Sequence record: ON568341.1
Direction: 5' to 3' (one strand)
DNA: 64,000 bases
Source of the DNA: Escherichia phage UE-S1
Notes under the pieces: model-generated
Seen by the model: only the letters and a program-made list of their open reading frames with translations
The model's database searches: none
What the model was told of the DNA's origin: nothing
In this document: positions 1 through 64,000 of the stretch, piece after piece
Numbering within the stretch: the stretch's first letter is position 1
Layout of the letters: every line of letters begins with the position of its first letter
Translations under genes and position numbers: made by a program

Positions 1-70
1 TACGCACAGATCAAGCTGTTGGTCATGCACATAATACTCGTATATGGGTATAAGTACTTAAAGGTTATTT

Positions 71-144
71 GGTCAGTTAGTTCAGTTGGTAGAACGCTTC
101 ACTTCATAATGAAGAACTTACAGGTTCAAATCCAGAACTGACCA
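71..144 (+). tRNA. tRNA-like element, atypical (possible pseudo-tRNA or variant tRNA)
   Basis: Acceptor stem GGTCAGT/ACTGACC, D-arm GTTC..GAAC, T-loop TTCAAAT; but anticodon stem CTTCA/TGAAG encloses an 8-nt loop CTTCATAA and T-stem has 2 mismatches. Confidence 0.3.
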
Positions 145-151
145 CAAAAAA

Positions 152-1849
<1,698 letters not shown>

Positions 1850-2108
1850 AATATTCTCCTGAATTTGCTAAAAGTTATAATAATATTTAGTTACAATATT
1901 TATGAAATAGATTAAAAATTTGAAATGTGTTCAAAAATATTATAATAAATTTATAAAAAAAAATAAATGATTTTTTTTGAAACGGTTCAAAAAAATGTGG
2001 TATAATATATATGTTGTTCACGGAAAGATTAAGCGGGGATGCATGAGTTTGCTTAACGGAGATGATTGCAAATCCGATGTTAGTGGGTTAGAATCCCACA
2101 CTCACTGT

Positions 2109-2206
<98 letters not shown>

Positions 2207-2207
2207 C

Positions 2208-2257
<50 letters not shown>

Positions 2258-2330
2258 CTTTTTAATTTAAAAGTACTTTACTGTAGTGTTTAGTACCGTA
2301 TAATGTAAACAAAAGGATAAAATAAAACTC

Positions 2331-2855
<525 letters not shown>

Positions 2856-2897
2856 TTAAAAAAATCAGTACTTTATTATTGACTAAATAGTTCAGTG

Positions 2898-3263
<366 letters not shown>

Positions 3264-3280
3264 TTCACATGATATAGGGA

Positions 3281-3542
<262 letters not shown>

Positions 3543-3550
3543 GAATTTAA

Positions 3551-3952
3551 ATGAAAAAGAATGACTTGATCAAAATGCTTCAAGAAATTGACGGCAATCC
3601 AGAGATTGTTATTTGGAATGGATACGTCGATGATTATATGAACATCGAAAAAGGCTTGACTAAAATCACTCTAGTCAAAGAAACCGAACAGTTTCTTCAG
3701 AGTGCATTAGAGCACGAATGGTGTGAACGTAACAATACATTCGACATTCCAGAAGACCAACGAACCAAGATTGCAGAACGTGCTAAAGAACTGCATAAGA
3801 AACGCGAATACGATTTCCAGAACCCATATGTCACTGAAGACGAATTCAATCGCTGGTACGGTAAAAAGAAATTGACAAAGTATGTCCTTTCACCTAAACT
3901 ACGTGGTAAGACTTCACTTGGTGTATTCAACGCCGCAGACTTAAACTACTAG
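3551..3952 (+). CDS. hypothetical protein (133 aa)
   Basis: Track ORF, AGGA RBS; N-terminus MKKNDLIKMLQEI paralogous to next gene. Confidence 0.55.
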   Translation: MKKNDLIKMLQEIDGNPEIVIWNGYVDDYMNIEKGLTKITLVKETEQFLQSALEHEWCERNNTFDIPEDQRTKIAERAKELHKKREYDFQNPYVTEDEFNRWYGKKKLTKYVLSPKLRGKTSLGVFNAADLNY

Positions 3953-3961
3953 CGGGTATTA

Positions 3962-4229
<268 letters not shown>

Positions 4230-4273
4230 GATTCCCGATTCAGTAGTTTTAAAGCTGACCCGTATGTGCCTAT

Positions 4274-4373
<100 letters not shown>

Positions 4374-4374
4374 T

Positions 4375-4508
<134 letters not shown>

Positions 4509-4510
4509 TA

Positions 4511-4592
<82 letters not shown>

Positions 4593-4593
4593 G

Positions 4594-4626
<33 letters not shown>

Positions 4627-4631
4627 GTGCT

Positions 4632-4753
<122 letters not shown>

Positions 4754-4774
4754 TATCTTACTTTTAAACAAACT

Positions 4775-4848
4775 GCCTCAATAGCAAAATTGGTAATGCA
4801 CACGATTTGTAATCGTGAGATTTTTCCGTTCGAGTCGGAATTGGGGCA
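4775..4848 (+). tRNA. tRNA-Thr (anticodon TGT)
   Basis: Acceptor GCCTCAA/TTGGGGC (one G-U), anticodon stem CACGA/TCGTG with loop TTTGTAA, T-arm TTCCG-TTCGAGT-CGGAA; 6-nt variable loop. Confidence 0.65.
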
Positions 4849-4864
4849 CAAATAAAGGCACATT

Positions 4865-5290
4865 ATGAAATACAACATCGTTGAAATGGTGAACTATGTA
4901 TTAAAAAACAACGCATGGTCACTGCATGATGTACAATTAGAAGATATTGGTGAAGTTAGAGTATTTTGCTATGATCCAGAGTTGAATCAAACCACAGATT
5001 TGAGTAAATGTTTTAATATTTTTCTTGGTTATGAATTCAATAATCATTTTTATTCATTTGATGTGTATTTTGAAAAAGTTATATTCAGAAGTTATGAATG
5101 TGATAATGAAGATTATGATTATGATGACGAATCAATTGAATTGAATGTTAACGACATTGATACTGAAGAAAAATTCTTCCAGTACTGCCTCGTTAACAAC
5201 ACATTAGGATTGTCATTTAAGGACATTGAATCTATACTTAAAGTTCAAAAGTTGATTCCAGAAGAGGTACTAAATCCATTAAATGACTAG
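4865..5290 (+). CDS. hypothetical protein (141 aa)
   Basis: Track ORF; C-terminal region paralogous to 5283-5648 and 6777-7205. Confidence 0.55.
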   Translation: MKYNIVEMVNYVLKNNAWSLHDVQLEDIGEVRVFCYDPELNQTTDLSKCFNIFLGYEFNNHFYSFDVYFEKVIFRSYECDNEDYDYDDESIELNVNDIDTEEKFFQYCLVNNTLGLSFKDIESILKVQKLIPEEVLNPLND

Positions 5291-5648
5291 TCTAATAGTA
5301 CGTATAATGCAAGATGTTTGTAATAACCTTTATACAGGTAATTTTGACGATCCGAACATAAAAATATTATGTTATGATGGTTTTACAATGGTACATCCAG
5401 CCTATTCAAATAATATCTACGTAGCATATACAGGTGAAAATCTATTGTATCAATTTGATATATATAGTACAATGACAAAGATAATTTTGGATGCATCTAA
5501 ACCAGCAATTATTATTGCTTCTCATGATTATCATTACACTGAAGAATCACTATTTCAGTACTCAATGATTAATGACATTGGTGGGTTGACATTGGATGAG
5601 GTTAATGCTATACTAGCTGTCTCACGTTTGGTTAAAACTCACAATTAG
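5283..5648 (+). CDS. hypothetical protein (121 aa), paralogue family
   Basis: Track ORF overlapping previous stop; shared C-terminal motif GLTLDEVNAIL. Confidence 0.55.
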   Translation: MTSLIVRIMQDVCNNLYTGNFDDPNIKILCYDGFTMVHPAYSNNIYVAYTGENLLYQFDIYSTMTKIILDASKPAIIIASHDYHYTEESLFQYSMINDIGGLTLDEVNAILAVSRLVKTHN

Positions 5649-5657
5649 GAGATTCAT

Positions 5658-5849
5658 ATGTTCTGGAATTTATTATGCTTGTTTGGTCGCACATTAGTTC
5701 TTGCAATTATTCATACACCTGGCATTCGTAATTATGTTTCTTATGAATTTAAGAAAGATTATCACAACGGTACTGAAGCACGTGCTACTAAAATGTGCAA
5801 AGACTTCAATGTATCAGTACCACCATTTAAGAAATACGAGGATGAATAA
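5658..5849 (+). CDS. hypothetical protein (63 aa)
   Basis: Track ORF with GGAG RBS. Confidence 0.45.
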   Translation: MFWNLLCLFGRTLVLAIIHTPGIRNYVSYEFKKDYHNGTEARATKMCKDFNVSVPPFKKYEDE

Positions 5850-6133
5850 TGGAATTCATTGTTGCCCCTGATGATATTAAAACATTTACGTTCAGAGATA
5901 ATAATAATTATCCTTATACAAATCATTCATTGAATTCATTACATGTTATTTCAATCATTGCATCTGAATACAGAGAAAATCCCTGTATTGATTTTAAAAC
6001 CACTGATGGTGAATATACATGGGTAATCCCAAAAGATAAATATAGTTATCAAGGGGCAGTAGAAATTCGCGACTTGATTCTAAAACAAATCGAAGATGGA
6101 AATACTCATCCTAAACTAAACACTCAGTACTGA
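5849..6133 (+). CDS. hypothetical protein (94 aa)
   Basis: Track ORF; ATG overlaps previous stop (TAATG coupling). Confidence 0.5.
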   Translation: MEFIVAPDDIKTFTFRDNNNYPYTNHSLNSLHVISIIASEYRENPCIDFKTTDGEYTWVIPKDKYSYQGAVEIRDLILKQIEDGNTHPKLNTQY

Positions 6134-6319
6134 AAATGTTCCCTCTGATAGCTTTTAATCAGTACTGATTTTCTCCTTATGTGTAGAAGCTATCACCATT
6201 ACAATGATATTATTATCAATTCATTATATTCTTTACCCTCCTAACAGTATCTAGATAAATTTATATTAGATACTGTGATTTTAGAAGTTGCATTTTAACT
6301 TCTTTCCTGTTATACTTAA

Positions 6320-6349
6320 GGCTGATTCATGTTCGAATCGGCCTTTTTT
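6320..6349 (+). terminator. intrinsic terminator
   Basis: Hairpin GGCTGATTC-ATGTTC-GAATCGGCC followed by TTTTTTC. Confidence 0.6.
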
Positions 6350-6358
6350 CTTATATAG

Positions 6359-6784
6359 GTGAATACAATGAATGATTTGTTTACTTTGATCGATAAGTAT
6401 GTTGACATTGTATACCATCAAGTTGGTAGTGATACGTTTGAAACAAAAAACCCAATTAGAGATGGCAATTTTGATGTTGTCGTTGGTTCATTTTTGAATG
6501 GATACACCGAGACATTATACAATAGTAATAATATTTTTATTTCAGTTCAATCCAGACATACATCAGACTATTCTGTTAGCATTGATATTTGGGAAAATAA
6601 TATAGAAATAGATATAACGGAATCTACTAATATTTGTGTTGATGATTCATTTAATCAATTAACTGAGGAAATGTACTTGCAGTTGAATTTTGTACATGAT
6701 CTTACAAATATCAGTTATAAAACATTAAGGAAAATATGTTTTCTTAGTGGGGTGATACGTAGTAATATGAATAAGGATGATTAG
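6359..6784 (+). CDS. hypothetical protein (141 aa), paralogue family
   Basis: Track ORF (GTG start; in-frame ATG at 6368 is an alternative). Confidence 0.5.
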   Translation: MNTMNDLFTLIDKYVDIVYHQVGSDTFETKNPIRDGNFDVVVGSFLNGYTETLYNSNNIFISVQSRHTSDYSVSIDIWENNIEIDITESTNICVDDSFNQLTEEMYLQLNFVHDLTNISYKTLRKICFLSGVIRSNMNKDD

Positions 6785-7205
6785 AGAAATGATAAAAATT
6801 CCACCTGATTCACTAACACATCTTATTGAATGTGGTGTAAAATTTTGCGAAGGAGATATCTCATCTTATACATCAGTTGATGAACCTTATAAATTTTTAT
6901 ATCAATCTTATAAAAATAATTCTAAAGTTTCTTGTAGAGAGGCTGACAACATATTAATTGATGTTTCGTTACATAATGTACCTAAATTTTATATTGATAT
7001 CTTTGGTGATTCTTTAACAATTCGAACATATGATTATTTTATTAATAAAGATCTCTTGAATCTTTCAATCGATCATGATACTATAGATTCAGAACTTTTC
7101 TTTCAACTATCAACGGTTTCTGATTTACAGGGTTTAACTGTTGAACAGTTGAATGGTCTGTTTGAGATTTCAAGAAACATACGAAGTAGGAACACAAATG
7201 TCTAA
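6777..7205 (+). CDS. hypothetical protein (142 aa), paralogue family
   Basis: Track ORF; C-terminal motif LQGLTVEQLNGLFEIS matches 4865 and 5283 genes. Confidence 0.55.
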   Translation: MIREMIKIPPDSLTHLIECGVKFCEGDISSYTSVDEPYKFLYQSYKNNSKVSCREADNILIDVSLHNVPKFYIDIFGDSLTIRTYDYFINKDLLNLSIDHDTIDSELFFQLSTVSDLQGLTVEQLNGLFEISRNIRSRNTNV

Positions 7206-7614
7206 TATTTTAAATGAAAAAACAGTTGATGTTGTCATTGATGTACTTGAGAACAGTAATACATTTGAGAAAAAATACAGAACAGTATACTTTGGTGAAT
7301 ATTGTTGGCTAAATTATACTTCAGAAAATTTATTTATAATTCGTGTTGAAACGGATGATATTGGATTAACTATACATAATGCACTTAATAAAAGTGGTAA
7401 GAAAATAACTATTATTTTGGATAAATCAAGTACATCTTCTTTCTGTGATAGAATTGATGATTGTGAACACTTCACGTCAACATTTTATGATACCGAAGAA
7501 GAACATTTTATGGCTAGTACTGTTAAAGAATTACCTATTCCATTCAAATTGATGAAAGCGACAAGGGATTTTATCTTAAAATATAAAAAATCAGGAGTTT
7601 ATAATGACATTTAA
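7198..7614 (+). CDS. hypothetical protein
   Basis: Track ORF 7153-7614 trimmed to internal ATG preceded by AGGAAC. Confidence 0.5.
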   Translation: MSNILNEKTVDVVIDVLENSNTFEKKYRTVYFGEYCWLNYTSENLFIIRVETDDIGLTIHNALNKSGKKITIILDKSSTSSFCDRIDDCEHFTSTFYDTEEEHFMASTVKELPIPFKLMKATRDFILKYKKSGVYNDI

Positions 7615-8053
7615 TGGTAATGTTTCTAAAGTTGGTTTAGTTTTTGAAAATTGTGAATTTGTTGAGATTGATGTAGAGAATGTTTTATGGATGCATATTG
7701 CTGATGAAAAGACACTTTGTAGTCGTTTTTCAAATGGACTGACAATTAATACTGGTATCGGTGAGTTTGGTATTGCATTACGTAGCAATACACCATCTGA
7801 TTTCATGGACAACTCTACATTATTGGAACGTTTGAAAATGCGTGACGTGACACACGTTTATCTTTATGATACTAACGGTGTTATTCAACGTTATGTAGTT
7901 GAATGGGCTGATTACAACCTTAATGGTCAATATTCCATCAACCAGCGTGTTCAACTGACACCTGGTGGTAATATTGTGTTTGTTAGTTCAACTGGTAAAT
8001 TAATCAGTGTAGATGATAAAAATATTGATCTGTTCACTTCATACAATCAATAA
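7604..8053 (+). CDS. hypothetical protein (149 aa)
   Basis: Track ORF, overlapping start/stop with previous gene. Confidence 0.5.
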   Translation: MTFNGNVSKVGLVFENCEFVEIDVENVLWMHIADEKTLCSRFSNGLTINTGIGEFGIALRSNTPSDFMDNSTLLERLKMRDVTHVYLYDTNGVIQRYVVEWADYNLNGQYSINQRVQLTPGGNIVFVSSTGKLISVDDKNIDLFTSYNQ

Positions 8054-8086
8054 GATGTTATTCTTCATTTAGGTTGAGGGTAAAAG

Positions 8087-8449
8087 ATGAGCTTTATAAC
8101 ATTTACGATTATTTGTTGCATCACTATTGTACTTTGTCGTCTAATTCATGCATACTCATATCACAAAGCGTTACGAATTGAGCAAGAGACTTATATTGAA
8201 AACCAACCAAAGAAAAAACCACCATCACCTTATGGATTAAAGCGTGAGATGCACTCTCAAAGTAAAGAGTGGGGGTATGCAATCACAAAACATGGTTACA
8301 TTTATACAGCAAGTAATGGTTATTTTCAAATTCATCACAAGTTAGATGTAGCTGTTAAGATTTTGTGGGAGATGGAGGATATTGGTGGTTATGAGCGTAC
8401 TAAGTTTGAATTCATATCAAATGATACAGGAACTTCACCAGAATCATGA
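8087..8449 (+). CDS. hypothetical protein (120 aa), N-terminal TM helix
   Basis: Track ORF; hydrophobic N-terminus ITFTIICCITIVLC. Confidence 0.5.
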   Translation: MSFITFTIICCITIVLCRLIHAYSYHKALRIEQETYIENQPKKKPPSPYGLKREMHSQSKEWGYAITKHGYIYTASNGYFQIHHKLDVAVKILWEMEDIGGYERTKFEFISNDTGTSPES

Positions 8450-8594
8450 TATAATTATTGATATTAATAAGAAGGAAGTTGTGATGAAAAAGGAAGTATA
8501 CCGTATGTTAGAAGACTTCCATTTAAAAGCATTTATAATGAAGTTCTGTACAGATGAACATCTTACGGGACGAGTAATACGTAAGGAGTTGTAA

Positions 8595-8936
8595 ATGAAC
8601 TTAAGTTCAACAATTCAGTTCTTGAGCAATAATTTCGAGAAAATTATTTCTCGCGGTGGAATGATTGTACATCCAGACACAGATGAAATGTACATCATTG
8701 GATTTGATAAAAATTCTTATGATCAAGTACTTGTAATTTCAAAGTTAGAACGTTATAATGAAGTGGTTCAGTTTTGTTGTACCGAATTTGGTATATACAT
8801 CAAAGACGCTGAAACAAATACCATTTCACATTATTTTTACCATACGCTGATGGGTACTAAAGACTTTGGATTGAAGTTTGATGATTTAGTGCAATGTCAT
8901 TATATGTTTAAAACCTTTCCTGCTAGTGGATACTAA
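8595..8936 (+). CDS. hypothetical protein (113 aa)
   Basis: Track ORF with AGGAG RBS. Confidence 0.5.
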   Translation: MNLSSTIQFLSNNFEKIISRGGMIVHPDTDEMYIIGFDKNSYDQVLVISKLERYNEVVQFCCTEFGIYIKDAETNTISHYFYHTLMGTKDFGLKFDDLVQCHYMFKTFPASGY

Positions 8937-9735
8937 GGAGTATTTCAATATGAACAACATTTTCTTCAAAACTATTTCTTTCAAAAAATCATCTTATTCT
9001 TACGCATATGTTGATGGTAAAGTACTCAATATTGTTCTTGATGGGGTTGATGTACCAGTCCAATTCAATTCACATGAAGAAGCAATTGATGGAGCAAAAG
9101 AATTGAATTCCATTCTTAATGGGGAAGTAAGTCTAAAACAAAATGTAAAATCTGATTTAGATGTACTTTTGGAAAAAATTAAAAGTGGGGAAGTTCTAGA
9201 AATTTTGGAAAATTGCAATGAAAAGTTATCTAATGTAGTAAATAATGTCCGTGAACATATTCAAGAAAAAGCACTAGACCAAGCATTCAAACATGTATCA
9301 AAGAAAGCTGAATCACGCATCGATAGTATGGTTAAAAATATTGATGATGTTCTATCCCATCTCTTTACTAAAGAATATGAACACGAAACCGAAGAACCAA
9401 AAGAAGAAGTCAAAAAAGAAAAACGTAGTTTTGGTTCAGGTGATGATGTGTTTGGTTTCACTAATGTACGAACAAGTTCAGATGAACCAAAGGAAATCAG
9501 TGAAATGCTTATTGGTGATATGACAACTACACAACTTCGTAAAGAAATTGATAAGTTTGTAACCACTTCGGTTCAATCAGAACGTGCACAAAATATGTTT
9601 AAAAGTATTAGTGATAATTTTGGACCAGAAGCAACTGAACAAGCACTAACTGCATTTAAAGAATTGATTTATAATGTAGCTATTCGTAATCCAGAAAAAA
9701 CGCTTGAAGAAGTACTGCGTGATAATTTCAAATAA
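8926..9735 (+). CDS. hypothetical protein (269 aa), K/E-rich, predicted coiled coil
   Basis: Track ORF; charged low-complexity composition. Confidence 0.55.
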   Translation: MDTKEYFNMNNIFFKTISFKKSSYSYAYVDGKVLNIVLDGVDVPVQFNSHEEAIDGAKELNSILNGEVSLKQNVKSDLDVLLEKIKSGEVLEILENCNEKLSNVVNNVREHIQEKALDQAFKHVSKKAESRIDSMVKNIDDVLSHLFTKEYEHETEEPKEEVKKEKRSFGSGDDVFGFTNVRTSSDEPKEISEMLIGDMTTTQLRKEIDKFVTTSVQSERAQNMFKSISDNFGPEATEQALTAFKELIYNVAIRNPEKTLEEVLRDNFK

Positions 9736-9750
9736 TTAGATAAAATTAAA

Positions 9751-9775
9751 GCCACTACAATGTAGTGGCTTTTTT
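9751..9775. terminator. bidirectional intrinsic terminator between convergent genes
   Basis: Hairpin GCCACTAC-AAT-GTAGTGGC flanked by A-run and T-run. Confidence 0.65.
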
Positions 9776-9776
9776 A

Positions 9777-10931
9777 TTATTCGTTATAGCCAACAATAAC
9801 TACTGAGCAGTCAAGTGGTTCACCAACTTTTACAATTACGTTATCATCTTCATCAACTTGTAAATCACTATGAATTACCTGTTTATCAGAAGAATACAAT
9901 TGAACTTGTGGAAGTGCTTTACCATGTTCAGTTGCAGGAATGGATAGAGAATACATTGAGTCTTCATCATGTTTCCAATCACTTAACGCATATTCCTTGT
10001 GGAACGGTGTAGTATGTAGAGTTTTACCCATAATACGTAAAGATATAGGAGAATTATCAGTTTGTTGTACTGTAATATTACCTTTATCATCAACTGACAT
10101 ATCAACGCCTATTTGATGGGAATCCCCATTATATGTTTGGAGAACCAATTTATGTCCACGTTTATGAACATCATATGGTACTACAGCAGAGAATGCACCA
10201 TCAGGTGATGGTTGAAAATCTGACAAGTGAACAGGTGTAACAAAATCTACATCTTCACCATGTTCCTGAACATCAAACTCAACAACTTTAGTATTATAAT
10301 ATGGAGAAGTTAGGGTAGCAGTACCTTTTCCTTTTTGTGTAATTGCATCAACTTGGATTGTAAATGTATCACCAGCAAATTGAGTAGTAGTGTATTCTGT
10401 TCCTTCAGGTAAAACAATTTTGATTTCCATTGAATTGGTATCAATTTCGGAACCAGCATTGAATAACTTACCACTAATTGATTTGTCACCAACAAATACA
10501 GGTGAAATAATAATATTATCTATATCACGATCAATAATACTACATTCAGGTGTGTACATATTGTAAAGAGTTTTTGAACTTCCTAATATTGTTTTATGTA
10601 ATAGGAATTTATATACAAAGCCAGTATCAGCCTCTTGATGGTCATCCGAATGTCCACGAACAAAGAAACTATTTTTATTAATTTCACTTAATAGTTCGTC
10701 AGTTGATTTACTATAATTTAATAGATAACCTTTATTATCTTTTGTTGTTAATTGGACTTTACGATAGATTATATTAGTTCTAGGATCAACTAAATCATAT
10801 AATTTATGACTTCTCTGACGATAGATTCTAATATTTTTTAGTTTAGATCCGTCATTAAGAATCGCACCATCAACGATATAACCACATTCACCAAACTTAT
10901 ATCTTCCAGCCGCTGCAATTGATCTTGACAT
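9777..10931 (-). CDS. hypothetical protein (384 aa)
   Basis: Track ORF on minus strand, GGAGGAAT RBS, convergent with 8926-9735. Confidence 0.6.
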   Translation of the reverse strand: MSRSIAAAGRYKFGECGYIVDGAILNDGSKLKNIRIYRQRSHKLYDLVDPRTNIIYRKVQLTTKDNKGYLLNYSKSTDELLSEINKNSFFVRGHSDDHQEADTGFVYKFLLHKTILGSSKTLYNMYTPECSIIDRDIDNIIISPVFVGDKSISGKLFNAGSEIDTNSMEIKIVLPEGTEYTTTQFAGDTFTIQVDAITQKGKGTATLTSPYYNTKVVEFDVQEHGEDVDFVTPVHLSDFQPSPDGAFSAVVPYDVHKRGHKLVLQTYNGDSHQIGVDMSVDDKGNITVQQTDNSPISLRIMGKTLHTTPFHKEYALSDWKHDEDSMYSLSIPATEHGKALPQVQLYSSDKQVIHSDLQVDEDDNVIVKVGEPLDCSVVIVGYNE

Positions 10932-11047
10932 TTATTCCTCCATTGATATAATTATTATAGCGTATTTATTAGGTATATCAAAAAAGTGCTTGACTGGTGC
11001 ATAACAAAGTGCTACTATATAGTGAATGAATAAATGAGGCGTTTTTT

Positions 11048-11632
11048 ATGAATGTTATTGACGATAGATTAGTACTGAAAAATGGAAAAATGACAGTTAA
11101 GTTATACAAAGACGAAGCTGATTCATTTATGGCAAAAGCTATTGAGAAATCAGAGCGATATAAACTACTAGCACCTGCAAGTAGATCACCCTACGGTTTT
11201 AATCATGCACATAGTCATTTTGTTGGTATGGTGTGTGAACATGCATCTTTAGTACTTTTTAATGAAATAGAAAATAATACCGGTATTAAACTTAACATCG
11301 ATGCAGCATTTCAGAATGAAGCACGTGATGGTGAATGTGATATTAAAGTAAACAATCTTCGCATAGAAGTTAAAGGTATTAAGTATAAATCTTGGACGGA
11401 CTTTGGACCATGTGTTAGTACTCGACAACTAAAAAATATTCAGAAAAAAGCTGACGTGATTCTATGGGTGTTGTATAATGAGAAAAAACAAGAGTTCACA
11501 TTTGAAGGATTTAACTATGTAAAAGATATTAGTTCTATCCCTGTTATTCTTACTGGTGTTCCTGGGCGACCAATGATTGAAAATCACCCAGTGCTAAGTA
11601 TTATGAAACCACTACAGGAGTTACCATTATGA
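11048..11632 (+). CDS. hypothetical protein (194 aa)
   Basis: Track ORF; upstream TTGACT and TACTAT promoter-like hexamers. Confidence 0.55.
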   Translation: MNVIDDRLVLKNGKMTVKLYKDEADSFMAKAIEKSERYKLLAPASRSPYGFNHAHSHFVGMVCEHASLVLFNEIENNTGIKLNIDAAFQNEARDGECDIKVNNLRIEVKGIKYKSWTDFGPCVSTRQLKNIQKKADVILWVLYNEKKQEFTFEGFNYVKDISSIPVILTGVPGRPMIENHPVLSIMKPLQELPL

Positions 11633-11856
11633 TTACTGCAACTGTATATCAGGATATTAATGAAGAATTTAATTCTAAAATTGCTTTTTTGTCATTTCCA
11701 GTACTACCCGAAATTGGTTCATCTTTAAATTTAAAAATTTGTGGGTTTGAAAAATATTATGAAGTAATAGATATTGAGTACTGTGCTGATGTTTATTCAT
11801 GTAATAGTGAATTTGCCATTCCGGTATCAATCGATATTATCGTAAAAGAGGTTTAA
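11629..11856 (+). CDS. hypothetical protein (75 aa)
   Basis: Track ORF, start overlaps previous stop. Confidence 0.45.
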   Translation: MITATVYQDINEEFNSKIAFLSFPVLPEIGSSLNLKICGFEKYYEVIDIEYCADVYSCNSEFAIPVSIDIIVKEV

Positions 11857-11859
11857 AAT

Positions 11860-12315
11860 ATGTTTAAAAATTTTATTGTTATTGTAGCAGTGCTTTTTGG
11901 TGTATCATATTTTATTTCCCCTGTACATGCAGAAGAACAACGACAAACAATTAAAACAATAGGTACTGGGAAAACTCCACCTAAACGCACTGCTGAAGAA
12001 TATATGCCTGAGATGCGTGAACGTTATCGCCAGACATATAGAGAAAAACATGCAAATGATAAACCAATCAAGAAACACAAATGGGAAGTCGTTAAATCAC
12101 CTTCATTTTGTGCTGGGTATGCTAAAGTAAAAGTTGAGCAACACAAAAACCAGTACTACAAAGATATGTATTATTTCTATAACTCCAGAATCTCAGACAC
12201 TGATATGATGGCAGGGAAAGTTAACAAAGAAGAGTTTCTTCAAGGTTATGATATGATGGATGATGATAAGATTATGGAATGTGTGGAAGTATATGAGAAA
12301 TACAGAGGGTTCTAA
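11860..12315 (+). CDS. secreted hypothetical protein (signal peptide)
   Basis: N-terminus MFKNFIVIVAVLFGVSYFISPVHA then charged region. Confidence 0.55.
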   Translation: MFKNFIVIVAVLFGVSYFISPVHAEEQRQTIKTIGTGKTPPKRTAEEYMPEMRERYRQTYREKHANDKPIKKHKWEVVKSPSFCAGYAKVKVEQHKNQYYKDMYYFYNSRISDTDMMAGKVNKEEFLQGYDMMDDDKIMECVEVYEKYRGF

Positions 12316-12788
12316 TGATAACAATGGTATTATTTTCAAGCCCGTTTGCTTATTTTATTCTGTATAATATTTTTAGTAATGCTCATCATTTTAAATACGC
12401 ACAAACAATTGCAAAACATGAAGGATTTTGGAATTTTTTCCCAGCGTTATTATGTTCCTACCAATATCATGAACGCTATTTTATATTTCCAGAATATCAA
12501 AAATATGGATATGATTCTAAAGTAAATGCACTAATTGAGTACTGTACACGAAACTATTTGAATAATAGTAATGATAATGTTCAGATACTAATAGGGAATG
12601 GAAGGATTCCAAGAATAGTTTTTATATCTGATATACAAGACCCGATTTACTTATATCTATATGAATATTGTATCAAGGCTGGTGGTTCTATGCACGGAAG
12701 TAGGTCCATGTATGAATACTTCATATTGCCACCAACGCATATCAGGCTAATAGAAAAATACTTAAAAAATATTGACAAAAATGATTAG
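12315..12788 (+). CDS. hypothetical protein (157 aa)
   Basis: Track ORF, ATG overlaps previous stop. Confidence 0.5.
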   Translation: MITMVLFSSPFAYFILYNIFSNAHHFKYAQTIAKHEGFWNFFPALLCSYQYHERYFIFPEYQKYGYDSKVNALIEYCTRNYLNNSNDNVQILIGNGRIPRIVFISDIQDPIYLYLYEYCIKAGGSMHGSRSMYEYFILPPTHIRLIEKYLKNIDKND

Positions 12789-12832
12789 TAGTATTATAAT
12801 CATAATACCATCTAACCAAAGAGGAATGGAAA

Positions 12833-13291
12833 ATGGACGTATTAGCTACCAACTTCAAACGCAATACTGAAGAACGTGAAGGGTATCTTAGTATTAATGA
12901 TGTTGTTGCCGACAATTTTAAACAATACATTTTTAATAGTGCAATTAAATTAAAATGCACAAAAGATGCACCTGACCGTAGTTTTACTAAATGGATTGCA
13001 TACTGGGAAGATTCCCCTGTTGCAATTGAAATGACAGTCATTACTACTGTTCTTGAAACTGGTTACATTAAAGCAATTGTAGTTGATAAAAAAGTTCACA
13101 CACTAGATGAAATTAATCCATATCCTGCACGAAATTCTAAAGTTTTTGGTGTATTAGTTGATGGTAAATTTATGGTAGAAAAAGATGCAAAAGAATATGT
13201 AATTAACAAACTTCAATCTACGGCAGAAAAAAAAGAAGTGGTGGACCAAAATTCAGTGGATGCAATTAAAAAAGCATGGGGATTGAACTAA
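12833..13291 (+). CDS. hypothetical protein (152 aa)
   Basis: Track ORF with GGAATGGAAA RBS region. Confidence 0.5.
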   Translation: MDVLATNFKRNTEEREGYLSINDVVADNFKQYIFNSAIKLKCTKDAPDRSFTKWIAYWEDSPVAIEMTVITTVLETGYIKAIVVDKKVHTLDEINPYPARNSKVFGVLVDGKFMVEKDAKEYVINKLQSTAEKKEVVDQNSVDAIKKAWGLN

Positions 13292-13292
13292 T

Positions 13293-13712
13293 ATGTTCAC
13301 ACTAAGTAATACAAAATATCTTTTTCTTATTAGTATTATTGGTTGGGTTATGGCTCCAGTGCTAAATGCACTGGGGTTTTCAGATGAACACAAACTTGTC
13401 ATCGTTTCAGGCGTAATTCAGGGTATTTCATGGTATACATTGATTATATTTTCAGTGTGTATCAATACCTTTGCCCGTGATTATCGACGTTTTTTATATC
13501 TGAAAGTATTCGGTACTACGCGATACAGTTTTGTTTATACTTTTATTTTAGTACCGTGCATGTTATATGCATTTGTATTTGATTACTATACATACCTATG
13601 GGTATGTGGAACTATGTTTGTCATGTTAGAATACATCAGAACAGTACAAAACTCATATGCTGACGAGTATTATGATTTAGAAGTTAAACGACAATTAACG
13701 GAGATAAACTAA
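13293..13712 (+). CDS. small multi-pass membrane protein
   Basis: Several hydrophobic segments. Confidence 0.5.
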   Translation: MFTLSNTKYLFLISIIGWVMAPVLNALGFSDEHKLVIVSGVIQGISWYTLIIFSVCINTFARDYRRFLYLKVFGTTRYSFVYTFILVPCMLYAFVFDYYTYLWVCGTMFVMLEYIRTVQNSYADEYYDLEVKRQLTEIN

Positions 13713-14137
13713 TGAGAGCGTATAATAAGATTTGTATTTTTGTATTTTTAGTTTGTGCATTCAATTCATTTGGATACTACTGCGTTGAAAACAACATTTC
13801 ATATGGTTTAAATCCGTTATGGTTTTCAATTGCCAATGTAGTTCAAATTGGTATTGCTGTCATGTCCGCACTTATGTTCTGTCCAATTGTCACGATAGAT
13901 AGTGAATATGAAAAGCTTGGATTTCTACGTGATACGGGAGATGAACCTTACAATAGATTGATCGTATTGTATCCATTTTTAATGATGTTAGGTATTAATA
14001 TTCAACTAGGTGCAACAACCAACAGTATTACATCAGCAGCCATTGCTGTATTTGCATTCACATTTTTAACGATTCACCGCTCTATAAGTCATTGGTACAT
14101 TGCAAAAATGGCAGAGGAAGGTACTCAAAATACTTGA
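13712..14137 (+). CDS. small multi-pass membrane protein
   Basis: Hydrophobic segments; ATG overlaps previous stop. Confidence 0.5.
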   Translation: MRAYNKICIFVFLVCAFNSFGYYCVENNISYGLNPLWFSIANVVQIGIAVMSALMFCPIVTIDSEYEKLGFLRDTGDEPYNRLIVLYPFLMMLGINIQLGATTNSITSAAIAVFAFTFLTIHRSISHWYIAKMAEEGTQNT

Positions 14138-14199
14138 CATAATTTAGTATTTTATATATAATTATTTCATAAAAAAAAAGAAATTTGAGTGAGGAACTT

Positions 14200-14451
14200 A
14201 TGAACATTGATAAGGTCAAAGAAATTAGTGCTGCACTAATTAAAAATGAAGAGGTTTGTGAAGAACTTCGCAGTACTATCAAATTTGAGTACGCGAGATT
14301 GCAAAGTATGCTTCAAGAATCTGAATGGGTAGTAACTAAATCTATCGAAGCAATCTATAAGGATATCGAATCCCTTTTCAACAAGAAAAGTAAGATTGAA
14401 TCTGATTCATACAATAAGCGTAAAGAATTAAATTCGGCACTCGGTATTTAA
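14200..14451 (+). CDS. hypothetical protein
   Basis: Track ORF (TTG at 14185) trimmed to ATG preceded by GAGTGAGGAA. Confidence 0.45.
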   Translation: MNIDKVKEISAALIKNEEVCEELRSTIKFEYARLQSMLQESEWVVTKSIEAIYKDIESLFNKKSKIESDSYNKRKELNSALGI

Positions 14452-14525
14452 AATTCATTTGACATAATAAAAAACATGGAGTACAATGTACTCCTAATTT
14501 AATTATAAGATAAAAGGAAATAGTT

Positions 14526-14795
14526 GTGAAATCTATTCTTGTAGCAGTTAATCTCATTGCTTCCCCATCTTTTAACTTCAAAAAAGTTGTTGCTGATAAT
14601 CTGAAGAAGATCTGCCCAAACGCTGAATTGACTTTTTGTGTGTTTGATTCAGAAAAAGTAACTAAAGTTGATTTGAACTATATTTTGAACGATGTACAAT
14701 GTATTTCAGGTGAAAGCAACTTAAAAGTTCTTCGTGAGATTGCAGACGATTATGATGACACTTTAGTAATTTCGGAGAAAATCCAAATCAAATGA
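14526..14795 (+). CDS. hypothetical protein (89 aa), GTG start
   Basis: Track ORF; AAAGGAAA upstream. Confidence 0.45.
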   Translation: MKSILVAVNLIASPSFNFKKVVADNLKKICPNAELTFCVFDSEKVTKVDLNYILNDVQCISGESNLKVLREIADDYDDTLVISEKIQIK

Positions 14796-15211
14796 TTAGA
14801 TTCATTCAGTACTTAATCATTAAATTTTTTGGCTGTTATACGATTGAAGGAAAAGCCACACTTGCACATAAAATTTTTGTAGCATTATGTACAGGTGATT
14901 ATGACGTATTGAATAAGTACTGTAAATCTCAAGCATGTATTGATATAATGGCACTTCGTATCTATGAGTGCCAGTTCTTTAGATACAATTTTTACAAGTA
15001 CAGATTTGATAAACAAGAATTTGATAGTTTTGAAATGTTAAAAAATTTATGTAACAATAAAAAGAATATGCATATATCAGAATTTGTTGCTTTGTATTTT
15101 TATTTAAAAAGTTCATTGTTTATGAACACGAGTAAACTTTTTGATACTAGATTTAATGTATTCGAAGGTAAAGAATTTTACATATATGATAAATTCTTAG
15201 ATAAGGTGTAA
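14792..15211 (+). CDS. hypothetical protein (139 aa)
   Basis: Track ORF, ATGA overlap with previous gene. Confidence 0.5.
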   Translation: MIRFIQYLIIKFFGCYTIEGKATLAHKIFVALCTGDYDVLNKYCKSQACIDIMALRIYECQFFRYNFYKYRFDKQEFDSFEMLKNLCNNKKNMHISEFVALYFYLKSSLFMNTSKLFDTRFNVFEGKEFYIYDKFLDKV

Positions 15212-15212
15212 T

Positions 15213-15710
15213 ATGACAACTGTTTATATTGATAAACGATTAAATTTGTTGATTACCGATTCTAGAGTTACATCAACTATACCACGAAACTTATTTGGTC
15301 TTTTTCCACTAAGACCAAAATATCAATATGGAGTTGTTAATCAAAAAACTTTATATGTACATGACCGTTTATTCAGTGCTAGTGGATCAGTAAGTGAAAT
15401 TGATAAAGTACTTAATTGGTTGATTAATAAAGTATCAATTATTCCTGACAGAAAATTAAGTTGTCATTGTATTTTACTTTCCAAAGATTATATCATTCAT
15501 TTGATTTTATCTAATGGTGAGTTTACTAAAAAACTTGAGTATCTACATAAAGACTACACATTCTTTATGGGAAGTGGTGGAGAATACATGATAGATGCAG
15601 CTATTCATGAAGAGTATACAACTTTATATGATAAAGTACTTAGAACTTTTATGGATGTGCATAATCATGATTGTTTCACCGATGATAATATTAATGTATA
15701 TCGTTTTTGA
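15213..15710 (+). CDS. hypothetical protein (165 aa)
   Basis: Track ORF. Confidence 0.5.
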   Translation: MTTVYIDKRLNLLITDSRVTSTIPRNLFGLFPLRPKYQYGVVNQKTLYVHDRLFSASGSVSEIDKVLNWLINKVSIIPDRKLSCHCILLSKDYIIHLILSNGEFTKKLEYLHKDYTFFMGSGGEYMIDAAIHEEYTTLYDKVLRTFMDVHNHDCFTDDNINVYRF

Positions 15711-15732
15711 TTTTTTTCATTAGGAGACGTAA

Positions 15733-16686
15733 TTGAAAAAACTAGATTTGAATGCAATTGCAGATGAAGTACTGGACGAATGTTTTTCTAATGAAGAAGT
15801 CAATACACTTGATGCATTAGATTCAGTACAAGATGAAGATAAAGTTCAAAGTAATTTCAAGTTTAATATTAGTCTTAAGCGTCCACATAATGTAACAAAT
15901 GAAGATCTAATCCGTGATATTCAAGCTGGTATCAATGTTAAGAAAAACACTGAACTATTAGTTCGTTATAATTATGGACTAATTGTTGATGTTGCAAGTA
16001 AATGCACGTGTTATATCCCATTTGAAGATAAGATATCATATGGTATTGAGGGATTCATGCGAGCACTAAAAACATTTGATCTTAGTAAGAATGTTAAGTT
16101 CGTTACATACGCATCTTCCAGCATTTATATGACAGTATACAATGAAAGTTCAGATGCCAATCATCTGGTACATTTTCCACGCTATATGAGTGTTAATAAG
16201 ATACAAGTTAAACGCTTTTGTCATGAATATGAGCGTAAGCACGGTTGTCGTCCAACACCTGAACTAATTTCAGAGGGGACGGGAATTGAAATTCAACATG
16301 TAAAGAATTGTTTGTTATTCCAAAGTGAATATACTGCATTGGATGCACCATTGGATGGTGTTTCGGATGGTACGTTAAGTGATATTCTTCATACATCTGA
16401 TTGCGATTACAATCTTAATGTTGATAGTATTCGTGCACCTTTGCGTTATGTCATTAATGATCTAACACATGAATTGAGTACGAAAGAACGTGAAATTATC
16501 CAGCGTGTTCATGGTTTAGGTGAATTTAATCCTGAATCACTTCGTGAAATTGCTGATAGTGGTTTTGTTGATGACAATGGCAAATGTGTTAAATCAAGAT
16601 CATCTGTACACCGTAAATATAGTGAAGCTATAAAAAAACTTAAGAAATTAGTACTTGAAAAAGGGTACGAATACGAAGATTTCTAA
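15733..16686 (+). CDS. sigma-70-family-like protein (regions 2 and 4 recognisable)
   Basis: LVRYNYGLIVDVASK...GIEGFMRALKTFD...VKFVTYASSSIYM resembles sigma region 2; C-terminal SLREIADS..KSRSSVHRKYSEAIKKLKKL resembles region 4.2; TTG start after AGGAG. Confidence 0.5.
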   Translation: MKKLDLNAIADEVLDECFSNEEVNTLDALDSVQDEDKVQSNFKFNISLKRPHNVTNEDLIRDIQAGINVKKNTELLVRYNYGLIVDVASKCTCYIPFEDKISYGIEGFMRALKTFDLSKNVKFVTYASSSIYMTVYNESSDANHLVHFPRYMSVNKIQVKRFCHEYERKHGCRPTPELISEGTGIEIQHVKNCLLFQSEYTALDAPLDGVSDGTLSDILHTSDCDYNLNVDSIRAPLRYVINDLTHELSTKEREIIQRVHGLGEFNPESLREIADSGFVDDNGKCVKSRSSVHRKYSEAIKKLKKLVLEKGYEYEDF

Positions 16687-16693
16687 AGAACAA

Positions 16694-16720
16694 GGGTTGA
16701 CTTAGGTCAACCCTTTTTTT
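16694..16720 (+). terminator. intrinsic terminator
   Basis: GGGTTGACC-TTAG-GTCAACCC hairpin plus T7 run. Confidence 0.7.
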
Positions 16721-17348
16721 ATGGGACAAATTATAAAGTTATGATATACTTATTATGTACAATCCTGTTGAATGCAGAAATGCATATAAATGAGAACCTG
16801 ATCCTATCGAAAATGTAGATGGCAGATGAGCAGTTCAACAGTGCGATGAGCAGAAGAAACCCGTCAGATGTGGGCATAGTTTGAACCCCTCACGGCAATG
16901 CGGCTCAATAAAGAACCATGTTAGGATAGCTGATGGTTCCTTGATAGACATATAAGGATAACACCTTACGAATTATCTAAGGGAGAGTACTCAAATTTTG
17001 TACAAGAAAGTTGCGTCCAAAATTTGAGTACTCACATTAAGTATTTGATTGCATAGATACTTAATGAAGATACACTATGTTTAAAAGTGTAGACCGTCAT
17101 ATGAAACTGAAGTAGAGAGAAACAGGATGACCCGCTTTCGCACTCGTTATGAGTAATCTTCAATGCAATAGCTCTGATACCATCAGCGTCAAATTTCCCT
17201 CCGCAGTGGGGGGAAGAAAAATCACCTCCTCAAATCCCGTCAATATTAAAAGTCCTTGACAGTTATTAATCATTCGCGTAGAATACGTAGTATTAGAAGC
17301 GAACAGACATCTCGAAGAGATGGATGATTAACTATTGAGGAATTTCCA

Positions 17349-17558
17349 ATGAATTCAGTAATCTTTTTAGTAGTCGCTCTTTCAATTCAATCCGGTGTAC
17401 AAATTACCCCAATGAACTCAATGAACCAATGTTTTTCAGTACGTGACAGTACTTATGAACAAGTAAACCACATGTCACTTATGACAGTTAGTAAAGAAAG
17501 TATGTGGTGTTACAATAGTAATACTAACACAAAGCTTATTGTAGGACAAAATCAATGA
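17349..17558 (+). CDS. hypothetical protein (69 aa), hydrophobic N-terminus
   Basis: Track ORF; upstream TTGACA-17-TAGAAT promoter-like. Confidence 0.45.
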   Translation: MNSVIFLVVALSIQSGVQITPMNSMNQCFSVRDSTYEQVNHMSLMTVSKESMWCYNSNTNTKLIVGQNQ

Positions 17559-17785
17559 GTTATGGTGTTCGTTTTGAGATTCGTTCTATTATTATCAATG
17601 GCGAGAAACAAGCATCGTTGGATGGAGATATACGAGAAAAATATCTATCATGTATCCGTGCAAAATCTGAAGCAGATGCATTAGCACAAATGTATAGTTT
17701 TAACTTTTTTCATGGATACCATTTGGTACGAGTTATCGAAGTTACAAAAATAATTATAGATTGTAGCATGGAAGGATTAATGTAA
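17555..17785 (+). CDS. hypothetical protein (76 aa)
   Basis: Track ORF, ATGA overlap. Confidence 0.45.
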   Translation: MSYGVRFEIRSIIINGEKQASLDGDIREKYLSCIRAKSEADALAQMYSFNFFHGYHLVRVIEVTKIIIDCSMEGLM

Positions 17786-17786
17786 A

Positions 17787-18575
17787 ATGAGCACTATAGA
17801 TGAACTGATTCGACGGAATTCAAAATACTACAAACCATCAGAAATTGTAGGTAACATTACCAAATCAGAGTTTGGTCCAAATACTCGAAAACTAATTCAT
17901 GTAATGTCACGTGATGGCTTTAAATGTGATTGTTGTGGTGAATCCAATGTGGTATTCACTTTGCATAAGCACAGTACTAAAGACCGTTATAAATTCAGAC
18001 CTTATGTACTTAAAGGGAAACGCCTTGTACGCATGACGTTAGACCATAATGTACTGGACTGTCTTCAGGGTGGTAATGATAAAGAGAACATGACTGCATT
18101 ATGTGAAGATTGTAACGCATTACGCCAACATAAGTTTGCTGAGTACAGTGAGTTTAAACACTGGTATCATAATGCGGAACGTTCAATCGAGCCGGACGTT
18201 AACTACTGCTTCATTGAGTACATTAAGAATGCTAAAGATACATATATTCTTAAATCTATGGAACCAATTACCGTGTTTCCAATGAACCTATTCACTACAT
18301 TAAAGAATAGTTTTATGGTAGGTGATATTGATGCATTCAAGTATTTTGACAAAGGTGCAAAACATTTTGAAGTTCAATGTCTTAGTACTGCACTATGTGA
18401 ACTTATTAAAATTTACATAAAAGATTATTTGGGTATTGACAATGTACGCGTACCAGAGTATACTTTTTCTATTGATTTCGATTGTGAATCAATCAAAGAG
18501 TTTGGGATTCTTTTCAATAAACAAATAGAACTTGCAATTCAAAACGAAATCAAGTACTATAATACTAACATTTAA
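17787..18575 (+). CDS. HNH-motif nuclease-domain protein with Cys cluster
   Basis: CDCCGE and LDHNVLDCLQGGNDKENMTALCEDCNALRQHK match the HNH D-H..GG..N..C..C..K pattern. Confidence 0.55.
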   Translation: MSTIDELIRRNSKYYKPSEIVGNITKSEFGPNTRKLIHVMSRDGFKCDCCGESNVVFTLHKHSTKDRYKFRPYVLKGKRLVRMTLDHNVLDCLQGGNDKENMTALCEDCNALRQHKFAEYSEFKHWYHNAERSIEPDVNYCFIEYIKNAKDTYILKSMEPITVFPMNLFTTLKNSFMVGDIDAFKYFDKGAKHFEVQCLSTALCELIKIYIKDYLGIDNVRVPEYTFSIDFDCESIKEFGILFNKQIELAIQNEIKYYNTNI

Positions 18576-18590
18576 TCAGAGGAAATTATT

Positions 18591-18773
18591 ATGCAAATCA
18601 TCATTCTTATCGTAGGTATCATTCTTGGTGTATATGGTCACTCCTGGATGAACGAGAAGTTCCCTAATACCCGTCCTGAGTATTGCAGTACTAATGTATT
18701 TCAGAATGGTGAGAAACCAAAGGAAAGTATTGGTAAAAAGCTGGACAAAGTACTTGATGTGATCAATGAATAA
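18591..18773 (+). CDS. small membrane protein (60 aa)
   Basis: N-terminal TM helix IIILIVGIILGVYG. Confidence 0.45.
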   Translation: MQIIILIVGIILGVYGHSWMNEKFPNTRPEYCSTNVFQNGEKPKESIGKKLDKVLDVINE

Positions 18774-18984
18774 GGGCCATAAAATGTTTAAACCGAATTC
18801 AAATGTTGGTAAGAAAGTCCAATTACTTGAAGATGTATCCACTATGAGTGGAACCTTCACTAAAGGCCACATCATGACTATTATTGCCGAAACATCCCGT
18901 GGTTGGGACTTGGAAGATGCTGATGGTAATCGCATCCTTGAGGCTGGTTTTTATGGTCATCGTGAATATAAAATCATCGATTAA
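18766..18984 (+). CDS. hypothetical protein (72 aa)
   Basis: Track ORF. Confidence 0.45.
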   Translation: MNKGHKMFKPNSNVGKKVQLLEDVSTMSGTFTKGHIMTIIAETSRGWDLEDADGNRILEAGFYGHREYKIID

Positions 18985-19080
18985 GGATATAAAATGATGT
19001 TAGAGGCTATCTTTGGTATTGTCAGTTTAGTCATCTGTGTTGGTTGGTTTGGGTATCTGATGATTTTTGGTGATTAATAC

Positions 19081-19108
19081 TTGACATAAGATATCAGTAC
19101 TGTATAAT
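19081..19108 (+). promoter_or_regulatory. sigma-70-type promoter (TTGACA-16-TATAAT, TG-extended)
   Basis: TTGACATAAGATATCAGTACTGTATAAT. Confidence 0.6.
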
Positions 19109-19153
19109 GTTTATATCAAACGAAATCCACTTTAACAAATGATAGGAAATATT

Positions 19154-19432
19154 ATGTCTTTTTCTAAAGAAGAACGTGACCTTATTAAAAAAGCAATCTG
19201 GTTTTATGCTAATGAAGGGAAGTGCGATGAAGAAAAAGCACGTGAACTGTGTAATATCTTTGAGAAGAAACAAGATCTGAAAGTGTATCGTATCCGTGAT
19301 TTGGATGAAGGGGATCGTATTGTCCTAGCTGAAACAAAAGAAGAAGCAGAACAAATCTTCACTGATAAAAACGAAAATCCACATTGGATGGAAGAAGTCT
19401 GTGATGTTAAAAAAGGTACTTATATCGATTGA
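19154..19432 (+). CDS. hypothetical protein
   Basis: Track ORF 19139 trimmed to ATG after AGGAAA. Confidence 0.45.
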   Translation: MSFSKEERDLIKKAIWFYANEGKCDEEKARELCNIFEKKQDLKVYRIRDLDEGDRIVLAETKEEAEQIFTDKNENPHWMEEVCDVKKGTYID

Positions 19433-19457
19433 CAGAACTGAATAATAGCAGTATAAT
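19429..19457 (+). promoter_or_regulatory. sigma-70-type promoter (TTGACA-17-TATAAT)
   Basis: TTGACAGAACTGAATAATAGCAGTATAAT. Confidence 0.6.
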
Positions 19458-19549
19458 GTTTATATCAAAGGGAATGCAGTGAAAGGAAAGACAGCATAAT
19501 CGTACTCGTCACTGCGTTTCCAACCTATTAATTAAATGAGGAATTAACT

Positions 19550-19858
19550 ATGTTTCAAACTAACACTCAAGGTTTTGTAATCATAGATTTGAATCAAAAC
19601 AGCGGTTATTGGATGAAACCTACTGACGCATGTATGCAGTTTGATTTCTTAGGTTACAGAATTAGTGTAAGTACTGGTGCTTCTGTACTGAGAGGTGGTT
19701 GTATCGTTGAACATCTGGTAACTGATCCAGAAGGTCGTGAGTATGAAATCGCAGGTTCAGTACAAGATGCCATTATGTTTGTATGTCAGCGTGAAATGAA
19801 TGGTTCGAATTCAAATGCACTGACTCATGCTCTTTCTCAAGAAGTGGAGATTCGTTAA
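19550..19858 (+). CDS. hypothetical protein (102 aa)
   Basis: Track ORF with GAGGAA RBS. Confidence 0.5.
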   Translation: MFQTNTQGFVIIDLNQNSGYWMKPTDACMQFDFLGYRISVSTGASVLRGGCIVEHLVTDPEGREYEIAGSVQDAIMFVCQREMNGSNSNALTHALSQEVEIR

Positions 19859-20109
19859 TGAAATACATTGTAGCAGTACTCGTCGCATTTTTACTCACTG
19901 CATGTGATGCTTCAACCAAAGAACGCACAAGTGATTTTGAACTCCCTACTGAATTAAAAGAAGCAGGATGTAAGATTTATCGTATGCAACAGGAAGGTGC
20001 TGGTGCAACGTTGTATACAGTTTATTGTCCTAATGCAAACACCAGTACTGGATACACTAGTGGAAAAACACGAATCAACACTTCAGTGATTAATGGAGTA
20101 CAACAATGA
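19858..20109 (+). CDS. putative lipoprotein (83 aa)
   Basis: MKYIVAVLVAFLLTAC signal peptide with lipobox LTAC. Confidence 0.55.
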   Translation: MKYIVAVLVAFLLTACDASTKERTSDFELPTELKEAGCKIYRMQQEGAGATLYTVYCPNANTSTGYTSGKTRINTSVINGVQQ

Positions 20110-20474
20110 GCCTTGATACAACCCGTGCAACAGATTTATTAACTCGTCTGAATGATGAAGAGTATCTTGCTGAAATAAAATACAAGCTTGATAAACTGGT
20201 TCGAAGTGCTGAAGTAATTGAAGTTGAAGGTCACTTACCAATGGATCAATTCCATACGTTCAACGAAGATATGGTTTATTATCCTAATGAAATTTGGATT
20301 GAGTGGCAACATTGGACTGGTAAAACACTACGTATTGAAGGGTATTGTGTGAAGTATGAACGTGATCCTGGTTATGTGACAAAAACTTTGTCAATTTGGT
20401 GTACAAAAACACATGAACTCGTTGAGGTGAATTTGAATTATATGAATGGCTTCCGTTGGGGTGATGTTAAATGA
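20106..20474 (+). CDS. hypothetical protein (122 aa)
   Basis: Track ORF, ATGA overlap. Confidence 0.5.
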   Translation: MSLDTTRATDLLTRLNDEEYLAEIKYKLDKLVRSAEVIEVEGHLPMDQFHTFNEDMVYYPNEIWIEWQHWTGKTLRIEGYCVKYERDPGYVTKTLSIWCTKTHELVEVNLNYMNGFRWGDVK

Positions 20475-20746
20475 TTAAAAAACTCTTGACGGTGTTCTTT
20501 GTATTCAGTATAATGTTTCTTACCGCATGTAATGACGATGGCACGTTAAGTGCAAAAGACTTAGCTCGATATGATTGTACATTCACAGGTAAGTCTTTTA
20601 TTAACGAATATGAAATATGTACACAAGCAGGACGTATCTGTGGTGGTTGGGAGAAACGTCAAGAGAAGTTGTATGTATACGAATGTCCCGGAAAACACAA
20701 TAAAGTTCTAAGTAAACAAAAACTTGTTTATGATAAGGTTGAATAA
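20471..20746 (+). CDS. putative lipoprotein (91 aa)
   Basis: MIKKLLTVFFVFSIMFLTAC with lipobox; Cys-rich mature part. Confidence 0.55.
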   Translation: MIKKLLTVFFVFSIMFLTACNDDGTLSAKDLARYDCTFTGKSFINEYEICTQAGRICGGWEKRQEKLYVYECPGKHNKVLSKQKLVYDKVE

Positions 20747-20961
20747 TGACTACCAATGAAATGATGCAGGTTATTTGGGATAAAGGATGTGATATTAAAA
20801 TCACTAGCACTGATGTTCGTGTGTTCAAAACTGAATACCTAGAGTACTTGGACCTTGATACTTATAATAATATTGTATCAATTGAACACAAAGGTGCAGT
20901 ACTTGAAACTATTGATGTGGTTCTGAAGAAAGCAACAGACCTATTAGGTGCGTCAGTGTGA
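20746..20961 (+). CDS. hypothetical protein (71 aa)
   Basis: Track ORF, TAATG coupling. Confidence 0.45.
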   Translation: MTTNEMMQVIWDKGCDIKITSTDVRVFKTEYLEYLDLDTYNNIVSIEHKGAVLETIDVVLKKATDLLGASV

Positions 20962-21111
20962 ATAATAAAGAGTGGGAAGAATATAGAAAAAATGCCGAGA
21001 GTTTGATAAAGAACTAACTGGTACTATTAATGCAATAATGGGTGTATCTGTTTTTATTGCAGTTGTGTCATTATTTTCTGTTATTATTAATAAATTTTTA
21101 TAGGAACTCCC

Positions 21112-21309
21112 ATGTTTACTTTATATCTTGCAGTGGTTCTTACTAATGGTGACATAACTCGAACTATTGGTGAAGGTGTATATAAAACTCCTGAGCAATG
21201 TTACTCTGCTACACATTGGCCTCGTGATAGTGATGATACTCGTACCGAATTTAAATGCATGAAAGTAAAAGGTGATTTTGTTAACCTTAAAGTTATCGAG
21301 GCTAAATGA
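21112..21309 (+). CDS. hypothetical protein (65 aa), hydrophobic N-terminus
   Basis: Track ORF. Confidence 0.45.
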   Translation: MFTLYLAVVLTNGDITRTIGEGVYKTPEQCYSATHWPRDSDDTRTEFKCMKVKGDFVNLKVIEAK

Positions 21310-21827
21310 TGAATATTAATGAGTTGTTAATATTATTGTTTAATCGTGAACGCCGCGATACAAGACCAATTGAATATCAAGATGTGATACGTATTGAAAC
21401 GGATTTCTGTTATGGTAAAACAACTCATGATCTTTTGAATCCATCTGGAAAACGCTATGCTGATGTTTGTTTTTCTGAAAGAAGTGATGGTTCAGAAATA
21501 ACAAGTACTGAAATTGTGTTTTATGATAGATCCTCGGCAGGTTCGTATGAAATAGAACTTATATATTGTCCTTGTTCAGAAACACACAATAAACATCAGA
21601 TATTATATGATGTTTATTCACCCCCAGGTATTGCTGAATATTTTGTTATTGATTACAGTACTGAAGAAAGTGTGTTTCAACAGAGCTTGATTCATAACTT
21701 CCAGTTGAATGATCCATTAGTACCGAAGATTTTCAAACTACTTGACACAATCGATGTTGATTTTGAATTTGTTATGTGCATTAGAACTTCTTTATTCAAT
21801 GAATTCATGGAACTTTTTAATATATGA
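21306..21827 (+). CDS. hypothetical protein (173 aa)
   Basis: Track ORF, ATGA overlap. Confidence 0.5.
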   Translation: MMNINELLILLFNRERRDTRPIEYQDVIRIETDFCYGKTTHDLLNPSGKRYADVCFSERSDGSEITSTEIVFYDRSSAGSYEIELIYCPCSETHNKHQILYDVYSPPGIAEYFVIDYSTEESVFQQSLIHNFQLNDPLVPKIFKLLDTIDVDFEFVMCIRTSLFNEFMELFNI

Positions 21828-22045
21828 ATAGATACTATGTTGTGTATGAACACGTTTCTGAATTTAATAACATACGAGGTTATTCCAGAGTTGTCACAAA
21901 GATGGATGTATTCATTCGTGCTCTTAGTGAAGTAGATGCACTGTTTAAATTGTTTGATGAAATTACAAAGTATAACACACCCAAAACACACCGCTATGTG
22001 GAAACTGTACATAGCATTATGCTAACTGAAAGTGATGAGGAATGA
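21824..22045 (+). CDS. hypothetical protein (73 aa)
   Basis: Track ORF. Confidence 0.45.
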   Translation: MNRYYVVYEHVSEFNNIRGYSRVVTKMDVFIRALSEVDALFKLFDEITKYNTPKTHRYVETVHSIMLTESDEE

Positions 22046-22048
22046 TAA

Positions 22049-22267
22049 ATGAATTTATATCTTGTTGAAGGATTGGTACAAGTCTATAAACTTGAATGTG
22101 AAGGGCAGCGTTTTTCACACGTAGAAGATTTTAAGTACGTTGTAAAGGCATCTTGTCAAAACGATGTTGAAATTCAAGTTCGAGAATCATTTCGTAATAA
22201 GAATGCAATTGGAAAATTCAAATATCAGCACTTACAATTCAAAGTATGGCCTAGCATAAATGACTAA
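22049..22267 (+). CDS. hypothetical protein (72 aa)
   Basis: Track ORF. Confidence 0.45.
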   Translation: MNLYLVEGLVQVYKLECEGQRFSHVEDFKYVVKASCQNDVEIQVRESFRNKNAIGKFKYQHLQFKVWPSIND

Positions 22268-22475
22268 GATGTGGTGGTGTCATGGTGTCTATAACGTGTA
22301 TGTAAATGGTCGATATAAAATGTCTAGTACCTATGCTAGACGTGTTCATGCGAAGAATAAAGTTGATGCGGCGTGTGATATCATTGAGTGGTATGCTGAG
22401 TTTAATACATTTGACTATATGTACGAAATAGTTACAATAAATGTTGTACAAATTGACACGTCTCTGATACAATAA
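22260..22475 (+). CDS. hypothetical protein (71 aa)
   Basis: Track ORF. Confidence 0.4.
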   Translation: MTKMWWCHGVYNVYVNGRYKMSSTYARRVHAKNKVDAACDIIEWYAEFNTFDYMYEIVTINVVQIDTSLIQ

Positions 22476-22508
22476 CTACATCAAAAAACAACTGCAACTG
22501 AGGATACT

Positions 22509-23171
22509 ATGTTAGTAAATCTTAATTTCATCACTTCTCCTGATTGGGCATTACGTGGTGTTTCTTTGAACTTTAAAGAAACTAATTTCGACTACATTGG
22601 GGATTGTACTTTAGTTAATGCTACATTTGATCCTCATCATCCTTTTTGGGCTAAGATTCATGATCCTAATGTAAACAATAGTGTATCTGTTATGACTATT
22701 GTACAGACGAAATATCCTGGCATTCTCGCAGGAGAACATCCTAAAGTTGCAATTAATCATTTCACTGATTATGATGTAGTAGATGAGTATCCAATGATTC
22801 ATAAAGATGGAAGTTTATACACATCTGAAGACGTTCGTGCTATCTTTAATAGTACTGATGATATTCTACCAAGTGGACGAACACGTCCTAAGTCTTATCT
22901 TATGCATTCATCTTATGGTGTAGCAGATACGCTTGAGCAGATTATGAAGAAGTACAAGAACCTAATTGAAGGTCCAGAAGAAGTTGTCATGTGCTATTAT
23001 CCAGTACTGAAATCAGACCAGCCAAAGAGTGGTGGGTGGCGTTGGCATAAAAACGGTGAGTACATTGGAAATAAACGTAGCAAAGAACGTTTTGAGTACT
23101 TGTATGATGAACCCGATATTGATGTTGTTTTGTGTTATAACTTCCTTAAGGTGAAAAAGAAATGTATCTAG
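22509..23171 (+). CDS. hypothetical protein (220 aa)
   Basis: Track ORF with GAGGA RBS. Confidence 0.55.
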   Translation: MLVNLNFITSPDWALRGVSLNFKETNFDYIGDCTLVNATFDPHHPFWAKIHDPNVNNSVSVMTIVQTKYPGILAGEHPKVAINHFTDYDVVDEYPMIHKDGSLYTSEDVRAIFNSTDDILPSGRTRPKSYLMHSSYGVADTLEQIMKKYKNLIEGPEEVVMCYYPVLKSDQPKSGGWRWHKNGEYIGNKRSKERFEYLYDEPDIDVVLCYNFLKVKKKCI

Positions 23172-23398
23172 TATTGAGTATTGTAACTGCACTATTGTTT
23201 ATGTTTTACCCTACACTAGTAGCACTAGTTACAAGACGAACTGTTGGAGATATCACTACAGTATTCTTGTTAAACGTGGTTCTGGCACTAGTGTCTATTA
23301 AAATCCCAGTAACCCCCACTGTTATTGATACGGTAACAGTATTTCTCTTTGTTTTCAGTTATCTTATGCTTATCGATGAGAAACCTGTTGACAAATAA
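23162..23398 (+). CDS. small membrane protein (78 aa)
   Basis: Two hydrophobic helices. Confidence 0.5.
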   Translation: MYLVLSIVTALLFMFYPTLVALVTRRTVGDITTVFLLNVVLALVSIKIPVTPTVIDTVTVFLFVFSYLMLIDEKPVDK

Positions 23399-23457
23399 TC
23401 TTAGTGCTGTATAATAATTCTTGAAATGTAAAAAACTTAAACATGAGGGTATAAAAT

Positions 23458-23778
23458 ATGTTATCAGTATTGTTTTCAATTCCATCTTTAATTCTAATTT
23501 GGATTATTGTGTATGAATGTTTTATTGTAGATGATACGGAGAAAAAAGAATTCAATGAGTTATTCATGCTTGATACGCCAGTTGTCCGCATTTTCTATTC
23601 TGTAGTTATCGTTTCAGTACTTGCATGGATTGTAAGTTTTATCTTCCCAATGGGTGCAATCATTAATGTATTGAATTTGGTTGAAAACACTATTGCTATT
23701 CTATGGCTTATCAAAGCGTGGTATGTAGGAAATGTTAATATTTGGATTGATATTGTTAAATCTAAATTTACAAAATAA
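23458..23778 (+). CDS. small membrane protein (106 aa)
   Basis: Hydrophobic segments; GAGGG RBS. Confidence 0.5.
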   Translation: MLSVLFSIPSLILIWIIVYECFIVDDTEKKEFNELFMLDTPVVRIFYSVVIVSVLAWIVSFIFPMGAIINVLNLVENTIAILWLIKAWYVGNVNIWIDIVKSKFTK

Positions 23779-23870
23779 GATGTAATAAGTAATAGTGAAA
23801 CAACCTAGATATGATTAAATACTTCTGTACATACATATAGTACAGAAGTATTTCTTAGTAGAGGTTTGTT

Positions 23871-24230
23871 ATGAATACTTATATAAAATTAATAGCACTT
23901 ACTTGCTTGTTATTGTCTTTTTTTAGTTACGGTTCGTCATCTGAAACACAATGTCGTAGTACTAATGGAACGATGTATTCATTAACTAACGATCCGGGAA
24001 ATGGTAAAAATATTGTTATTGATGGTGAAACTTATCGTTTTAAAGTACAAAGCACTATTGGTAATAAAAAGATAACGACTTATATTAATGATTCTGGAAC
24101 ACTTGCAAATGTTATATTAATTGTTAATCCAAAAACAGGTCGTGGTGATATCTATATAGTAATTTATTTAGATTCAGCACAACAACGAGAATTAGATATA
24201 GATGAATTAAATCTTCATTGCAAAATATAG
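23871..24230 (+). CDS. secreted small protein (signal peptide), paralogue of 24615-24971
   Basis: Signal-peptide-like N-terminus; shared motif DGxxYxF..TIG. Confidence 0.5.
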   Translation: MNTYIKLIALTCLLLSFFSYGSSSETQCRSTNGTMYSLTNDPGNGKNIVIDGETYRFKVQSTIGNKKITTYINDSGTLANVILIVNPKTGRGDIYIVIYLDSAQQRELDIDELNLHCKI

Positions 24231-24240
24231 GGTATAAAAT

Positions 24241-24618
24241 ATGATAGATTCTATTGTAATTGGGTTGATAAGTATTCCATTTATTTTGTCTTTTATAATT
24301 TCCATATGCATGATTGTGTATTTTATATTTGCTGGAATGTATTTTGTTTTAACAAACAAGTATATTTTTATTTCTAAGCTTGATTCAATATTTGCATGTG
24401 AAACTTTAGCTTACAACTTATGGATAATCTGCTCTAGTATTATGGGGTTGACTTACCTTTTATATAAATTTGATTTTATTAATGTAAATATTGTATATAT
24501 TAGTGCTGGATTAGCATTATATCCTGCTACATGGTACTTGATTTATGTTGTGGACATATGGTATAGTACTTACAAAGAATACCAGTGTAAGAAATCATTA
24601 AAAGTTGAGAGGAATTGA
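24241..24618 (+). CDS. small multi-pass membrane protein (125 aa)
   Basis: Hydrophobic segments. Confidence 0.5.
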   Translation: MIDSIVIGLISIPFILSFIISICMIVYFIFAGMYFVLTNKYIFISKLDSIFACETLAYNLWIICSSIMGLTYLLYKFDFINVNIVYISAGLALYPATWYLIYVVDIWYSTYKEYQCKKSLKVERN

Positions 24619-24971
24619 TTATGAAAATTATTTTATTTTTTGTATCTATGTTATTGAGTGGATTTGTATATGCTGAACCACTTGAAGGTTTAGTTTGCAC
24701 AGACGGACACATCAAACATATCTATCAAGGTGATAGTTATGATCATGATATTGTTTATATTGATGGTCAACAATATAACTTTGTTAAAGAGCATACTATT
24801 GGCGACATTAGCTTCAATGAGTTTTCAAATGATGAAGATCCTAACGCCTTGGCATTTATGGAAGTTGATTTGTATGAAGATAGTAATGGTACACAATATG
24901 CTAAACTTGTTATGATGCGTCGTGGTGCTAAAGAAACAAGTTTCGGTGGTTTATGTAAATATAAGGATTAA
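24615..24971 (+). CDS. secreted small protein (signal peptide)
   Basis: MIMKIILFFVSMLLSGFVYA then EP. Confidence 0.5.
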   Translation: MIMKIILFFVSMLLSGFVYAEPLEGLVCTDGHIKHIYQGDSYDHDIVYIDGQQYNFVKEHTIGDISFNEFSNDEDPNALAFMEVDLYEDSNGTQYAKLVMMRRGAKETSFGGLCKYKD

Positions 24972-24976
24972 TTATT

Positions 24977-25168
24977 ATGCTGATTTATAAATGTGATAAT
25001 ATTCGTGTTCTACAACATCCTTATCTTCAAATCTTTGATGTGCAGATGTTCATGGAAGGTGATAATCCGAGAACCTATGGACGTAAGTATGATTATTTCA
25101 CGGTCAAGCAGTGCAACAACATTGATGAAGTACGACGATTAGTACATGAACTCCAAAACAAAGGTTGA
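24977..25168 (+). CDS. hypothetical protein (63 aa)
   Basis: Track ORF ending inside terminator stem. Confidence 0.45.
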   Translation: MLIYKCDNIRVLQHPYLQIFDVQMFMEGDNPRTYGRKYDYFTVKQCNNIDEVRRLVHELQNKG

Positions 25169-25194
25169 CTTCGGTCAGCCTTTTTTGTTATAAT
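25163..25194 (+). terminator. intrinsic terminator overlapping promoter-like hexamers
   Basis: GGTTGAC-TTCG-GTCAGCC hairpin plus T6; the stem TTGACT and a downstream TATAAT are spaced 18 nt like -35 and -10. Confidence 0.65.
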
Positions 25195-25222
25195 TATTTT
25201 ATATTCTAATGGATTTTAAATT

Positions 25223-25663
25223 ATGTTAGTATATCGTTTTGAACTTAAATTTAGTTACATTGAACCTGATTTGAAACCAGCAACAAATGTTGGTCCATTT
25301 GCACGGTATTCTTCAAAATACAGTACTAAAAATGGTTTTGACCGTTTGTATATGTCTACGCCTACGCAGTTCCAACCTGAACCAACTGATGATGGAATCT
25401 ATTCAATCAAATATGGATGGGCATTTGGCTGTCAAAGTTTGAATGATTTGTTTCGGTTCTTTACTATGGACTTGGGTAAATTACATCGTGCTGGGTTTGC
25501 TATTTCCGTATATGATGTACCTGATAATCATGTGGATATTGGTCGTAATCAGGTTCAGTACTATTGCGGTAGTGCAACATTGGTTCGTATCATGTCAGTT
25601 AAGGATGCAAAGGTGGAGTACAGTCAAAGTAAAAGAGTAATACATGAGGCTATATATGGATAA
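25223..25663 (+). CDS. hypothetical protein (146 aa)
   Basis: Track ORF. Confidence 0.5.
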   Translation: MLVYRFELKFSYIEPDLKPATNVGPFARYSSKYSTKNGFDRLYMSTPTQFQPEPTDDGIYSIKYGWAFGCQSLNDLFRFFTMDLGKLHRAGFAISVYDVPDNHVDIGRNQVQYYCGSATLVRIMSVKDAKVEYSQSKRVIHEAIYG

Positions 25664-26000
25664 GACACAAATAGAATTGAAAAAATTTGTATCATTCTAT
25701 CTACCAAATGATCCACGTACTTCACAAAAAGATTTTGAATATTATAATATTCTAAGTAAACAGTTAATGAGAAAGTTTCAACAGTGTTTAAGTATATTCA
25801 ATACCGATGGTAGACGTAGATACCGAATCATTTCAATGAATGATGAAAACGCAAACTACTTTGATTATGATGTTGTTTTTAGAGCATATAATGATGACCG
25901 AATTAAATTAAATTATGATCAAATAATATTTGATCTAAGTGCTATATCTGTTATAATCACGCATATCGCCGAGATTAATGGTTTTAAAGAGTGGTATTGA
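25644..26000 (+). CDS. hypothetical protein (118 aa)
   Basis: Track ORF. Confidence 0.5.
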   Translation: MRLYMDKTQIELKKFVSFYLPNDPRTSQKDFEYYNILSKQLMRKFQQCLSIFNTDGRRRYRIISMNDENANYFDYDVVFRAYNDDRIKLNYDQIIFDLSAISVIITHIAEINGFKEWY

Positions 26001-26014
26001 TTAGAGGACAACAT

Positions 26015-26281
26015 ATGAAGCTTAAATTGCAATATAACGGATTTACTTTACGTAATGATACTGAGTTTGTAAATCGTTCACCTGGTGCTGAACTTTTTTT
26101 GCGAGAGATGAACATTCCTTTCATTGTCACCACTGTTGGGGATCGTGAAGTTTTACAATACGCAGAGCATCCTATTATTGATGTTCCTTGGTATTCTGAA
26201 CATATGTACATGGATATGGCACGTCGCTACAACTGTAAGTTCATAGTAGAAGGTGATAAAATTACAGTACAATTTAAATGA
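26015..26281 (+). CDS. hypothetical protein
   Basis: Track ORF 25991 trimmed to ATG after GAGGACAACAT. Confidence 0.45.
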   Translation: MKLKLQYNGFTLRNDTEFVNRSPGAELFLREMNIPFIVTTVGDREVLQYAEHPIIDVPWYSEHMYMDMARRYNCKFIVEGDKITVQFK

Positions 26282-26421
26282 TGTGAATTGAAATGAACAG
26301 TACTACACTCAATTTAAGCATCATCGCAAATGTAGAAATATAATATAAAAAGGGAAATCATATATGGTTCCCCCTTTTTCTTATTACGTACAATTAAGTA
26401 CATATATTAATTGAGGAAATT

Positions 26422-26994
26422 ATGAATCGTAAAGGCCGTTTTAAGGTATCAAAGAAGAATAAGAGTTCTAGGTTTAAACCTATAGTGTTAACAGTTAAAG
26501 CTAAAGAAGAATTAACTGCACTTAGTAAAAAGATCATTTCATCTAAGATCAAAATATCATATATAAATTCAGTAAAATATCAAAATGTAAAACCACGAGA
26601 TCAACTTATTTCACTTATATTTGAACGTAATGATTTTGAGATATCAGTAGATGATTATAGAGCCTATAATGCTGGCTTCATTAATGTTACTTGTAATAAA
26701 GAACTAACTGCATTAGAAAATTTGTCATGTATAATAAATCTAGATAAAGGTGTTGTGAAATACCATTTTGTACATTTCACTAATATCAATAATGGAATGG
26801 GCGTAGAATCCAGACCTATAGTGCCTACGTGTGATGTTACTAAATTAGCAAAACTCAATGATGAAGAATATTTTCAAGAAAGCATTGTAACTGAGCATTT
26901 AGATGATATAATAGCAACTTACAAAGAATGCATATGGGTTTTGAATGCCATTAAGCCTAAATTGTGTTTAATGAATATTGTTCGTGATTTATGA
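26422..26994 (+). CDS. hypothetical protein (190 aa), basic N-terminus
   Basis: Track ORF with GAGGAAA RBS. Confidence 0.55.
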   Translation: MNRKGRFKVSKKNKSSRFKPIVLTVKAKEELTALSKKIISSKIKISYINSVKYQNVKPRDQLISLIFERNDFEISVDDYRAYNAGFINVTCNKELTALENLSCIINLDKGVVKYHFVHFTNINNGMGVESRPIVPTCDVTKLAKLNDEEYFQESIVTEHLDDIIATYKECIWVLNAIKPKLCLMNIVRDL

Positions 26995-27007
26995 ATGGGA
27001 AATTAAA

Positions 27008-27451
27008 ATGGGTTGGGTAAATGTAAATAGTATTGAACTTAACGAACAAGATATTTTTGCATTTGTGAATTTGACCAATAATACAGTACTGAAAGGGCGT
27101 TTGTTCAGAGCGAGTGATGGATATAAATGGATCTCTTTGATGGATGATTGTGGTGTGATTTATAATGCAATGCAATTGCCACAGTGGGTATATAGTAATA
27201 CTTCTGACGATGTTCTTGCCGCTGTTATGCGTGAGTTTGAAAAACTACCAGGTGGTGATATGAAAAACAAAGTTTTTAATGCAGAACGTCATAATTATAC
27301 AGCACAGCAATTGGAATCACTTGCCATTGCTGCATATCAAGCTGCTATTAAGAAGCCAGAGTGTGTTATTCTTAAGTACGTCCCAGACTTAAAACTCACG
27401 TTGGAAGATATGGATGCATTCATTTTTACATCTGAACTTGAACAGTACTGA
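27008..27451 (+). CDS. hypothetical protein
   Basis: Track ORF (TTG at 26978) trimmed to first ATG. Confidence 0.45.
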   Translation: MGWVNVNSIELNEQDIFAFVNLTNNTVLKGRLFRASDGYKWISLMDDCGVIYNAMQLPQWVYSNTSDDVLAAVMREFEKLPGGDMKNKVFNAERHNYTAQQLESLAIAAYQAAIKKPECVILKYVPDLKLTLEDMDAFIFTSELEQY

Positions 27452-27565
27452 TTTAACTTTGGGACAAACTTTTCTATAATGATATAATTTTCTTGTCTGA
27501 TTATTTAAATGACATGTTGAAGTATAAATATTATTGTAAAGTTATCTCTTATAGGAGTTATAAAA

Positions 27566-27949
27566 ATGGTTGATAAATGGAATAAGAAAGATCCATCCCA
27601 TGATGTTGATATTTCTGATCTAGATGATGCACATAAGCATAAGTATCTAGATTCACTAGGTCTTCTCAAACCGGACCAAAGTCTTGCACACGAACGCCCA
27701 TCACGTGAAAAAGCATTCAGTCTAGAATCACTTGGTCATGAGCTAAATCGTGTGTTTGAAGAACACCCAATTTATGTACGTGATATTATTGAGAAACTTA
27801 AAGTAACTCCTAAAGAGCACTTTAAAGCAACTGTACATTCTGCATTCCGTGCATTGCATGATTCTCTCAAGAAAACTCATAATCTTCGTAAAATTCATGA
27901 TGAAATTGTGAATGCAATCGAAAGTGAAAAGCATAAGTTCAAGAAGTAA
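27566..27949 (+). CDS. hypothetical protein (127 aa), K/E-rich
   Basis: AGGAG RBS; shares LDSLGLL motif with next gene. Confidence 0.5.
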   Translation: MVDKWNKKDPSHDVDISDLDDAHKHKYLDSLGLLKPDQSLAHERPSREKAFSLESLGHELNRVFEEHPIYVRDIIEKLKVTPKEHFKATVHSAFRALHDSLKKTHNLRKIHDEIVNAIESEKHKFKK

Positions 27950-27957
27950 TAGAAAAT

Positions 27958-27983
27958 GGGTTGACTTCGGTCAGCCTTTTTTT
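27958..27983 (+). terminator. intrinsic terminator
   Basis: GGGTTGAC-TTCG-GTCAGCC plus T7. Confidence 0.7.
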
Positions 27984-28014
27984 ATATACTATAAATATAG
28001 TCATAGAGAAAAAC

Positions 28015-29289
28015 ATGAAATCTATGGAGAGAAATCAAATGCCAAGTAATTTTACTGATAAAAATGGTGGTAACATGGCAGGTCACTCGGATAAATGGAG
28101 TGAACGCAACCGCCGACCAAATAGTTACCAAGCAGGTCAAGGTTCTCGTGGCTCCAGAAACCAAGGAACTGGTCTAGCTGGTAAAGCAAATGCTGAACCT
28201 GGTGAAGTTAAAAGTACTGAGAACATGACTGAGCTAGAAAAACTACGCTACGTTAATTCATTGGGACTTCTTAATGCTACACAAAAACAACGTCTAGCTG
28301 ATATGGAACGTGAAGAAAAAGAAAAGACTGCTCCTGCGAAAGAAGAACCAAAACAAGAAGCACCAAAGGCGGTTAACCCTGTCAAAGAACTGTCTGATAA
28401 GTTAGGTAAGATCTTTGCAAATAAACCCCAACTTATTCAAGGTATTGTCAAAGAATTGCAATCTGTACCTAAAGAAGAATTAAAAGCCAAAGCACAAGCT
28501 GTTCTGGATGCAATGAAAGGAAATACCAGTACTGAACCAACCGAAGTATTCAGTACTATTATGCGTGCACTGGAAGGTAAACAACAAGGTGAAGAACGTG
28601 GTGATGAAGTAAGTCTTGAACGTGTTCTTAAAACATTTGATAGTATTGGGAAAGAAGACCGTGTTAATGCACAACAGGTTAAAAATGTACTAGCAAAATT
28701 GGAAAACCGTCTAGAAGGTAAAGATGATAAGATTAAATTGGTATCCGATGCAGTTGAAAATGCACTTAAATCTTATGTACAAGGTGAAAAGAGTCGTTTT
28801 GTAACTGCTATGGATGCTGCATTCAATACTATGAAAAAGTACGAAGCGGATCATGGAGAGAAGGTAACACGAGATGGTTATTTAATGCGTGATGATGAAG
28901 AAGGTGCAGTGGAACAGAATGATGCTCATTCTGACGAAGATATTGATGACATGGAAGCAGAACTGTCACAGGACCGCCAAATGACTGAAAAATCTCACAA
29001 TGAACTACAGAAATTAATGCAGTGGGTTGCAGAAGTAGGTGAAAAGGCTGGTGAAGATAAGAAGAGTATCAACCGAAACCTAAGTTGGATTAAAGATAAG
29101 GTTGGTAATAACGCTCGTAAACTACAAAAAGCATGGACTGATGTAGTGAATGGTGCGGTAGATATTGATGTTGAGTCTGGTGAAGCATATGATTATGCAT
29201 TGACTACACTTGATGATTCTTTTCGTGACTACGAAAAAGGAAACGTTACTCCTTGGGAAAAGGACATAATGAGTAAATATGGTAAATGA
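28015..29289 (+). CDS. hypothetical protein, highly charged K/E-rich
   Basis: Track ORF 27961 trimmed to ATG downstream of the terminator; paralogous motif SLGLL. Confidence 0.5.
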   Translation: MKSMERNQMPSNFTDKNGGNMAGHSDKWSERNRRPNSYQAGQGSRGSRNQGTGLAGKANAEPGEVKSTENMTELEKLRYVNSLGLLNATQKQRLADMEREEKEKTAPAKEEPKQEAPKAVNPVKELSDKLGKIFANKPQLIQGIVKELQSVPKEELKAKAQAVLDAMKGNTSTEPTEVFSTIMRALEGKQQGEERGDEVSLERVLKTFDSIGKEDRVNAQQVKNVLAKLENRLEGKDDKIKLVSDAVENALKSYVQGEKSRFVTAMDAAFNTMKKYEADHGEKVTRDGYLMRDDEEGAVEQNDAHSDEDIDDMEAELSQDRQMTEKSHNELQKLMQWVAEVGEKAGEDKKSINRNLSWIKDKVGNNARKLQKAWTDVVNGAVDIDVESGEAYDYALTTLDDSFRDYEKGNVTPWEKDIMSKYGK

Positions 29290-29298
29290 TAACAAAAA

Positions 29299-29322
29299 GG
29301 TTGACTTCGGTCAGCCTTTTTT
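29299..29322 (+). terminator. intrinsic terminator
   Basis: GGTTGAC-TTCG-GTCAGCC plus T6. Confidence 0.7.
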
Positions 29323-29358
29323 GTTATCATAGCTTTCCTAACTACAAAGGATGACGTG

Positions 29359-30000
29359 ATGACTAAGCAAGAAATATTCAAAACATTAATTGACATTTTA
29401 CGTTCATCTAAAACTCGTTGTGCAATGGAGTTTGATATTCCTTACGCTGAACGAGTCATCTTTCCACAAGTAAAAGCGGCAGGTCTTACTTTACTTGGTA
29501 TGGGGATGTACTCTGTAGTAGTTGAACATAAAAACTATCCAGGTCGTGCATTTAAAGTAACCACGTCACGATGGGATGGTTTTCGTGCTTATGCAAAGTA
29601 CTGTATTGATAACACAGGAACTAAGTTTCTTCCTGTAATATACAGTGCAAATGAACAAGGAAACTTTGGATGGTATGAAATGGATAAGTACTACCCTATC
29701 ATTAAACAAAAAAATAATTATGATGACTTTGTTAGTACTAAAATTGGAGATTTGTATTCGTATGCACATGCTGGTCAGTACGCAACTTCAGTGAATGAAC
29801 TGCGTGGAAATTCAGAAGAGATTGCCATTGCAACTGTTGCAGCTAACATAATGAAAGAGTTTCATGGTCGTTTTGTACCAGACATTCATTCCAGTAATGT
29901 GATGATGGATAAAGATGGAAATTTATTCATCACTGACCCTATTTCGTGTGATGTACGTCGAGAAATACCAATCACTGAAGAAGACCCAATTTTTTATTGA
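29359..30000 (+). CDS. protein-kinase-fold protein (putative kinase or phosphotransferase)
   Basis: DIHSSNVMMDKDGNLFITD matches catalytic-loop D..N and DFG-like spacing of eukaryotic-like kinases. Confidence 0.45.
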   Translation: MTKQEIFKTLIDILRSSKTRCAMEFDIPYAERVIFPQVKAAGLTLLGMGMYSVVVEHKNYPGRAFKVTTSRWDGFRAYAKYCIDNTGTKFLPVIYSANEQGNFGWYEMDKYYPIIKQKNNYDDFVSTKIGDLYSYAHAGQYATSVNELRGNSEEIAIATVAANIMKEFHGRFVPDIHSSNVMMDKDGNLFITDPISCDVRREIPITEEDPIFY

Positions 30001-30063
30001 CAGAACTTGTGTTCTGGTGTATATTAAGTGAATTATAAACAAATTGTGACACAGGATTAAATC

Positions 30064-30345
30064 ATGCGTTCATTTGAAAACTTAATAGGTAAACTTCTTT
30101 TATCTGAAATTGAAGAAGACGTTAAGGAATTATGCAAATCAAAAAGTTACATTCATTTGGATGAACTGTTTGTTAAGTACGGAGAGATTAGTTTTAAATC
30201 ATTATTTGTTTTTACTATGAAAGTACATAGTTTAAAGCACTTCGATTTAAGTTATAAAAATGATCAACCAAATCTATATCATATGTATTATCTCAAGAAT
30301 ATAGAAGAAGCTCATGCATTATTTTCTGAATATCTGAAGGTATAA
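30064..30345 (+). CDS. hypothetical protein (93 aa)
   Basis: Track ORF. Confidence 0.5.
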   Translation: MRSFENLIGKLLLSEIEEDVKELCKSKSYIHLDELFVKYGEISFKSLFVFTMKVHSLKHFDLSYKNDQPNLYHMYYLKNIEEAHALFSEYLKV

Positions 30346-30346
30346 A

Positions 30347-30685
30347 ATGGAACAATATTTTGAATTAATTAATAAAGTGTCATTCTATGTAGTGTCATTG
30401 ATGTGGGTTTATTTCATGTTTTGCTACATTATTGCATTCTTCCGATACACTACTTTATATGAACGTATCTATTATGATGCACCGATTTCATTCTTGGTAT
30501 TCTGTGCGTGTACGTGGGGAATATTAGAAGTACTGATATGTGGATATAGTACTGATGAATTAAATCTGGTATCGGTATTGACTGGGTTATCACTTGGCGT
30601 TATGATATCTTTCTTTCCAGTATGGTTGTTCTTTGAGCTGTTCCATCGCATTGATGTATGGCGTTCTAATATCCCTGAAAAATAA
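30347..30685 (+). CDS. small membrane protein, paralogue family A (1 of 3)
   Basis: 3-4 hydrophobic helices; C-terminal tail R.NIPEK. Confidence 0.55.
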   Translation: MEQYFELINKVSFYVVSLMWVYFMFCYIIAFFRYTTLYERIYYDAPISFLVFCACTWGILEVLICGYSTDELNLVSVLTGLSLGVMISFFPVWLFFELFHRIDVWRSNIPEK

Positions 30686-30688
30686 GGA

Positions 30689-31036
30689 TTGATAATGATT
30701 TATTACACTAACGTGTTTGCCTATGCTGTTGCTTGCATTTACATTGTTTACTTCTTATTTGGTGGAGTGCTTTACTTCTTTAAGTACAAAACACTGTTTA
30801 ATAGGATGTATCCAAATCACCCTATCGTAGTTGTACTTTTGATTCTTTCTGTTTCCCAAATAATCGTTGAAACTACAATGGGTATCAGTAGTGTACATTA
30901 TAGCTTCGGTACTATAGTAATTATTACTATGCTTATTGCATACATTTTAGTACTTGGATATGGTATATTTGGTAATGTTGGAATGAAAATGTATCATCGA
31001 ATTAAAACCTTACGTGATAATCTACCGGAGCGTTAA
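30689..31036 (+). CDS. small membrane protein, paralogue family A (2 of 3)
   Basis: Shared FxYxTLxxRxY motif and tail LRDNLPER. Confidence 0.55.
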   Translation: MIMIYYTNVFAYAVACIYIVYFLFGGVLYFFKYKTLFNRMYPNHPIVVVLLILSVSQIIVETTMGISSVHYSFGTIVIITMLIAYILVLGYGIFGNVGMKMYHRIKTLRDNLPER

Positions 31037-31037
31037 T

Positions 31038-31382
31038 ATGTATAATTTAAACCTAATCTCATATATTATAACAACACTGTTTACATTCTATGCCTTTGTT
31101 GGTATAATCCTACTGTACTTTAAATTTTATAAAGTGTTTAACCGTTTCTATCCTTCAATGGAGAATGAGTTTTTCTTTGTGTTGTACGTAGGTTACACAT
31201 TAATGGCTACATGTTTCACTGTAGCCGATGGTGTCATCGGCATTAAAACTGATGCACCAAATGGTAGTACGCTGGTTGCATTTATTCTTACCGGATTCCT
31301 TGCAACTTATATTGCCTTCATTACAACATGGTCAGTAGTTGAATTTCTCTTGCGACTACGTAAGAATATGCCGAATCGATAG
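31038..31382 (+). CDS. small membrane protein, paralogue family A (3 of 3)
   Basis: Track ORF 31014 (GTG) trimmed to ATG after GGAG; tail LRKNMPNR. Confidence 0.5.
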   Translation: MYNLNLISYIITTLFTFYAFVGIILLYFKFYKVFNRFYPSMENEFFFVLYVGYTLMATCFTVADGVIGIKTDAPNGSTLVAFILTGFLATYIAFITTWSVVEFLLRLRKNMPNR

Positions 31383-31391
31383 GAGACATAT

Positions 31392-31646
31392 ATGTTTGCA
31401 TTGCGTAATAAAGACACTAAAGAATTATTATGTATTGATACCGTATGGGATTGTGCGGGTTCAACTACTGTTCTTGAAGAAGGAACTGGTTGTTGTGTGT
31501 TTGTTGTTCAAGATAAGAATATTCTCGAATCATTACTTGCTGAGTTCAATGCTGGTGATAATCCTAATAGTACTGAATACCCTGAGATTATCAATCCAGC
31601 ACCTCCAGGTTCTTATGAAATCCTACCACTATGGGTGTTGAAATAA
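31392..31646 (+). CDS. hypothetical protein (84 aa)
   Basis: Track ORF. Confidence 0.5.
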   Translation: MFALRNKDTKELLCIDTVWDCAGSTTVLEEGTGCCVFVVQDKNILESLLAEFNAGDNPNSTEYPEIINPAPPGSYEILPLWVLK

Positions 31647-32026
31647 TGCGACAAATGTACAAAGTAACCGAGCTAAACAAGCGTCTGGTTAAACAATCTA
31701 TGTTTGAGGATAAAGAGTCTTACTATAACTTTAAACGTGCTGTAGAGGCTGCTATCCACATTCAGAAGCTTAAAGAACGTGGTTTTATTATTCTGGAAAA
31801 TGGTTCGGAAGTTGTAACGGATGACTTTAGTGTAGCGTTTGATGTTTCACCTGATGGCACGCTATCAATGCCCCGCTTAGGAACTGGAAACATGACTGTT
31901 TGGGTTGGCTTCACTATGGGGAATGTACCTGGTACTGTGTACGTAGATGATGCGGAATTGAAAGACAGTTTCAAAAACTTATCTTATCTGGAACCACAAT
32001 ACGCACATGAAATGAATTTATTTTGA
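31646..32026 (+). CDS. hypothetical protein
   Basis: Track ORF 31631 trimmed to ATG overlapping previous stop (TAATG). Confidence 0.45.
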   Translation: MRQMYKVTELNKRLVKQSMFEDKESYYNFKRAVEAAIHIQKLKERGFIILENGSEVVTDDFSVAFDVSPDGTLSMPRLGTGNMTVWVGFTMGNVPGTVYVDDAELKDSFKNLSYLEPQYAHEMNLF

Positions 32027-32027
32027 G

Positions 32028-32055
32028 TTGACAAACACATTCAGTACTGTATAAT
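32028..32055 (+). promoter_or_regulatory. sigma-70-type promoter (TTGACA-16-TATAAT) followed by stem-loop 32066-32083
   Basis: TTGACAAACACATTCAGTACTGTATAAT then GGGATGA-ACTTC-TCATCCC hairpin before RBS. Confidence 0.6.
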
Positions 32056-32102
32056 GTTTATCAAGGGGATGAACTTCTCATCCCTACAATCGAGGAACGA
32101 CC

Positions 32103-32657
32103 ATGATTACTTTTAAGAAAACTGCTAACCACATCCATGAAATCTACATTAACGGTCACAAAGCTGGCCTTCTTCGTTTACTCAGCCATCATCCTGATGT
32201 TACTGTATCTGATAATGAACCTAAAGATTGGCGTGTCTTTTTCTTTGGGAAGTACAGTGATTTTCAAGTATCAAACCTGAAGAACATTCGTTCAGTATGC
32301 ACGTTAACTGAAATTAAAGAAAAGTTAGTAAAAGCATTGAAAACTAATCCAGATGCAGTTCTTCCACCAGATAATTTTGTAGAGAAAGGTTATGCCTTAG
32401 CTCATTTCAAAGATGGCACTATTCAATCTATCAGTACTGCATATGAATATCAATGGACTGAGTACTTCACTTATGGCTCCCGTGAAACTTTGATGGCTTC
32501 ACGTAGTAAATTGGAAGAAGTAATAACTATTATAAATGAACGTGAACGTCATTTATATGATAAACCTGAAATGTGGAGTTCAACTTACATTGACCGTATT
32601 GACTATGTTATTATGTCTCCAATCTTTGACACTGCTTACTATGATTCTTTGAAATAA
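32103..32657 (+). CDS. hypothetical protein (184 aa)
   Basis: Track ORF, GAGGAA RBS. Confidence 0.55.
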   Translation: MITFKKTANHIHEIYINGHKAGLLRLLSHHPDVTVSDNEPKDWRVFFFGKYSDFQVSNLKNIRSVCTLTEIKEKLVKALKTNPDAVLPPDNFVEKGYALAHFKDGTIQSISTAYEYQWTEYFTYGSRETLMASRSKLEEVITIINERERHLYDKPEMWSSTYIDRIDYVIMSPIFDTAYYDSLK

Positions 32658-32668
32658 GGATAACTTAT

Positions 32669-32845
32669 ATGAAACTTCGTACTCGCAATCGTTTGATGGA
32701 TGCACTGTACCACGAACAATGTACATTGAATGACACAAAGCGTCAGTTAATGTATACATATCAGTTACCAGCCCGTGCTGCGAAACAACGTGCCAAAGAA
32801 TTACTAAAAGAAGCTATCGAGTACTGGGAATCTGATTCGTACTAA
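32669..32845 (+). CDS. hypothetical small protein (58 aa, below track cut-off)
   Basis: ATG after AAGGAT; fills gap between flanking genes. Confidence 0.4.
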   Translation: MKLRTRNRLMDALYHEQCTLNDTKRQLMYTYQLPARAAKQRAKELLKEAIEYWESDSY

Positions 32846-32884
32846 TATTACGTGAAATGTCACGTTAATTAATTGAGGCGATAA

Positions 32885-33136
32885 ATGAAAATTTTATTAG
32901 TTCTAATACTACTAGTTGTTTTACCATTTACTTTAGTATCACCTGAACTTGCATGGAATGTGTTTGTGTACTTAGTATGTACTATTGTAGTAAATGGTAT
33001 CTTGTTCTTAGTTCTATTCATAAATGGAATAGGACACGGTGGAGGATGGACCAATACTGCTGATATTGTACATAAAACCACTATGTCTTTATTTGTTGTG
33101 TGGAATTTATTCTGGACTTGGTTTGTGTTCTTCTAA
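32885..33136 (+). CDS. small membrane protein (83 aa)
   Basis: Three hydrophobic helices. Confidence 0.5.
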   Translation: MKILLVLILLVVLPFTLVSPELAWNVFVYLVCTIVVNGILFLVLFINGIGHGGGWTNTADIVHKTTMSLFVVWNLFWTWFVFF

Positions 33137-33145
33137 TTAAAAAAT

Positions 33146-33517
33146 ATGAATATAGATTTGAAAGGTGCAACCCGAACTGTTATTCTCATTGGGGAATACG
33201 CTATCAAGATTCCAACTTTCAAAAGCTGGAAGTTATTCTTAACGGGAATGATAGCTAACCTAAATGAACGTTCGTGGATGCAGTACTCCAATCGTAGTGA
33301 CAGTAGTATCTGTCCTACGTTGTGGTCATCATGTACTGGACTAGTAACTGTACAGAAACGTTGTAAGCCAATACATCATAGGGGTTTATTTTGGGTGGAG
33401 TTGTGTGCTTTAGCATTGAATTCAGAGTTAAGTGCTGACTTCTTCTATTCAGATGCGAAGCCAGAAAACTTTGGGTATCTGGGTGGTAAGTTAGTTAAAC
33501 TTGATTATGGAGATTAA
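33146..33517 (+). CDS. hypothetical protein (123 aa)
   Basis: Track ORF. Confidence 0.5.
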   Translation: MNIDLKGATRTVILIGEYAIKIPTFKSWKLFLTGMIANLNERSWMQYSNRSDSSICPTLWSSCTGLVTVQKRCKPIHHRGLFWVELCALALNSELSADFFYSDAKPENFGYLGGKLVKLDYGD

Positions 33518-33518
33518 T

Positions 33519-33788
33519 ATGTACGCACTGTATAATAAAGAAAAGAAACAATTTGCTAAGGTTGAAATTTCGATTGATACATTTGATATGTTGGAGTACT
33601 GTATTGTAACGGACCCATATGCTAATTTGTATTACGTTCATGATGACACATCAGTACTGCAACGATTGCTTGAGAGTTCAAAAAGTCAATGTCAGGGAAT
33701 CCATGATGGTTCATCCTATGAAACTCCTGAGTGTTCATATGGCTGTCTGGATGGATATGAGATTGTTAAGTTGGGGATCGTTGAATAA
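33519..33788 (+). CDS. hypothetical protein
   Basis: Track ORF 33501 trimmed to ATG after GGAGA. Confidence 0.45.
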   Translation: MYALYNKEKKQFAKVEISIDTFDMLEYCIVTDPYANLYYVHDDTSVLQRLLESSKSQCQGIHDGSSYETPECSYGCLDGYEIVKLGIVE

Positions 33789-33794
33789 AGAAAA

Positions 33795-33827
33795 GGGTTG
33801 ACTTTGGTCAGCCCTTTTTGTTATAAT
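33795..33827 (+). terminator. intrinsic terminator overlapping promoter-like hexamers
   Basis: GGGTTGAC-TTTG-GTCAGCCC plus T5; TTGACT and TATAAT 18 nt apart. Confidence 0.65.
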
Positions 33828-33855
33828 TTTTTCATCGAAACGTGAGGATGAATAC

Positions 33856-34371
33856 ATGACACGCATTAACTTAGTACACGTTAAAGAACTTGCAGACCAA
33901 CATCTGATGGCTGAATATCGTGAACTACCACGTGTATTTGGTGCTGTACGAAAACACGTTCACGCACGTAAGCGTGTACGTGATTTCAAAATTAACAGTA
34001 CTTATCTGTTAGGTTCAGGTCATGTGACCTTCTTTTACGACAAGTTGCTGTACTTACAGAAGCGTCATATCGATATTGTCAACGAATGTTTGCGTCGTGG
34101 GATGAAGATTCAAAATACTGAAGTAAACGACATTAGCAGCTTCCCTGCTGAGTTTTGTAATGACTATGTACCATCGGAGTCAGAGATTAAAATGTCTCGT
34201 GATCGTTTGATTGAGAAGCTCCAGATGAAGCCTACGTGGTATAAGTTTACTGACGTTGAACGTCCACAGTACGTTAAAGATATTCAGGACGTAAGTAGTA
34301 ATATAGAATCTAGTACGGATATGTTAGACGAAATTGAAGAACAAATCAAAAATGAAATGAATAATTATTAA
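33856..34371 (+). CDS. denV: pyrimidine-dimer DNA glycosylase / AP lyase (T4 endonuclease V homologue)
   Basis: N-terminus MTRINL...[33 protein letters not shown]...[10 protein letters not shown] matches recalled T4 DenV, including catalytic Thr2 and Glu23; ~30-residue C-terminal extension. Confidence 0.85.
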
Positions 34372-34409
34372 AGGAAAGGATTGACTTCGGTCACATAAAG
34401 GAACATAAC

Positions 34410-34604
34410 ATGTTATTAGTATATTCAAAGCGTTTCTGGATTTCTTTTATTGTACTATCGCTAATCGGCTTCGGTGTGAGTATGCTCTTTTCGTGGAATG
34501 AATTGGGCACATGGTATTATGAAGTCCCGTGGTACATGAAGATAGCTCCTTGTTACGCGGCTTTGTTCGTATCATTCCTTATTGTTGTCTTCAGCGAGGA
34601 TTAG
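34410..34604 (+). CDS. small membrane protein (64 aa)
   Basis: Two hydrophobic helices. Confidence 0.45.
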   Translation: MLLVYSKRFWISFIVLSLIGFGVSMLFSWNELGTWYYEVPWYMKIAPCYAALFVSFLIVVFSED

Positions 34605-34711
34605 TTGATGTAGTATGTTCTACATCAAAAGTATTTGGATATTTGAGATATAAACATTGACACATGTTCTATCTTTCTGTATTATGTACATCACCAAATG
34701 AGGAATACAAC

Positions 34712-35071
34712 ATGGCATCTTTAAGTGAAATCGCGGAATACAATCCACTAACAATCTCAACAATTCAACGTACAAAAACTTTTTATTTCCGTCCTGTTGA
34801 TGGATGGAAACGTGGAATGAATAGTGACTATCGAGTACTGGAAGATTCACTCATCGAGCGTATCAACTCTGAACTACAGAAGTATGAAGGTGTTAAAGTT
34901 GTACGTTCAACTTCTCGTTATTTTGAGTACTATATTGAGTCTTTAACAGTAAATGAAAACTCATCATCATCTGTGGATAACACTGATATTCTTCGTAATG
35001 CAGTTGGTCTGTTATGCAACATTGCAGAAGAAATGGGATTAACTATCACAACAATGAGTGAAATAGAATAA
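34712..35071 (+). CDS. hypothetical protein
   Basis: Track ORF 34664 trimmed to ATG after GAGGAA. Confidence 0.45.
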   Translation: MASLSEIAEYNPLTISTIQRTKTFYFRPVDGWKRGMNSDYRVLEDSLIERINSELQKYEGVKVVRSTSRYFEYYIESLTVNENSSSSVDNTDILRNAVGLLCNIAEEMGLTITTMSEIE

Positions 35072-35078
35072 CAAAAAA

Positions 35079-35103
35079 GGGTTGACTTTAGTCAGCCCTT
35101 TTT
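35079..35103 (+). terminator. intrinsic terminator (composite with downstream CTATAAT)
   Basis: GGGTTGAC-TTTA-GTCAGCCC plus T5. Confidence 0.65.
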
Positions 35104-35139
35104 GCTATAATCATTTCATCAACTGATGAGGATAACGAA

Positions 35140-35913
35140 ATGAACCGTACAGAGAAAGCACTCCAAATTGAAAAGAACTTCAACTCCATGATGGCAGCAC
35201 TGGAATGTCTTCTTGATACACAAACTAACTCGATCAACTCGCTGATCGTTTCTGGTAAAGGTGGTGTTGGTAAAACTTACAATGTTGACCAACGGTTACA
35301 GAAAGCTGATGACAACTTTGAAATCGACTACAAGAAAATCAGTGGTAAAGTAACTACTGTAGGTCTGTACGAAGCACTGTATCGTTCACGTCATGCTGCT
35401 TCAGTACTGTTACTTGACGACGTTGATATCTTCTCTGATGAAACGAATATTGATTTGCTTAAAGCTGTATTGGATACTTCTGAGAAGCGTGTAGTGTCTT
35501 ATGCTACATCTGCGAAGTACCTGGAACAGCAGGGTATCCCTAAACAGTTTGAATTCCGTGGTAAAGTAATCTTTCTGACTAACAAAAATCTGTCACAGAT
35601 TGCTAAAGGTAAAAGCAGTTTAGCACCACACATTGATGCACTGATTACTCGTAGTATCTTTGTTGACCTGCAACTGTTCACCAACGAAGAAGTTATGATT
35701 CACATTGAGAATATCATGAACAAAACTAACATCCTTGAGAACAATGGTGTTAACAAAAATGGTTGTAAAGCAATTTTGAACTGGATGTTGAGTAATGAAG
35801 ATCGTCTGCGTTCACCTTCACTGCGTATGCCAGTACTGATCGCTGGACTGTATAATAAATTCCCATATGATTGGGAGTCAATGGCAGAGAATATGTTCCT
35901 TGAGAAAATTTAA
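35140..35913 (+). CDS. P-loop NTPase (Walker A and B motifs)
   Basis: SGKGGVGKTY Walker A and LLLDDVD Walker B. Confidence 0.55.
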   Translation: MNRTEKALQIEKNFNSMMAALECLLDTQTNSINSLIVSGKGGVGKTYNVDQRLQKADDNFEIDYKKISGKVTTVGLYEALYRSRHAASVLLLDDVDIFSDETNIDLLKAVLDTSEKRVVSYATSAKYLEQQGIPKQFEFRGKVIFLTNKNLSQIAKGKSSLAPHIDALITRSIFVDLQLFTNEEVMIHIENIMNKTNILENNGVNKNGCKAILNWMLSNEDRLRSPSLRMPVLIAGLYNKFPYDWESMAENMFLEKI

Positions 35914-35966
35914 TTTCCATATTGACAGTACTAACAATGTGTAGTATTATACACTGGAGACACCTG

Positions 35967-36308
35967 ATGCGTATATTTTTTGAATCTAATATAATGCTTG
36001 GTATTACACTGATATACATGTTTGTATTCTTGTTTTATCATTCAATTGTAATTAGTCTTTGGTATTTTAAAAGGAAAATGGTTTTTAAATTATATTCGTA
36101 TGATAATGTATTCTTAGTTGTATATAGTATCATACAAGGTGGATTTGTTCTATTTGGTGTTATGACGTATGTGATTTATAGATTACAAATTGATAACACA
36201 CCATACATTACACAGTATGTTGTGTTCACAGGACTAATCGTATGGTTGTTGGTGTGTATCATGTATTTCATAATTAAAGCTCGTGATAGAATTAAAGGGG
36301 AGTTCTAA
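35967..36308 (+). CDS. small membrane protein, paralogue family B (1 of 8)
   Basis: Track ORF trimmed to ATG after GGAGA; tail ARDRIKGEF. Confidence 0.5.
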   Translation: MRIFFESNIMLGITLIYMFVFLFYHSIVISLWYFKRKMVFKLYSYDNVFLVVYSIIQGGFVLFGVMTYVIYRLQIDNTPYITQYVVFTGLIVWLLVCIMYFIIKARDRIKGEF

Positions 36309-36646
36309 TGTTAGAATTTTTTAAATCAGATGTGATGCTTAGTATTACATTGATTTATATGTTTGGGTTTTTATTTTATCATATACTAGTTGTAGTTCTA
36401 TGGTATTTTAAAAAGAAAATAGTTTTCAAACTGTATCCACCTAGTAATATTTTATTGTTTCTTTACACACTTATTCAAGGTATGTTTGTGATTGTTGGTG
36501 TTATCACTCACTTAATTTATTGTACTAATCCACATTTAAACTCGATAACACAATATGTTGTTTTCTTTGGGTTGTTCATTTGGTTAGTTGTATACTTAAT
36601 CCATCTCATTATTCATGGTAGAGATAAAATTCGCGGAGACTTCTAA
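36308..36646 (+). CDS. small membrane protein, paralogue family B (2 of 8)
   Basis: Highly similar to previous (ITLIYMFxFLFYH...WYFKRK); tail GRDKIRGDF; TAATG coupling. Confidence 0.55.
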   Translation: MLEFFKSDVMLSITLIYMFGFLFYHILVVVLWYFKKKIVFKLYPPSNILLFLYTLIQGMFVIVGVITHLIYCTNPHLNSITQYVVFFGLFIWLVVYLIHLIIHGRDKIRGDF

Positions 36647-36993
36647 TGTTTGAAGCTTATCTTGAGTTTTTAAGGAGTAGTCCAGTTGCACATTCACTTG
36701 CAGGGATTATTCTAACAACTTATGTAACATTTTGGGTAGTTATGTTTATAGGATGGTATTTTAAACGACAATTCTATAAACGTAATGTTGAAGATTTTAT
36801 GAATTCTGCAATTAATCAATCGTTGTTTGCATCAACATTTATTGCATGTATTGTAGCAACACTCACAGGAAAGGTACTACCAGCTTTTTCCGCAGTTTAC
36901 GGTACACTTGGGATGATATGTTTAACTTTTATATTGACCATTAAAATTTGTTGTGTTATGATTGAACTTCGAAACAAGATACCGGAGGAATGA
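36646..36993 (+). CDS. small membrane protein, paralogue family B (3 of 8)
   Basis: Hydrophobic helices, WYFKRQ motif, tail LRNKIPEE. Confidence 0.55.
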   Translation: MFEAYLEFLRSSPVAHSLAGIILTTYVTFWVVMFIGWYFKRQFYKRNVEDFMNSAINQSLFASTFIACIVATLTGKVLPAFSAVYGTLGMICLTFILTIKICCVMIELRNKIPEE

Positions 36994-37328
36994 TGGAGTA
37001 CTTTATTGATTTACTACCGTGGTATATGAAAGTTAGTACTTTGTACTATATTATTAGTGCTGGATTCTATTTCCTGATGTGGTTCTTTAAACGACCAATT
37101 TCAGTATTCATCTCTGACAACCTACTGCAATTAAAATTACACGCATGGTTTGGTATGTCCATGATTATGCCAATTATTCATTACTCGATGATTAGTAATG
37201 GTTTTCGTTCTAGTGGTGAGCCAGTTGTAATTGTATTTTATTGGGGTTCAACTATAGTATATGTCGGTTTTCTATTGTTCCCGATCATTCATAAATTACG
37301 TGCTAAAGTTCCTGATGCGAGGTACTAA
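36990..37328 (+). CDS. small membrane protein, paralogue family B (4 of 8)
   Basis: WFFKRP motif, tail LRAKVPDARY. Confidence 0.55.
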   Translation: MMEYFIDLLPWYMKVSTLYYIISAGFYFLMWFFKRPISVFISDNLLQLKLHAWFGMSMIMPIIHYSMISNGFRSSGEPVVIVFYWGSTIVYVGFLLFPIIHKLRAKVPDARY

Positions 37329-37642
37329 TGGATATAGTAACATTGATTTACACGTTGTATTCATTCTATTTTATTATGTGTTGGGTTGGATTTGTATTTG
37401 TACTCAAGATGTTTGATTATGTTGAAAGACAGATAAAAGATTTTTGTATTCCTTTTATCGGTTCAACCATTATTAGTGTTTCTTGTGTGTATTTTTTGGT
37501 GTTTGATCCACCAGATAACACTGCGATGATTGACTTCATGTTACTACCAACCACTATTATTTTTTTATGTAGTCTGATGCCACCTATTAGTCGTGGATTG
37601 ACTGAATTTAGACGCAAACAAAAGCGTAAAAGAGGGATGTAA
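37328..37642 (+). CDS. small membrane protein, paralogue family B (5 of 8)
   Basis: Hydrophobic; basic tail RRKQKRKRGM. Confidence 0.5.
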   Translation: MDIVTLIYTLYSFYFIMCWVGFVFVLKMFDYVERQIKDFCIPFIGSTIISVSCVYFLVFDPPDNTAMIDFMLLPTTIIFLCSLMPPISRGLTEFRRKQKRKRGM

Positions 37643-38010
37643 TGGAAATTGCTCTTATTATCTTAACTGCTATGCTGTTTATTAGTACTGTGGTTATAAT
37701 TGGTAAATTCTTTTGTGTATCATTTTTAGAAACGGTATACGATGAAATTGCTGATGATTATGAATTACAAGCCGGATTTTTTATTACGTATTGGCTTAGT
37801 TTATTTTGTCTAGTCATTGCTTGGATTTTGCATATCTTTAAATGGGGTATGGTAGATGGTGATCCTGTCATGGGAATTATTGTTCTAGTGTTTGGTATCC
37901 TTGGTGGTGCAGTGCATAATCTGATGGTTATCTGGCAAACTGTTCAATATGTTTTGGTTCCCTATTTTGAAAAGATGCACAGTACAATTAAAAAACGTAA
38001 ACGAGGTTAG
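37642..38010 (+). CDS. small membrane protein, paralogue family B (6 of 8)
   Basis: Hydrophobic; basic tail IKKRKRG. Confidence 0.5.
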   Translation: MEIALIILTAMLFISTVVIIGKFFCVSFLETVYDEIADDYELQAGFFITYWLSLFCLVIAWILHIFKWGMVDGDPVMGIIVLVFGILGGAVHNLMVIWQTVQYVLVPYFEKMHSTIKKRKRG

Positions 38011-38011
38011 T

Positions 38012-38374
38012 ATGAACGGGATAGAATTATCTTTCATTGGTCAATTACTAGTAATGGTGAATACTTTCATTTTCTCATTTATTGCATTGATGTGCATTGG
38101 AAAGTATTTCCACAAACGACCATTATCAAATTTATATGATGTAATAAAAAAGAAATATAGTCCAGCACACACTGTACTTATTAGTAGTTTCAATTTTGGG
38201 TTTGTTGTATTAATAATTGGATTGTTAACATCAACGTCGAATGTACTAATCTTCGGTCTTATGATTTGTTCATTGGTATTAGCAGCAATTATATGTTGTT
38301 TAGTACTGCACCTTGTAGTACTATTATATATAAAGCTCGTTGAAATCCATCAACGTTTAGGGATGAGGAAATAA
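38012..38374 (+). CDS. small membrane protein, paralogue family B (7 of 8)
   Basis: Track ORF 37949 trimmed to ATG after GAGG. Confidence 0.5.
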   Translation: MNGIELSFIGQLLVMVNTFIFSFIALMCIGKYFHKRPLSNLYDVIKKKYSPAHTVLISSFNFGFVVLIIGLLTSTSNVLIFGLMICSLVLAAIICCLVLHLVVLLYIKLVEIHQRLGMRK

Positions 38375-38375
38375 T

Positions 38376-38747
38376 ATGAGTTACCGTGAGATATTTTCCA
38401 TTATTTCAATTATTATGTTCAGTACTGGAACATTGGTGTGGGTATTATATTTTTTCTGTGTAGCACCAGTGTATAATATGTTATGTAATATTAAATCAAG
38501 TGCTGGATATATTACTTTTATGGTCTTTATGGGATATTATTGTCTAAGCATTTTAGGTGTTGTTTTGGTTGTTATATTAGATGTTGGACCGAATAGGGAT
38601 GGTCTGAAAATGTATGAGTTATTAACTATGTTTGGGTGTATGATACCAACAGCACTAATGTTTGTAGCTATTGGTGGTGGATGCATAAAGTTATACAATT
38701 ATTTAAAATCTATTCATCATTCCATTCACAATAAGCGTATGTCATAA
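38376..38747 (+). CDS. small membrane protein, paralogue family B (8 of 8)
   Basis: Hydrophobic helices; tail HNKRMS. Confidence 0.5.
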   Translation: MSYREIFSIISIIMFSTGTLVWVLYFFCVAPVYNMLCNIKSSAGYITFMVFMGYYCLSILGVVLVVILDVGPNRDGLKMYELLTMFGCMIPTALMFVAIGGGCIKLYNYLKSIHHSIHNKRMS

Positions 38748-38788
38748 TAAAAATCCAGTACTGAATAGTACTGGACTAATAAGGAGTT

Positions 38789-39439
38789 ATGATGAAATCA
38801 AAATTAGGTTTGTTTTATGGAAACTACTTCATTAAACAGCGTAAATTCATAAAAAAATACTTCTCTACAGAGAAATCTAGTCCTCTAATTTTTAAAAGAC
38901 CAAAATATAATTTTTACTTAGCTGGTGCTAAACAGTCTAAGAAATTCATTACATTTTTAAATAAAAACAAAATTAAAGCTTCTTATGTTGAAACCAGAAA
39001 GAACTCATCAATAATTCCTGGTGATTTTATTGAATACGGATGTTTCAATATTAAGCACAATGATAACACATACTTTATGGATATTGATTGTAATACATCA
39101 AATCTTTTTAACATTGTAATAAATCCATCAAAACAATATAATGTTTATGGTGATTCAATTATCAAATTAATAAGAAACAAAGATTGGTTTGATTTTGAAA
39201 TAAATGTTTTAGATGAAAACTTTGATGAAGTTCCAGTTAATCCTGAAATATGTGATATATTAAACAGTTTAAAAGGTAGTAGCTACAATATACCATCTGA
39301 TTTAATGTTCCAGTACTCATTAATCCATAAAGATATTGAACAGTACATTATGTGTGCTAAAATCTTGAATTATCTGTATGATGAATTTAAAATGAGTTCT
39401 AAAATAACAGCATATACTCTTTATAATATTTCTATATAA
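38789..39439 (+). CDS. hypothetical protein (216 aa)
   Basis: Track ORF, AAGGAG RBS. Confidence 0.55.
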   Translation: MMKSKLGLFYGNYFIKQRKFIKKYFSTEKSSPLIFKRPKYNFYLAGAKQSKKFITFLNKNKIKASYVETRKNSSIIPGDFIEYGCFNIKHNDNTYFMDIDCNTSNLFNIVINPSKQYNVYGDSIIKLIRNKDWFDFEINVLDENFDEVPVNPEICDILNSLKGSSYNIPSDLMFQYSLIHKDIEQYIMCAKILNYLYDEFKMSSKITAYTLYNISI

Positions 39440-39450
39440 TTTAAAATATT

Positions 39451-39476
39451 AAAGCCAGCACAAGAGCACTGGCTTT
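39451..39476. terminator. bidirectional terminator hairpin between convergent genes
   Basis: AAAGCCAG-loop-CTGGCTTT with flanking A/T runs. Confidence 0.55.
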
Positions 39477-39480
39477 AATA

Positions 39481-40626
39481 TTATTTTTTCCAAGGAAGTA
39501 ACGAAGTTGGAATCTTGATAGGTATATTTGATGCAGCAACATCAGGAAAATTTGCATCTCCACAAACATACAAATTATCGATTTCGTCAATCAATAATGT
39601 ATAGTTGTAACTTCTACAAAAACCGCTTAAGCCTCTTCCCTCTAATGCAGATAAATTCATTTCAGTGAATTGAGTTATATATGTTTCATTTGAACCAACA
39701 CCACATTGACCATTAGCATTTATACCACAAGTAAGCAATTTATTATTGTTTTGAATTACACATGATGGTCCAGCAAGGTTCGTACCTAGTTCACCTACAA
39801 CATTAACTTCACCTTTTAATGATAAATTTTGGATCACTGTACTCATAGGGACACGCGATGTATTTCCAACACCTGCTTGTCCTGAGCCATTAGTGGATGC
39901 AACTTTAACAGTACCGTCATTAAGAAAAATATAAGATGTTTCGATGGTATTAACTGCTTGTGTAGCTGTTGTTATTGTCGTATCCTGCTTGAATTTAAGT
40001 ACATTTGTTGTTGTTGAACCAGATATAAATGTAGCACCTGCGTACCAATAGGTTCCATCTTGAAGTACTAAACCAGTACTTCTAATTGAACACCCTGCAC
40101 TGCGAACATTTTCTATATGACTATATGTAAAGGTTGATACGATTGAAGATTCACCATTACCGAACACCCCACCAGTACCTGCACCACAGAAAAACCATTT
40201 ACCGTTTTTCAAAAATACACGCATACAAGCAGAAATAACCACACTATCAATATCACTTGCAGCTACACCAAAATCGGTAAAGAAATGAGTTATATCAATC
40301 CAATTACCACCAGTATTTGATGGGAGATGGGGAATTACAACTCTAGTCCCTGTGTACCAGATTGTATCATCATCTTTAATAACAAGAGTACCTTGAACAC
40401 CACCCCAATACCTTGTTACATTTGTATTAACAAGCCTCCACTCAGTAGATGATTCAGTGGAGCCATTACCACCTTGACCATAAGATGATGAGCCGTGCCA
40501 GTATAAATTTCCATTTTTATCTAAATAAAATTTTGCATCAGCCGAACATTGCAATCTGTATTTGAATACGGTTTTTGGTGCTGGTGCAATATTTGCATAT
40601 TTTAGCATTCTACCAAAAGGTAACAT
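39481..40626 (-). CDS. RCC1-like beta-propeller protein with conserved MLPFGRM N-terminus (array member 9, most downstream)
   Basis: N-terminus MLPFGRMLKYANIAP; repeats such as GSSSYGQGGNG, CGAGTGGVFGNG, CGINANGQCGVG. Confidence 0.7.
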   Translation of the reverse strand: MLPFGRMLKYANIAPAPKTVFKYRLQCSADAKFYLDKNGNLYWHGSSSYGQGGNGSTESSTEWRLVNTNVTRYWGGVQGTLVIKDDDTIWYTGTRVVIPHLPSNTGGNWIDITHFFTDFGVAASDIDSVVISACMRVFLKNGKWFFCGAGTGGVFGNGESSIVSTFTYSHIENVRSAGCSIRSTGLVLQDGTYWYAGATFISGSTTTNVLKFKQDTTITTATQAVNTIETSYIFLNDGTVKVASTNGSGQAGVGNTSRVPMSTVIQNLSLKGEVNVVGELGTNLAGPSCVIQNNNKLLTCGINANGQCGVGSNETYITQFTEMNLSALEGRGLSGFCRSYNYTLLIDEIDNLYVCGDANFPDVAASNIPIKIPTSLLPWKK

Positions 40627-40665
40627 AATTTTTCTCCTTCATTCATTATACTGTATTTAATCCAA

Positions 40666-40693
40666 TTAAGAAAAGCTAGTATCAAGTACTGGC
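40666..40693 (-). terminator. inter-cassette hairpin plus T-run
   Basis: GCTAGTA-TCAAG-TACTGGC with T-rich tract on minus strand. Confidence 0.5.
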
Positions 40694-40704
40694 ATTTAAA
40701 AGAA

Positions 40705-41880
40705 TCAAATTGTCGGAAGTGGGAATTCTTTCATCACCGATGAACTGTTTGCTGCAATATTATCAGGAGATTTACCAGCGTAGTATAATTTATTATTAAT
40801 AAACATATATAGCGTTGCATCGTTCCCTGCTACAAGAGAATTACTTTTCTTAAAAATAACCCCTGGGGGTAAAATAGCTTCAACAAATGAACCTGATTCT
40901 CGTGTTGAATTGTTTGCCAATTGACCATTATTATTATAACCAGTACTATAAATTTTACCTGAACTATAATACACAAGACCACGTGTACTAATGTTTTCTA
41001 TACGAATGAATTCACTATCGTCCGGTACTGTAGTTGATAGAACTGGGTATAACTTATAAGCTGATGTTACATTATTATTACCCAATTGACCATAACCTTG
41101 AAAGCCTAGTGCATACATAGGACATGATTCTGGTGTACCTTTTGTTATAATACCAATATAATTCGAACTACAAAAAATATCCACTGCTTCTACAACATTT
41201 GTACCCTTATATTGAACCCAAGGAAATACATATGATTGTTGTTTGCCATTACCCAAAACACCGGAAGTTGTTGTACCTGTACGCCACATTGTATCATCAA
41301 GTTTAATAATCCAGTTAGCAGTTGTTATAGTTGAACAGAATTTTTTAACATTATCAACCAAGTATGTAAATTTATTATAATATGATGCAGTGTTTATTCC
41401 AAATTTAGCACCAGTATTGTCACCTAACAAATATAAACTATTATCTGTACCTAAAATCAAAACATAATCATGACCCACGTATATCTTTTTGATTTTTGAA
41501 ATACCAAATTGTGTAAAATAGCTGGTACATTCAGTGAATATTGTTACATGATTTGATGTATTATTACCTAGCCATTTATCTAAACCACTATAAAAGAACC
41601 TATCATCATTTGTGCGTATTAGACAAAAAGAATTATTTGTACTGCACCAGAAATCTTTGACATTACTATATATTTTTGTCCATTCAGTTACTTGATTAGT
41701 ATGACCTAAACCAAAAATTCCACCATTTTGTAGTCCCATAGCCCATATTGAACCATTTTTATCAAGAAGCATTGTGCATGTAAATGAATACCCACACGCT
41801 GGAGTAACTAATTTAACAAAATTGGGAATATATGGTAAAACTTTATTCCCATAATTCACCATTCTTCCAAAAGGTAACAT
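40705..41880 (-). CDS. RCC1-like beta-propeller protein with conserved MLPFGRM N-terminus (array member 8)
   Basis: MLPFGRMVNYGN; repeats GYGQLGNNN, NNNGQLANNS. Confidence 0.7.
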   Translation of the reverse strand: MLPFGRMVNYGNKVLPYIPNFVKLVTPACGYSFTCTMLLDKNGSIWAMGLQNGGIFGLGHTNQVTEWTKIYSNVKDFWCSTNNSFCLIRTNDDRFFYSGLDKWLGNNTSNHVTIFTECTSYFTQFGISKIKKIYVGHDYVLILGTDNSLYLLGDNTGAKFGINTASYYNKFTYLVDNVKKFCSTITTANWIIKLDDTMWRTGTTTSGVLGNGKQQSYVFPWVQYKGTNVVEAVDIFCSSNYIGIITKGTPESCPMYALGFQGYGQLGNNNVTSAYKLYPVLSTTVPDDSEFIRIENISTRGLVYYSSGKIYSTGYNNNGQLANNSTRESGSFVEAILPPGVIFKKSNSLVAGNDATLYMFINNKLYYAGKSPDNIAANSSSVMKEFPLPTI

Positions 41881-41916
41881 ATTCTCTCCTTATTCATTAT
41901 AATATATATTTAATAC

Positions 41917-41948
41917 AAATAATAATGCCAGTACTCAAATACTGGCAT
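41917..41948 (-). terminator. inter-cassette hairpin plus T-run
   Basis: ATGCCAGTA-CTCAA-ATACTGGCAT. Confidence 0.5.
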
Positions 41949-41953
41949 TATTA

Positions 41954-43144
41954 TTACAATTGTCTAGGTGTATCCAGAACATATCTATTTGTGCTAGGAC
42001 CGCCATCATCATAAGTTCCGGTTGAATATATATTTTTCATATCAGCAGTTAGAAATGTACGATACGAACCTCTATATATTTTTATTTTATCATACATATT
42101 ATATGTAATTTGTGCTGGCATTGGACATATAGTAAATCTTCCAATAGTCCCCACTGAACCTACCCCCAATGAGCCAGCATAACTACTCGCATTTAAACCA
42201 GTTGCATATACACCAGAACTCGTAACTAGTATACTAGATTGTGATGGGTATCCAGTATGAATTGAATACAAAGTTCCAGGTGGTAATGTCGTACTATTTC
42301 TCCCTAATACAGCAAGTGCCGAACTGGATGTGGTATTATTACCCCATGCACCATTACTTGCTAAACCACCAACTAGGAACTGACGTACACCCGTACTTGG
42401 ATTTTCCACCAAAGCACTGACTGAACCCATTGAGCATCCAGTGTATTGTAACGTTTTTGTGTATGTTGTACTTGGCTGATATAAAGTATATTCATTATAT
42501 AAAGTCCATGTAGTACTGGAACTTATACCGGATGTACCACCACCAATATATAAATTATTTTGTTTATCAAACAACATTACACAGTTATTTGTTGACATTA
42601 TTTGTGCAATATCAACATTAGGTGTTACTGCTTTTACAAATGAACCATCTGTTATTTGTTGAGTTTTTCCAGTACCATCAGCGAATTGTCTAGCCCCACT
42701 CCAACCAGTACTCCATATTGTATTATTATCCATTAAGAAAGTAAACCACGTAGTACCTGCATACATCTGTTTAATTGAAGTACTTGAACTTTGTTTGTAC
42801 AAATTTTCAATATATTGGTTATAACTTAAAAATGATGTAGTACTGGTTGGTAAACCAATATGACTACCAAATCCACAATAGAAATAATTTAAGTCATTAT
42901 CTTGAACTAACAAAGTTCCTTGTGTGATCCAGCAATCATTAACGTTTTCTCTAATTAATGTCCATGTTCTTAATGCAGTGTTGTTTCCTCTCCCAAACTG
43001 CCCAAAACTATTATTACCTCGTGCATATAGTTGACCATCAGTATAAAGTACAACAACATCAGTATCGGTTGTTAGTATTTTCTTAATTTGAAGTGGGATA
43101 GGTACAATATTCCCGTACTTAACCATTCTTGCAAAAGGTAACAT
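41954..43144 (-). CDS. conserved-N-terminus family protein, beta-propeller-like (array member 7)
   Basis: MLPFARMVKYGNIVP; G/S/T/N-rich with NSFGQFGRGNN repeat. Confidence 0.65.
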   Translation of the reverse strand: MLPFARMVKYGNIVPIPLQIKKILTTDTDVVVLYTDGQLYARGNNSFGQFGRGNNTALRTWTLIRENVNDCWITQGTLLVQDNDLNYFYCGFGSHIGLPTSTTSFLSYNQYIENLYKQSSSTSIKQMYAGTTWFTFLMDNNTIWSTGWSGARQFADGTGKTQQITDGSFVKAVTPNVDIAQIMSTNNCVMLFDKQNNLYIGGGTSGISSSTTWTLYNEYTLYQPSTTYTKTLQYTGCSMGSVSALVENPSTGVRQFLVGGLASNGAWGNNTTSSSALAVLGRNSTTLPPGTLYSIHTGYPSQSSILVTSSGVYATGLNASSYAGSLGVGSVGTIGRFTICPMPAQITYNMYDKIKIYRGSYRTFLTADMKNIYSTGTYDDGGPSTNRYVLDTPRQL

Positions 43145-43180
43145 ATTTTCCTCCTTTATTCATTATACTATATTTAATCA

Positions 43181-43208
43181 AAAAGAAAAGCCAGTATCAA
43201 GTACTGGC
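43181..43208 (-). terminator. inter-cassette hairpin plus T-run
   Basis: GCCAGTA-TCAAG-TACTGGC; minus strand followed by TTTTCTTTT. Confidence 0.55.
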
Positions 43209-43215
43209 CTATATT

Positions 43216-43953
43216 TTAGACTGAATTGTTAGGATAATATCTCCCCCTTCCCCATATTATTCGCACAGCACCACCACCAGCAGCCGTATAAGAAGAATTA
43301 TCCCATATACTACCACCACCACCATACCTCTTACCAGCACCACCACTACCAGCACCACCATTATATGAACCACCGTAGCTACCACCAATACCATTAGCAC
43401 CTTGAACAATGATACCAGTACCACCACCCGTACCAATGAACGAGGTACTATAGAATGTACCACCCCCACCGCCGCCACCAGCACCATTTTCACCAGTGAT
43501 TGCATCTCCGTTACCACCTTTACCAGTGTAGCCACCAGCACCACCACCAATGACTGCACCACCACTTACACCAGTGTTGCCACCATTACCACCACCATCA
43601 TTAATAGCGTTAGCAGCTTTTCCACCTAGTCCACCAACCGTATATGCACCAGTGAAGCTAACACATAGTTTTTCAGTTCCACGATATAAACCGTTTTCAA
43701 CTGCTGTAGTAGTGTTGGGATGTGTAAGAGAAACACTTAAGTACTCACCACCAGAAACCGGAATATTATTACGCCACGATAAGCCGCCACCAGCACCACG
43801 TTGACCACCCGGCGAAATAACACATACTGATATTTCGGTAACGCCAGCAGGAACTGTAAATTGTGTTGTTCCTATTGTCGTGATTAATTGTTCACCATGT
43901 GGCTTATATTCAATTTTATTCCCGAACTTAACCATTCTTCCAAAAGGTAACAT
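43216..43953 (-). CDS. conserved-N-terminus family protein with glycine-rich body (array member 6)
   Basis: MLPFGRMVKFGN then long GGxGG tracts. Confidence 0.65.
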   Translation of the reverse strand: MLPFGRMVKFGNKIEYKPHGEQLITTIGTTQFTVPAGVTEISVCVISPGGQRGAGGGLSWRNNIPVSGGEYLSVSLTHPNTTTAVENGLYRGTEKLCVSFTGAYTVGGLGGKAANAINDGGGNGGNTGVSGGAVIGGGAGGYTGKGGNGDAITGENGAGGGGGGGTFYSTSFIGTGGGTGIIVQGANGIGGSYGGSYNGGAGSGGAGKRYGGGGSIWDNSSYTAAGGGAVRIIWGRGRYYPNNSV

Positions 43954-43990
43954 AATTCCCTCCTTTATTTGTTATACTATATTTAATACA

Positions 43991-44018
43991 AAAAGAAAAG
44001 CCAGTACTCAGTACTGGC
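43991..44018 (-). terminator. inter-cassette hairpin plus T-run
   Basis: GCCAGTACT-CA-GTACTGGC. Confidence 0.55.
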
Positions 44019-44024
44019 ATAATG

Positions 44025-45167
44025 TCAATAAGTATCCCAAGGTAATGGTGTCTTCCTAAATCCATACCTGGTTGTGCTCGCACCATCACCAGCAATGTAT
44101 CTACCTATACCACATTGGTATAACTCTGTACTACTACATATAGCACCACCTATAGTACCACTACTCCACTGAATTATATTAGAATATGTTATTGGTAAAT
44201 CACTACATTTAGTATATACAGCAACGGTAGAAGCACCACTAATACCACCAAACATACTTCGCTTAGCACCAGTGTAATATATACCATCTGGACTCATAAA
44301 TGCAGAGGTGTAAGTTGTACTGCAATCCACTGGACTTCTTATTGTATTAAGATCGCCTGGATATGTTCTGACACCAAAGGTGTATACATTACCATCAGTT
44401 GTAATACCATTACCTAACTGCCCACTGTTTTGTCCACCACATGTAAGCAACGATGCAGAACCAGAAACAATTGCAGTAGCATTATACGAAGTGCCCATTG
44501 CAATAGAAGCACCAGACAATAGTTTTGGAGTAACAATAGCTGTTGTATTACCCTGGCCTAATTCACCATTTGTGTTTCGTCCCCATGCGTATATGGAAGT
44601 AGTATCCAACCTACATAGTACTGAACCATAACTAAACGTATATCGCATGTCAATTACCGCAGAAGGCAAATTAACCTTAGTTGCAACACTAATAACACCA
44701 CCAGTAACACCACTGTTTGCGTTCATGTTACGACCATATGCATATAAAGAACCATCTGAAGTTTTAATATGCATCATACCATCTGTACAATATAATGCAT
44801 CTATACTCTCCACCGCAACCGGACCCATACTGGTAGTTATATCGGTCCACCCAAGAGTAGTAGTACTAGAAATTAAGTTATTTCCTGCGTATAGTATTCT
44901 ATTATTATTAGTAACTACAACTGTATATCTGGCAGTAACACCAATTAATCGAACATCAGTATATATCTTAGACCACGCACCTAATGAATTGGTGTTTGCA
45001 TCCAAAAAGCCCAACTGCCCATCTGTATTGTATCCAATGCCCCATACATCACCTGCACTGTCCAATAACACTTCATGTGAAAATCCAATCTTAAAATCTT
45101 TTATTGTAGGAACTACCGGATCTGGTGCAATATTCCCGTACTTAACCATTCTAGTAAAAGGTAACAT
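44025..45167 (-). CDS. RCC1-like beta-propeller protein with conserved N-terminus (array member 5)
   Basis: MLPFTRMVKYGNIAP; repeats GYNTDGQLGF, GRNTNGELGQGN, GGQNSGQLGNG. Confidence 0.7.
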   Translation of the reverse strand: MLPFTRMVKYGNIAPDPVVPTIKDFKIGFSHEVLLDSAGDVWGIGYNTDGQLGFLDANTNSLGAWSKIYTDVRLIGVTARYTVVVTNNNRILYAGNNLISSTTTLGWTDITTSMGPVAVESIDALYCTDGMMHIKTSDGSLYAYGRNMNANSGVTGGVISVATKVNLPSAVIDMRYTFSYGSVLCRLDTTSIYAWGRNTNGELGQGNTTAIVTPKLLSGASIAMGTSYNATAIVSGSASLLTCGGQNSGQLGNGITTDGNVYTFGVRTYPGDLNTIRSPVDCSTTYTSAFMSPDGIYYTGAKRSMFGGISGASTVAVYTKCSDLPITYSNIIQWSSGTIGGAICSSTELYQCGIGRYIAGDGASTTRYGFRKTPLPWDTY

Positions 45168-45203
45168 AATTCCCTCCCTTATTCATTATAATATATTTAA
45201 TAC

Positions 45204-45234
45204 AAAAAAGAAAAGCCAGTACTTGAGTACTGGC
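45204..45234 (-). terminator. inter-cassette hairpin plus T-run
   Basis: GCCAGTACT-TG-AGTACTGGC. Confidence 0.55.
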
Positions 45235-45240
45235 ATTATG

Positions 45241-46350
45241 TTATTTTGGTAAATCAATTTTAGTAAAGACTGCAACATCCTCGCTTGCCCCAGGAATGGC
45301 GTAATACGATCCAGTACTATATACATCTCCGTCTTTGGTTAATATTGATGTTAAACCATCACTAAAAAGAACATCCCTAATCTCACTAACTTCAACGGGT
45401 AATTGTAAATTAGTAGCACTATATATTGCACCAGTTTGAGAATTGTTTAATCCCAAACCACGGTTCGCCCCAACACCCTTCTGATATGTACTAGTAATTA
45501 TCATTTGTGTAGCAGTATTTAAGGCAGGTGAATTCGTCATAAACAACGGAGAACTATTAGGCAAAGTACTTGCAGGAACTGCACGAAATGAAGTTGTATC
45601 TGAACTAAGAAAGTTTGGCGTTTGACCACATACGAAATATGATGTACCATTATAGTAATTAAATGCATTACCACCAATGACTGCATCGATTACACCAGAG
45701 CTACGTAATCCCCACGTGTTAATTTGTGTTCGGTTCCCCGTGCCATGCTGACCCCTGTCATTCCACCCAGAACTATATAACTTATTATCTAATGTAATAT
45801 ACATACTGTCATTTGCATTCGTCATTACTTTACGCACATTAGTAGCACATTGAGTTAATGTGTAAATTGATGATGAACCAATACCTAAAGCACCACGATA
45901 TCCATTAGCTCCTGCACCATAGAGTACTGAACTAGTGCTAAGTACAAATATTAAACCATACGAACATACAATATTAGCAATTTCACTCACTGGTATAGCA
46001 CTGGTAAACCAATTAGTTCTTTCAACTAATACTGTGCTGTAAGAAGTAGTTGTAGACGATGTGAACCAATATGTTTCCCCTGATGTCCATATAGTATTAT
46101 CATTTTTAATAATAACAAGTGCACGATCACCTACGAAAAAATTAGAAACATCTGCACTTACTAATATCCATGAAGATACCGTGTTTTTATTACCATTTCC
46201 AGATTCACCACCTTGATTTCTACCTATGTAATATAAATCATGTGAATCAGTTAATAAGAATTGACCCTGTGTAGATGCACCAACTTTAATTATATTTTTA
46301 GGACCAGGTACAATATTCCCATAATCAAACATTCTTACAAAAGGTAACAT
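45241..46350 (-). CDS. RCC1-like beta-propeller protein with conserved N-terminus (array member 4)
   Basis: Track ORF to 46365; start moved to internal ATG (MLPFVRMFDYGNIVP) with GGAG 9 nt upstream. Confidence 0.65.
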   Translation of the reverse strand: MLPFVRMFDYGNIVPGPKNIIKVGASTQGQFLLTDSHDLYYIGRNQGGESGNGNKNTVSSWILVSADVSNFFVGDRALVIIKNDNTIWTSGETYWFTSSTTTSYSTVLVERTNWFTSAIPVSEIANIVCSYGLIFVLSTSSVLYGAGANGYRGALGIGSSSIYTLTQCATNVRKVMTNANDSMYITLDNKLYSSGWNDRGQHGTGNRTQINTWGLRSSGVIDAVIGGNAFNYYNGTSYFVCGQTPNFLSSDTTSFRAVPASTLPNSSPLFMTNSPALNTATQMIITSTYQKGVGANRGLGLNNSQTGAIYSATNLQLPVEVSEIRDVLFSDGLTSILTKDGDVYSTGSYYAIPGASEDVAVFTKIDLPK

Positions 46351-46387
46351 AACTAAAATCTCCATATAATAATTATAATGTATTTAC

Positions 46388-46420
46388 AAAAAAATACCAG
46401 CACATATTTCAGTACTGGTA
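46388..46420 (-). terminator. inter-cassette hairpin plus T-run
   Basis: TACCAG..AGTACTGGTA stem with T7 on minus strand. Confidence 0.5.
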
Positions 46421-46425
46421 TAATG

Positions 46426-47607
46426 TTATGGTAAAATAATAGCTTGTAACGAACTCATACCCAATGTTGGAACACTCGCCTGTGGTGCTGGAGAATTCAA
46501 TTTTGGTGATGAAACCGCATATGACATTCCTGAACCCAAATCTGGATCAAAAACTACAGCACAATAATTCCCACTATATATAAGTCCATTCTTGTATCCT
46601 TGTGCACTTTGAATGCATTTCGTGAACGTACCAATATCTGTAGTGGCATTTATTAAGTTCCTCCCACGATAACCGCAGGTGTATATGAAATTATCATCGC
46701 CTATGTACATACTAGAATCCCCAGAAGAACTACATAGATACGACATATAAGCACGCATGTTTTTAGGAGCAACTGACAATGTACCTGCATAGAATTTATT
46801 ATTCGAACCCGTAATATTACCATCACCCAATGCACCAAAACTTCCCCAGCCAGTACCGTAATATCTCTTATCACTCAAAAATATAATACAGTTGTTATTA
46901 CACATCTTGATTTGATATATCAATGAAGGATCAATCCCAGGGAATGATTCAGTGAATGTTAGAACAGCCGGATCAGTACTAGCATTACATTGATGATATG
47001 TATTAGTACCAGCGGACAAGATTGTTCCATTAGCTAACAGAATTCTCGCAGTACCAGTACCAGCAGTACAAGCAACTGCACTTCCTGCACTTCCGGTGTA
47101 TATTTGTCTGAAAGTAAAGAAACCAACAGTTTTACTTCCCTGCCCACTCCAACCAGTATTATCAACTCCACACGCCCATACTGAACCATCTTGCATGATC
47201 ATCATTACACCAAAGCGTTCTATTGAAATATAAACAATCTTCGTTGTATCAACTGCACTAAATCTAGAAGTTATATCAGTCCATACCTTAACACTTACCG
47301 CCGTCGCACTGGAAGTAGGATCTTCACCAGCTATCATTATCCTCCCATTGTTAGTAAGATACATTGTCTGACTATAACCAGTACTACAAAACTTAACACT
47401 ATCAGTCTCTGGAACTTTTAACCACTCGTTGTAACGTGTTACGTTAGTGTTATTACCTAACTGATAATAGTTATTCATCCCAGATACATATAACACACCA
47501 TCCTTTATTAAACTATAAGTCGCACTATAGTCACTACAGGTATAACGTGTACCCACAGGTGGCTCAACGACGTTCCCGTACTTAACCATTCTCCCAAAAG
47601 GTAACAT
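46426..47607 (-). CDS. RCC1-like beta-propeller protein with conserved N-terminus (array member 3)
   Basis: MLPFGRMVKYGNVVEP; repeats NNYYQLGNN, DNTGWSGQGS, GSFGALGDGN. Confidence 0.7.
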   Translation of the reverse strand: MLPFGRMVKYGNVVEPPVGTRYTCSDYSATYSLIKDGVLYVSGMNNYYQLGNNTNVTRYNEWLKVPETDSVKFCSTGYSQTMYLTNNGRIMIAGEDPTSSATAVSVKVWTDITSRFSAVDTTKIVYISIERFGVMMIMQDGSVWACGVDNTGWSGQGSKTVGFFTFRQIYTGSAGSAVACTAGTGTARILLANGTILSAGTNTYHQCNASTDPAVLTFTESFPGIDPSLIYQIKMCNNNCIIFLSDKRYYGTGWGSFGALGDGNITGSNNKFYAGTLSVAPKNMRAYMSYLCSSSGDSSMYIGDDNFIYTCGYRGRNLINATTDIGTFTKCIQSAQGYKNGLIYSGNYCAVVFDPDLGSGMSYAVSSPKLNSPAPQASVPTLGMSSLQAIILP

Positions 47608-47642
47608 AATAAAATCTCCGTAATTAAATTATATAGTATTTA

Positions 47643-47676
47643 CAAAAAATACCAGTACATATTTCAGTACTGACCT
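47643..47676 (-). terminator. inter-cassette hairpin plus T-run
   Basis: CAGTAC-loop-GTACTG palindrome with T-run. Confidence 0.5.
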
Positions 47677-47680
47677 ATTA

Positions 47681-48802
47681 TTAAAAGGGCAACGGTAACT
47701 CAGTAAAAGTACTTACGTCCGGTAAACCATACATTAAATTAGCATCACCACAGTAATACCACTTCGTAGAATCATGTACCACCGATAAACGCTGTGCACA
47801 TAACACTTCCTGTATGTCATTAAACACCATCGGGACTAACTCATATGTATCTGCAAATGAAGATTCACTACCACTCGCATGAAAAGTATTTGTCCCAGCA
47901 TAAAATAACTGATTAGTGTTCTTACCCACAGCAAATGTTATCAAAACCCCATCATTCTCCCATAAAGAAGAAAACTTATCAACACTACCAGAAAGCTCTG
48001 TGTAAGTACTCGTAATGGCACTCGCCGCCGCCGCATTACCCATCTGTTTATTCAAGTTCTGTCCAGCAATAAAATATCTCGTTCGTGCACTAGAATCAGT
48101 ATATAATAACCCAGTGTTCGTAGTCATCATTCCAATGTCCTTAATCGTCATATCAGTCTGTGAATAACTTAGATACGAAGTTAAATTAACATTATTACCC
48201 AACGAACCGTTAGAACTCATGCCACAACGATGTAATATACCACTTGTATCAACGTAGATAGTACTAACTAAACTCGTATACAACTCTTGTACATTATTCG
48301 CAATAAACACAGCAGTCGCCTTATTACTAACCCCACCAAATGATAGGTTATTATCAAATCCCTTAGCGTATAATTGATTATTAGTAGTCAATAATCCAAT
48401 CGTGTAATAAGACATTTTCATATCCCTTACTGTACTCAAATCTACTGCCCCAAATTGATACGTAACATCTGTCCATTTGAAAATCTGTGCACTACCAACA
48501 CCACCCGTTTCAAACCATTTGTCACCACAGTACAATATGCGATTATCCTTAGTAAAGATAACTGTTAACAATCCACTACCACACGCAAACTTTACATCAC
48601 TTCTAACCTTCGTCCAATCAAGTACATAGGTAGTGGTGTTATTACCTATACCTAACTTGCCATAACGGTTATAACCACGCACCCATAAATCACCACTCTT
48701 AGTAATTAATAGTAATGCGTCTCCTGTACTTATTATTCGAAATCCCGAACTAGGATCAGGGGCAATATTCCCGTACTTAACCATTCTCCCAAAAGGTAAC
48801 AT
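47681..48802 (-). CDS. RCC1-like beta-propeller protein with conserved N-terminus (array member 2)
   Basis: MLPFGRMVKYGNIAPDP; repeats GYNRYGKLGIGNN, SSNGSLGNN. Confidence 0.7.
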   Translation of the reverse strand: MLPFGRMVKYGNIAPDPSSGFRIISTGDALLLITKSGDLWVRGYNRYGKLGIGNNTTTYVLDWTKVRSDVKFACGSGLLTVIFTKDNRILYCGDKWFETGGVGSAQIFKWTDVTYQFGAVDLSTVRDMKMSYYTIGLLTTNNQLYAKGFDNNLSFGGVSNKATAVFIANNVQELYTSLVSTIYVDTSGILHRCGMSSNGSLGNNVNLTSYLSYSQTDMTIKDIGMMTTNTGLLYTDSSARTRYFIAGQNLNKQMGNAAAASAITSTYTELSGSVDKFSSLWENDGVLITFAVGKNTNQLFYAGTNTFHASGSESSFADTYELVPMVFNDIQEVLCAQRLSVVHDSTKWYYCGDANLMYGLPDVSTFTELPLPF

Positions 48803-48837
48803 ATTTTCCTCCTTTATTCATTATACTATATTTAATA

Positions 48838-48869
48838 CAAAAAGAAATGCCAGTATCAAGTACTGGCAT
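48838..48869 (-). terminator. inter-cassette hairpin plus T-run
   Basis: ATGCCAGTA-TCAAG-TACTGGCAT. Confidence 0.55.
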
Positions 48870-48875
48870 ATTAAT

Positions 48876-50024
48876 TCATTGTATAAATGACATATCTACT
48901 TCTGTATAATTAAGAACGTTCTGTCCAGAAATACCACCCATTACTACTATTGCAAGGCCACAATAATATAATTTTCCAGTATCCGTAAGTATAAGTGATC
49001 CAGATGGACTGCGTACCAAATCACACGAACTATTAAAAGAAGTATAAGAAGGAGTATAGGAGTACTGATTATTATTATTACCAACACCTAATTGCCCAAA
49101 CCCATTCGATCCAGAAGCATATAGAACTTCATCTGCTTTGACAATATGTGATGCCATGTTACCAACACAAGTATATAGAGTATAAACTCCTGAACTCAAT
49201 AATGTCGGAGTTTTATATTGTATATCTGTAGATGTAGAAGTACCACCTGTACCAAATTCGTTCCCATATTGTGCACCGAACTGTTTGCCACAAGCGTACA
49301 AATTATTATCCGATTTGATAAAAAATGTACTCTGATAACTTACATTAAAATCTATAACATCCGAAGAAATCATCGTCACCCCAGTAATAGAAGTTTGATT
49401 ACCCGTGCCCAACTGGTAGTAATAGTTAAAACCACAACCCCATAAAGTATTATCTTCTCGCAAATAAATGTTACCAACTGCCTTTTTAACCGAAGTTATA
49501 GTATCTACTCTTTTGAATGTGTTAAAAGAATTAATGTTTGTACCATCACCAAATGATGATATGTTCGATATATTGTTAACTCCACAACAATACAATGTAC
49601 CATCTTTTGTTATCAAATTCACCTTCATATCATAAAAACTACTCATGTATTTTATATCAGAAACATTAACACCACTTGATGTTATCCACGTAGTACAGTC
49701 CGTCCACAAAGTTTTTCTATCAGTTACACCAGTGAATGCCTTCGTGTTACCAGTGATAAAAACTTTTCCAGTACCTTTCTCTTCATACAATTGACAATCA
49801 CTACTGTTATCTTCCAATAGAACTCGTTTAACATTCTCCGCACAAAGAATAAATTTACTCGATGCTACACCTGTACCAGTACCCCAATTCGTCGCAGAAG
49901 ATGCATACAACTTATCAGTATAAGTATCATGAAGATACATAGAATCACTGGAATATATTTTAAAACGCCCTTCTTTCTCAGGTATAATATTCCCGTACTT
50001 AACCATTCTCCCAAAAGGTAACAT
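48876..50024 (-). CDS. RCC1-like beta-propeller protein with conserved N-terminus (array member 1, most upstream)
   Basis: MLPFGRMVKYGNIIPE; repeats GFNYYYQLGTGN, GSNGFGQLGVGNN. Confidence 0.7.
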   Translation of the reverse strand: MLPFGRMVKYGNIIPEKEGRFKIYSSDSMYLHDTYTDKLYASSATNWGTGTGVASSKFILCAENVKRVLLEDNSSDCQLYEEKGTGKVFITGNTKAFTGVTDRKTLWTDCTTWITSSGVNVSDIKYMSSFYDMKVNLITKDGTLYCCGVNNISNISSFGDGTNINSFNTFKRVDTITSVKKAVGNIYLREDNTLWGCGFNYYYQLGTGNQTSITGVTMISSDVIDFNVSYQSTFFIKSDNNLYACGKQFGAQYGNEFGTGGTSTSTDIQYKTPTLLSSGVYTLYTCVGNMASHIVKADEVLYASGSNGFGQLGVGNNNNQYSYTPSYTSFNSSCDLVRSPSGSLILTDTGKLYYCGLAIVVMGGISGQNVLNYTEVDMSFIQ

Positions 50025-50066
50025 ATTCCCTCCTTATTCATTATATCATATTTACCCAAAAAACAC

Positions 50067-50095
50067 TTGACACCCTTTCAGTACTGTTGTACAAT
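50067..50095 (+). promoter_or_regulatory. sigma-70-type promoter (TTGACA-17-TACAAT)
   Basis: TTGACACCCTTTCAGTACTGTTGTACAAT in divergent intergenic region. Confidence 0.5.
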
Positions 50096-50120
50096 AGAAG
50101 GAATATTAGGAGAACTACAT

Positions 50121-50348
50121 ATGACAAATACCCTTAAGTACTACCTCAATACTCTGCCCGACCTAGAGTACGGGAAGTTTCTCGCAGATAGTTCGTGGCT
50201 GATTGAGCTAAAAAAATATAATAGTCCCGGATGCACCCTTATGATGAACAATGCAATTGATACCCTTATAGTGAGTATTTTACATAGCAACATCTACGGG
50301 GATAACAATAAACAATTAACAAAAATCTTAGTACTGCTATCTCTATGA
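50121..50348 (+). CDS. small protein, tandem paralogue family C
   Basis: Track ORF trimmed to ATG after AGGAG; N-terminus MTNTLKYYLNTLP. Confidence 0.5.
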   Translation: MTNTLKYYLNTLPDLEYGKFLADSSWLIELKKYNSPGCTLMMNNAIDTLIVSILHSNIYGDNNKQLTKILVLLSL

Positions 50349-50557
50349 ACACTATGAGCACTGAACAGTTCTACATCAATGCACTACCAACTAAAAGTCT
50401 TCAAGAAAGCTTACTGTATACACAAAAGAATTTTAAAAACTTCAAACGTTGCCCTAAACTACTGAACTCGTACAGGAATAATATTATAAGAAATGTTTTA
50501 CAAGGAGAAGAAAGTATGCAATACTATCACATCCTTATACTTATATTGGAGTACTAA
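50345..50557 (+). CDS. small protein, family C
   Basis: ATGA overlap; ends LILILEY. Confidence 0.5.
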   Translation: MNTMSTEQFYINALPTKSLQESLLYTQKNFKNFKRCPKLLNSYRNNIIRNVLQGEESMQYYHILILILEY

Positions 50558-50558
50558 T

Positions 50559-50768
50559 ATGAATACTGAACATAAAGAATTCTACACCAAATACCTCAGT
50601 AACGAAGAACAATTGTTTCTAAGAAGTGTATCACCGGTAAGTACCAATACTCAATTCGGTAGAGATTGCTTTAATAATTGTATACGTAGTACCCTAGAAG
50701 CAATCGAATATAATAACAAAAATATTATGTACTCAGGTTTAATAGGACTAATATTCTTCTATGAATAA
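50559..50768 (+). CDS. small protein, family C
   Basis: Start in TACTAATATGAATA junction; MNTEHKEFYTKYL ... LIFFYE. Confidence 0.55.
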   Translation: MNTEHKEFYTKYLSNEEQLFLRSVSPVSTNTQFGRDCFNNCIRSTLEAIEYNNKNIMYSGLIGLIFFYE

Positions 50769-50955
50769 TCATAAAGATTTCTATGGTAGTAAACTACACA
50801 AACATGAACAGCTATCATTCTCTTTAGCACCACCTATGAGAAAGGATAATCTATATTATAATTACGATTTCAGGATGGCGACACGTTATGCAATAGAACA
50901 TCAGTTCCCTGAAACTAAGTACCGCTCTATCCTGAACCTCATCTTTAAGTTCTAA
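50761..50955 (+). CDS. small protein, family C
   Basis: MNNHKDFYGSKL ... LIFKF. Confidence 0.55.
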   Translation: MNNHKDFYGSKLHKHEQLSFSLAPPMRKDNLYYNYDFRMATRYAIEHQFPETKYRSILNLIFKF

Positions 50956-51002
50956 AAACAGCACCAGGGTCCGAGTACTTTAACATAGTAAGGCTAATTA
51001 CA

Positions 51003-51188
51003 ATGAATCATATACGCTACTATTACCAACAACTATCCGACAGGGACAAGTACAGCCACAATTCCCATGTATGGTACTACAAACGCGGCAGTATAAGAGA
51101 CAAACAACATTACTTCTGTATTTCTATTAAAGAAGCACTAACAACTAAGTACACGTACAGAGCAGTACTTAAACTAATCTCTATCTAA
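51003..51188 (+). CDS. small protein, family C-like
   Basis: Track ORF in array. Confidence 0.45.
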   Translation: MNHIRYYYQQLSDRDKYSHNSHVWYYKRGSIRDKQHYFCISIKEALTTKYTYRAVLKLISI

Positions 51189-51196
51189 GGAATACT

Positions 51197-51376
51197 ATGC
51201 AAGAATTCTATATAGAACATATAACCATAAAAGACCGTTTCATGTACCACACCTTCGTGAAATACTACAAACTGGGAACAAAAAGTACTAAAAATATTAA
51301 TCTCAATAGCTGCATTCATTCTGCACTAACAAAAGATAATCCCTTCAGGGAAATCCTCGCACTAGCATCTGTATAA
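51197..51376 (+). CDS. small protein, family C (59 aa, below track cut-off)
   Basis: ATG after AAGGAATACT; MQEFYIEHI. Confidence 0.45.
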   Translation: MQEFYIEHITIKDRFMYHTFVKYYKLGTKSTKNINLNSCIHSALTKDNPFREILALASV

Positions 51377-51386
51377 AGGAAACCAA

Positions 51387-52046
51387 ATGAAACTTAATGC
51401 ACACAGCAAACAATACCTTAAGCACTTTAAGTACCTCAACAGTATTCAAGCAGAATCTTTTACACCAGCATATACGTATCACCCTAATGTACTAAAGAAA
51501 CGAAATAAAAAGAAAAAATCCAGAAATGTTCTCGTATCTAAGAACCTCAAATCGTACTTGAAGAAAAATAATATAGCTCTTGCTTTTATTAATATCTATA
51601 ATACTGATTTAAAAGTATTGAGTACTAATACCAGCACAAAAGCACTAAAGAATGCATCTATCTATATACACATGGATAATATCCCGTGCACTATAATTCT
51701 ATCTTCCGGGAATGTATACTTCTTCGGGAATTGTAATAGCACCCATGATATCAGTACTGCACAATTCCAAATCGGAGATATGTACTGCATGGGTTCAGAA
51801 AAAATACACGATAATATGCACTTCTTCCAAAAGCAACGTACTAACGAAACTGATACAGTACTGCAATTCCTCAAAGAACTAGAACACAAAGAATTATCCG
51901 AGGAAGAAGAATTCATGTACAGTACTGTAATCGATAATCCAGGACTCTATAAAAACGCGTACAAACTAACAAAACATGTACAGGAACTTATCAGTACTGA
52001 TAAGAAAATTCATCACCTCATTACGTATATTTCAAACTATGTATAA
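51387..52046 (+). CDS. hypothetical protein (219 aa) within family C array
   Basis: Track ORF; basic N-terminal region. Confidence 0.5.
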   Translation: MKLNAHSKQYLKHFKYLNSIQAESFTPAYTYHPNVLKKRNKKKKSRNVLVSKNLKSYLKKNNIALAFINIYNTDLKVLSTNTSTKALKNASIYIHMDNIPCTIILSSGNVYFFGNCNSTHDISTAQFQIGDMYCMGSEKIHDNMHFFQKQRTNETDTVLQFLKELEHKELSEEEEFMYSTVIDNPGLYKNAYKLTKHVQELISTDKKIHHLITYISNYV

Positions 52047-52221
52047 AGAATACTACATAGAGAAACTCCCAATGCATCTACAACACCATATACCAAACGT
52101 TGCATTGGGCATAACCGAGCACGCAAAGATAATGTTCCAACAATGTACTAAGTACACGCTCATATACGATGATAATCCATATATGCTGTACTACGTAGTA
52201 ATGCTAACATTCAGGTACTAA
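52039..52221 (+). CDS. small protein, family C
   Basis: Track ORF trimmed; MYKEYYIEKLPMHL ... TFRY; ATGTATAA overlap. Confidence 0.55.
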   Translation: MYKEYYIEKLPMHLQHHIPNVALGITEHAKIMFQQCTKYTLIYDDNPYMLYYVVMLTFRY

Positions 52222-52222
52222 T

Positions 52223-52402
52223 ATGAATACTTATAAAGAATTCTACCTCTCGTACCTTAATTCCGATATAGTAACATCCAATACATTCAGTACTAAAATT
52301 ATCTATAATGAAGTAATGAAAGAATGTATTAAAGGTGCTATTAACCCTAAAGATACGTATGACTTGTACTATGCAGTACTAACCCTTGTTTTCACGAAAT
52401 AA
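52223..52402 (+). CDS. small protein, family C (59 aa, below track cut-off)
   Basis: TACTAATATGAATA junction; MNTYKEFYLSYL. Confidence 0.5.
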   Translation: MNTYKEFYLSYLNSDIVTSNTFSTKIIYNEVMKECIKGAINPKDTYDLYYAVLTLVFTK

Positions 52403-52410
52403 CACATAAT

Positions 52411-52602
52411 ATGAATAACCACAAAGAATACTACATAGAGAAACTCCCAATGTATCTCCAACACCTTCTACCAACAGAACCATTGCGTATAGAAAAAAAC
52501 TACGAAAAAGACTACTTCATTCAGTGCACTAAATCCTCGATATATATTGAAGACTATAATCGAGTACTGTATCACATCCTTTTACTAATATATAAGTACT
52601 AA
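52411..52602 (+). CDS. small protein, family C
   Basis: MNNHKEYYIEKLPMYL ... LLLIYKY. Confidence 0.55.
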   Translation: MNNHKEYYIEKLPMYLQHLLPTEPLRIEKNYEKDYFIQCTKSSIYIEDYNRVLYHILLLIYKY

Positions 52603-52603
52603 T

Positions 52604-52792
52604 ATGAATAACCACAAAGAATACTACACACAATTTCTCCCCAGCATTTTGGAACAATACGCCAGATATAAAGTCCCCCTCGATAACGATTTGGCAGTAC
52701 TGGGATTCAATAACTGCATAGAACGAAGTATAGAAAATAGTAATAGCTATGAACAATTATATAACACTATCCTACTTATATTCAGGTACTAA
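52604..52792 (+). CDS. small protein, family C
   Basis: MNNHKEYYTQFLP ... LLIFRY; TAATATG coupling. Confidence 0.55.
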   Translation: MNNHKEYYTQFLPSILEQYARYKVPLDNDLAVLGFNNCIERSIENSNSYEQLYNTILLIFRY

Positions 52793-52793
52793 T

Positions 52794-52982
52794 ATGTATA
52801 AAGAATACTACGCAAAATATTTCCCAATGTATCTCAGAACTAATCTATTAGATAAACCTCGCGATATCAATGCACAAAACGATAAAGTGTACTTTATTAT
52901 GTGCACTAAAGCATGTATACTAGATCATGACAGCTACCATCGAGTACTGTATCATACACTGTACCTAGCTTTCGTATACTAA
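52794..52982 (+). CDS. small protein, family C
   Basis: Track ORF trimmed; MYKEYYAKYFPMYL ... LAFVY. Confidence 0.55.
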   Translation: MYKEYYAKYFPMYLRTNLLDKPRDINAQNDKVYFIMCTKACILDHDSYHRVLYHTLYLAFVY

Positions 52983-52983
52983 A

Positions 52984-53042
52984 ATGTACTCCGGTTTAAT
53001 AGGACTAATATTCTTCTATGAATAATCATAAAGATTTCTACA
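52984..53042 (+). repeat. 59-bp near-identical direct repeat of 50728-50786 (gene-junction duplication)
   Basis: ATGTACTC(A/C)GGTTTAATAGGACTAATATTCTTCTATGAATAATCATAAAGATTTCTA present twice. Confidence 0.8.
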
Positions 53043-53197
53043 TAAGCCATCTGGATATAAACTCCCAAATGCTTATACTACTAAACACAATAGATTTCAA
53101 GGATAAGAAAAAGATCCAACAATTCATTGACCATACGGACCGTGCTGTGAACCAAAATTATATGTACTACATTCTCGCCCTAATATACAGGTACTAA
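53018..53197 (+). CDS. small protein, family C (59 aa, below track cut-off)
   Basis: MNNHKDFYISHL ... LALIYRY; preceded by duplicated junction. Confidence 0.5.
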   Translation: MNNHKDFYISHLDINSQMLILLNTIDFKDKKKIQQFIDHTDRAVNQNYMYYILALIYRY

Positions 53198-53198
53198 T

Positions 53199-53384
53199 AT
53201 GCATAGAGAATACTATATACAATTTGTTAAAGAAAACTACAAACACGCCGTCCCCGTAAACCCTTTAAATTCTAATGACCCAAGTACTATATTCTTGTTC
53301 CATGACGCAATACGTACAGTACTCAATACTAAAGATGAACAAGTGCAGTACGTATTCTTACTTTTACTTATATACAGACACTAA
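53199..53384 (+). CDS. small protein, family C
   Basis: MHREYYIQFV ... LLLIYRH. Confidence 0.55.
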   Translation: MHREYYIQFVKENYKHAVPVNPLNSNDPSTIFLFHDAIRTVLNTKDEQVQYVFLLLLIYRH

Positions 53385-53397
53385 AGCACTAACTAAT

Positions 53398-53598
53398 ATG
53401 AATAAAGAATATAAAGACTTCTATATAAGTAAACTAAAAGAAAATGAACAAGCATGGATTCAACCACTAATAATACTTCCATTTAATAGATATTCATTGA
53501 ACCGATGTACCGAGATTGCTATAGACCCTTGTCCTATTAAAGAGAATGTACAATACAATCAGTACTACTATATCTTAATGCTTATATATAGGAAGTAA
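53398..53598 (+). CDS. small protein, family C
   Basis: Track ORF trimmed; MNKEYKDFYISKL ... LMLIYRK. Confidence 0.55.
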   Translation: MNKEYKDFYISKLKENEQAWIQPLIILPFNRYSLNRCTEIAIDPCPIKENVQYNQYYYILMLIYRK

Positions 53599-54285
53599 TT
53601 AAACACATATAGACAGGGGAAGCTCCGTAGTGGAAGCATTATACAGGCTTTAACATATGTTGCATATGTTAAAATTCAGCCTGGACAAATGCGATCACTA
53701 GGATTCTCCCCAGGCTAAACCCCGTAACTCTACAGAGAAGCCAATAGCTTCTCTTTGTCATAGGTAGTCATAAGTAATCATATATAAACATTTAAGTAAT
53801 CATTCATACGCACGGTAGTGATTAGTATTGAGTACTAGAGTACAGGAATGTTCACGTTTAATCAAGAACGTAGCAGTACTGCCCCAAAAGTATTCAGTAC
53901 TGAAGGTGTCGATATCCCACTAAGTAGGCAGAGGAAGTCTGCCGTACTTTGTAGTTTCCAAGCTCCTTTTCCATTTTTCAAATTACATCAAATGTATTCA
54001 AAAGTAATCACGTAATGATTAGTACTGAATTATTACTTTCACCTTAATTCCAAATACTCTTTTACCCTTCGGGGAAAATCCCATTACCCCTTGAGGCTCC
54101 AGCAAAAAGTTGGAAAGTACTCCATCGTAAATCTGGATCGTAAAAATTTTGGAGTACCTATGAAATAAAAGTTGGATCTTCGAAAGTTGAAATTTACGTT
54201 GGGACATATAGGATTGATGGGATATAATGAGTTTTGTAGAGATACAGATTATACGATTTCAGTACTGAATAATGAAAGAAAGCTA

Positions 54286-54313
54286 TTGACTTTATGATTC
54301 AGTACTGTATAAT
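54286..54313 (+). promoter_or_regulatory. sigma-70-type promoter (TTGACT-16-TATAAT) with no downstream ORF
   Basis: TTGACTTTATGATTCAGTACTGTATAAT inside ORF-free region. Confidence 0.5.
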
Positions 54314-54689
54314 GTTCTATATAGAGAGATGAGTTGCCGCAAACAATTCATTCACTCTACCTCCTGTCGTGAGACAGTACAGAAAAGATAGTTCCTCCTA
54401 TGGGTGGTACATCTTTTTATAACCTCTTTTTTCGTAATATAAACAGTACTGATATTAACAGAATGGTGTCAGTACTGATTTTAATCTAATACAATACACC
54501 CACCAGCTTGTGCTGGTGGATTATCCACTAACAGTATTCAGTACTACATGATAGTCTTCATCCTCCTAGGGTAACATAGTGAGGGCTATTGTGGGAGTAC
54601 TGAATACTCCTTTCACAAGATAGATCTATGGTATAGTACTGACGGATTTTGGGCGTAGTAAGCCTAGGTTAAATTTAGACGTAGAGATG

Positions 54690-54835
54690 TCTAGACCTCC
54701 AGATGGTTGGAAGTAAAGATGGCTATCCCTCTAGGCGGCTGGATGGCTAGATTTCTAGATGGCTGTACTGCTAGACGTTTGGACGGCTAAACGGCTAGAT
54801 GGTTACACGTCTGGAAGTATAGACGGCTAAATCAA
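54690..54835. repeat. iteron-like cluster of short degenerate direct and inverted repeats
   Basis: Recurring CTAGATGG, GGCTAGAT and AGACGGCTAAA units. Confidence 0.6.
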
Positions 54836-55452
54836 AATTTTTATTCTGTTTTTTCCAATAGTTCCCCTACCGCGTGAGGATGTTTTTCCCCGCAGTATCT
54901 GGTGTTAGATTTTTCTGAATCTGGAATCATTATCTAATAAACTGGGGGCAATGTCAACGGCCTGGATGAATATTTTTAAAAAATAATCTAGTACTAAATT
55001 TTGGGCGTAACTATGCACCCGGTGGGCTTGAGTCTTTCTCGACTTGATGAAATAATTATATCAGTACTGGAAAAATAAAGCAATACCATGGAAGCAAAAA
55101 AGTTTTAATTAATTTGCTTGCTATCCTGGGCCGGACTATGGTACTATATTTCAGTACTGAGAAAGTGCGTTTACCTGCTAGGGTGCGGGAGTGTATCCTT
55201 TTTTTATATCTTGAATTTTGGGCGTAATTCCGCACCCTCTGGGGTTTCCGCTTTCTCGCGTCTATGTAGTAATTATACGCTTTTTTAGTACTGAGTCAAT
55301 AGCCAAAAACAAAATAATTGAAAATAATTTAACGCGTTTAAACGGCCTGTAAAGCCCTGAAATGATTAGAATGGTGCAAATGTATAGCTTAGGTGTATTA
55401 ATGCGTTAGAATGCGTCTGAGGCCGTTTTACGTGGTATAGGGATGATTTAGT

Positions 55453-55548
55453 GGATTGATTCAGTACTGAATAATAGTACTCCTATATAGAAAGATAGTT
55501 CCCCTGGATTGATTCAGTACTGAATAATAGTACTCCTATATAGAAAGA
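55453..55548 (+). repeat. tandem direct repeat (~43-bp unit, 2 copies, period ~53)
   Basis: GGATTGATTCAGTACTGAATAATAGTACTCCTATATAGAAAGA twice. Confidence 0.8.
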
Positions 55549-55579
55549 AAACTATTTTAAAAGTATTTGTAGAAAGTAC

Positions 55580-55607
55580 TTGCACAGTACTGAAAAAAGC
55601 GTATAAT
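55580..55607 (+). promoter_or_regulatory. early-type sigma-70 promoter (TTGCAC-16-TATAAT) followed by 5-prime stem-loop 55624-55636
   Basis: Conserved AGTACTTGCA..GCGTATAATGTTTTACATC module then GGGAA-CAC-TTCCC. Confidence 0.6.
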
Positions 55608-55661
55608 GTTTTACATCGAGAGCGGGAACACTTCCCTACTCACTTTTAAGAGATTAAAACG

Positions 55662-56024
55662 ATGGCGACTCAAATCACTAAAATCATTGCTAACCTGGTT
55701 AACTTCCGCGACGATATGAAAGATCTTCCGGCGGCAACGGTTAAAACTCACATTGACGCATACCGCGAACTGATTAAAATGTTGCCGCTTAAGCGTGAAC
55801 AATACGCCGCTAAACTGATGCTTGATGCGATGATCCATAAGATGATCGCCAGTGATTTGACGATGGTTTATCAGTATATGGGCGAAAATTTCGCGGTGTA
55901 TAGTAAACCAGTACCAGGAATGGAAAGTACAGAAGTATTACACGGTTTAAATTTAAAACAAGATGCATGGGATAATATGCCTCGTTTCCTGGTATGGGCT
56001 GACAGTGGCAAAATTTACGAATAA
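55662..56024 (+). CDS. hypothetical protein (120 aa)
   Basis: Track ORF; own promoter and 5-prime hairpin. Confidence 0.6.
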   Translation: MATQITKIIANLVNFRDDMKDLPAATVKTHIDAYRELIKMLPLKREQYAAKLMLDAMIHKMIASDLTMVYQYMGENFAVYSKPVPGMESTEVLHGLNLKQDAWDNMPRFLVWADSGKIYE

Positions 56025-56037
56025 GTTAAAAATTAGT

Positions 56038-56065
56038 TTGACAGTACTGAATAAAAGCGTATAAT
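56038..56065 (+). promoter_or_regulatory. early-type promoter (TTGACA-16-TATAAT) followed by stem-loop 56078-56096
   Basis: TTGACAGTACTGAATAAAAGCGTATAAT then GTGGGGAA-TAG-TTCCCCAC. Confidence 0.6.
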
Positions 56066-56116
56066 GTTTTACATCAGGTGGGGAATAGTTCCCCACTATA
56101 TAAGAGGATTAAAAAA

Positions 56117-56356
56117 ATGGCTAAATCAAAAATGTTCTTAGGTCACAAAAACAAAACTCATTGGAATGTAAGCCTGTGGATTAATAACGATGAGGGATTG
56201 TATCGGTTGGCCCTGGACTTTATTGCCGCCCATACTAATCGCAATGATGCGGCCCGTCATATGATGTTATTTTTAGAACAGACTGGACAAGATAAAACAC
56301 CGGACGGATTCAAATATAGCACTACTGCGATCCGTGCGGCGATGGTTGGAATGTAA
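56117..56356 (+). CDS. hypothetical protein, paralogue of 58157-58396
   Basis: Track ORF trimmed to ATG after AGAGGA; conserved GHKNKTHWNVSLWINN and PDGFKYSTTAIRAAMVGM. Confidence 0.55.
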   Translation: MAKSKMFLGHKNKTHWNVSLWINNDEGLYRLALDFIAAHTNRNDAARHMMLFLEQTGQDKTPDGFKYSTTAIRAAMVGM

Positions 56357-56442
56357 TAGAATTTATTTAAAGTACTATCATTTTTTTGCGATAGTACTTT
56401 ATAATAGTGTTTTATTCATACACCAACGATAAGGGCAACAGC

Positions 56443-56709
56443 ATGAATATTAAGTATTTTGCGACGCGTGAACAAGCTCGGATCGCCGCACGCCAGGACG
56501 GGGCAACGTTTAAAGATATGGGCGTACAATCGGAACGTGGTAAACGTTGGGCCATTGTAAAGCGTAGTACCGCCAGATCATTACAGTACTGGTTAGCGGC
56601 CTTAAAAAGTCCCGATAGTGTATCGCGTCGAGTGGTAGAAATAAAGCTCGACCGAAAGGGCAACCGCGTGACTGTGTACCGTACTAAAAAGATTGCAGTA
56701 CTTGAATAA
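56443..56709 (+). CDS. hypothetical protein
   Basis: Track ORF trimmed to ATG at MNIKYFATRE. Confidence 0.45.
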   Translation: MNIKYFATREQARIAARQDGATFKDMGVQSERGKRWAIVKRSTARSLQYWLAALKSPDSVSRRVVEIKLDRKGNRVTVYRTKKIAVLE

Positions 56710-56716
56710 AAAGTAC

Positions 56717-56744
56717 TTGCAAACTATGTTTAAAGGCGTATAAT
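56717..56744 (+). promoter_or_regulatory. early-type promoter (TTGCAA-16-TATAAT) followed by stem-loop 56759-56775
   Basis: TTGCAAACTATGTTTAAAGGCGTATAAT then GCGGGAA-CTC-TTCCCGC. Confidence 0.6.
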
Positions 56745-56796
56745 GTTTTACATCGAGAGCGGGAACTCTTCCCGCCTATAACCTGGAGTAATAAAA

Positions 56797-57027
56797 ATGA
56801 CTAATATGTATATGACTGAAGTTAAAACCGTAAAAGATACTACCACGAATAAAACTACTTACTTACAGCGGATCTGTGGTGTATGGCAACGTATCAGCAA
56901 ATCAAAGTACTTTAAATTAACATCATATGCAAACCGTTCGGATTCATTCAGTACTGAAATAAAAGGTAATAAAGTACACCAATACGGCACTTATTATTAT
57001 TACAGCCTGGACGCGATTGCAGTATAA
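56797..57027 (+). CDS. hypothetical protein (76 aa)
   Basis: Track ORF after promoter, hairpin and GGAG RBS. Confidence 0.55.
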   Translation: MTNMYMTEVKTVKDTTTNKTTYLQRICGVWQRISKSKYFKLTSYANRSDSFSTEIKGNKVHQYGTYYYYSLDAIAV

Positions 57028-57278
57028 TCATATTTTTTGAAAAATTTACAATTGCCGGTATTGACTTATTTTGTCAGTACTGGCATAATGTATTCATTGG
57101 CAGATAAGCCGTAGCCCATAGGGTGCGGGAGTGTATCTATAGAAAAATTAGTTTAGTATAGTTACAATTGTGCACCCGGTGGGTTAGCTGTTGTCATGGG
57201 GTATATTATGCCAGTACTTGATAATGCTGTCAATACTTTTTTTACTATTCAGTACTGAAAACTATTTTTAAAAAGTAC

Positions 57279-57306
57279 TTGCTAACTATGTTTAAAGGCG
57301 TATAAT
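57279..57306 (+). promoter_or_regulatory. early-type promoter (TTGCTA-16-TATAAT) with stem-loop but no ORF
   Basis: Promoter and ACGGGG..CCCCGT hairpin with no ATG before the next promoter. Confidence 0.5.
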
Positions 57307-57394
57307 GTTTTACATCAGGACGGGGAACGAAATAAGTAACCCCGTTAAGTAGTCCAGGAGTAAGACATACGAAAAACTCCCCTGATAAAATAGT

Positions 57395-57422
57395 TTGACA
57401 AATGTTTTTAAAAGCGTATAAT
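57395..57422 (+). promoter_or_regulatory. early-type promoter (TTGACA-16-TATAAT)
   Basis: TTGACAAATGTTTTTAAAAGCGTATAAT upstream of 57455 gene. Confidence 0.6.
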
Positions 57423-57454
57423 ACTTACATCAACTACTGAATGAGGGTTACAAA

Positions 57455-58066
57455 ATGAAAACTATCACTACTACTACTTTTGTTATGGCTTTTTCTGAAC
57501 TGAACGCAGAACAAAAAACGGCGGCTATCGAACTGGTTCGGGATCGTGAGCGTTCATGTGAGGATAATTTCTTTGCTGAGGGCGTTATCGAGTACTATAA
57601 AGAAACAGTACTACCAGAATACGGCATAGATGAAGCTGAATTGCAATACAGTGGTTTTTGGTCGCAAGGTGACGGTGCATCAATCAGTACTGACAGCGTG
57701 GACGCGGAGAAGTTTTTACGCAAGATTAAAGCGTTAACGAAATATCGTTCTATCCGTCACTTGTTGAATGAAGATGATTTGGCAATGAGTGTAGAACGTT
57801 CACACTCTCGCTACGCACACGAAAACACGGTAAGCGGTTGCGTTGATACTCGCTACACTGATTTAACTGTAAAACAAGCGGCACTTGCTGATGACCTGGA
57901 AAACTTACTGACTGATGCGATCCGTGAATTATCTCGTAAGTTGTACCGTGATTTAGAGAATGCATATGAGGATCAATTCACTACTGAAAACATTACTGCA
58001 CTGATTGAGGGTAACGAATATCAATTCAATGTTATTGATGGCGTAGTGGAATCAATCGAATATTAA
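57455..58066 (+). CDS. acidic hypothetical protein (203 aa)
   Basis: Track ORF with GAGGG RBS; D/E-rich. Confidence 0.6.
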   Translation: MKTITTTTFVMAFSELNAEQKTAAIELVRDRERSCEDNFFAEGVIEYYKETVLPEYGIDEAELQYSGFWSQGDGASISTDSVDAEKFLRKIKALTKYRSIRHLLNEDDLAMSVERSHSRYAHENTVSGCVDTRYTDLTVKQAALADDLENLLTDAIRELSRKLYRDLENAYEDQFTTENITALIEGNEYQFNVIDGVVESIEY

Positions 58067-58156
58067 TTCAAAAAGTACTTGTAAACTAAGTTTAAAAGCG
58101 TATAATACTTTACATCAAGGCGGGGAGTGGTTCCCCGCTCAAACGAGGATTTAAAA

Positions 58157-58396
58157 ATGGCTAGTACTAAAACTTACAACGGACACAAAAACAAAACTCA
58201 TTGGAATGTAAGCCTTTGGATTAATAACGGTGAGTCATTGTATCGGCTTGCACAAAGTTGCATCGCACAAAGTAGAACTAAAGATATTGCTGCGGAATGT
58301 ATGTACCGCAGATTAAAAGCCAACGGTACTACTACAACACCGGACGGATTCAAATATAGCACTACTGCGATCCGTGCTGCAATGGTTGGAATGTAA
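58157..58396 (+). CDS. hypothetical protein, paralogue of 56117-56356
   Basis: Track ORF trimmed to ATG after GAGGA; conserved N- and C-terminal blocks. Confidence 0.55.
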   Translation: MASTKTYNGHKNKTHWNVSLWINNGESLYRLAQSCIAQSRTKDIAAECMYRRLKANGTTTTPDGFKYSTTAIRAAMVGM

Positions 58397-58453
58397 TATT
58401 CAGTACTGAGATAATGGCGGGTAATAGTTCCCGCCTTTACTGAGGGTTATCTA

Positions 58454-58714
58454 ATGAGTAAAGTAATTAGCTATACAGCACTAAGCAAGACATTATCTAT
58501 TAGCCAGTGCACCGATGGTTATTGGCTATTTGATGAAACGCGTGGCATGAATTTAGCCATGCGTGCAAAAACTGCTGAGGCGGCGTATCTTGAAGCATTG
58601 GAATACTACCAGGAACGTTTAAAGGAAGTAGAAGAAGATTATAAAAGCCTCAAAGCGAAAGTAGATCATTTCGTCGGTCAATTCATCGAGGAAGACGACG
58701 ACAAACAATATTGA
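58454..58714 (+). CDS. hypothetical protein (86 aa)
   Basis: Track ORF after GCGGG..CCCGCC hairpin and GAGGG RBS. Confidence 0.55.
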   Translation: MSKVISYTALSKTLSISQCTDGYWLFDETRGMNLAMRAKTAEAAYLEALEYYQERLKEVEEDYKSLKAKVDHFVGQFIEEDDDKQY

Positions 58715-58800
58715 AAAAGTACTTGCAATTAGTTTTCAGTACTGTATAATGGTTTACATCAAAGGGAGAAATGGTTCTCCCTGGTAATGAGGAAAATAAA

Positions 58801-59022
58801 ATGGCTAATATCACTACTCTTTCCCAACTGGAAGCACTGGTGAAATCTATGCGGGAACATGCCGACAAAATCGGCGTACAAGATCCAGCCGTTTGCTTCT
58901 GCGACGAATTGAATGATGATACACTGGTAATAGCAGAAGTCCAGGACGTTTCTAACTATTCCTCGCGTTACACTGGCGGCGTAGCAAATAAAGGCGACTT
59001 CTGTTTATACCTTACAAAATAA
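58801..59022 (+). CDS. hypothetical protein
   Basis: Track ORF trimmed to ATG after promoter, GGGAGAAATGGTTCTCCC hairpin and GAGGAAAA RBS. Confidence 0.55.
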   Translation: MANITTLSQLEALVKSMREHADKIGVQDPAVCFCDELNDDTLVIAEVQDVSNYSSRYTGGVANKGDFCLYLTK

Positions 59023-59265
59023 CAACGCGGGGAGATAATAACTCCCCGTTACTTTTTCAGTACTGAATCATTTAATAGACGGATCTCGGCACCCGGTGGG
59101 TTAGTGACTGTTTCGTCTTGATGTAGTAATTATGCCAGTACTGGATGCACTTGTCAACAACTATTTTTCAAATACTTTTTATTAAAATACTTGCAATTAG
59201 TTTTTAAACGCGTATAATGTTTTGCATAGGGGGAGCGGTTCCCCTGGTAACTAAGGAATAAGAAA

Positions 59266-59502
59266 ATGCTCGAACAAATCAAATCAACGTCTGCGAATGT
59301 AACGGGAACTGTATCACACTTTACTAGTGATGAATCGCGTGGTGTTCCTTATTGTGCTGTACATGTAAACACTGATGGCAACTACTGGTTTACGGTTTAC
59401 GGATCATATTCATTTGGTCGGCCAGGACATCAAAAAATCCTGGATAAAGTACAGCCAACGGGTAAAAATATCACTGCTGAAATGTTTTATAAAAAATCAT
59501 AA
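59266..59502 (+). CDS. hypothetical protein (78 aa)
   Basis: Promoter, GGGGGAGCGGTTCCCC hairpin, AAGGAA RBS. Confidence 0.55.
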   Translation: MLEQIKSTSANVTGTVSHFTSDESRGVPYCAVHVNTDGNYWFTVYGSYSFGRPGHQKILDKVQPTGKNITAEMFYKKS

Positions 59503-59586
59503 AGTACTTGATAATAGTTTTTAGTACTGTATAATATTTTACATCGCAAGGGGGAGCGGTTCCCCCTGGTAACTAAGGATAATAAA

Positions 59587-59886
59587 ATGAAAATTGCAAT
59601 CATCGCCCTGGCTTTATCTGTTTCCTCTTTCGCTGTTAATGCGTCATTAGATGTAAGTAGTGAAAAATTCATTCAGTGCACTGTTGCAATGACCGATGAA
59701 AGTACTGGCGAGATTGTATTAAAGGATTTAGAGATCCAGCCGGAAGCATTTAAAAACGGCCCGTTCCATGAAGAAGACGAAAACGGTAGCACATCAATTT
59801 ATTATGATGCCAGTACTAAACGCGGTTCGGTCACTGTAATGGATACTGAGAAAGTAACGCATACCGGCGTTATTAATTGCCGTTGA
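59587..59886 (+). CDS. secreted small protein (signal peptide)
   Basis: MKIAIIALALSVSSFAVNA; promoter and hairpin upstream. Confidence 0.6.
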   Translation: MKIAIIALALSVSSFAVNASLDVSSEKFIQCTVAMTDESTGEIVLKDLEIQPEAFKNGPFHEEDENGSTSIYYDASTKRGSVTVMDTEKVTHTGVINCR

Positions 59887-59907
59887 TAGATACTACGGGG
59901 TAACATC

Positions 59908-60138
59908 ATGACTAAGCGAATTGTTTTACTTAACGAAAGCAGTACTACACAACTACTTAACGCCGTGCATTATGATATTGAAACGAGCGTTAATCTTATC
60001 AGTACTGTAGTACTGTTGGACACTGGAAAGGTCGCCAATGATAAAGCGATTGCAGGTATATTAACGGATCTTGAGCCTGGTAGCAGTGCACCAATAACGT
60101 TAAATGGTAAAGTGTTTAATATTTTACTCACTGATTAA
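59908..60138 (+). CDS. hypothetical protein (76 aa)
   Basis: Track ORF followed by terminator. Confidence 0.5.
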   Translation: MTKRIVLLNESSTTQLLNAVHYDIETSVNLISTVVLLDTGKVANDKAIAGILTDLEPGSSAPITLNGKVFNILLTD

Positions 60139-60144
60139 GTACAT

Positions 60145-60166
60145 AGCCCACCTGGTGGGCTTTTTT
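60145..60166 (+). terminator. intrinsic terminator
   Basis: AGCCCAC-CTG-GTGGGCT plus T6. Confidence 0.7.
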
Positions 60167-60371
60167 GTTTTTGTAGTATCGTAGTACTGAGATACTTTGA
60201 AAATAGTTTTAAGAAAGTAGTTGACATTACCGCAGAAAAGCGTAGAATGTATTACATCAAGACGGGGAGCACTAAGTAGACCGCCAGTAAGTCGAACGAA
60301 AAACTGGACACGTCGAGAAAACTTTGATACACTAATAAACGTAAACTAAACTTTAATTGAGGATTTATAAA

Positions 60372-60854
60372 ATGGCTAATGTAAAATCATTTCTGAAAGC
60401 ACTGATTTCTAACGACACTGCTATTGCGGCTGAATTGCTGGCGGATCTGGATAGCGATACCATGAAAGCAGTACGCAACAATTTTAACATTGCGTACAGT
60501 GAAGCTAAAGAACTGCAAGCCAAAAAGATAGCAGAACTGGAAGAACAGAAAAAAGCCCGTGAAGAAGAACTACAAGCAACGATTGAAAGTATTCAGGCGG
60601 CGGTTGCAGGGTTGGATCTGGAAGTAGTTATTGAAATGGCACATAAAGCACTGGCAGTTAAGTACGGGGAAGATAAGCCAGTAACTAAACCTAAAAAATG
60701 GATTCAGGAACGCGTAACGGTTGTTCTTGATAATGGCGAGGAACATTTAATTCCCGTGCGTGGTAACTGCATTGCGGTAGTTCTGGATGCTATCAAAGAA
60801 AGCGGATTGACTCGCGAGGAATGGATCGAAGCTCACCGCAAAATTGAAGCATAA
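60372..60854 (+). CDS. hypothetical protein (predicted coiled coil)
   Basis: Track ORF trimmed to ATG after GAGGA; promoter TTGACA..TAGAAT upstream. Confidence 0.55.
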   Translation: MANVKSFLKALISNDTAIAAELLADLDSDTMKAVRNNFNIAYSEAKELQAKKIAELEEQKKAREEELQATIESIQAAVAGLDLEVVIEMAHKALAVKYGEDKPVTKPKKWIQERVTVVLDNGEEHLIPVRGNCIAVVLDAIKESGLTREEWIEAHRKIEA

Positions 60855-60875
60855 CAATTAAAGTACTGAATCACT

Positions 60876-60902
60876 AGCCCACTTCTTATAGTGGGCTTTT
60901 TT
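60876..60902 (+). terminator. intrinsic terminator
   Basis: AGCCCAC-TTCTTATA-GTGGGCT plus T6. Confidence 0.65.
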
Positions 60903-61129
60903 GTGTTTATCGTTTACCAGTCCACTAGCACCGCCTAGAATCGATTCTAACGCATTAAACTGATTATCTGATGAATAGCCCTAGCTGGTGGCGTTAATGC
61001 CGTTAGAAAGCGATTGAGGACGTTTAAAGTATTTTGCAAAAAGTAATAAAAAGTACTTGCACGATTAAGAGATTAGAGTATAATTAATTACATCAAGACA
61101 AGACACCTTAACTAACTGAGGATATAAAG

Positions 61130-61282
61130 ATGAATACTTATGAACTGGATTGTTTCACTTTACAAGTAATGTCAGTATGCAGTAAAAAAGATTGGTCATC
61201 AAAGGAATTTAAAGCAGTTATTGCGTGTGCAAAACACGGCAAGACTATCAATGAAACGGCATCAATCATTGATAAACTTTAA
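61130..61282 (+). CDS. hypothetical small protein (50 aa, below track cut-off)
   Basis: ATG after GAGGATATAAAG; own promoter upstream. Confidence 0.45.
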   Translation: MNTYELDCFTLQVMSVCSKKDWSSKEFKAVIACAKHGKTINETASIIDKL

Positions 61283-61290
61283 AAAATAGT

Positions 61291-61319
61291 TTGACAATAG
61301 TTTTAAGTACTGCGATAAT
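61291..61319 (+). promoter_or_regulatory. early-type promoter (TTGACA-17-GATAAT)
   Basis: TTGACAATAGTTTTAAGTACTGCGATAAT. Confidence 0.5.
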
Positions 61320-61354
61320 ACATACATCAACTACTGAATAGGAATAAAAAAACA

Positions 61355-61582
61355 ATGGCTATCATCATTACTTACGTATCTGGTACTACTGGCACTGCTT
61401 CAACTGTTGCTGTAATTACTAATAAGAAAGGAGCGGAATTACATTTTGCAATGGATAATTGGGCCGTGAAGGAGTTCGGACCGTGGGCAAGTGTAGCATA
61501 CATTGAAACCTATCAAGTGCCATCGATTAGCTTAACTGATTTAGGTGTAGATCGAATCTTATGCCTGGATGAATTAATTTAA
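61355..61582 (+). CDS. hypothetical protein (75 aa)
   Basis: Track ORF. Confidence 0.5.
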   Translation: MAIIITYVSGTTGTASTVAVITNKKGAELHFAMDNWAVKEFGPWASVAYIETYQVPSISLTDLGVDRILCLDELI

Positions 61583-61668
61583 AAAAGTACTTGCAAAGTA
61601 AATCGAATAAAGTATAATACATTACATCAAGGGGAGAAAATGGTTCTCCCCACTAAGAGGAAACTAAT

Positions 61669-61812
61669 ATGAAAACTTGTCAATGTGGTAAAAAATCTAT
61701 TACTGGTTTGAAACGGGGCGTTGCACTTTGCCAGTACCATTATAATTTACAAGTATGGGGTAAAGAATGGGCCGATCAAGTGGAAGCAATTAAGAAAGCA
61801 AAAAGTAAGTAA
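61669..61812 (+). CDS. Cys-rich small protein (47 aa), possible zinc ribbon
   Basis: MKTCQCGKK...ALCQYHYN; promoter, GGGGAGAAAATGGTTCTCCCC hairpin and AGAGGA RBS upstream. Confidence 0.45.
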   Translation: MKTCQCGKKSITGLKRGVALCQYHYNLQVWGKEWADQVEAIKKAKSK

Positions 61813-61893
61813 AAATATTATCACAGTACTATTGACATAGATTGATAGTACTGGCATAATAGATTTTATCAAGACAACTAAGAGGAAATTAAA

Positions 61894-62238
61894 ATGGCTA
61901 ACATCAATACTATAGCAGCACAAAATATTAACCTGTCTTCTGTTGAAGTTGTACACATTGCCGCCCGGCGTTGGTTCCAGGCGTCTTATGGTAATACTTA
62001 TTTCTCTTTAACGGTAGATGTTGAAATCAATGGCGAATTTATTGAAGTAGTAAACGTGCCGTTCCAATATGGCTACGGGGATCATTTTGACACTGTAGCA
62101 ATGGAAGAATTTAGCAAGGTTATTAATATGGAAGGTAAAGAGTTTTTACGCGGTTCTTATCTTTCCCGTTTTTGCCGTGATAATAATATTACTGTTTATA
62201 GTTCTGTTAGTGATGTTAAACGCAAAAAAGATCTTTAA
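61894..62238 (+). CDS. hypothetical protein (114 aa)
   Basis: Track ORF; promoter TTGACA..CATAAT upstream, AGAGGA RBS. Confidence 0.55.
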   Translation: MANINTIAAQNINLSSVEVVHIAARRWFQASYGNTYFSLTVDVEINGEFIEVVNVPFQYGYGDHFDTVAMEEFSKVINMEGKEFLRGSYLSRFCRDNNITVYSSVSDVKRKKDL

Positions 62239-62318
62239 TTAGCTTTACTTTATGCAGATACTTTGATATAGTGTCTGCATAGGGGAAAGAAATTAAATCA
62301 ACTTAAGAGGATAGTAAA

Positions 62319-62588
62319 ATGAAAAATATCAGTACTTTAATCGATGCAGGCACACATGTTCGTCGGTCTATGGTTGCAACCAGTTCTACAAAACAAGTAG
62401 CGAGCGGTTATCTTGTATTTGTGCACGATGGAAAACTCCTGGAACGTTCAATCAATTTTGATGTTAAAAACAATTGCCGTTTTATTATCTTTAAGCGTGA
62501 GCAATATAAAATTGATTTACCAGCAAAGCCCATTAGTGGGGCGTACAACGTGCAATCATTGTTTGAGCGTCAACCATACACCTATTAA
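62319..62588 (+). CDS. hypothetical protein (89 aa)
   Basis: Track ORF after hairpin and AGAGGA RBS. Confidence 0.55.
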   Translation: MKNISTLIDAGTHVRRSMVATSSTKQVASGYLVFVHDGKLLERSINFDVKNNCRFIIFKREQYKIDLPAKPISGAYNVQSLFERQPYTY

Positions 62589-62639
62589 TCAAAACAACGT
62601 TAGCGGTCGATTTAGGCCGCTTATACTGGGGATTATATA

Positions 62640-62810
62640 ATGAATACTAATCAAGTACTGAACGAGATTGAAAGCATCATTAAACCGATGAAGCGTACTG
62701 ATGCAATGTTAACACCGGAAGAATGCCGCTTATATGAGCGTTACAGCGTCGAACAAGTCCAGGCAATGGCCCGTATCCGTCCGGTTGCCAGTACTGATAA
62801 GGCGGCGTAA
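62640..62810 (+). CDS. hypothetical small protein (56 aa, below track cut-off)
   Basis: ATG after GGGG; followed by TAATATG-coupled next gene. Confidence 0.4.
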   Translation: MNTNQVLNEIESIIKPMKRTDAMLTPEECRLYERYSVEQVQAMARIRPVASTDKAA

Positions 62811-62811
62811 T

Positions 62812-63021
62812 ATGCTTACTGTACAGGATAAGATCGACATCTTAAAGGTTAATATGTATGTGATTGATGCCGTACCTGGTAAAGTATTTGCATACGATGA
62901 CACCACTGTAAGCAATTTCTACTATAGCCAGGACGTGGGGGATCTTTCTGTACAGTCGGTTATTGAAAATGTAGTTAATGCAGCGTATGAGCATTTACTT
63001 TCAAATAGTACTTGCAATTAG
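62812..63021 (+). CDS. hypothetical protein
   Basis: Track ORF 62734 trimmed to ATG coupled to upstream stop. Confidence 0.45.
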   Translation: MLTVQDKIDILKVNMYVIDAVPGKVFAYDDTTVSNFYYSQDVGDLSVQSVIENVVNAAYEHLLSNSTCN

Positions 63022-63090
63022 TTTTCAGTACTGTATAATGTTTTACATGAAGGGGAGAAATAGTACTCCCCACTAATTAAGGAATATGAA

Positions 63091-63237
63091 ATGAAAGCAT
63101 CAAAAAAGAGTAATACTAAGAAAGCATGTTCACCTTTCGCTGGGGTATTCCCTTTACGTTTCGTTGATGAAGTGGTTTCCTACCCGCCGGGCCTTACTCC
63201 TGAGATGGTAGAAAGTTTGCGTAAATCTAAAAAATAA
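63091..63237 (+). CDS. hypothetical small protein (48 aa, below track cut-off)
   Basis: Promoter, GGGGAGAAATAGTACTCCCC hairpin and AAGGAA RBS upstream. Confidence 0.45.
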   Translation: MKASKKSNTKKACSPFAGVFPLRFVDEVVSYPPGLTPEMVESLRKSKK

Positions 63238-63318
63238 TACTTGCAATTAGTTTTTAGTACTGTATAATGTTTTACATGAAGGGGAGAAATGATTCTCCCC
63301 AAGAACAGGAGAAACAAA

Positions 63319-63471
63319 ATGAAACAATACAACGCTCGGTTTGATGTTACTATCGGCAACGGCAAAGGTCAATTCTCTTTCAGTACTCGTAAGAGTTATA
63401 CAGAAAACTTCTTGCGTAATTGTGCACTGACCGCCGCACAAATTAAACATTATTTTCAGGCTAAAAAATGA
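63319..63471 (+). CDS. hypothetical small protein (50 aa)
   Basis: Track ORF 63289 trimmed to ATG after AGGAGA; promoter and hairpin upstream. Confidence 0.5.
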   Translation: MKQYNARFDVTIGNGKGQFSFSTRKSYTENFLRNCALTAAQIKHYFQAKK

Positions 63472-63557
63472 AATCATTAGCTTATTATAGTTCGGCCCTG
63501 GTCGGTGCATTGATCGCGGCATTGTTAGTAGCTTATCTATTCTTTATGGTGATTTAA
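63468..63557 (+). CDS. possible 29-aa hydrophobic micro-protein
   Basis: ATGA overlap with previous stop; single TM-like helix. Confidence 0.3.
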   Translation: MKSLAYYSSALVGALIAALLVAYLFFMVI

Positions 63558-63695
63558 ATGAATCCTAACGGTATAATTTACAGTACTCCTAAAACGAAAG
63601 CAGATAAAGCTAAAGCACGTAAAGCGAAAGTAAAGGAATACATCAAGCAAGGCATGACACGAAAGGCGGCGATTCTAAAAGCTAAAAATAAATGA
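63558..63695 (+). CDS. hypothetical small basic protein (45 aa)
   Basis: ATG directly after previous stop (TAAATG); K/A-rich; followed by terminator. Confidence 0.4.
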   Translation: MNPNGIIYSTPKTKADKAKARKAKVKEYIKQGMTRKAAILKAKNK

Positions 63696-63702
63696 AAAAA
63701 GT

Positions 63703-63726
63703 GGTTGACTTCGGTCAGCCATTTTG
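63703..63726 (+). terminator. intrinsic terminator (weaker T-run)
   Basis: GGTTGAC-TTCG-GTCAGCC then ATTTTG. Confidence 0.55.
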
Positions 63727-63916
63727 CTATTATATAATCATTGAGAGATAGCTCACTAGCCCACGGGGTGCGGGAGTGTATCTATTATATAAGCATTGAG
63801 TACTGAAAACTATTTTAAAAGTATTTGCAGAAAGTACTTGCAAACTATCTCAATTGGCGTATAATGTTTTACATCGCAAGGGGAAACGGTTTCCCCTAGT
63901 AATAAGGAATAAAATC

Positions 63917-64000
63917 ATGACTATTGCAATTGTACAATCTAACTTTGAAAATGAAATCATCGCCCAAGCACTGCGTTTAAATGATGGTCGGGCCGAAATT
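63917..64000 (+). CDS. hypothetical protein, 5-prime partial (runs off window)
   Basis: Promoter TTGCAA..TATAAT, GGGGAAACGGTTTCCCC hairpin, AAGGAA RBS, ATG at 63917. Confidence 0.5.
   Translation, partial: MTIAIVQSNFENEIIAQALRLNDGRAEI

What the first reader, a model, noticed from the sequence alone, without database searches (positions are those of the whole stretch)
19858..24971. Cluster of early small lipoproteins and signal-peptide proteins
Two ORFs have classic lipoboxes (LLTAC at 19858, FLTAC at 20471) and two paralogous ORFs (23871, 24615) have cleavable signal peptides, interspersed with small membrane proteins. Early-expressed phage lipoproteins are known to block receptors (as T5 Llp does) and exclude superinfection; this is a candidate exclusion module.
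Basis: partly seen in the sequence, partly recalled or inferred. Interest (0 to 1): 0.5.

Follow-up and report, generated by a model that had tools for sequence, protein, structure and literature searches.

The report
Early envelope-protein genes of jumbo phage
Two early operons of a 121Q-like giant E. coli phage send two small lipoproteins, three membrane proteins and two periplasmic beta-barrel proteins that resemble bacterial lysozyme inhibitors to the cell envelope; they may shield the infected cell, for example from further phage attack, but they are not relatives of the known T5 Llp/Cor receptor blockers.

Summary
Both lipobox ORFs, both signal-peptide paralogs and three small polytopic membrane proteins are at the stated coordinates. 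They are conserved and under purifying selection across the 121Q/PBECO4 (Asteriusvirus) jumbo phages. Perfect sigma-70 consensus promoters precede them, so early expression is well supported, though not shown.

Neither lipoprotein is related to T5 Llp or Cor. The 'Cor'/'lytic conversion lipoprotein' labels in relatives come from the signal peptide alone. Lpp1 has Asp at +2, which predicts inner-membrane retention, and its gene is not next to a receptor-binding gene.

Lpp1 belongs to a large uncharacterised family (phrog_902, about 300 clusters) of disulfide-bonded lipoproteins in many virulent phages.

The stretch is two separable units, not one module. The lipoproteins are absent from Klebsiella relatives, which keep the SP1-TM-SP2 block.

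Best guess (about 0.35): they are Spackle-like periplasmic inhibitors of a phage lysozyme. Function is untested.

The parts
19429..19457 (+). Perfect sigma-70 consensus promoter (TTGACA-N17-TATAAT) of operon 1
   Evidence: 12/12 match; 10 such sites in the window against 0.21 expected
19550..19858 (+). o19550, 102 aa, no TM segment or signal peptide; first gene of operon 1; phrog_26720, unknown function
   Evidence: overlaps the Lpp1 start by 1 nt
19858..20109 (+). Lpp1: 83-aa prolipoprotein (LLTA|C-DAST). The mature protein is 68 aa including the lipidated Cys, with invariant Cys38/Cys57. Member of the widespread phrog_902 family of virulent-phage lipoproteins
20106..20474 (+). o20106, 122 aa, no TM segment; phrog_22236, unknown function; 4-nt overlaps on both sides
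20471..20746 (+). Lpp2: 91-aa prolipoprotein (FLTA|C-NDD) with four conserved mature cysteines; phrog_31263; found only in the jumbo-phage clade
20746..20961 (+). o20746, 71 aa, no TM segment; phrog_22069, unknown function
20958..21103 (+). Ortholog of 121Q gp179 (48-aa C-terminally anchored membrane peptide), interrupted here by a 1-nt deletion in an A-run near 20986
23162..23398 (+). Small membrane protein, 78 aa, about 3 hydrophobic segments; ortholog of K64-1 gp329 'membrane protein'
23388..23415 (+). Perfect sigma-70 consensus promoter (TTGACA-N16-TATAAT) of operon 2
23458..23778 (+). Small membrane protein, 106 aa, about 3 hydrophobic segments; phrog_31401; conserved out to K64-1 (gp331)
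23819..23851 (+). Conserved 12-bp stem-loop between TM23458 and SP1
   Evidence: -15 kcal/mol here, -24 and -26 in 121Q and fEgEco12, despite diverged flanks
23871..24230 (+). SP1: 119-aa secreted protein; paralog of SP2; invariant Cys28/Cys117; phrog_25709
24241..24618 (+). Small membrane protein, 125 aa, 3-4 hydrophobic segments; phrog_31707; its stop lies 2 nt before the SP2 ATG; the trio order is conserved in K64-1 (gp332-333-334)
24621..24971 (+). SP2: 116-aa secreted protein (VYA|E). Predicted eight-stranded beta-barrel with invariant Cys in the first and last strands; phrog_27330. The mechanical ORF starts at TTG 24615
24977..25168 (+). o24977, 63 aa, last gene of operon 2; phrog_6957, unknown function
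25160..25194 (+). Intrinsic terminator hairpin (25160-25183) overlapping an 11/12 promoter (25165-25194). One copy of a repeated element GGTTGACTTCGGTCAGCC
   Evidence: 7 + strand copies, 0 expected; matches the 'redundant repeat' of phage CBB

Best explanation
The region holds two separate early operons, transcribed by host RNA polymerase, of an Asteriusvirus-type jumbo phage. Both load the infected cell's envelope with small phage proteins soon after infection.

Operon 2 (TM23458-SP1-TM24241-SP2, preceded by TM23162) encodes two paralogous periplasmic beta-barrels. Each is closed by a disulfide between the first and last strands, which is the architecture of the bacterial PliC/MliC/PhiA/ACP peptidoglycan-hydrolase inhibitors. 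The most likely mechanism has three steps. SP1 and SP2 are secreted by Sec and oxidised by DsbA. They then bind and inhibit a lysozyme-type enzyme in the periplasm. The preferred target is the baseplate-hub tail lysozyme of superinfecting virions; the alternative is the phage's own signal-anchored endolysin. This would do the job of T4 Spackle with a different fold. The interleaved small inner-membrane proteins may act as Imm-like partners.

Operon 1 encodes two disulfide-bonded lipoproteins that face the periplasm. Lpp1 is predicted to stay on the inner membrane because it has Asp at +2. Lpp1 belongs to a large family shared by many unrelated virulent phages, so it probably targets a conserved envelope component and not a variable outer-membrane receptor.

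Shown: the genes, the export signals, their conservation, the promoters, the predicted fold and the absence of homology to Llp/Cor. Inferred: early timing, the disulfides, the localisation, and every functional step.
For: Export signals and purifying selection:
- Lipoboxes and signal-peptidase sites are conserved across orthologs.
- dN/dS is 0.1-0.3.
- The mature domains carry even numbers of conserved cysteines.

Early timing:
- 10 perfect sigma-70 promoters, all on the + strand, against 0.21 expected; two of them lie directly upstream of the two units.
- The region lies downstream of the phage sigma-factor gene, and the related phage CBB has its RpoD-like promoters concentrated in the equivalent small-ORF region, which its authors suspect to be early (PMC5259590).

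SP fold:
- AlphaFold2 model of SP2: pLDDT 79.6, pTM 0.66, eight strands.
- The beta1-beta8 disulfide that defines these inhibitors (PMC5507604) corresponds to the Cys pair that is invariant in 22 of 22 SP proteins and lies in model strands 1 and 8.
- ACP lacks the MliC motifs yet inhibits lysozyme.
- The most conserved non-Cys residues (D40, G63, G92/Y95) fall in loops 2, 4 and 6, at one end of the barrel. Loop 4 is the inhibitory loop in this fold (the loop placement is my inference).

Targets exist: RaK2-like phages carry a virion baseplate-hub tail lysozyme, a T4-type lysozyme and a signal-anchored lysozyme endolysin (PMC5259590).

Precedent: T4 Spackle is an early periplasmic, disulfide-bonded inhibitor of the gp5 tail lysozyme and works alongside the membrane protein Imm (PMC7677548).

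Linkage: the SP1-TM-SP2 order is conserved out to Klebsiella phage K64-1.
Against: - No sequence link to MliC/PliC: Pfam shows no hit at E up to 1, and the SP profile against PDB sequences scores no better than E = 0.11, with no MliC/PliC among the hits.
- The SxSGAxY and YxxxTKG motifs are absent.
- The model is a prediction from only 22 sequences.
- There are no transcript, localisation or phenotype data for any of these genes in any relative.
- The envelope-protein block has higher dN and also higher dS than its neighbours, so there is no sign of positive selection.
Confidence: 0.35

Rival explanations
1. One reading: Lpp1 and/or Lpp2 act like T5 Llp or Cor. They would be outer-membrane lipoproteins that bind the periplasmic face of the phage's own receptor and inactivate it.
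For: - Both are early, small, disulfide-capable lipoproteins of about the same size as Llp and Cor.
- Both are missing from the Klebsiella relatives, as a host- or receptor-specific factor might be.
- 8 of 71 Lpp1-family members touch the Cor PHROG (best E 2.3e-5).
- Lpp2 in most phages has Asn at +2, so outer-membrane sorting is possible.
Against: - Mature-domain profile comparison with Llp and Cor gives probability 3% or less, against 96% for the control.
- The Cor hit is lost without the signal peptide.
- In the full-length alignments the family's invariant cysteines are not matched to Cor's.
- Lpp1 has Asp at +2, the core of the Lol-avoidance signal (PMC9595528). The Turkey5 Lpp2 has C-DED.
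- The cysteine architecture is different and the genes are not next to receptor-binding genes.
- The Lpp1 motif is conserved across phages of Vibrio, Acinetobacter, Erwinia and E. coli that use different receptors.
- The Asteriusvirus receptor is unknown, and flagella have been suggested (PMC11895373).
Confidence: 0.15
2. Lysis control, not exclusion: SP1 and SP2, with the membrane proteins, restrain the phage's own signal-anchored endolysin or the host's lytic transglycosylases. This would prevent premature lysis during the long jumbo-phage cycle.
For: - The same fold evidence as above.
- The endolysin of RaK2-like phages has an N-terminal transmembrane domain, like endolysins that use the signal-arrest-release system, and it appeared toxic when its expression was induced (PMC5259590).
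- PhiA, a member of this fold group, inhibits a bacterial autolysin and not an animal lysozyme (abstract of PMC8334348).
- Two paralogs could serve two enzymes.
Against: - The genes are not in a lysis cassette and have early-type promoters.
- The T4 precedent argues that early inhibitors do not meet late endolysin (PMC7677548).
- No biochemical data exist.
Confidence: 0.15
3. Generic early envelope remodelling unrelated to peptidoglycan hydrolases: the SP barrels are lipocalin-like ligand or protein binders, and the lipoproteins and membrane proteins alter transport, stress signalling or envelope-based host defences.
For: - A lipocalin is among the best, though non-significant, sequence-profile hits.
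- The window holds several other clusters of secreted or membrane proteins, so export to the envelope is a general habit of this phage's early region.
- All of these families are 'unknown function' in PHROGs, and there are no PADLOC hits.
Against: - The three best structural matches, and five of the top 13, are all lysozyme inhibitors.
- The family-specific beta1-beta8 disulfide is present.
Confidence: 0.3
4. Lpp1 or Lpp2 is the outer-membrane spanin subunit (Rz1-like) of the lysis system.
For: They are small phage lipoproteins. 2 of 71 Lpp1-family members weakly hit an Rz-like spanin PHROG (E 6.9e-4).
Against: - The flanking genes have no transmembrane segment, so there is no inner-membrane spanin partner.
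- The promoters are early type and there is no holin or endolysin nearby.
- Asp at +2 argues against outer-membrane sorting.
- The proteins are beta-structured and not proline-rich.
Confidence: 0.02

Closest known systems
T5 Llp and the Cor lipoproteins (T1, N15, phi80 group): superinfection-exclusion lipoproteins that jam FhuA from the periplasm
   Same: Small (about 60-70 aa mature) phage lipoproteins with lipobox signal peptides and intramolecular disulfides. Llp is early. They face the periplasm.
   Different: - No detectable homology in the mature domain.
- Llp and Cor have Ser at +2, and Llp is an outer-membrane lipoprotein. They also have a disulfide linking the termini: Cys11-Cys58 in Llp and equivalent Cys positions in Cor.
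- Their genes lie next to receptor-binding or tail-fibre genes.
- Lpp1 has Asp at +2, a Cys pair 19 residues apart and no linkage to a receptor-binding gene. Lpp2 has four cysteines.
PliC/MliC/PhiA/ACP periplasmic or membrane-bound lysozyme (peptidoglycan-hydrolase) inhibitors
   Different: - The SxSGAxY and YxxxTKG motifs are absent, as they are in ACP.
- Phage-encoded and early.
- Inhibitory activity is untested.
T4 Spackle (gp61.3) with Imm
   Same: Early genes. A secreted, disulfide-bonded periplasmic protein alongside small inner-membrane proteins. The proposed role is the same: neutralising the tail lysozyme of incoming phage (PMC7677548).
   Different: Spackle is an alpha-helical bundle, whereas SP1 and SP2 are all-beta. 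There is no homology. The partnership with the membrane proteins is inferred only from conserved gene order.
phrog_902 family of virulent-phage lipoproteins (function unknown)
   Same: Lpp1 is a clear member: E 2.6e-14 for the full protein and 2.3e-7 for the mature domain alone. It shares the Y-x-LP-x-EL...C-K-I-Y...VVRCPNS-T signature and both invariant cysteines.
   Different: Nothing distinguishes it except Asp at +2, which only about a quarter of the family shares.

Membership tests
Llp/Cor superinfection-exclusion lipoproteins | N-terminal lipobox signal peptide | tested here: met
   LLTA|C and FLTA|C; a PROSITE-type rule selects only these two ORFs; conserved in orthologs
Llp/Cor superinfection-exclusion lipoproteins | Sequence homology of the mature domain | tested here: not met
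   hhalign probability 3% or less against 96% for the Cor-Cor control; the Cor PHROG hit is lost without the signal peptide
Llp/Cor superinfection-exclusion lipoproteins | Outer-membrane sorting (no Lol-avoidance signal; Ser at +2) | tested here: not met
   By sequence rule only. Lpp1 has C-D-A in all Asteriusvirus orthologs. Lpp2 has C-N-D, and C-D-E in Turkey5. Rule from PMC9595528. Actual localisation is not testable here.
Llp/Cor superinfection-exclusion lipoproteins | Disulfide linking a Cys about 10 residues into the mature protein to a Cys 2-4 residues from the C-terminus | tested here: not met
   Llp has C11/C58 and Cor has C9-12/C57-60. Lpp1 has C38/C57 of the precursor, 19 residues apart and mid-chain. 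Lpp2 has four cysteines.
Llp/Cor superinfection-exclusion lipoproteins | Gene adjacent to a receptor-binding or tail-fibre gene | tested here: not met
   llp lies next to oad and cor next to tail-fibre genes. Lpp1 and Lpp2 are flanked by small genes of unknown function. The same holds for Lpp1 homologs in JSF12, ekra and CR3.
Llp/Cor superinfection-exclusion lipoproteins | Inactivates the phage's receptor and gives an exclusion phenotype | not testable with these tools
   Needs expression and adsorption or plating assays
phrog_902 lipoprotein family | Profile match over the mature domain with the conserved Cys pair and the LPxEL / CPN motifs | tested here: met
   (71 of 71 sampled members hit phrog_902)
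MliC/PliC/ACP-type lysozyme inhibitors (SP1, SP2) | Export to the periplasm | tested here: met
   Cleavable signal peptides with AXA-type sites conserved in orthologs; rule-based, SignalP not available
MliC/PliC/ACP-type lysozyme inhibitors (SP1, SP2) | Eight-stranded antiparallel beta-barrel | tested here: met
   [not shown]
MliC/PliC/ACP-type lysozyme inhibitors (SP1, SP2) | Disulfide between the first and last strands | tested here: met
   The Cys pair is invariant in 22 of 22 proteins and lies in model strands 1 and 8. Feature definition from PMC5507604. Bond formation itself is inferred.
MliC/PliC/ACP-type lysozyme inhibitors (SP1, SP2) | SxSGAxY and YxxxTKG motifs / Pfam MliC sequence match | tested here: not met
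   No motif in the relevant position in any of the 22; no Pfam hit at E up to 1; the profile against PDB sequences finds no MliC/PliC. SP1 and SP2 are therefore not filed as MliC/PliC family members; at most they are fold analogues, like ACP.
MliC/PliC/ACP-type lysozyme inhibitors (SP1, SP2) | Binds and inhibits a lysozyme | not testable with these tools
   Needs a biochemical assay
T4 Spackle | Alpha-helical bundle fold / sequence homology | tested here: not met
   SP2 is all-beta; there is no PHROG or Pfam link. Spackle fold from PMC7677548.
o-spanin (Rz1-like) | Partner inner-membrane spanin gene overlapping or adjacent, within a late lysis cassette | tested here: not met
   The neighbours have no transmembrane segment, and the promoters are early type
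TrbK entry-exclusion lipoprotein (TIGR04359) | Score above the curated cut-off | tested here: not met
   16.6 bits against a cut-off of 23; the aligned stretch (residues 4-43) begins in the signal peptide, which makes up about a third of it

The most novel reading that the evidence does not exclude
SP1 and SP2 are a phage-evolved branch of the PliC/MliC-type beta-barrel fold that inhibits the virion-borne tail lysozymes of competing jumbo phages. This would be a second, structurally independent invention of Spackle-type superinfection exclusion, operating with small Imm-like membrane partners. In addition, the phrog_902 lipoproteins (Lpp1) would be a widespread, so far unrecognised envelope-protection or exclusion factor shared by Felixounavirus, Vequintavirinae, T5-like Vibrio phages and jumbo phages, acting on a conserved periplasmic target.
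Probability: 0.2. Interest if true: 0.7.

Novelty: new variant of a known kind. Interest (0 to 1): 0.4.

Why it matters
Superinfection exclusion in strictly lytic phages is understood mechanistically for only a few proteins: T5 Llp, Cor, and T4 Imm and Spackle.

If the SP barrels inhibit tail lysozymes, it would show convergent use of the bacterial anti-lysozyme fold by a phage. It would also give a handle on how 350-kb phages defend an infected cell during a long cycle.

The phrog_902 family is present in hundreds of virulent phages, several of them therapy candidates, and has no known function. Showing what it binds would annotate a gene in many genomes.

A practical point: the 'Cor superinfection exclusion protein' and 'lytic conversion lipoprotein' labels now spreading through automated annotation of these phages are artefacts of the signal peptide and should not be relied on.

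Tried and rejected
- **Cor homology.** Suggested by PHROG (E 0.0046) and by annotation in vB_Ec-M-J and fEgEco12. Rejected after removing the signal peptide and running mature-domain hhalign with a positive control.
- **TrbK entry-exclusion lipoprotein.** Below the curated cut-off, and the alignment begins in the signal peptide.
- **Spanin.** Rejected on gene context and sorting signal.
- **Selection on Lpp1.** Its protein is 100% identical to 121Q gp175. Rejected, because third codon positions are also 99% identical over 19550-20109, so this is a recent recombination tract.
- **Gene-wide positive selection on the envelope proteins.** Not seen; dN/dS is 0.1-0.3.
- **Sequence-profile searches against PDB.** Nothing for either family.
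- **PADLOC.** No hits.
- **Conserved neighbour of Lpp1 homologs in unrelated phages.** None found.
- **Enrichment of exported proteins over the whole 5-kb stretch.** Not significant.
- **Lpp2 as a divergent Lpp1 paralog.** Only a short LYVxCP motif is shared, with marginal statistics.

Full report
**Source and context.** The window comes from a jumbo myovirus of about 350 kb in the 121Q/PBECO4 (Asteriusvirus) group. The 5.7 kb around the finding is collinear with about 32 E. coli and Salmonella jumbo phages at 81-87% nucleotide identity. Parts of it are conserved in the Klebsiella phages RaK2 and K64-1 at about 70%. In every annotated relative the genes are 'hypothetical protein', with two exceptions. 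vB_Ec-M-J labels the Lpp1 ortholog 'Cor superinfection exclusion protein'. fEgEco12 labels both lipoproteins 'lytic conversion lipoprotein'. The fEgEco12 paper does not discuss these labels.

**The observation.**
- Lpp1 (19858-20109) begins MKYIVAVLVAFLLTA|CDAST.
- Lpp2 (20471-20746) begins MIKKLLTVFFVFSIMFLTA|CNDD.
- A PROSITE-type lipobox rule selects exactly these two of the 336 ORFs of at least 40 aa in the window.
- The pattern by itself is weak evidence. Two or more matches appear in 13% of nucleotide shuffles and 42% of N-terminal residue shuffles.
- Conservation makes the case. The lipobox, the lipid cysteine and the further cysteines (two in Lpp1, four in Lpp2) are kept in orthologs whose synonymous divergence exceeds 1.5, with dN/dS of 0.1-0.3.
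- SP2 has a textbook VYA|E cleavage site. SP1 orthologs have AAA|E, ANA|V and VSA|N.
- SP1 and SP2 are true paralogs. BLASTP gives E = 5e-6. The cross-PHROG hit survives removal of the signal peptide. They align end to end with invariant C28, D40, D50 and C114. K64-1 has both, so the duplication predates the Asteriusvirus/Alcyoneusvirus split.
- Three small polytopic membrane proteins (23162, 23458, 24241) are confirmed and conserved out to K64-1.
- A correction: the SP2 start is almost certainly the ATG at 24621, not the TTG at 24615.

**Early expression.** The window contains ten perfect TTGACA-N16-18-TATAAT promoters, all on the + strand, against 0.21 expected. One (19429-19457) lies 92 nt upstream of o19550. 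From there, o19550, Lpp1, o20106, Lpp2 and o20746 follow with overlaps of 1, 4, 4 and 1 nt. Another (23388-23415) lies 42 nt upstream of TM23458. The series TM23458-SP1-TM24241-SP2-o24977 then runs to an intrinsic terminator at 25160-25183. The region lies downstream of the phage sigma-factor gene. In the related phage CBB, the equivalent region of short ORFs with RpoD-like promoters was suspected by its authors to be the early region (PMC5259590). [quoted passage not shown] Early transcription by host sigma-70 holoenzyme is therefore a strong inference, but no transcript data exist.

**One module or two.** The stretch is two transcription units separated by 2.4 kb of genes for small proteins with no export signal. 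The two units have different distributions.
- Lpp1 and Lpp2 are absent from K64-1, which keeps the five membrane and SP genes.
- Lpp1 homologs occur in hundreds of phages that lack the SP block.
- The SP family is confined to the 121Q/RaK2 clade.
- The 5-kb stretch is not significantly enriched for hydrophobic proteins (6 of 17, P = 0.16). Only 23.1-25.0 kb is (4 of 5, P = 0.01). The window contains several other clusters of exported proteins.

**The lipoproteins are not Llp or Cor.** Lpp1 hits phrog_902 (E 2.6e-14) and, weakly, the Cor PHROG (E 0.0046) and TrbK (16.6 bits against a cut-off of 23). With the signal peptide removed, the Cor hit vanishes while phrog_902 remains (E 2.3e-7). I extracted real Cor (N15, T1) and Llp (T5) from their genome records. 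Mature-domain hhalign gives probability 3% or less for the Lpp1 family or for Lpp2 against any of them, while Cor N15 against Cor T1 gives 96%.

The architectures also differ.
- Llp and Cor have Ser at +2.
- Llp and Cor have a cysteine about 10 residues into the mature chain paired with one 2-4 residues from the C-terminus (Cys11-Cys58 in Llp; PMC9586334).
- Their genes abut receptor-binding or tail-fibre genes.
- Lpp1 has Asp at +2, which is the core of the E. coli Lol-avoidance (inner-membrane retention) signal (PMC9595528).
- Lpp1 has a cysteine pair 19 residues apart in mid-chain.
- Lpp1 has no receptor-binding neighbour here or in JSF12, ekra or CR3.

**What Lpp1 is.** An exhaustive profile search finds 296 clusters (at 50% identity) with E at or below 1e-3. 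Nearly all are 75-110 aa and match over their full length. A 71-sequence alignment shows invariant C38 and C57, near-invariant C16 (the lipid site), P30 and P58, and the signature Y-x-LP-x-EL..C-K-I-Y...VVRCPNS-T-T...GK. Members occur in Felixounavirus, Vequintavirinae-like phages, Erwinia and Yersinia jumbo phages, Demerecviridae of Vibrio, and others, and all are annotated as hypothetical. No Pfam family and no solved structure matches. The AlphaFold2 model (pLDDT 71: a short helix plus a four-stranded meander) has no meaningful structural neighbour. Because the mature-domain motif is conserved across phages with different hosts and receptors, its target is more likely a conserved envelope component than a variable receptor; this is my inference. 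The +2 residue varies across the family (D 33, S 25, E 21, T 17 of 134), so the inner-membrane prediction holds only for this clade and some others, such as CR3. Lpp2 occurs only in the jumbo clade. It shares a short LYVxCP motif with Lpp1, but the statistics are marginal.

These are all periplasmic or membrane-bound inhibitors of lysozyme-type enzymes. According to PMC5507604, the fold is an eight-stranded barrel whose beta1-beta8 disulfide is preserved in MliC, PliC and ACP. The SxSGAxY and YxxxTKG motifs are specific to MliC/PliC and absent from ACP, which still inhibits lysozyme through loop 4.

**Mechanism proposed.** RaK2-like phages carry a virion baseplate-hub protein with a lysozyme domain, a T4-type lysozyme, and an endolysin with an N-terminal transmembrane domain (PMC5259590). 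T4 provides the precedent. Spackle is an early, secreted, disulfide-bonded periplasmic protein that inhibits the gp5 tail lysozyme of superinfecting phage. It acts together with the small membrane protein Imm, and it is alpha-helical (PMC7677548). I propose that SP1 and SP2 do the same job with a different fold, possibly together with the interleaved membrane proteins. The stop codon of TM24241 lies 2 nt before the SP2 start, and the SP1-TM-SP2 order is conserved out to K64-1. My confidence is about 0.35. The main alternatives are control of the phage's own endolysin (0.15) and envelope functions unrelated to peptidoglycan hydrolases (0.3). An Llp-like receptor block by the lipoproteins remains possible, mainly for Lpp2 (0.15). 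I found no report of a phage-encoded MliC/PliC-fold protein in the searchable literature.

**Verdict.** However, they are not Llp- or Cor-like and not a single module. The most informative new result is the lysozyme-inhibitor-like fold of SP1 and SP2. Interest is moderate, because function is untested throughout.

Noticed in passing
window 19550-20109: o19550 and Lpp1 are 99.0-99.6% identical in nucleotides to phage 121Q, including third codon positions, while the flanking genes are 75-92% identical. This is a recent recombination tract between lineages (mosaicism), not selection.
   Followed up: yes
window 20958-21103: The ortholog of 121Q gp179, a 48-aa tail-anchored membrane peptide with a GTG start overlapping the o20746 stop, has a 1-nt deletion in an A-run near 20986. 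The deletion splits it between two frames. It could be a pseudogene, a sequencing error or a programmed frameshift.
   Followed up: partly
window 23819-23851: A 12-bp A/T-rich stem-loop lies just upstream of SP1. It is conserved in 121Q and fEgEco12 (-15 to -26 kcal/mol) although the surrounding block is only 66-79% identical. It could be an attenuator, an RNA processing site or a translational control element.
   Followed up: partly
window 16695, 25163, 27959, 29299, 33796, 35080, 63703 (+ strand): The hairpin element GGTTGACTT(C/A/T)GGTCAGCC is repeated 7 times on the + strand (0 expected), followed by a T-run at the two copies inspected (16692-16715 and 25160-25183). Its stem carries a -35-like TTGACT, and at 25165-25194 it doubles as an 11/12 promoter. 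It matches a 'redundant repeat' annotated in Pectobacterium phage CBB. It appears to be a conserved terminator/promoter punctuation of the early operons.
   Followed up: partly
window 4452-57422: There are ten perfect sigma-70 consensus promoters, all on the + strand. Several have similar spacers (…CAGTACTG-TATAAT or …AAAAGCG-TATAAT), which suggests a phage-specific extended early-promoter consensus.
   Followed up: partly
window 35922-38747 and 30347-31382: Two further runs of consecutive membrane-protein genes of about 105-140 aa (seven and three genes). The first pair at 35922/36308 is 55% identical, and 30347/30689 are 31% identical, so the arrays are at least partly tandem paralogs. More signal-peptide ORFs lie at 11860 (…SPVHA|EEQ) and 59587 (…AVNA|SLD). 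This phage's early region exports many proteins to the envelope.
   Followed up: partly
L010 (Escherichia phage ekra) 4974-5234: The Lpp1-family gene of this Felixounavirus is not annotated in the GenBank record; the match falls between ekra_62 and ekra_63. Members of the family are probably under-annotated.
   Followed up: no
window 20471-20746 compared with 19858-20109: Lpp2 shares an 'AG..C…LYVxCP' hairpin motif with the Lpp1 family (shuffle p 0.004-0.009 in four orthologs and 0.14 in the fifth; hhalign probability only 4%). It may be a very divergent paralog, but this is not established.
   Followed up: partly
L012 (T5) 38430-39491: T5 llp is followed by four small genes for single-transmembrane-segment proteins (T5.159-T5.162). 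A lipoprotein plus small membrane proteins is thus also the arrangement at the classical Llp locus.
   Followed up: no

Follow-up and report, generated by a model that had tools for sequence, protein, structure and literature searches.

A recurrent intergenic hairpin with nested promoter-like parts in an Asteriusvirus jumbo coliphage

Copies of the repeat in the window

The window analysed here is a 64,000-nt stretch of Escherichia phage UE-S1 (ON568341.1) that is 86–92% identical to 15 Asteriusvirus genomes; judged by its sequence, it is itself Asteriusvirus, a 121Q/PBECO4-like jumbo coliphage. A first-pass annotation had described a terminator-like hairpin recurring between genes, and this was confirmed by a search for the 18-mer GGTTGACTTCGGTCAGCC with up to three mismatches allowed—seven matches with 0–2 mismatches were found, all on the + strand, where none were expected (0 matches in the control of 100 dinucleotide shuffles). 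The sites given earlier hold, although four of them were one base off (a trivial difference). The 18-mer is exact at 25163, 27959, 29299, and 63703, with one mismatch at 33796 and two each at 16695 and 35080. Substitutions are confined to the loop or turn the T·G wobble into a T-A pair, and hence the stem is intact in 7/7 copies. Every copy has a stop codon before it and a T-run after it.

Six of the seven copies are composite, with the order A-tract, 7-bp stem with TTGACT in its 5' arm, usually a UUCG loop, T-run, TGn, and a -10 hexamer 17–18 nt after TTGACT. The spacing of 18 nt between TTGACT and TATAAT that had been proposed applies, with TGn, at 25163, 33796, and 35080; the -10 is a variant at the other three composites, and the 16695 copy has none at 17–18 nt. 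In five composites, the -10 is followed within 14–47 nt by a Shine-Dalgarno sequence and start codon; at 63703, the sixth, the start codon is ~180 nt away.

All features described here are on the + strand. The variant copy (16686–16722) is a perfect palindrome, GGTTGACTTAGGTCAACC at 16695–16712, whose stem is extended by A/T and followed by a T7 run; it lies 8 nt past the stop of the ORF at 15733–16686. Its hairpin (-17.3 kcal/mol, z -4.9) has a terminator-like score on both strands, and we read it as a terminator-only, putatively two-way hairpin. The composite at 25154–25194 has its hairpin at 25163–25180 (-14.0 kcal/mol, z -4.3), -35 TTGACT at 25165–25170, T-run at 25181–25186, TGT at 25186–25188, and -10 TATAAT at 25189–25194; the TGA stop of the ORF at 24977–25168 lies inside its TTGAC, the next gene begins at 25223, and the G17 orthologue of this copy is an annotated terminator. 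At 27950–27990, the hairpin (27959–27976) and -35 (27961–27966) are followed by a T7 run and the -10 TATACT (27985–27990) without TG, and the next gene starts at ~28039. The copy at 29290–29330 (hairpin 29299–29316, -17.3 kcal/mol, z -6.5; -35 29301–29306; TGT; -10 TATCAT 29325–29330) precedes a gene starting at 29356/29359 whose homologues in relatives are annotated as protein kinase.

Upstream of denV (endonuclease V, 33856–34371) is the copy at 33787–33827, with its hairpin at 33796–33813 (loop TTTG, -18.8 kcal/mol), -35 at 33798–33803, TGT, and -10 TATAAT at 33822–33827; TCATCGAAAC follows the -10, around the expected start site. A truncated half copy at 34379–34396, GATTGACTTCGGTCAcat, was absent from the earlier list; it retains the 5' arm and the loop but only 4 nt of the 3' arm, lacks T-run and -10, and at -3.2 kcal/mol (z -0.5) it is no longer a hairpin. 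The copy at 35071–35111 (hairpin 35080–35097, loop TTTA, -18.1 kcal/mol; -35 35082–35087; TGC; -10 TATAAT 35106–35111) precedes a gene starting at 35140. The last copy, at 63694–63733, has its hairpin at 63703–63720 (-15.9 kcal/mol) with a covarying outer T-A pair, -35 at 63705–63710, a 17-nt spacer, TGC, -10 TATTAT at 63728–63733, and a conserved leader of ~180 nt; it is the first of a series running past the window, found in the relative EC22.5-2 at 40056, 43530, 46797, and 49549.

Stop and start signals

Folding energies of the hairpins as + strand RNA are between -14 and -19 kcal/mol (z between -4.3 and -6.5), against -8.7 and -12.1 on the - strand. The hairpins have a cUUCGg loop and 5–7 U, ARNold terminators are annotated at these hairpins in the G17, GAP32, and Muenster records, and from their sequence they look like competent intrinsic terminators. 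Among 52 Asteriusvirus copies the loop is TTCG in 37, and in 46 a G at stem position 16 stands opposite T3 (a G·U wobble); three copies carry a compensatory double change from GG/CC to GA/TC. The two positions immediately flanking the searched 18-mer can pair in 94/96 unique copies (71.8 expected), a level reached by 0/20000 shuffles, as 59 G-C, 24 A-T, seven G·T, and four T-A pairs; a slid-partner control for the outer stem pairs was confounded by the T-run. The wobble, together with covariation between A-T and G-C, suggests that the hairpin is selected as RNA.

The palindrome GGTTGAC-N4-GTCARCC is centred on the -35 in a classic repressor–operator layout, and could be imagined as DNA bound by a dimeric phage or host regulator that silences early promoters, the RNA hairpin being irrelevant. 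Early promoters need shut-off after a few minutes, and the stem of promoter-early stem-loops (PeSLs) has been suggested, speculatively, as a possible protein target (Arbiol et al., PMC2839356). However, the G at position 16 pairs as G·U only in + strand RNA and leaves the DNA palindrome imperfect, cUUCGg, a stable tetraloop specific to RNA, is enriched among the loops (GAAA is also seen), and the outer pairs covary, G·T included. A U-tract always after the element, a stop codon always just before it, and stand-alone TTGACA promoters in the same region without such a palindrome also make an operator most improbable.

Downstream of the hairpin, 103 unique T-tailed copies were compared across many phages; 89 are followed by TAnnnT—86 of these at 17–18 nt—and a near-invariant TG(C/T) precedes this -10; the copies are paralogous repeats, and counts across copies within a genus are therefore not independent. 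In EC22.5-2, a strong -10 follows 8/9 terminators with TTGAC in the arm compared with 42/298 other hairpin plus T sites (Fisher p 2e-6). The element upstream of denV is also present in 121Q, RaK2, CBB, and an uncultured 371-kb contig, and at this site different genera share the -10 and TG but not the remaining intergenic spacer or the neighbouring genes. The 33796 copy is predicted to drive denV.

These observations bear on the alternative that the copies are terminators only, a family spread by recombination in which TTGAC and the TATAAT-like hexamer are incidental or, as could in principle happen to a -10, hitch-hike with the hairpin, and no initiation occurs. Asteriusvirus and RaK2-like public records annotate only terminators at these sites, the 16695 copy and some copies in relatives (e.g., G17 L001:7198) lack a -10, and AT-rich DNA yields many -10-like hexamers by chance, with ~98 promoter-like hits per 20 kb, equal to shuffles. 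Additionally, the -10 is weaker in two window copies (TATACT without TG, and TATCAT), and an 18-bp spacer is suboptimal for sigma-70. We nevertheless consider this alternative unlikely: the spacing is fixed and the TG near-invariant in 86/103 unique copies of several phage lineages, the -10 is far commoner than after other terminators of the same genome, it persists at the orthologous denV site beside a diverging spacer, TTGAC is unchanged where other stem positions change in compensating pairs, and translation signals lie close downstream in 5/6 composites. RNA folding, wobble and covariation, and the cross-genus persistence of the -10 and TG support both a stop and a start role, as first proposed; our literature search found no mapped transcript 5' or 3' ends for any Asteriusvirus, and both activities are thus ones that we infer from sequence and comparison.

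Gene blocks and element boundaries

Related phages differ in gene blocks at whose boundaries copies of the element lie. Three G17 insertions (183, 1085, and 1414 bp) are flanked by two copies where the window has one; a fourth, of ~510 bp at 26339–26405, is not at an element. The single window copies at 27959 and 29299 are chimeric, and correspond in G17 to two copies around a 183-bp, one-ORF block and a 1085-bp, three-ORF block, respectively. At 35080, the single window copy corresponds in G17 and CRJP21 to a pair of copies around a block with an HNH/homing-endonuclease-family ORF. The upstream flank of a single window copy matches that of the left G17 copy (85–95% identity) and its downstream flank that of the right copy (80–95%), compared with 55–67% in crossed comparisons, which places the indel junctions inside the element. 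The half copy at 34379 marks the left edge of a 683-bp, two-ORF window block (34394–35076) absent from ph0011, which has one intact copy at that site. In about five cases an indel boundary falls no more than 30 nt from an element, with 0.34 expected (Poisson p 3e-5); elsewhere in the window, the majority of indels are at other sites. Two copies in G17 against one chimeric window copy imply recombination or cassette insertion at the element.

Pfam gave no significant family for the cargo ORFs of bracketed blocks, most of which have no known function; two have HNH/homing-endonuclease PHROG matches. The main role of the element could be in mobility, as a site for homing or insertion or as an end carried by free-standing homing-endonuclease cassettes or another active mobile unit, its regulatory look being secondary and the duplications insertion footprints. 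The protein encoded at the 35080 site in G17 and CRJP21 matches phrog_559 (7e-24 and 8e-20), other Asteriusvirus records list HNH or homing endonucleases along the same stretch, and this G17 insertion may be endonuclease-driven rather than element-driven. As a general account, however, we find mobility very unlikely; the 183-, 1085-, and 683-bp blocks have no recognisable nuclease, the compared junctions show no target-site duplications and no terminal repeats besides the hairpin, conserved positions keep their copies throughout six genomes, and the regulatory features are themselves constrained. The bracketed blocks and the element–denV pair kept across genera instead support the portable unit envisaged in the first-pass annotation, with the element apparently behaving as a cassette boundary.

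The motif search was extended to the complete 352-kb genome of EC22.5-2, which has 10 composite copies, all on the + strand and confined to 340.7–351.7 kb and 40.1–49.6 kb—the two regions dense in perfect consensus sigma-70 promoters.

A proposed cassette and its closest known systems

We think it likely that the repeats serve this jumbo Asteriusvirus as composite regulatory cassettes of the PeSL type, within its early, hyperplastic gene region. In this proposal, one 40–45 bp stretch between genes would be read twice, as RNA and as duplex DNA. In the RNA of the upstream gene, AAAA-GGUUGAC-UUCG-GUCAGCC-UUUUUU would form a stable hairpin and U-tract that end the transcript, and the hairpin probably also shields the RNA 3' end. 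The duplex would offer host E-sigma70 an UP-like A-tract, a -35 TTGACT in the 5' arm, a 17–18 bp spacer made of the 3' arm and T-run, and then the extended -10 TGn and -10 hexamer, with a new short-leader mRNA predicted to start ~7 nt past the -10, at a conserved CATC motif. The T·G wobble would keep both signals one-directional, since the reverse strand has a C·A mismatch and CTGAC instead of TTGAC. Because ~45 bp recur between unrelated genes, the element could serve as a homology patch for block deletion, insertion, or swap, and each exchanged block would bring its own stop and start signals.

The terminator–promoter idea is not new; it is the published PeSL concept. PeSLs were described in the T4-type phages RB49/phi1 (Arbiol et al. 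2010, PMC2839356) and also in PST/T4 and nt-1/KVP40 (Comeau et al. 2014, PMC4122927); lacZ fusions showed that they act both as promoters and as terminators, and in one subclass the stem-loop overlaps the -35 (PMC2839356, PMC4122927). The Asteriusvirus element shares with them this overlap, the repeated intergenic series of stop codon, AT-rich tract, sigma-70-type -35/-10, stem-loop terminator, Shine-Dalgarno sequence, and start codon, the tendency to cluster with small ORFans within hyperplastic early regions, copy-bounded indels that separate close relatives and leave a chimeric copy behind, and degraded half copies. In KVP40 (244,834 bp) we found GGTTGAC-N4-GTCAGCC followed by a T-run and, at 18 nt, by the hexamer TATTAT/TATTCT; the stem fits the published nt-1/KVP40 consensus A3-4G3-loop-C3T3-4. 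In contrast to PeSLs, the element belongs to a genus without family assignment, outside the T4-like subfamily where PeSLs were defined; its loop is mostly cUUCGg, its conserved span is ~45 bp rather than ~100 bp, and its design is uniform and fully nested, each terminator part being a promoter part, whereas the stem of RB49 PeSLs takes five different positions. In RB49/phi1, both activities were measured, as were mini-circles, while for the Asteriusvirus element promoter and terminator activity are predicted; our literature search found no report of a PeSL-type unit in Asteriusvirus or RaK2-like phages.

The element also resembles hairpins of T4, another large virulent coliphage, in its GC-closed stem, stable C(UUCG)G loop, U-tract, and position between genes. 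Such cUUCGg-tetraloop intrinsic (Rho-independent) terminators were reportedly found in T4 intercistronic regions by Tuerk and colleagues (PNAS, 1988); to our knowledge, they have not been described as carrying the next promoter's -35 or as forming one family of repeated sequence. The early promoters of T4, which host E-sigma70 uses in its unmodified form immediately after infection, likewise stack an A-rich upstream tract, -35, TGn, and -10 (PMC2988021), but the Asteriusvirus spacer of 17–18 nt is built of terminator sequence, and its -35 is TTGAC(T), of the E. coli consensus type, compared with the T4-type GTTTAC upstream of denV in T-even phages. Lambdoid morons are similarly single genes or small blocks that bring their own promoter and terminator; as summarised in PMC2839356 from Hendrix et al. 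2000, they are not flanked by a conserved repeat, nor are their flanks credited with mediating insertion, whereas the Asteriusvirus block boundaries are one repeated sequence, with the junctions inside the repeat.

Copies of the element and their layout

With up to three mismatches allowed, the 18-mer GGTTGACTTCGGTCAGCC is matched seven times in the window, with hairpins starting at 16695, 25163, 27959, 29299, 33796, 35080, and 63703, all on the + strand; it has no match in 100 dinucleotide-preserving shuffles. The recurrent hairpin reported in the first-pass annotation is therefore real. Its sites stand, with four coordinates corrected by one base, and a relaxed pattern (TTGAC-N3-6-GTCA) adds a truncated copy at 34379-34396 that had been overlooked. 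Substitutions among the seven copies fall in the 4-nt loop (TTCG, TTTG, TTTA, or TTAG) or convert a T.G wobble of the stem to T-A; hence, the 7-bp stem is intact in every copy. Each copy has a stop codon 0-10 nt upstream and a run of 4-7 T downstream.

Six copies share one layout—an A-tract, GG-TTGACT, the loop, the 3' arm GTCAGCC, the T-run, TG(T/C), and a -10 hexamer—which amounts to a sigma-70-type promoter whose -35, TTGACT, is part of the 5' arm of the stem. Five of these six composite copies have the TGn of an extended -10, as TGT or TGC ahead of a TAnnnT hexamer. The spacing first described, TTGACT 18 nt before TATAAT, holds for the + strand copies 25163, 33796, and 35080, each with TGn. 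The other + strand composites carry variant hexamers: TATCAT with TGn at 29299 and TATACT without TG at 27959 (both at 18 nt), and TATTAT with TGn at 63703 (17 nt). Copy 16695, also on the + strand, is a perfect palindrome with no -10 at 17-18 nt spacing, and from its sequence is read as a putative terminator-only copy. The Shine-Dalgarno sequence and start codon of the next gene lie 14-47 nt past the -10 in five composites; unlike these, copy 63703 is followed by a leader of ~180 nt.

Two local features accompany this layout. The TGA stop (25166-25168) of the ORF at 24977-25168 sits within the TTGAC of copy 25163, an overlap also present in the record of the related phage G17; a single hexamer therefore serves as CDS end, stem arm, and -35. 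Past copy 16695, a stretch of ~640 nt (16713-17348) holds no + strand ORF of at least 50 aa, and within it is an extended -10-like site, GGGACA-16-TATACT with TG, at 16723-16750.

The hairpin as RNA and the promoter half

The + strand RNA of the seven full copies has folding energies between -14.0 and -18.8 kcal/mol (z -4.3 to -6.5). Folding is weaker on the reverse strand, at -8.7 and -12.1 kcal/mol for the two copies compared, and the truncated copy 34379 reaches only -3.2 kcal/mol. The copies fit the pattern of an intrinsic terminator (a GC-containing stem, a 3-8 nt loop, and at least five U within 8 nt, past a stop codon on the coding strand), and the orthologous G17 sites carry ARNold terminator annotations at -13.5 to -17 kcal/mol. 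Of 52 Asteriusvirus copies, 37 have a TTCG loop, giving the very stable cUUCGg tetraloop, and opposite T3 there is a G in 46 and an A in five; the G makes a G.U pair in the + strand RNA and a C.A mismatch on the other strand. Three of the 52 show a double change from GG/CC to GA/TC. The pair just outside the searched 18-mer, compared over 96 unique copies from all loci, is G-C in 59, A-T in 24, G.T in seven, and T-A in four; it is thus paired in 94 of 96 copies, where independence of the two sides would predict 71.8, and none of 20000 shuffles reaches 94. This result rests on the G-C/A-T/T-A association and the shuffle test, since a slid-partner control is uninformative where the 3' side is a T-run.

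The TTCG loop, the G.U wobble, and the double change suggest that the hairpin is selected as RNA; beside these features, the reading of the element as a DNA operator is very unlikely. The T.G wobble also abolishes a mirror-image TTGAC on the opposite strand, and in this way probably keeps both the stop and the start signal one-directional. Rfam at gathering thresholds matched only five tRNAs in the whole window, and a permissive search of 54-64 kb gave no relevant match. The tRNA genes form a cluster (71-145 and 2918-4849; ARAGORN and Rfam), the first of which is reported by ARAGORN as 'tRNA-???' with a 4-base anticodon (tcat) and scores 51.8 bits against the Rfam tRNA model.

Promoter-like matches are no commoner in the window than in shuffles (98 against 97.8 expected); hence, the case for the promoter half rests on position and conservation. 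We scanned IMG/VR with GGTTGAC-N4-GTCAGCC, a pattern that forces the stem alone and leaves the T-run and -10 free. Multi-copy matches were found in RaK2, CBB, GAP32, fHe-Yen9-04, KVP40, and uncultured contigs of 100-400 kb; single GC-rich matches inside genes lack the T-run and were set aside as chance. A TAnnnT hexamer lies at 16-19 nt in 89 of 103 unique T-tailed copies (at 17-18 nt in 86), and TG(C/T) is near-invariant ahead of the -10 in those 89. In the complete genome of the relative EC22.5-2 (OR845138, 351,992 bp), a strong -10 follows eight of nine terminators with TTGAC in the 5' arm versus 42 of 298 other hairpin and T-run sites (Fisher p 2e-6), and an extended -10 follows six of nine versus 17 of 298 (p 7e-6); the nine are paralogues, so these values are not clean probabilities.

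A comparison at one locus largely avoids the paralogy problem. In 121Q, RaK2, CBB, and an uncultured 371-kb contig alike, denV is immediately preceded by the element, and across these phages the stem, T-run, TG, and -10 are kept while the loop, the remaining spacer, and the neighbouring genes vary; T-even phages have a GTTTAC-type early promoter at this position instead. That the copies are terminators only would accord with the G17, GAP32, and Muenster records, where ARNold terminators mark the orthologous hairpins with no overlapping promoter feature. Promoter features in the GAP32 record were called with TTGACA(N15-17)TATAAT, a filter that composite units fail. Given the conserved -10, we consider the terminator-only reading quite unlikely.

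Several sequences recur around the expected starts. A conserved motif, (T)CATC(G/A)A(A)C, sits at the expected transcription start of copies 33796 and 35080, 5-7 nt past the -10, and occurs at many related loci (e.g. L013, L016, L028, L052, L054, and L133 of our collection); it is common to Asteriusvirus, RaK2, KVP40-like phages, and uncultured contigs, is also found after stand-alone promoters, and may reflect either a preferred start site or a signal in the leader. An exact 16-mer, GGTGCGGGAGTGTATC, is present on the + strand at 55182-55197, 57122-57137, and 63767-63782 (0.17 expected), within a conserved leader, ...CCCA(C/T)(A/G)GGGTGCGGGAGTGTATC, that lies downstream of promoters. It is also present in uncultured contigs and, in EC22.5-2, past the element copies at 40-50 kb; it lacks strong structure (z about -1), and Rfam gave no match to it. 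Stand-alone promoters with a perfect TTGACA-N16/17-TATAAT number ten in the window, all on the + strand (4452, 10925, 12772, 14134, 19081, 19429, 23388, 32028, 56038, and 57395), several with AGTACTG at the spacer end. Those at 32028 and 56038 have a GGGGA...TCCCC hairpin just past the expected start, with a similar unit at 63838-63896; these units resemble a subclass of the promoter-early stem-loops (PeSLs) of T4-type phages, in which the stem-loop is downstream of the -10.

Genome regions and gene blocks bounded by the element

The 25-36 kb part of the window is 86-92% identical to 15 complete genomes of Asteriusvirus (121Q, PBECO4, G17, phAPEC6, Sharanji, and others), jumbo coliphages of ~350 kb whose genus is placed directly under Caudoviricetes; at least 34 Escherichia records gave matches. 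A search for the motif beyond the window, as proposed at first pass, was made in EC22.5-2. Its ten composite copies are all on the + strand and fall into two groups, one at 340.7-351.7 kb and the other at 40.1-49.6 kb. They are confined to ~21 kb of the 352-kb genome, as expected of a PeSL hyperplastic region, and most perfect TTGACA-N16-18-TATAAT promoters of EC22.5-2 share these regions; its four remaining TTGAC-N-GTCA matches lie inside genes and were dismissed as chance. The genes around the copies are short and mostly of unknown function: PHROG matches of cargo and neighbouring genes are mostly to unknown-function families, and Pfam gave no significant family for these ORFs. In the element-bearing stretch, records of relatives also list a protein kinase and the repair enzyme denV. 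The element region thus has the profile of a host-polymerase-dependent, hyperplastic region, probably expressed early.

We compared 23-38 kb of the window with five relatives. Three insertions in G17, of 183, 1085, and 1414 bp with one, three, and two ORFs respectively, each lie between two element copies; a fourth, of ~510 bp at window 26339-26405, is away from any element. Each bracketed G17 site corresponds to a single window copy, which is exactly where the BLAST segments overlap, by 41-76 bp. The upstream flank of the window copy matches that of the left G17 copy (85-95%) and its downstream flank that of the right copy (80-95%), versus 55-67% for the crossed comparisons; the indel junction therefore lies inside the element. 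Indels bounded by the element, the chimeric window copy they leave, and the half copy at 34379 are all PeSL traits. A window block of 683 bp with two ORFs (34394-35076), absent from the related phage ph0011, runs to copy 35080 from a point within the 3' arm of truncated copy 34379. Over the whole window, 24 indels of at least 100 bp separate it from EC22.5-2, mostly not at elements; boundaries within 30 nt of an element number ~5 versus 0.34 expected (Poisson p 3e-5).

Where the window has copy 35080, the 1414-bp G17 block and a larger block in CRJP21 (L001 14118-15465 and L122 14087-15976 of the respective collected loci), each between two copies, encode a protein of the HNH/homing-endonuclease family (QBO61588 in G17 and gp_558 in CRJP21; phrog_559 at 7e-24 and 8e-20; also phrog_9084); hence, the 1414-bp insertion may be endonuclease-driven, and intergenic element units may be landing sites for free-standing endonuclease genes. 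That the element is mainly a mobility or homing site is very unlikely. No target-site duplications were found flanking element copies or inserted blocks, and a MITE or small transposon was rejected, the sole inverted repeat being the 7-13 bp hairpin with its 4-nt loop. Tandem gene duplication was rejected as the origin of the element: non-orthologous copies share only 55-67% identity in their flanks, and the genes that follow them vary in both length and family.

Tandem duplication does apply to a second, - strand hairpin family in the window, (G)CCAGTACT-loop-AGTACTGG(C) with a T-run, at 38773, 41944, 43206, 44016, 45232, 47672, and 48865. The T-run is followed by TATTAAATATAGTATAAT, a Shine-Dalgarno sequence, and ATGTTACCTTTTGG, and all sites except 38773 (six of seven) lie ahead of paralogous genes (MLPFG...) that belong to a tandem array. 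Indel boundaries versus EC22.5-2 at 43074-43208, 45124-45238, and 46301-46352 lie at or near these hairpins.

The analysis establishes the repeat, its nested anatomy, strand-specific folding, covariation, and cross-genus conservation of both halves, together with clustering in promoter-dense regions and indel junctions within the element. Established knowledge of intrinsic termination and of sigma-70/extended -10 promoters, along with PeSL experiments, suggests how such a unit would work. RNA polymerase arriving from the upstream gene would terminate in the U-tract, a termination that would also protect the promoter from read-through, and host E-sigma70 would initiate ~7 nt past the -10, at the conserved CATC motif. 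The ~45 bp of identity could be a substrate for phage homologous recombination, so that gene blocks would travel with their own signals. With the -10 and stem conserved at denV and indels bounded by copies, the initial proposal of a stop/start unit acting as a portable cassette between genes appears essentially right.

A ~35-bp composite, AAAAG-GGTTGAC-N4-GTCAGCC-CTTTTTG(C/T)-TAT(A/T)AT, often followed by CATCGAAAC, is near-verbatim in phages of different higher taxa: Asteriusvirus, RaK2-like Alcyoneusvirus, CBB, GAP32, Yersinia and Erwinia jumbo phages, KVP40-like T4 relatives of Vibrio, and uncultured contigs of 100-400 kb. We regard it as a speculative and rather unlikely idea that the composite is a common linker for the exchange of ready-to-express gene cassettes among unrelated large virulent phages, an exchange in which homing endonucleases between copies may actively aid; alternatively, the double constraint on a hairpin that contains TTGAC may have forced these phages to converge on it independently.

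Relation to known promoter-terminator cassettes

Arbiol et al. 2010 (PMC2839356) described repeated intergenic cassettes in RB49 and phi1 in which a stem-loop is combined with an early promoter close to the sigma-70 consensus and an AT-rich tract upstream. Five subclasses were distinguished by position, and in one of them the stem-loop covers the -35. Their lacZ fusions demonstrated terminator and promoter activity, and indels between relatives were bounded by PeSLs, with mini-circle formation. Comeau et al. 2014 (PMC4122927), in 'Composite conserved promoter-terminator motifs', widened the concept to include PST/T4 and nt-1/KVP40, reported 'half' degraded copies, and gave an nt-1/KVP40 stem consensus of A3-4G3-loop-C3T3-4. 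The CBB paper gives RpoD-like promoters and terminators as separate lists. No account of the composites was found in the papers on RaK2, CBB, Sharanji, fEgEco12, and PA5oct (main text for the last), and those on RaK2, Sharanji, and fEgEco12 do not mention promoters or terminators. Our literature search found no Asteriusvirus transcriptome, and the ONT-cappable-seq paper deals with other phages than this clade.

Database records mark these sites as terminators only, leaving a class of predicted early promoters out of the annotation—with TTGACT and an 18-nt spacer they are outside current TTGACA-N15-17 filters. The element is also a candidate natural part for synthetic biology, a very compact (~45 bp) one-directional insulator and promoter as predicted from its sequence. 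Extending the PeSL strategy, a stop and a start fused in a short repeat that is also a recombination patch, to the 350-kb Asteriusvirus and RaK2-like jumbo phages helps explain how large, ORFan-rich early regions gain and lose genes without disturbing their neighbours.

The window element agrees with PeSLs in each sequence-level and comparative feature compared, including an A-tract directly 5' of the stem, the stop codon upstream, the Shine-Dalgarno sequence and start codon downstream, and a stable stem of 7-13 bp whose 5' arm includes the -35. KVP40 itself carries the same stem, with a T-run and TATTAT or TATTCT at 18 nt. PeSLs were described in T4-like myoviruses (Tquatrovirinae in Comeau et al. 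2014, PMC4122927), whereas Asteriusvirus falls outside that group; since taxonomic range is non-mechanistic, this points to a new lineage and is not evidence against the kind. At the level of sequence and comparison, the element is thus best described as a PeSL, a kind already published; the phage lineage is new, and the form is unusually uniform and compact.

What the first reader, a model, noticed from the sequence alone, without database searches (positions are those of the whole stretch)
29359..30000. Protein-kinase-fold gene among the early genes
The motif DIHSSNVMMDKDGNLFITD has the D-x4-N catalytic loop and a downstream metal-binding Asp at the spacing seen in eukaryotic-like kinases and aminoglycoside or Kdo kinases. 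Phage kinases such as T7 gp0.7 reprogram the host by phosphorylation.
Basis: inference. Interest (0 to 1): 0.5.

Follow-up and report, generated by a model that had tools for sequence, protein, structure and literature searches.

The report
T7-type protein kinase in jumbo coliphage
The gene is a real, probably active protein kinase of the phage T7 gp0.7 (T7K) family, in a short form without T7's DNA-binding/shut-off domain; it is carried by a giant E. coli phage and is already annotated and published for close relatives, so the call is correct but not new.

The parts
29359..30000 (+). CDS of the T7K-family protein kinase, kinase domain only (213 aa plus TGA stop)
29497..29514 (+). Glycine-rich (ATP phosphate-binding) loop G47-M-G49-M-Y-S52; G47 and G49 are invariant
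29554..29556 (+). Codon of K66 (AFKV), the beta3 'VAIK' lysine equivalent; invariant, also in T7K
   Evidence: falls in strand 63-68 of the model
29881..29937 (+). Catalytic loop D175-I-H177-S-S-N180 through the DFG-equivalent D193 (the DPI motif continues to 29943); aligns with T7K DMHSGN...D213-P-V
   Evidence: PMC13645617 section 10 for DPV = DFG
29944..29946 (+). Codon of S196, equivalent of T7K Ser216 (reported inhibitory autophosphorylation site); Ser in only 3 of 20 jumbo-clade homologs
   Evidence: PMC13645617 section 10
29950..29997 (+). Clade-specific conserved tail D198-V-R-R-E-I-P-I-T-E-E-D-P-I-F-Y (D198, R200, I203, P204, E207 at 90% or more); replaces the T7K linker and shut-off domain; role unknown
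   Evidence: pLDDT 75-79
29299..29330 (+). Terminator/promoter cassette: hairpin GGTTGAC-TTCG-GTCAGCC plus a T-run; -35 TTGACT (29301-29306) lies inside the hairpin, then TG (29322-29323) and -10 TATCAT (29325-29330)
   Evidence: annotated as a terminator at the same position in G17
29348..29351 (+). Shine-Dalgarno AGGA, 7 nt before ATG 29359
   Evidence: conserved in relatives
29997..30025 (+). Promoter-like site TTGACA-17-TATATT (11 of 12) overlapping the kinase stop codon, with a weak hairpin at 30001-30016; probably drives the next gene (30064)
   Evidence: consensus match only

Best explanation
The gene encodes a catalytically competent Ser/Thr(/Tyr) protein kinase of the phage T7 gp0.7 (T7K; Pfam Phage_T7_kinase) family, reduced to the kinase domain. 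SHOWN: it is homologous to T7K, and it has a protein-kinase-like fold with an N-lobe (beta1-3, alphaC, beta4-5), two C-lobe helices, a catalytic loop and a DFG-equivalent. G47/G49 (ATP phosphate loop), K66 (beta3 Lys), D175 (catalytic base), N180 and D193 (Mg2+ ligands) are invariant, as are the family-specific H177 and P194. The chain ends 20 residues after the DFG-equivalent, so there is no activation segment, no alphaF-alphaI bundle and no T7K shut-off/DNA-binding domain. A conserved hairpin terminator with an embedded sigma70 extended -10 promoter lies 29-60 nt upstream of the ATG. INFERRED: host RNA polymerase transcribes the gene early from that promoter. [quoted passage not shown] The enzyme phosphorylates host proteins, and possibly phage proteins, to aid takeover and to blunt defence systems, as shown for T7K and JSS1_004. 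Because it lacks the DNA-binding domain that steers T7K to nucleic-acid-binding substrates, its substrate bias should differ.
Against: [quoted passage not shown] In JSS1 both the kinase and SO domains were needed to defeat DndFGH (PMC12345140), so an SO-less kinase may not be an anti-defence factor of the same kind. The acceptor-depletion signature reported for early proteins of T7K-encoding Autographiviridae is absent: the kinase is 18.3% S+T+Y and its gene block 17.8%, against 9.5% for T7K. That argues against T7K-level hyperpromiscuity, or for different timing. Local Pfam, NCBIfam and PDB sequence searches gave no significant hit. TM-scores to cellular kinases are low (~0.4) because half of the C-lobe is missing. 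Early timing is inferred only; the two upstream genes encode virion-associated proteins in phAPEC6.
Confidence: 0.85

Rival explanations
1. It is a small-molecule kinase with the same fold (aminoglycoside, Kdo/LPS or choline-kinase type), phosphorylating an antibiotic, sugar or lipid rather than proteins.
Confidence: 0.04
2. It is a pseudokinase or ATP-binding scaffold that has lost catalysis after losing the shut-off domain.
For: It is truncated relative to T7K. There is no acceptor depletion in itself or its neighbours. No activity has been measured in this clade.
Against: Every catalytic residue (G-loop, K66, D175, N180, D193) is invariant across homologs down to 39% identity and shared with T7K. 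Pseudokinases typically lose at least one of these.
Confidence: 0.04
3. It is a full functional equivalent of T7 gp0.7, as the transferred database annotation says (inhibitor of host transcription; regulates RNase III and RNase E).
For: This annotation text is attached to PHROG 15752 and to orthologs in JP4, PBECO4 and 121Q RefSeq records.
Against: T7 host-transcription shut-off maps to the C-terminal domain, which is absent here. The alignment ends at T7K residue ~236 of 359. PHROG 2828 profile positions 223-366 are unmatched. No SO-domain homolog is found anywhere in the 64-kb window (tblastn best E=4.3). RNase III/E phosphorylation could be retained but is untested.
Confidence: 0.05

Closest known systems
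Orthologs in Asteriusvirus jumbo coliphages: 121Q gp205, vB_EcoM_G17 G17_00108, phAPEC6 gp031c, Sharanji gp144 (WNN14432.1), JP4 CDS0185, SP27
   Same: 95-96% protein identity, 213 aa, same synteny (followed by the 93-aa gene and small membrane-protein genes), and the same upstream terminator/promoter cassette. Already annotated 'protein kinase' (CDD PHA00451; 'Klebsiella phage K11 gp0.7; PKc_like').
   Different: In those phages three extra small genes (~1.1 kb) lie between the virion-associated protein gene and the kinase; the window lacks them. Sharanji and cluster P0001 call a start 11 codons upstream that overlaps the promoter.
Bacteriophage T7 gp0.7 (T7K, UniProt P00513), kinase domain
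   Same: Homologous over query 41-196 against T7K 68-216 (27% identity). It shares the G-x-G loop, beta3 Lys, D-x-H-x-x-N catalytic loop, ITDP motif (DPV/DPI in place of DFG) and the Ser just after it (S196 = Ser216). T7K-family predicted structures match the model at TM 0.70-0.75.
   Different: No basic linker and no C-terminal shut-off/DNA-binding domain (213 against 359 aa). DPI rather than DPV. A different N-terminal helical extension. A clade-specific acidic tail. Not depleted in Ser/Thr/Tyr (18.3% against 9.5%). Carried by a ~350-kb myovirus that uses host RNAP plus a phage sigma factor, not a 40-kb podovirus with its own RNAP.
JSS1_004 / Bas68 kinase (T7-like Salmonella and E. coli phages)
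   Same: Same kinase family. These are early-expressed anti-defence kinases that phosphorylate Ser/Thr/Tyr of defence proteins (PMC12345140; PMC13645617).
   Different: They are two-domain proteins, and both domains are required against DndFGH. The window protein has only the kinase domain.
Salmonella phage Munch-type and other short-form T7K homologs (P0002-P0022; BFVD A0A3T0IG88)
   Same: Kinase-only architecture of 209-237 aa, 38-64% identity, same invariant residues, and location in one-directional arrays of small genes on contigs up to 366 kb.
   Different: One subclade has a ~20-residue basic insertion between the two C-lobe helices. Most have Gly or Ala instead of Ser at the Ser216-equivalent position.
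Eukaryotic-like Ser/Thr protein kinases (e.g. M. tuberculosis PknB, 1mru)
   Different: No Pfam Pkinase hit. His rather than Lys at catalytic D+2. DPI instead of DFG. No activation segment/APE and no alphaF-alphaI helices. Three N-terminal helices (aa 3-40) not found in ePKs.

Membership tests
T7K family (Pfam PF27024 Phage_T7_kinase; PHROG 2828/15752) | Significant match to the T7K family profile (Bartolec et al. criterion: E<1e-10 to a PHROG 2828-derived kinase HMM) | tested here: met
   PHROG 2828 E=3.9e-17, profile positions 65-222; PHROG 15752 E=3.3e-89; BLASTP to T7 gp0.7 E=9e-10
T7K family (Pfam PF27024 Phage_T7_kinase; PHROG 2828/15752) | Score above the Pfam PF27024 gathering threshold | not testable with these tools
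   The local Pfam copy lacks the model (0 hits). By proxy, all 22 homologs, including one 95% identical, carry a precomputed PF27024 hit.
T7K family (Pfam PF27024 Phage_T7_kinase; PHROG 2828/15752) | Catalytic loop D-x-H-x-x-N and a D-P-x motif in place of DFG | tested here: met
   D175-I-H-S-S-N180 and D193-P-I; invariant in the clade and aligned to T7K DMHSGN / D213-P-V
T7K family (Pfam PF27024 Phage_T7_kinase; PHROG 2828/15752) | Glycine-rich loop and beta3 lysine | tested here: met
   G47, G49 and K66 are invariant and shared with T7K
T7K family (Pfam PF27024 Phage_T7_kinase; PHROG 2828/15752) | Protein kinase activity (Ser/Thr/Tyr) | not testable with these tools
   Needs biochemistry or phosphoproteomics; untested for any jumbo-phage member
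Full-length T7 gp0.7 (bifunctional kinase plus shut-off protein) | C-terminal basic shut-off / DNA-binding domain | tested here: not met
   The protein ends 20 aa after D193. tblastn with T7K residues 221-359 against the whole window gives a best E of 4.3.
Full-length T7 gp0.7 (bifunctional kinase plus shut-off protein) | Early (class I) expression by host RNA polymerase | tested here: inconclusive
   A conserved sigma70 extended -10 promoter lies upstream, but I found no expression data, and the adjacent upstream genes encode virion-associated proteins in phAPEC6.
Protein-kinase-like (PKL) fold superfamily | Bilobal kinase fold detectable by structure comparison | tested here: met
Canonical eukaryotic-like protein kinases (Pfam PF00069 Pkinase) | Pkinase profile match; activation segment (DFG...APE) and alphaF-alphaI C-lobe | tested here: not met
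   No Pfam hit at E<=10. The chain ends shortly after the DFG-equivalent.
Aminoglycoside / Kdo (LPS) kinases | Profile match to the APH (PF01636) or Kdo (PF06293) families | tested here: not met

The most novel reading that the evidence does not exclude
The SO-less jumbo-phage T7K homolog may not be a hyperpromiscuous 'phosphorylate everything' enzyme like T7K. It could instead be a more selective kinase whose targeting relies on the clade-specific N-terminal helices or the conserved acidic tail (D198...F212). It could also be one arm of a multi-kinase arsenal. Asteriusvirus genomes carry at least two further kinase-like genes: the 123-aa mini-kinase-like ORF at 33146-33517 and the Sharanji gp063 type, which lies outside this window. 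Supporting hints are the absence of Ser/Thr/Tyr depletion in the kinase and its neighbours and the loss of the Ser216-type autoinhibitory site in most of the clade.
Probability: 0.3. Interest if true: 0.45.

Novelty: already known. Interest (0 to 1): 0.2.

Why it matters
T7K-type kinases were recently shown to be broad anti-defence weapons that phosphorylate most of the host proteome (PMC13645617). The jumbo-phage branch is a natural experiment: it has the same catalytic core without the DNA-binding domain that steers T7K to nucleic-acid-binding targets. Knowing whether such a kinase is still promiscuous and still anti-defence would show which part of T7K confers which property. It would also matter for therapeutic use of Asteriusvirus phages. 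That question is already stated in the literature, and this window adds context only, not a new kind of system.

Tried and rejected
1. Local Pfam-A (E<=10) and NCBIfam gave no hit for the kinase. The Pfam miss is because PF27024 is absent from the local copy, not because the protein is an orphan.
2. PDB sequence searches with the single sequence and with the profile gave nothing significant. The best kinase hit had E=0.69, though its catalytic loop aligned in register. No member of this family appears to have a solved structure detectable by sequence.
3. I tested the motif alone as evidence and rejected it; it is not above chance. My first scan used the wrong spacing and I corrected it.
4. I searched for a separately encoded T7K shut-off domain in the window and found none.
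5. Ser/Thr/Tyr depletion as a footprint of hyperpromiscuity is not seen. The caveats are a crude ATG-only gene set, an AT-rich genome that inflates Tyr, and no defined early or late classes.
6. Virion packaging of the kinase, suggested by the 'virion structural protein' neighbours, is rejected for phAPEC6: gp031c is not among the 62 MS-detected proteins.
7. I tested whether the 123-aa ORF is related to the T7K-like kinase. hhalign shows no link. Its link to Sharanji gp063 is weak (E=0.001, probability 21%).
8. Sharanji's second kinase, gp063, is not encoded in this window.

Full report
OBSERVATION. An ORF runs from 29356/29359 to 30000 on the + strand. Its product contains DIHSSNVMMDKDGNLFITD at residues 175-193, nt 29881-29937. 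The start is ATG 29359. It is preceded by AGGA at 29348-29351, and in four relatives the alternative GTG reads GTA. The spacing D175/N180/D193 (+5, +13) equals that of D166/N171/D184 in PKA (my own knowledge). The pattern alone proves nothing: D-x4-N-x12-D occurs twice in the window's ORF space, against 3.3±1.8 expected from shuffles.

WHAT IT IS. PHROGs gives E=3.3e-89 to phrog_15752 and 3.9e-17 to phrog_2828, the family containing T7 gp0.7. Bartolec et al. used an HMM from phrog_2828, with a 1e-10 cut-off, to define T7K homologs. BLASTP against T7 gp0.7 itself gives E=9e-10 and aligns query 41-196 with gp0.7 68-216. DIHSSNVMM...ITDPIS lies on DMHSGNIMF...ITDPVS. tblastn finds 725 phage records. 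About 24 are jumbo phages with 60% identity or more; the rest are mostly Autographiviridae kinases at 26-31% identity. All 22 database homologs carry a precomputed PF27024 hit, which name as Phage_T7_kinase. The local Pfam copy lacks that model, which explains the empty result. In an alignment of 20 homologs down to 39% identity, G47, G49, K66, D73, D175, H177, N180, D193 and P194 are invariant. The same residues are shared with T7K.

STRUCTURE. AlphaFold2 on that alignment gives pLDDT 92.8 and pTM 0.88. The element order is:
- three N-terminal helices (3-40);
- beta1-beta3 (44-68, with the G-loop and K66);
- a helix (75-84);
- beta4-beta5 (94-109);
- a small hairpin;
- two helices (127-141, 152-168);
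- the catalytic loop (175-180);
- two short strands and D193.

CONTEXT. The window is ~93% identical in DNA to Asteriusvirus jumbo coliphages: CRJP21, G17, Sharanji, 121Q, SP27 and phAPEC6. Orthologs at 95-96% protein identity are already annotated as protein kinase: 121Q gene 205, G17_00108 (CDD PHA00451), phAPEC6 gp031c ('Klebsiella phage K11 gp0.7; PKc_like') and JP4 CDS0185. The Sharanji paper names WNN14432.1 as a T7-kinase homolog and possible anti-defence factor (PMC11895373). I confirmed that this protein is the syntenic ortholog. The 2026 Nature paper lists jumbophage homologs (G17, Munch). [quoted passage not shown] The finding is therefore already known.

WHAT I ADD.
1. The shut-off/DNA-binding domain is missing from the protein and from the whole 64-kb window (tblastn best E=4.3). 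The transferred annotation 'inhibitor of host transcription...' on orthologs is therefore unsupported.
2. A cassette lies 29-60 nt upstream of the ATG. It consists of the hairpin GGTTGAC-TTCG-GTCAGCC, a T-run, and -35 TTGACT / TG / -10 TATCAT. It is one of seven copies of the same 18-mer in the window, all on the + strand, against 0 expected. It is conserved at the same place in G17, Sharanji, phAPEC6 and JP4 although the upstream gene differs. It also sits directly upstream of the kinase in a distant metagenomic contig. It should terminate upstream transcription and start a sigma70-type transcript. Asteriusvirus phages rely on host RNAP plus a phage sigma factor. This makes early expression plausible (inference).
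3. 'Among the early genes' is still not clean. The phAPEC6 orthologs of the two genes just upstream (gp035c, gp037c) were detected in virions. The kinase (gp031c) was not.
4. T7K is strongly depleted in phospho-acceptors (9.5% S+T+Y), whereas this kinase has 18.3% and its gene block 17.8%. The depletion footprint that Bartolec et al. link to kinase promiscuity is absent. This is weak evidence for lower promiscuity or different timing.
5. S196 corresponds to T7K Ser216, the reported inhibitory autophosphorylation site. It is Ser in only 3 of 20 jumbo-clade homologs and Gly or Ala in the others. [quoted passage not shown]

MECHANISM.
- Shown: family membership, fold, an intact catalytic set, domain loss, and the promoter-like cassette.
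- Inferred: ATP is held by the G-loop and K66. D175 acts as the catalytic base, and N180 and D193 bind Mg2+. D-P-I keeps a DFG-in-like active state, as proposed for D-P-V of T7K. The enzyme is made early and phosphorylates host proteins.
- Uncertain: without the DNA-binding domain that gives T7K its bias to nucleic-acid-binding substrates (abstract), the substrate range should differ. In JSS1 the SO domain was also required against DndFGH, so an anti-defence role cannot simply be transferred.

RIVALS. A small-molecule kinase, a pseudokinase and a full gp0.7 equivalent are each unlikely, for the reasons given in their entries.

VERDICT. Novelty: already known. Interest: low (0.2). The open biological question about an SO-less T7K is real but is already stated in the literature.

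SIDE LEAD. The motif scan exposed a 123-aa ORF (33146-33517) ending ...SDAKPENFGYLGGKLVKLDYGD. In 13 homologs, G7, K21, E41, D103, K105, P106, N108, D120 and G122 are invariant. Its model (pLDDT 90.8) has the order beta1-beta2-beta3-alphaC-beta4-beta5-alphaE-catalytic loop-beta7-beta8-DYG. The family occurs in 118 phage records of many types and is nearly always annotated 'hypothetical'. It belongs to phrog_4301, of unknown function. It has no Pfam, PDB or T7K-profile link and only a weak in-register hhalign match to the kinase-like Sharanji gp063. It may be a minimal kinase-like family.

Noticed in passing
window 33146-33517 (+): A 123-aa ORF carries a complete protein-kinase catalytic signature: K21 in AIKIP, E41, D103-A-K-P-E-N108 and D120-Y-G122. 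It ends one residue after the DFG-equivalent. These residues are invariant in 13 homologs, and the AF2 model (pLDDT 90.8) has the kinase N-lobe plus catalytic-strip order. It belongs to phrog_4301 (unknown function), has no Pfam or PDB hit, and is widespread in unrelated phages (118 records), almost always annotated hypothetical. It is a possible ~120-aa mini-kinase family.
   Followed up: partly
window 16695, 25163, 27959, 29299, 33796, 35080, 63703 (+ strand, 18-mers): Seven copies of a hairpin, GGTTGAC-TTCG-GTCAGCC plus a T-run, which also contains -35 TTGACT followed by TGnTATAAT (a terminator/sigma70-promoter cassette); 0 expected by chance. The exact 18-mer is also present in relatives and in distant metagenomic contigs whose kinase is only 44-55% identical.
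   Followed up: partly
window ~29290-29300, compared with L001 7842-8931, L004 923-1937 and L005 1090-2179: Relatives (JP4, G17, Sharanji, phAPEC6) carry three extra small genes (~1.1 kb) between the virion-associated protein gene and the kinase. The window lacks them, so here the kinase directly follows that gene. The junction lies at a copy of the hairpin cassette, which may mark a recombination point.
   Followed up: no
window 27566-27949 and 28015-29289 (+): The two genes just upstream of the kinase match 'virion structural protein' PHROGs (16530, 20398) and are partly paralogous to each other. Their phAPEC6 orthologs gp037c and gp035c (the latter annotated 'chromosome segregation protein') were detected in virions by MS, whereas the kinase gp031c was not.
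   Followed up: partly
window 30347-30685, 30695-31036, 31038-31382 (+): Three adjacent ~112-115-aa hydrophobic proteins of similar length all end in N-[ILM]-P-[EN]-[KR]. By eye they look like tandem paralogs of a small membrane protein (one matches phrog_19285, unknown function). Paralogy was not tested.
   Followed up: no
window 39481-50024 (- strand): An array of nine ~245-396-aa ORFs lies on the opposite strand, with high Ser+Thr+Tyr content (26%). They may correspond to the ~40-kDa 'DNA condensation / RCC1-like' virion proteins of phAPEC6, but that mapping was not checked.
   Followed up: no
proteins P0030, P0032, P0034, P0035, P0036, P0041, P0045, P0049 (metagenomic, not in the window): Proteins of 572-1343 aa contain 2-5 tandem, nearly full-length T7K-like kinase domains in one polypeptide (e.g. 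P0030: five domains of ~150-190 aa across 1021 aa). Their origin is unknown, and they could not be looked up with the allowed tools.
   Followed up: partly
window 29944-29946 (S196); alignment A1: The equivalent of T7K Ser216, the reported inhibitory autophosphorylation site described as conserved in all variants in PMC13645617, is Ser in only 3 of 20 jumbo-clade homologs and Gly or Ala in the rest.
   Followed up: partly
database records of orthologs (JP4, PBECO4 and 121Q RefSeq; Sharanji gp144; cluster P0001): There are annotation problems. Sharanji and P0001 use a start 11 codons upstream that overlaps the promoter cassette.
   Followed up: yes
Sharanji OR545507.1 20026-20610 (L009 27-611, - strand); not in the window: Asteriusvirus genomes carry a further 194-aa kinase-like protein (gp063, WNN14351.1) with motifs IIGAGSS, VIKV, RDIRKQN and LDYG. 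Its Pfam Pkinase hit is sub-threshold (E=0.0024). It has no homolog in this window.
   Followed up: partly
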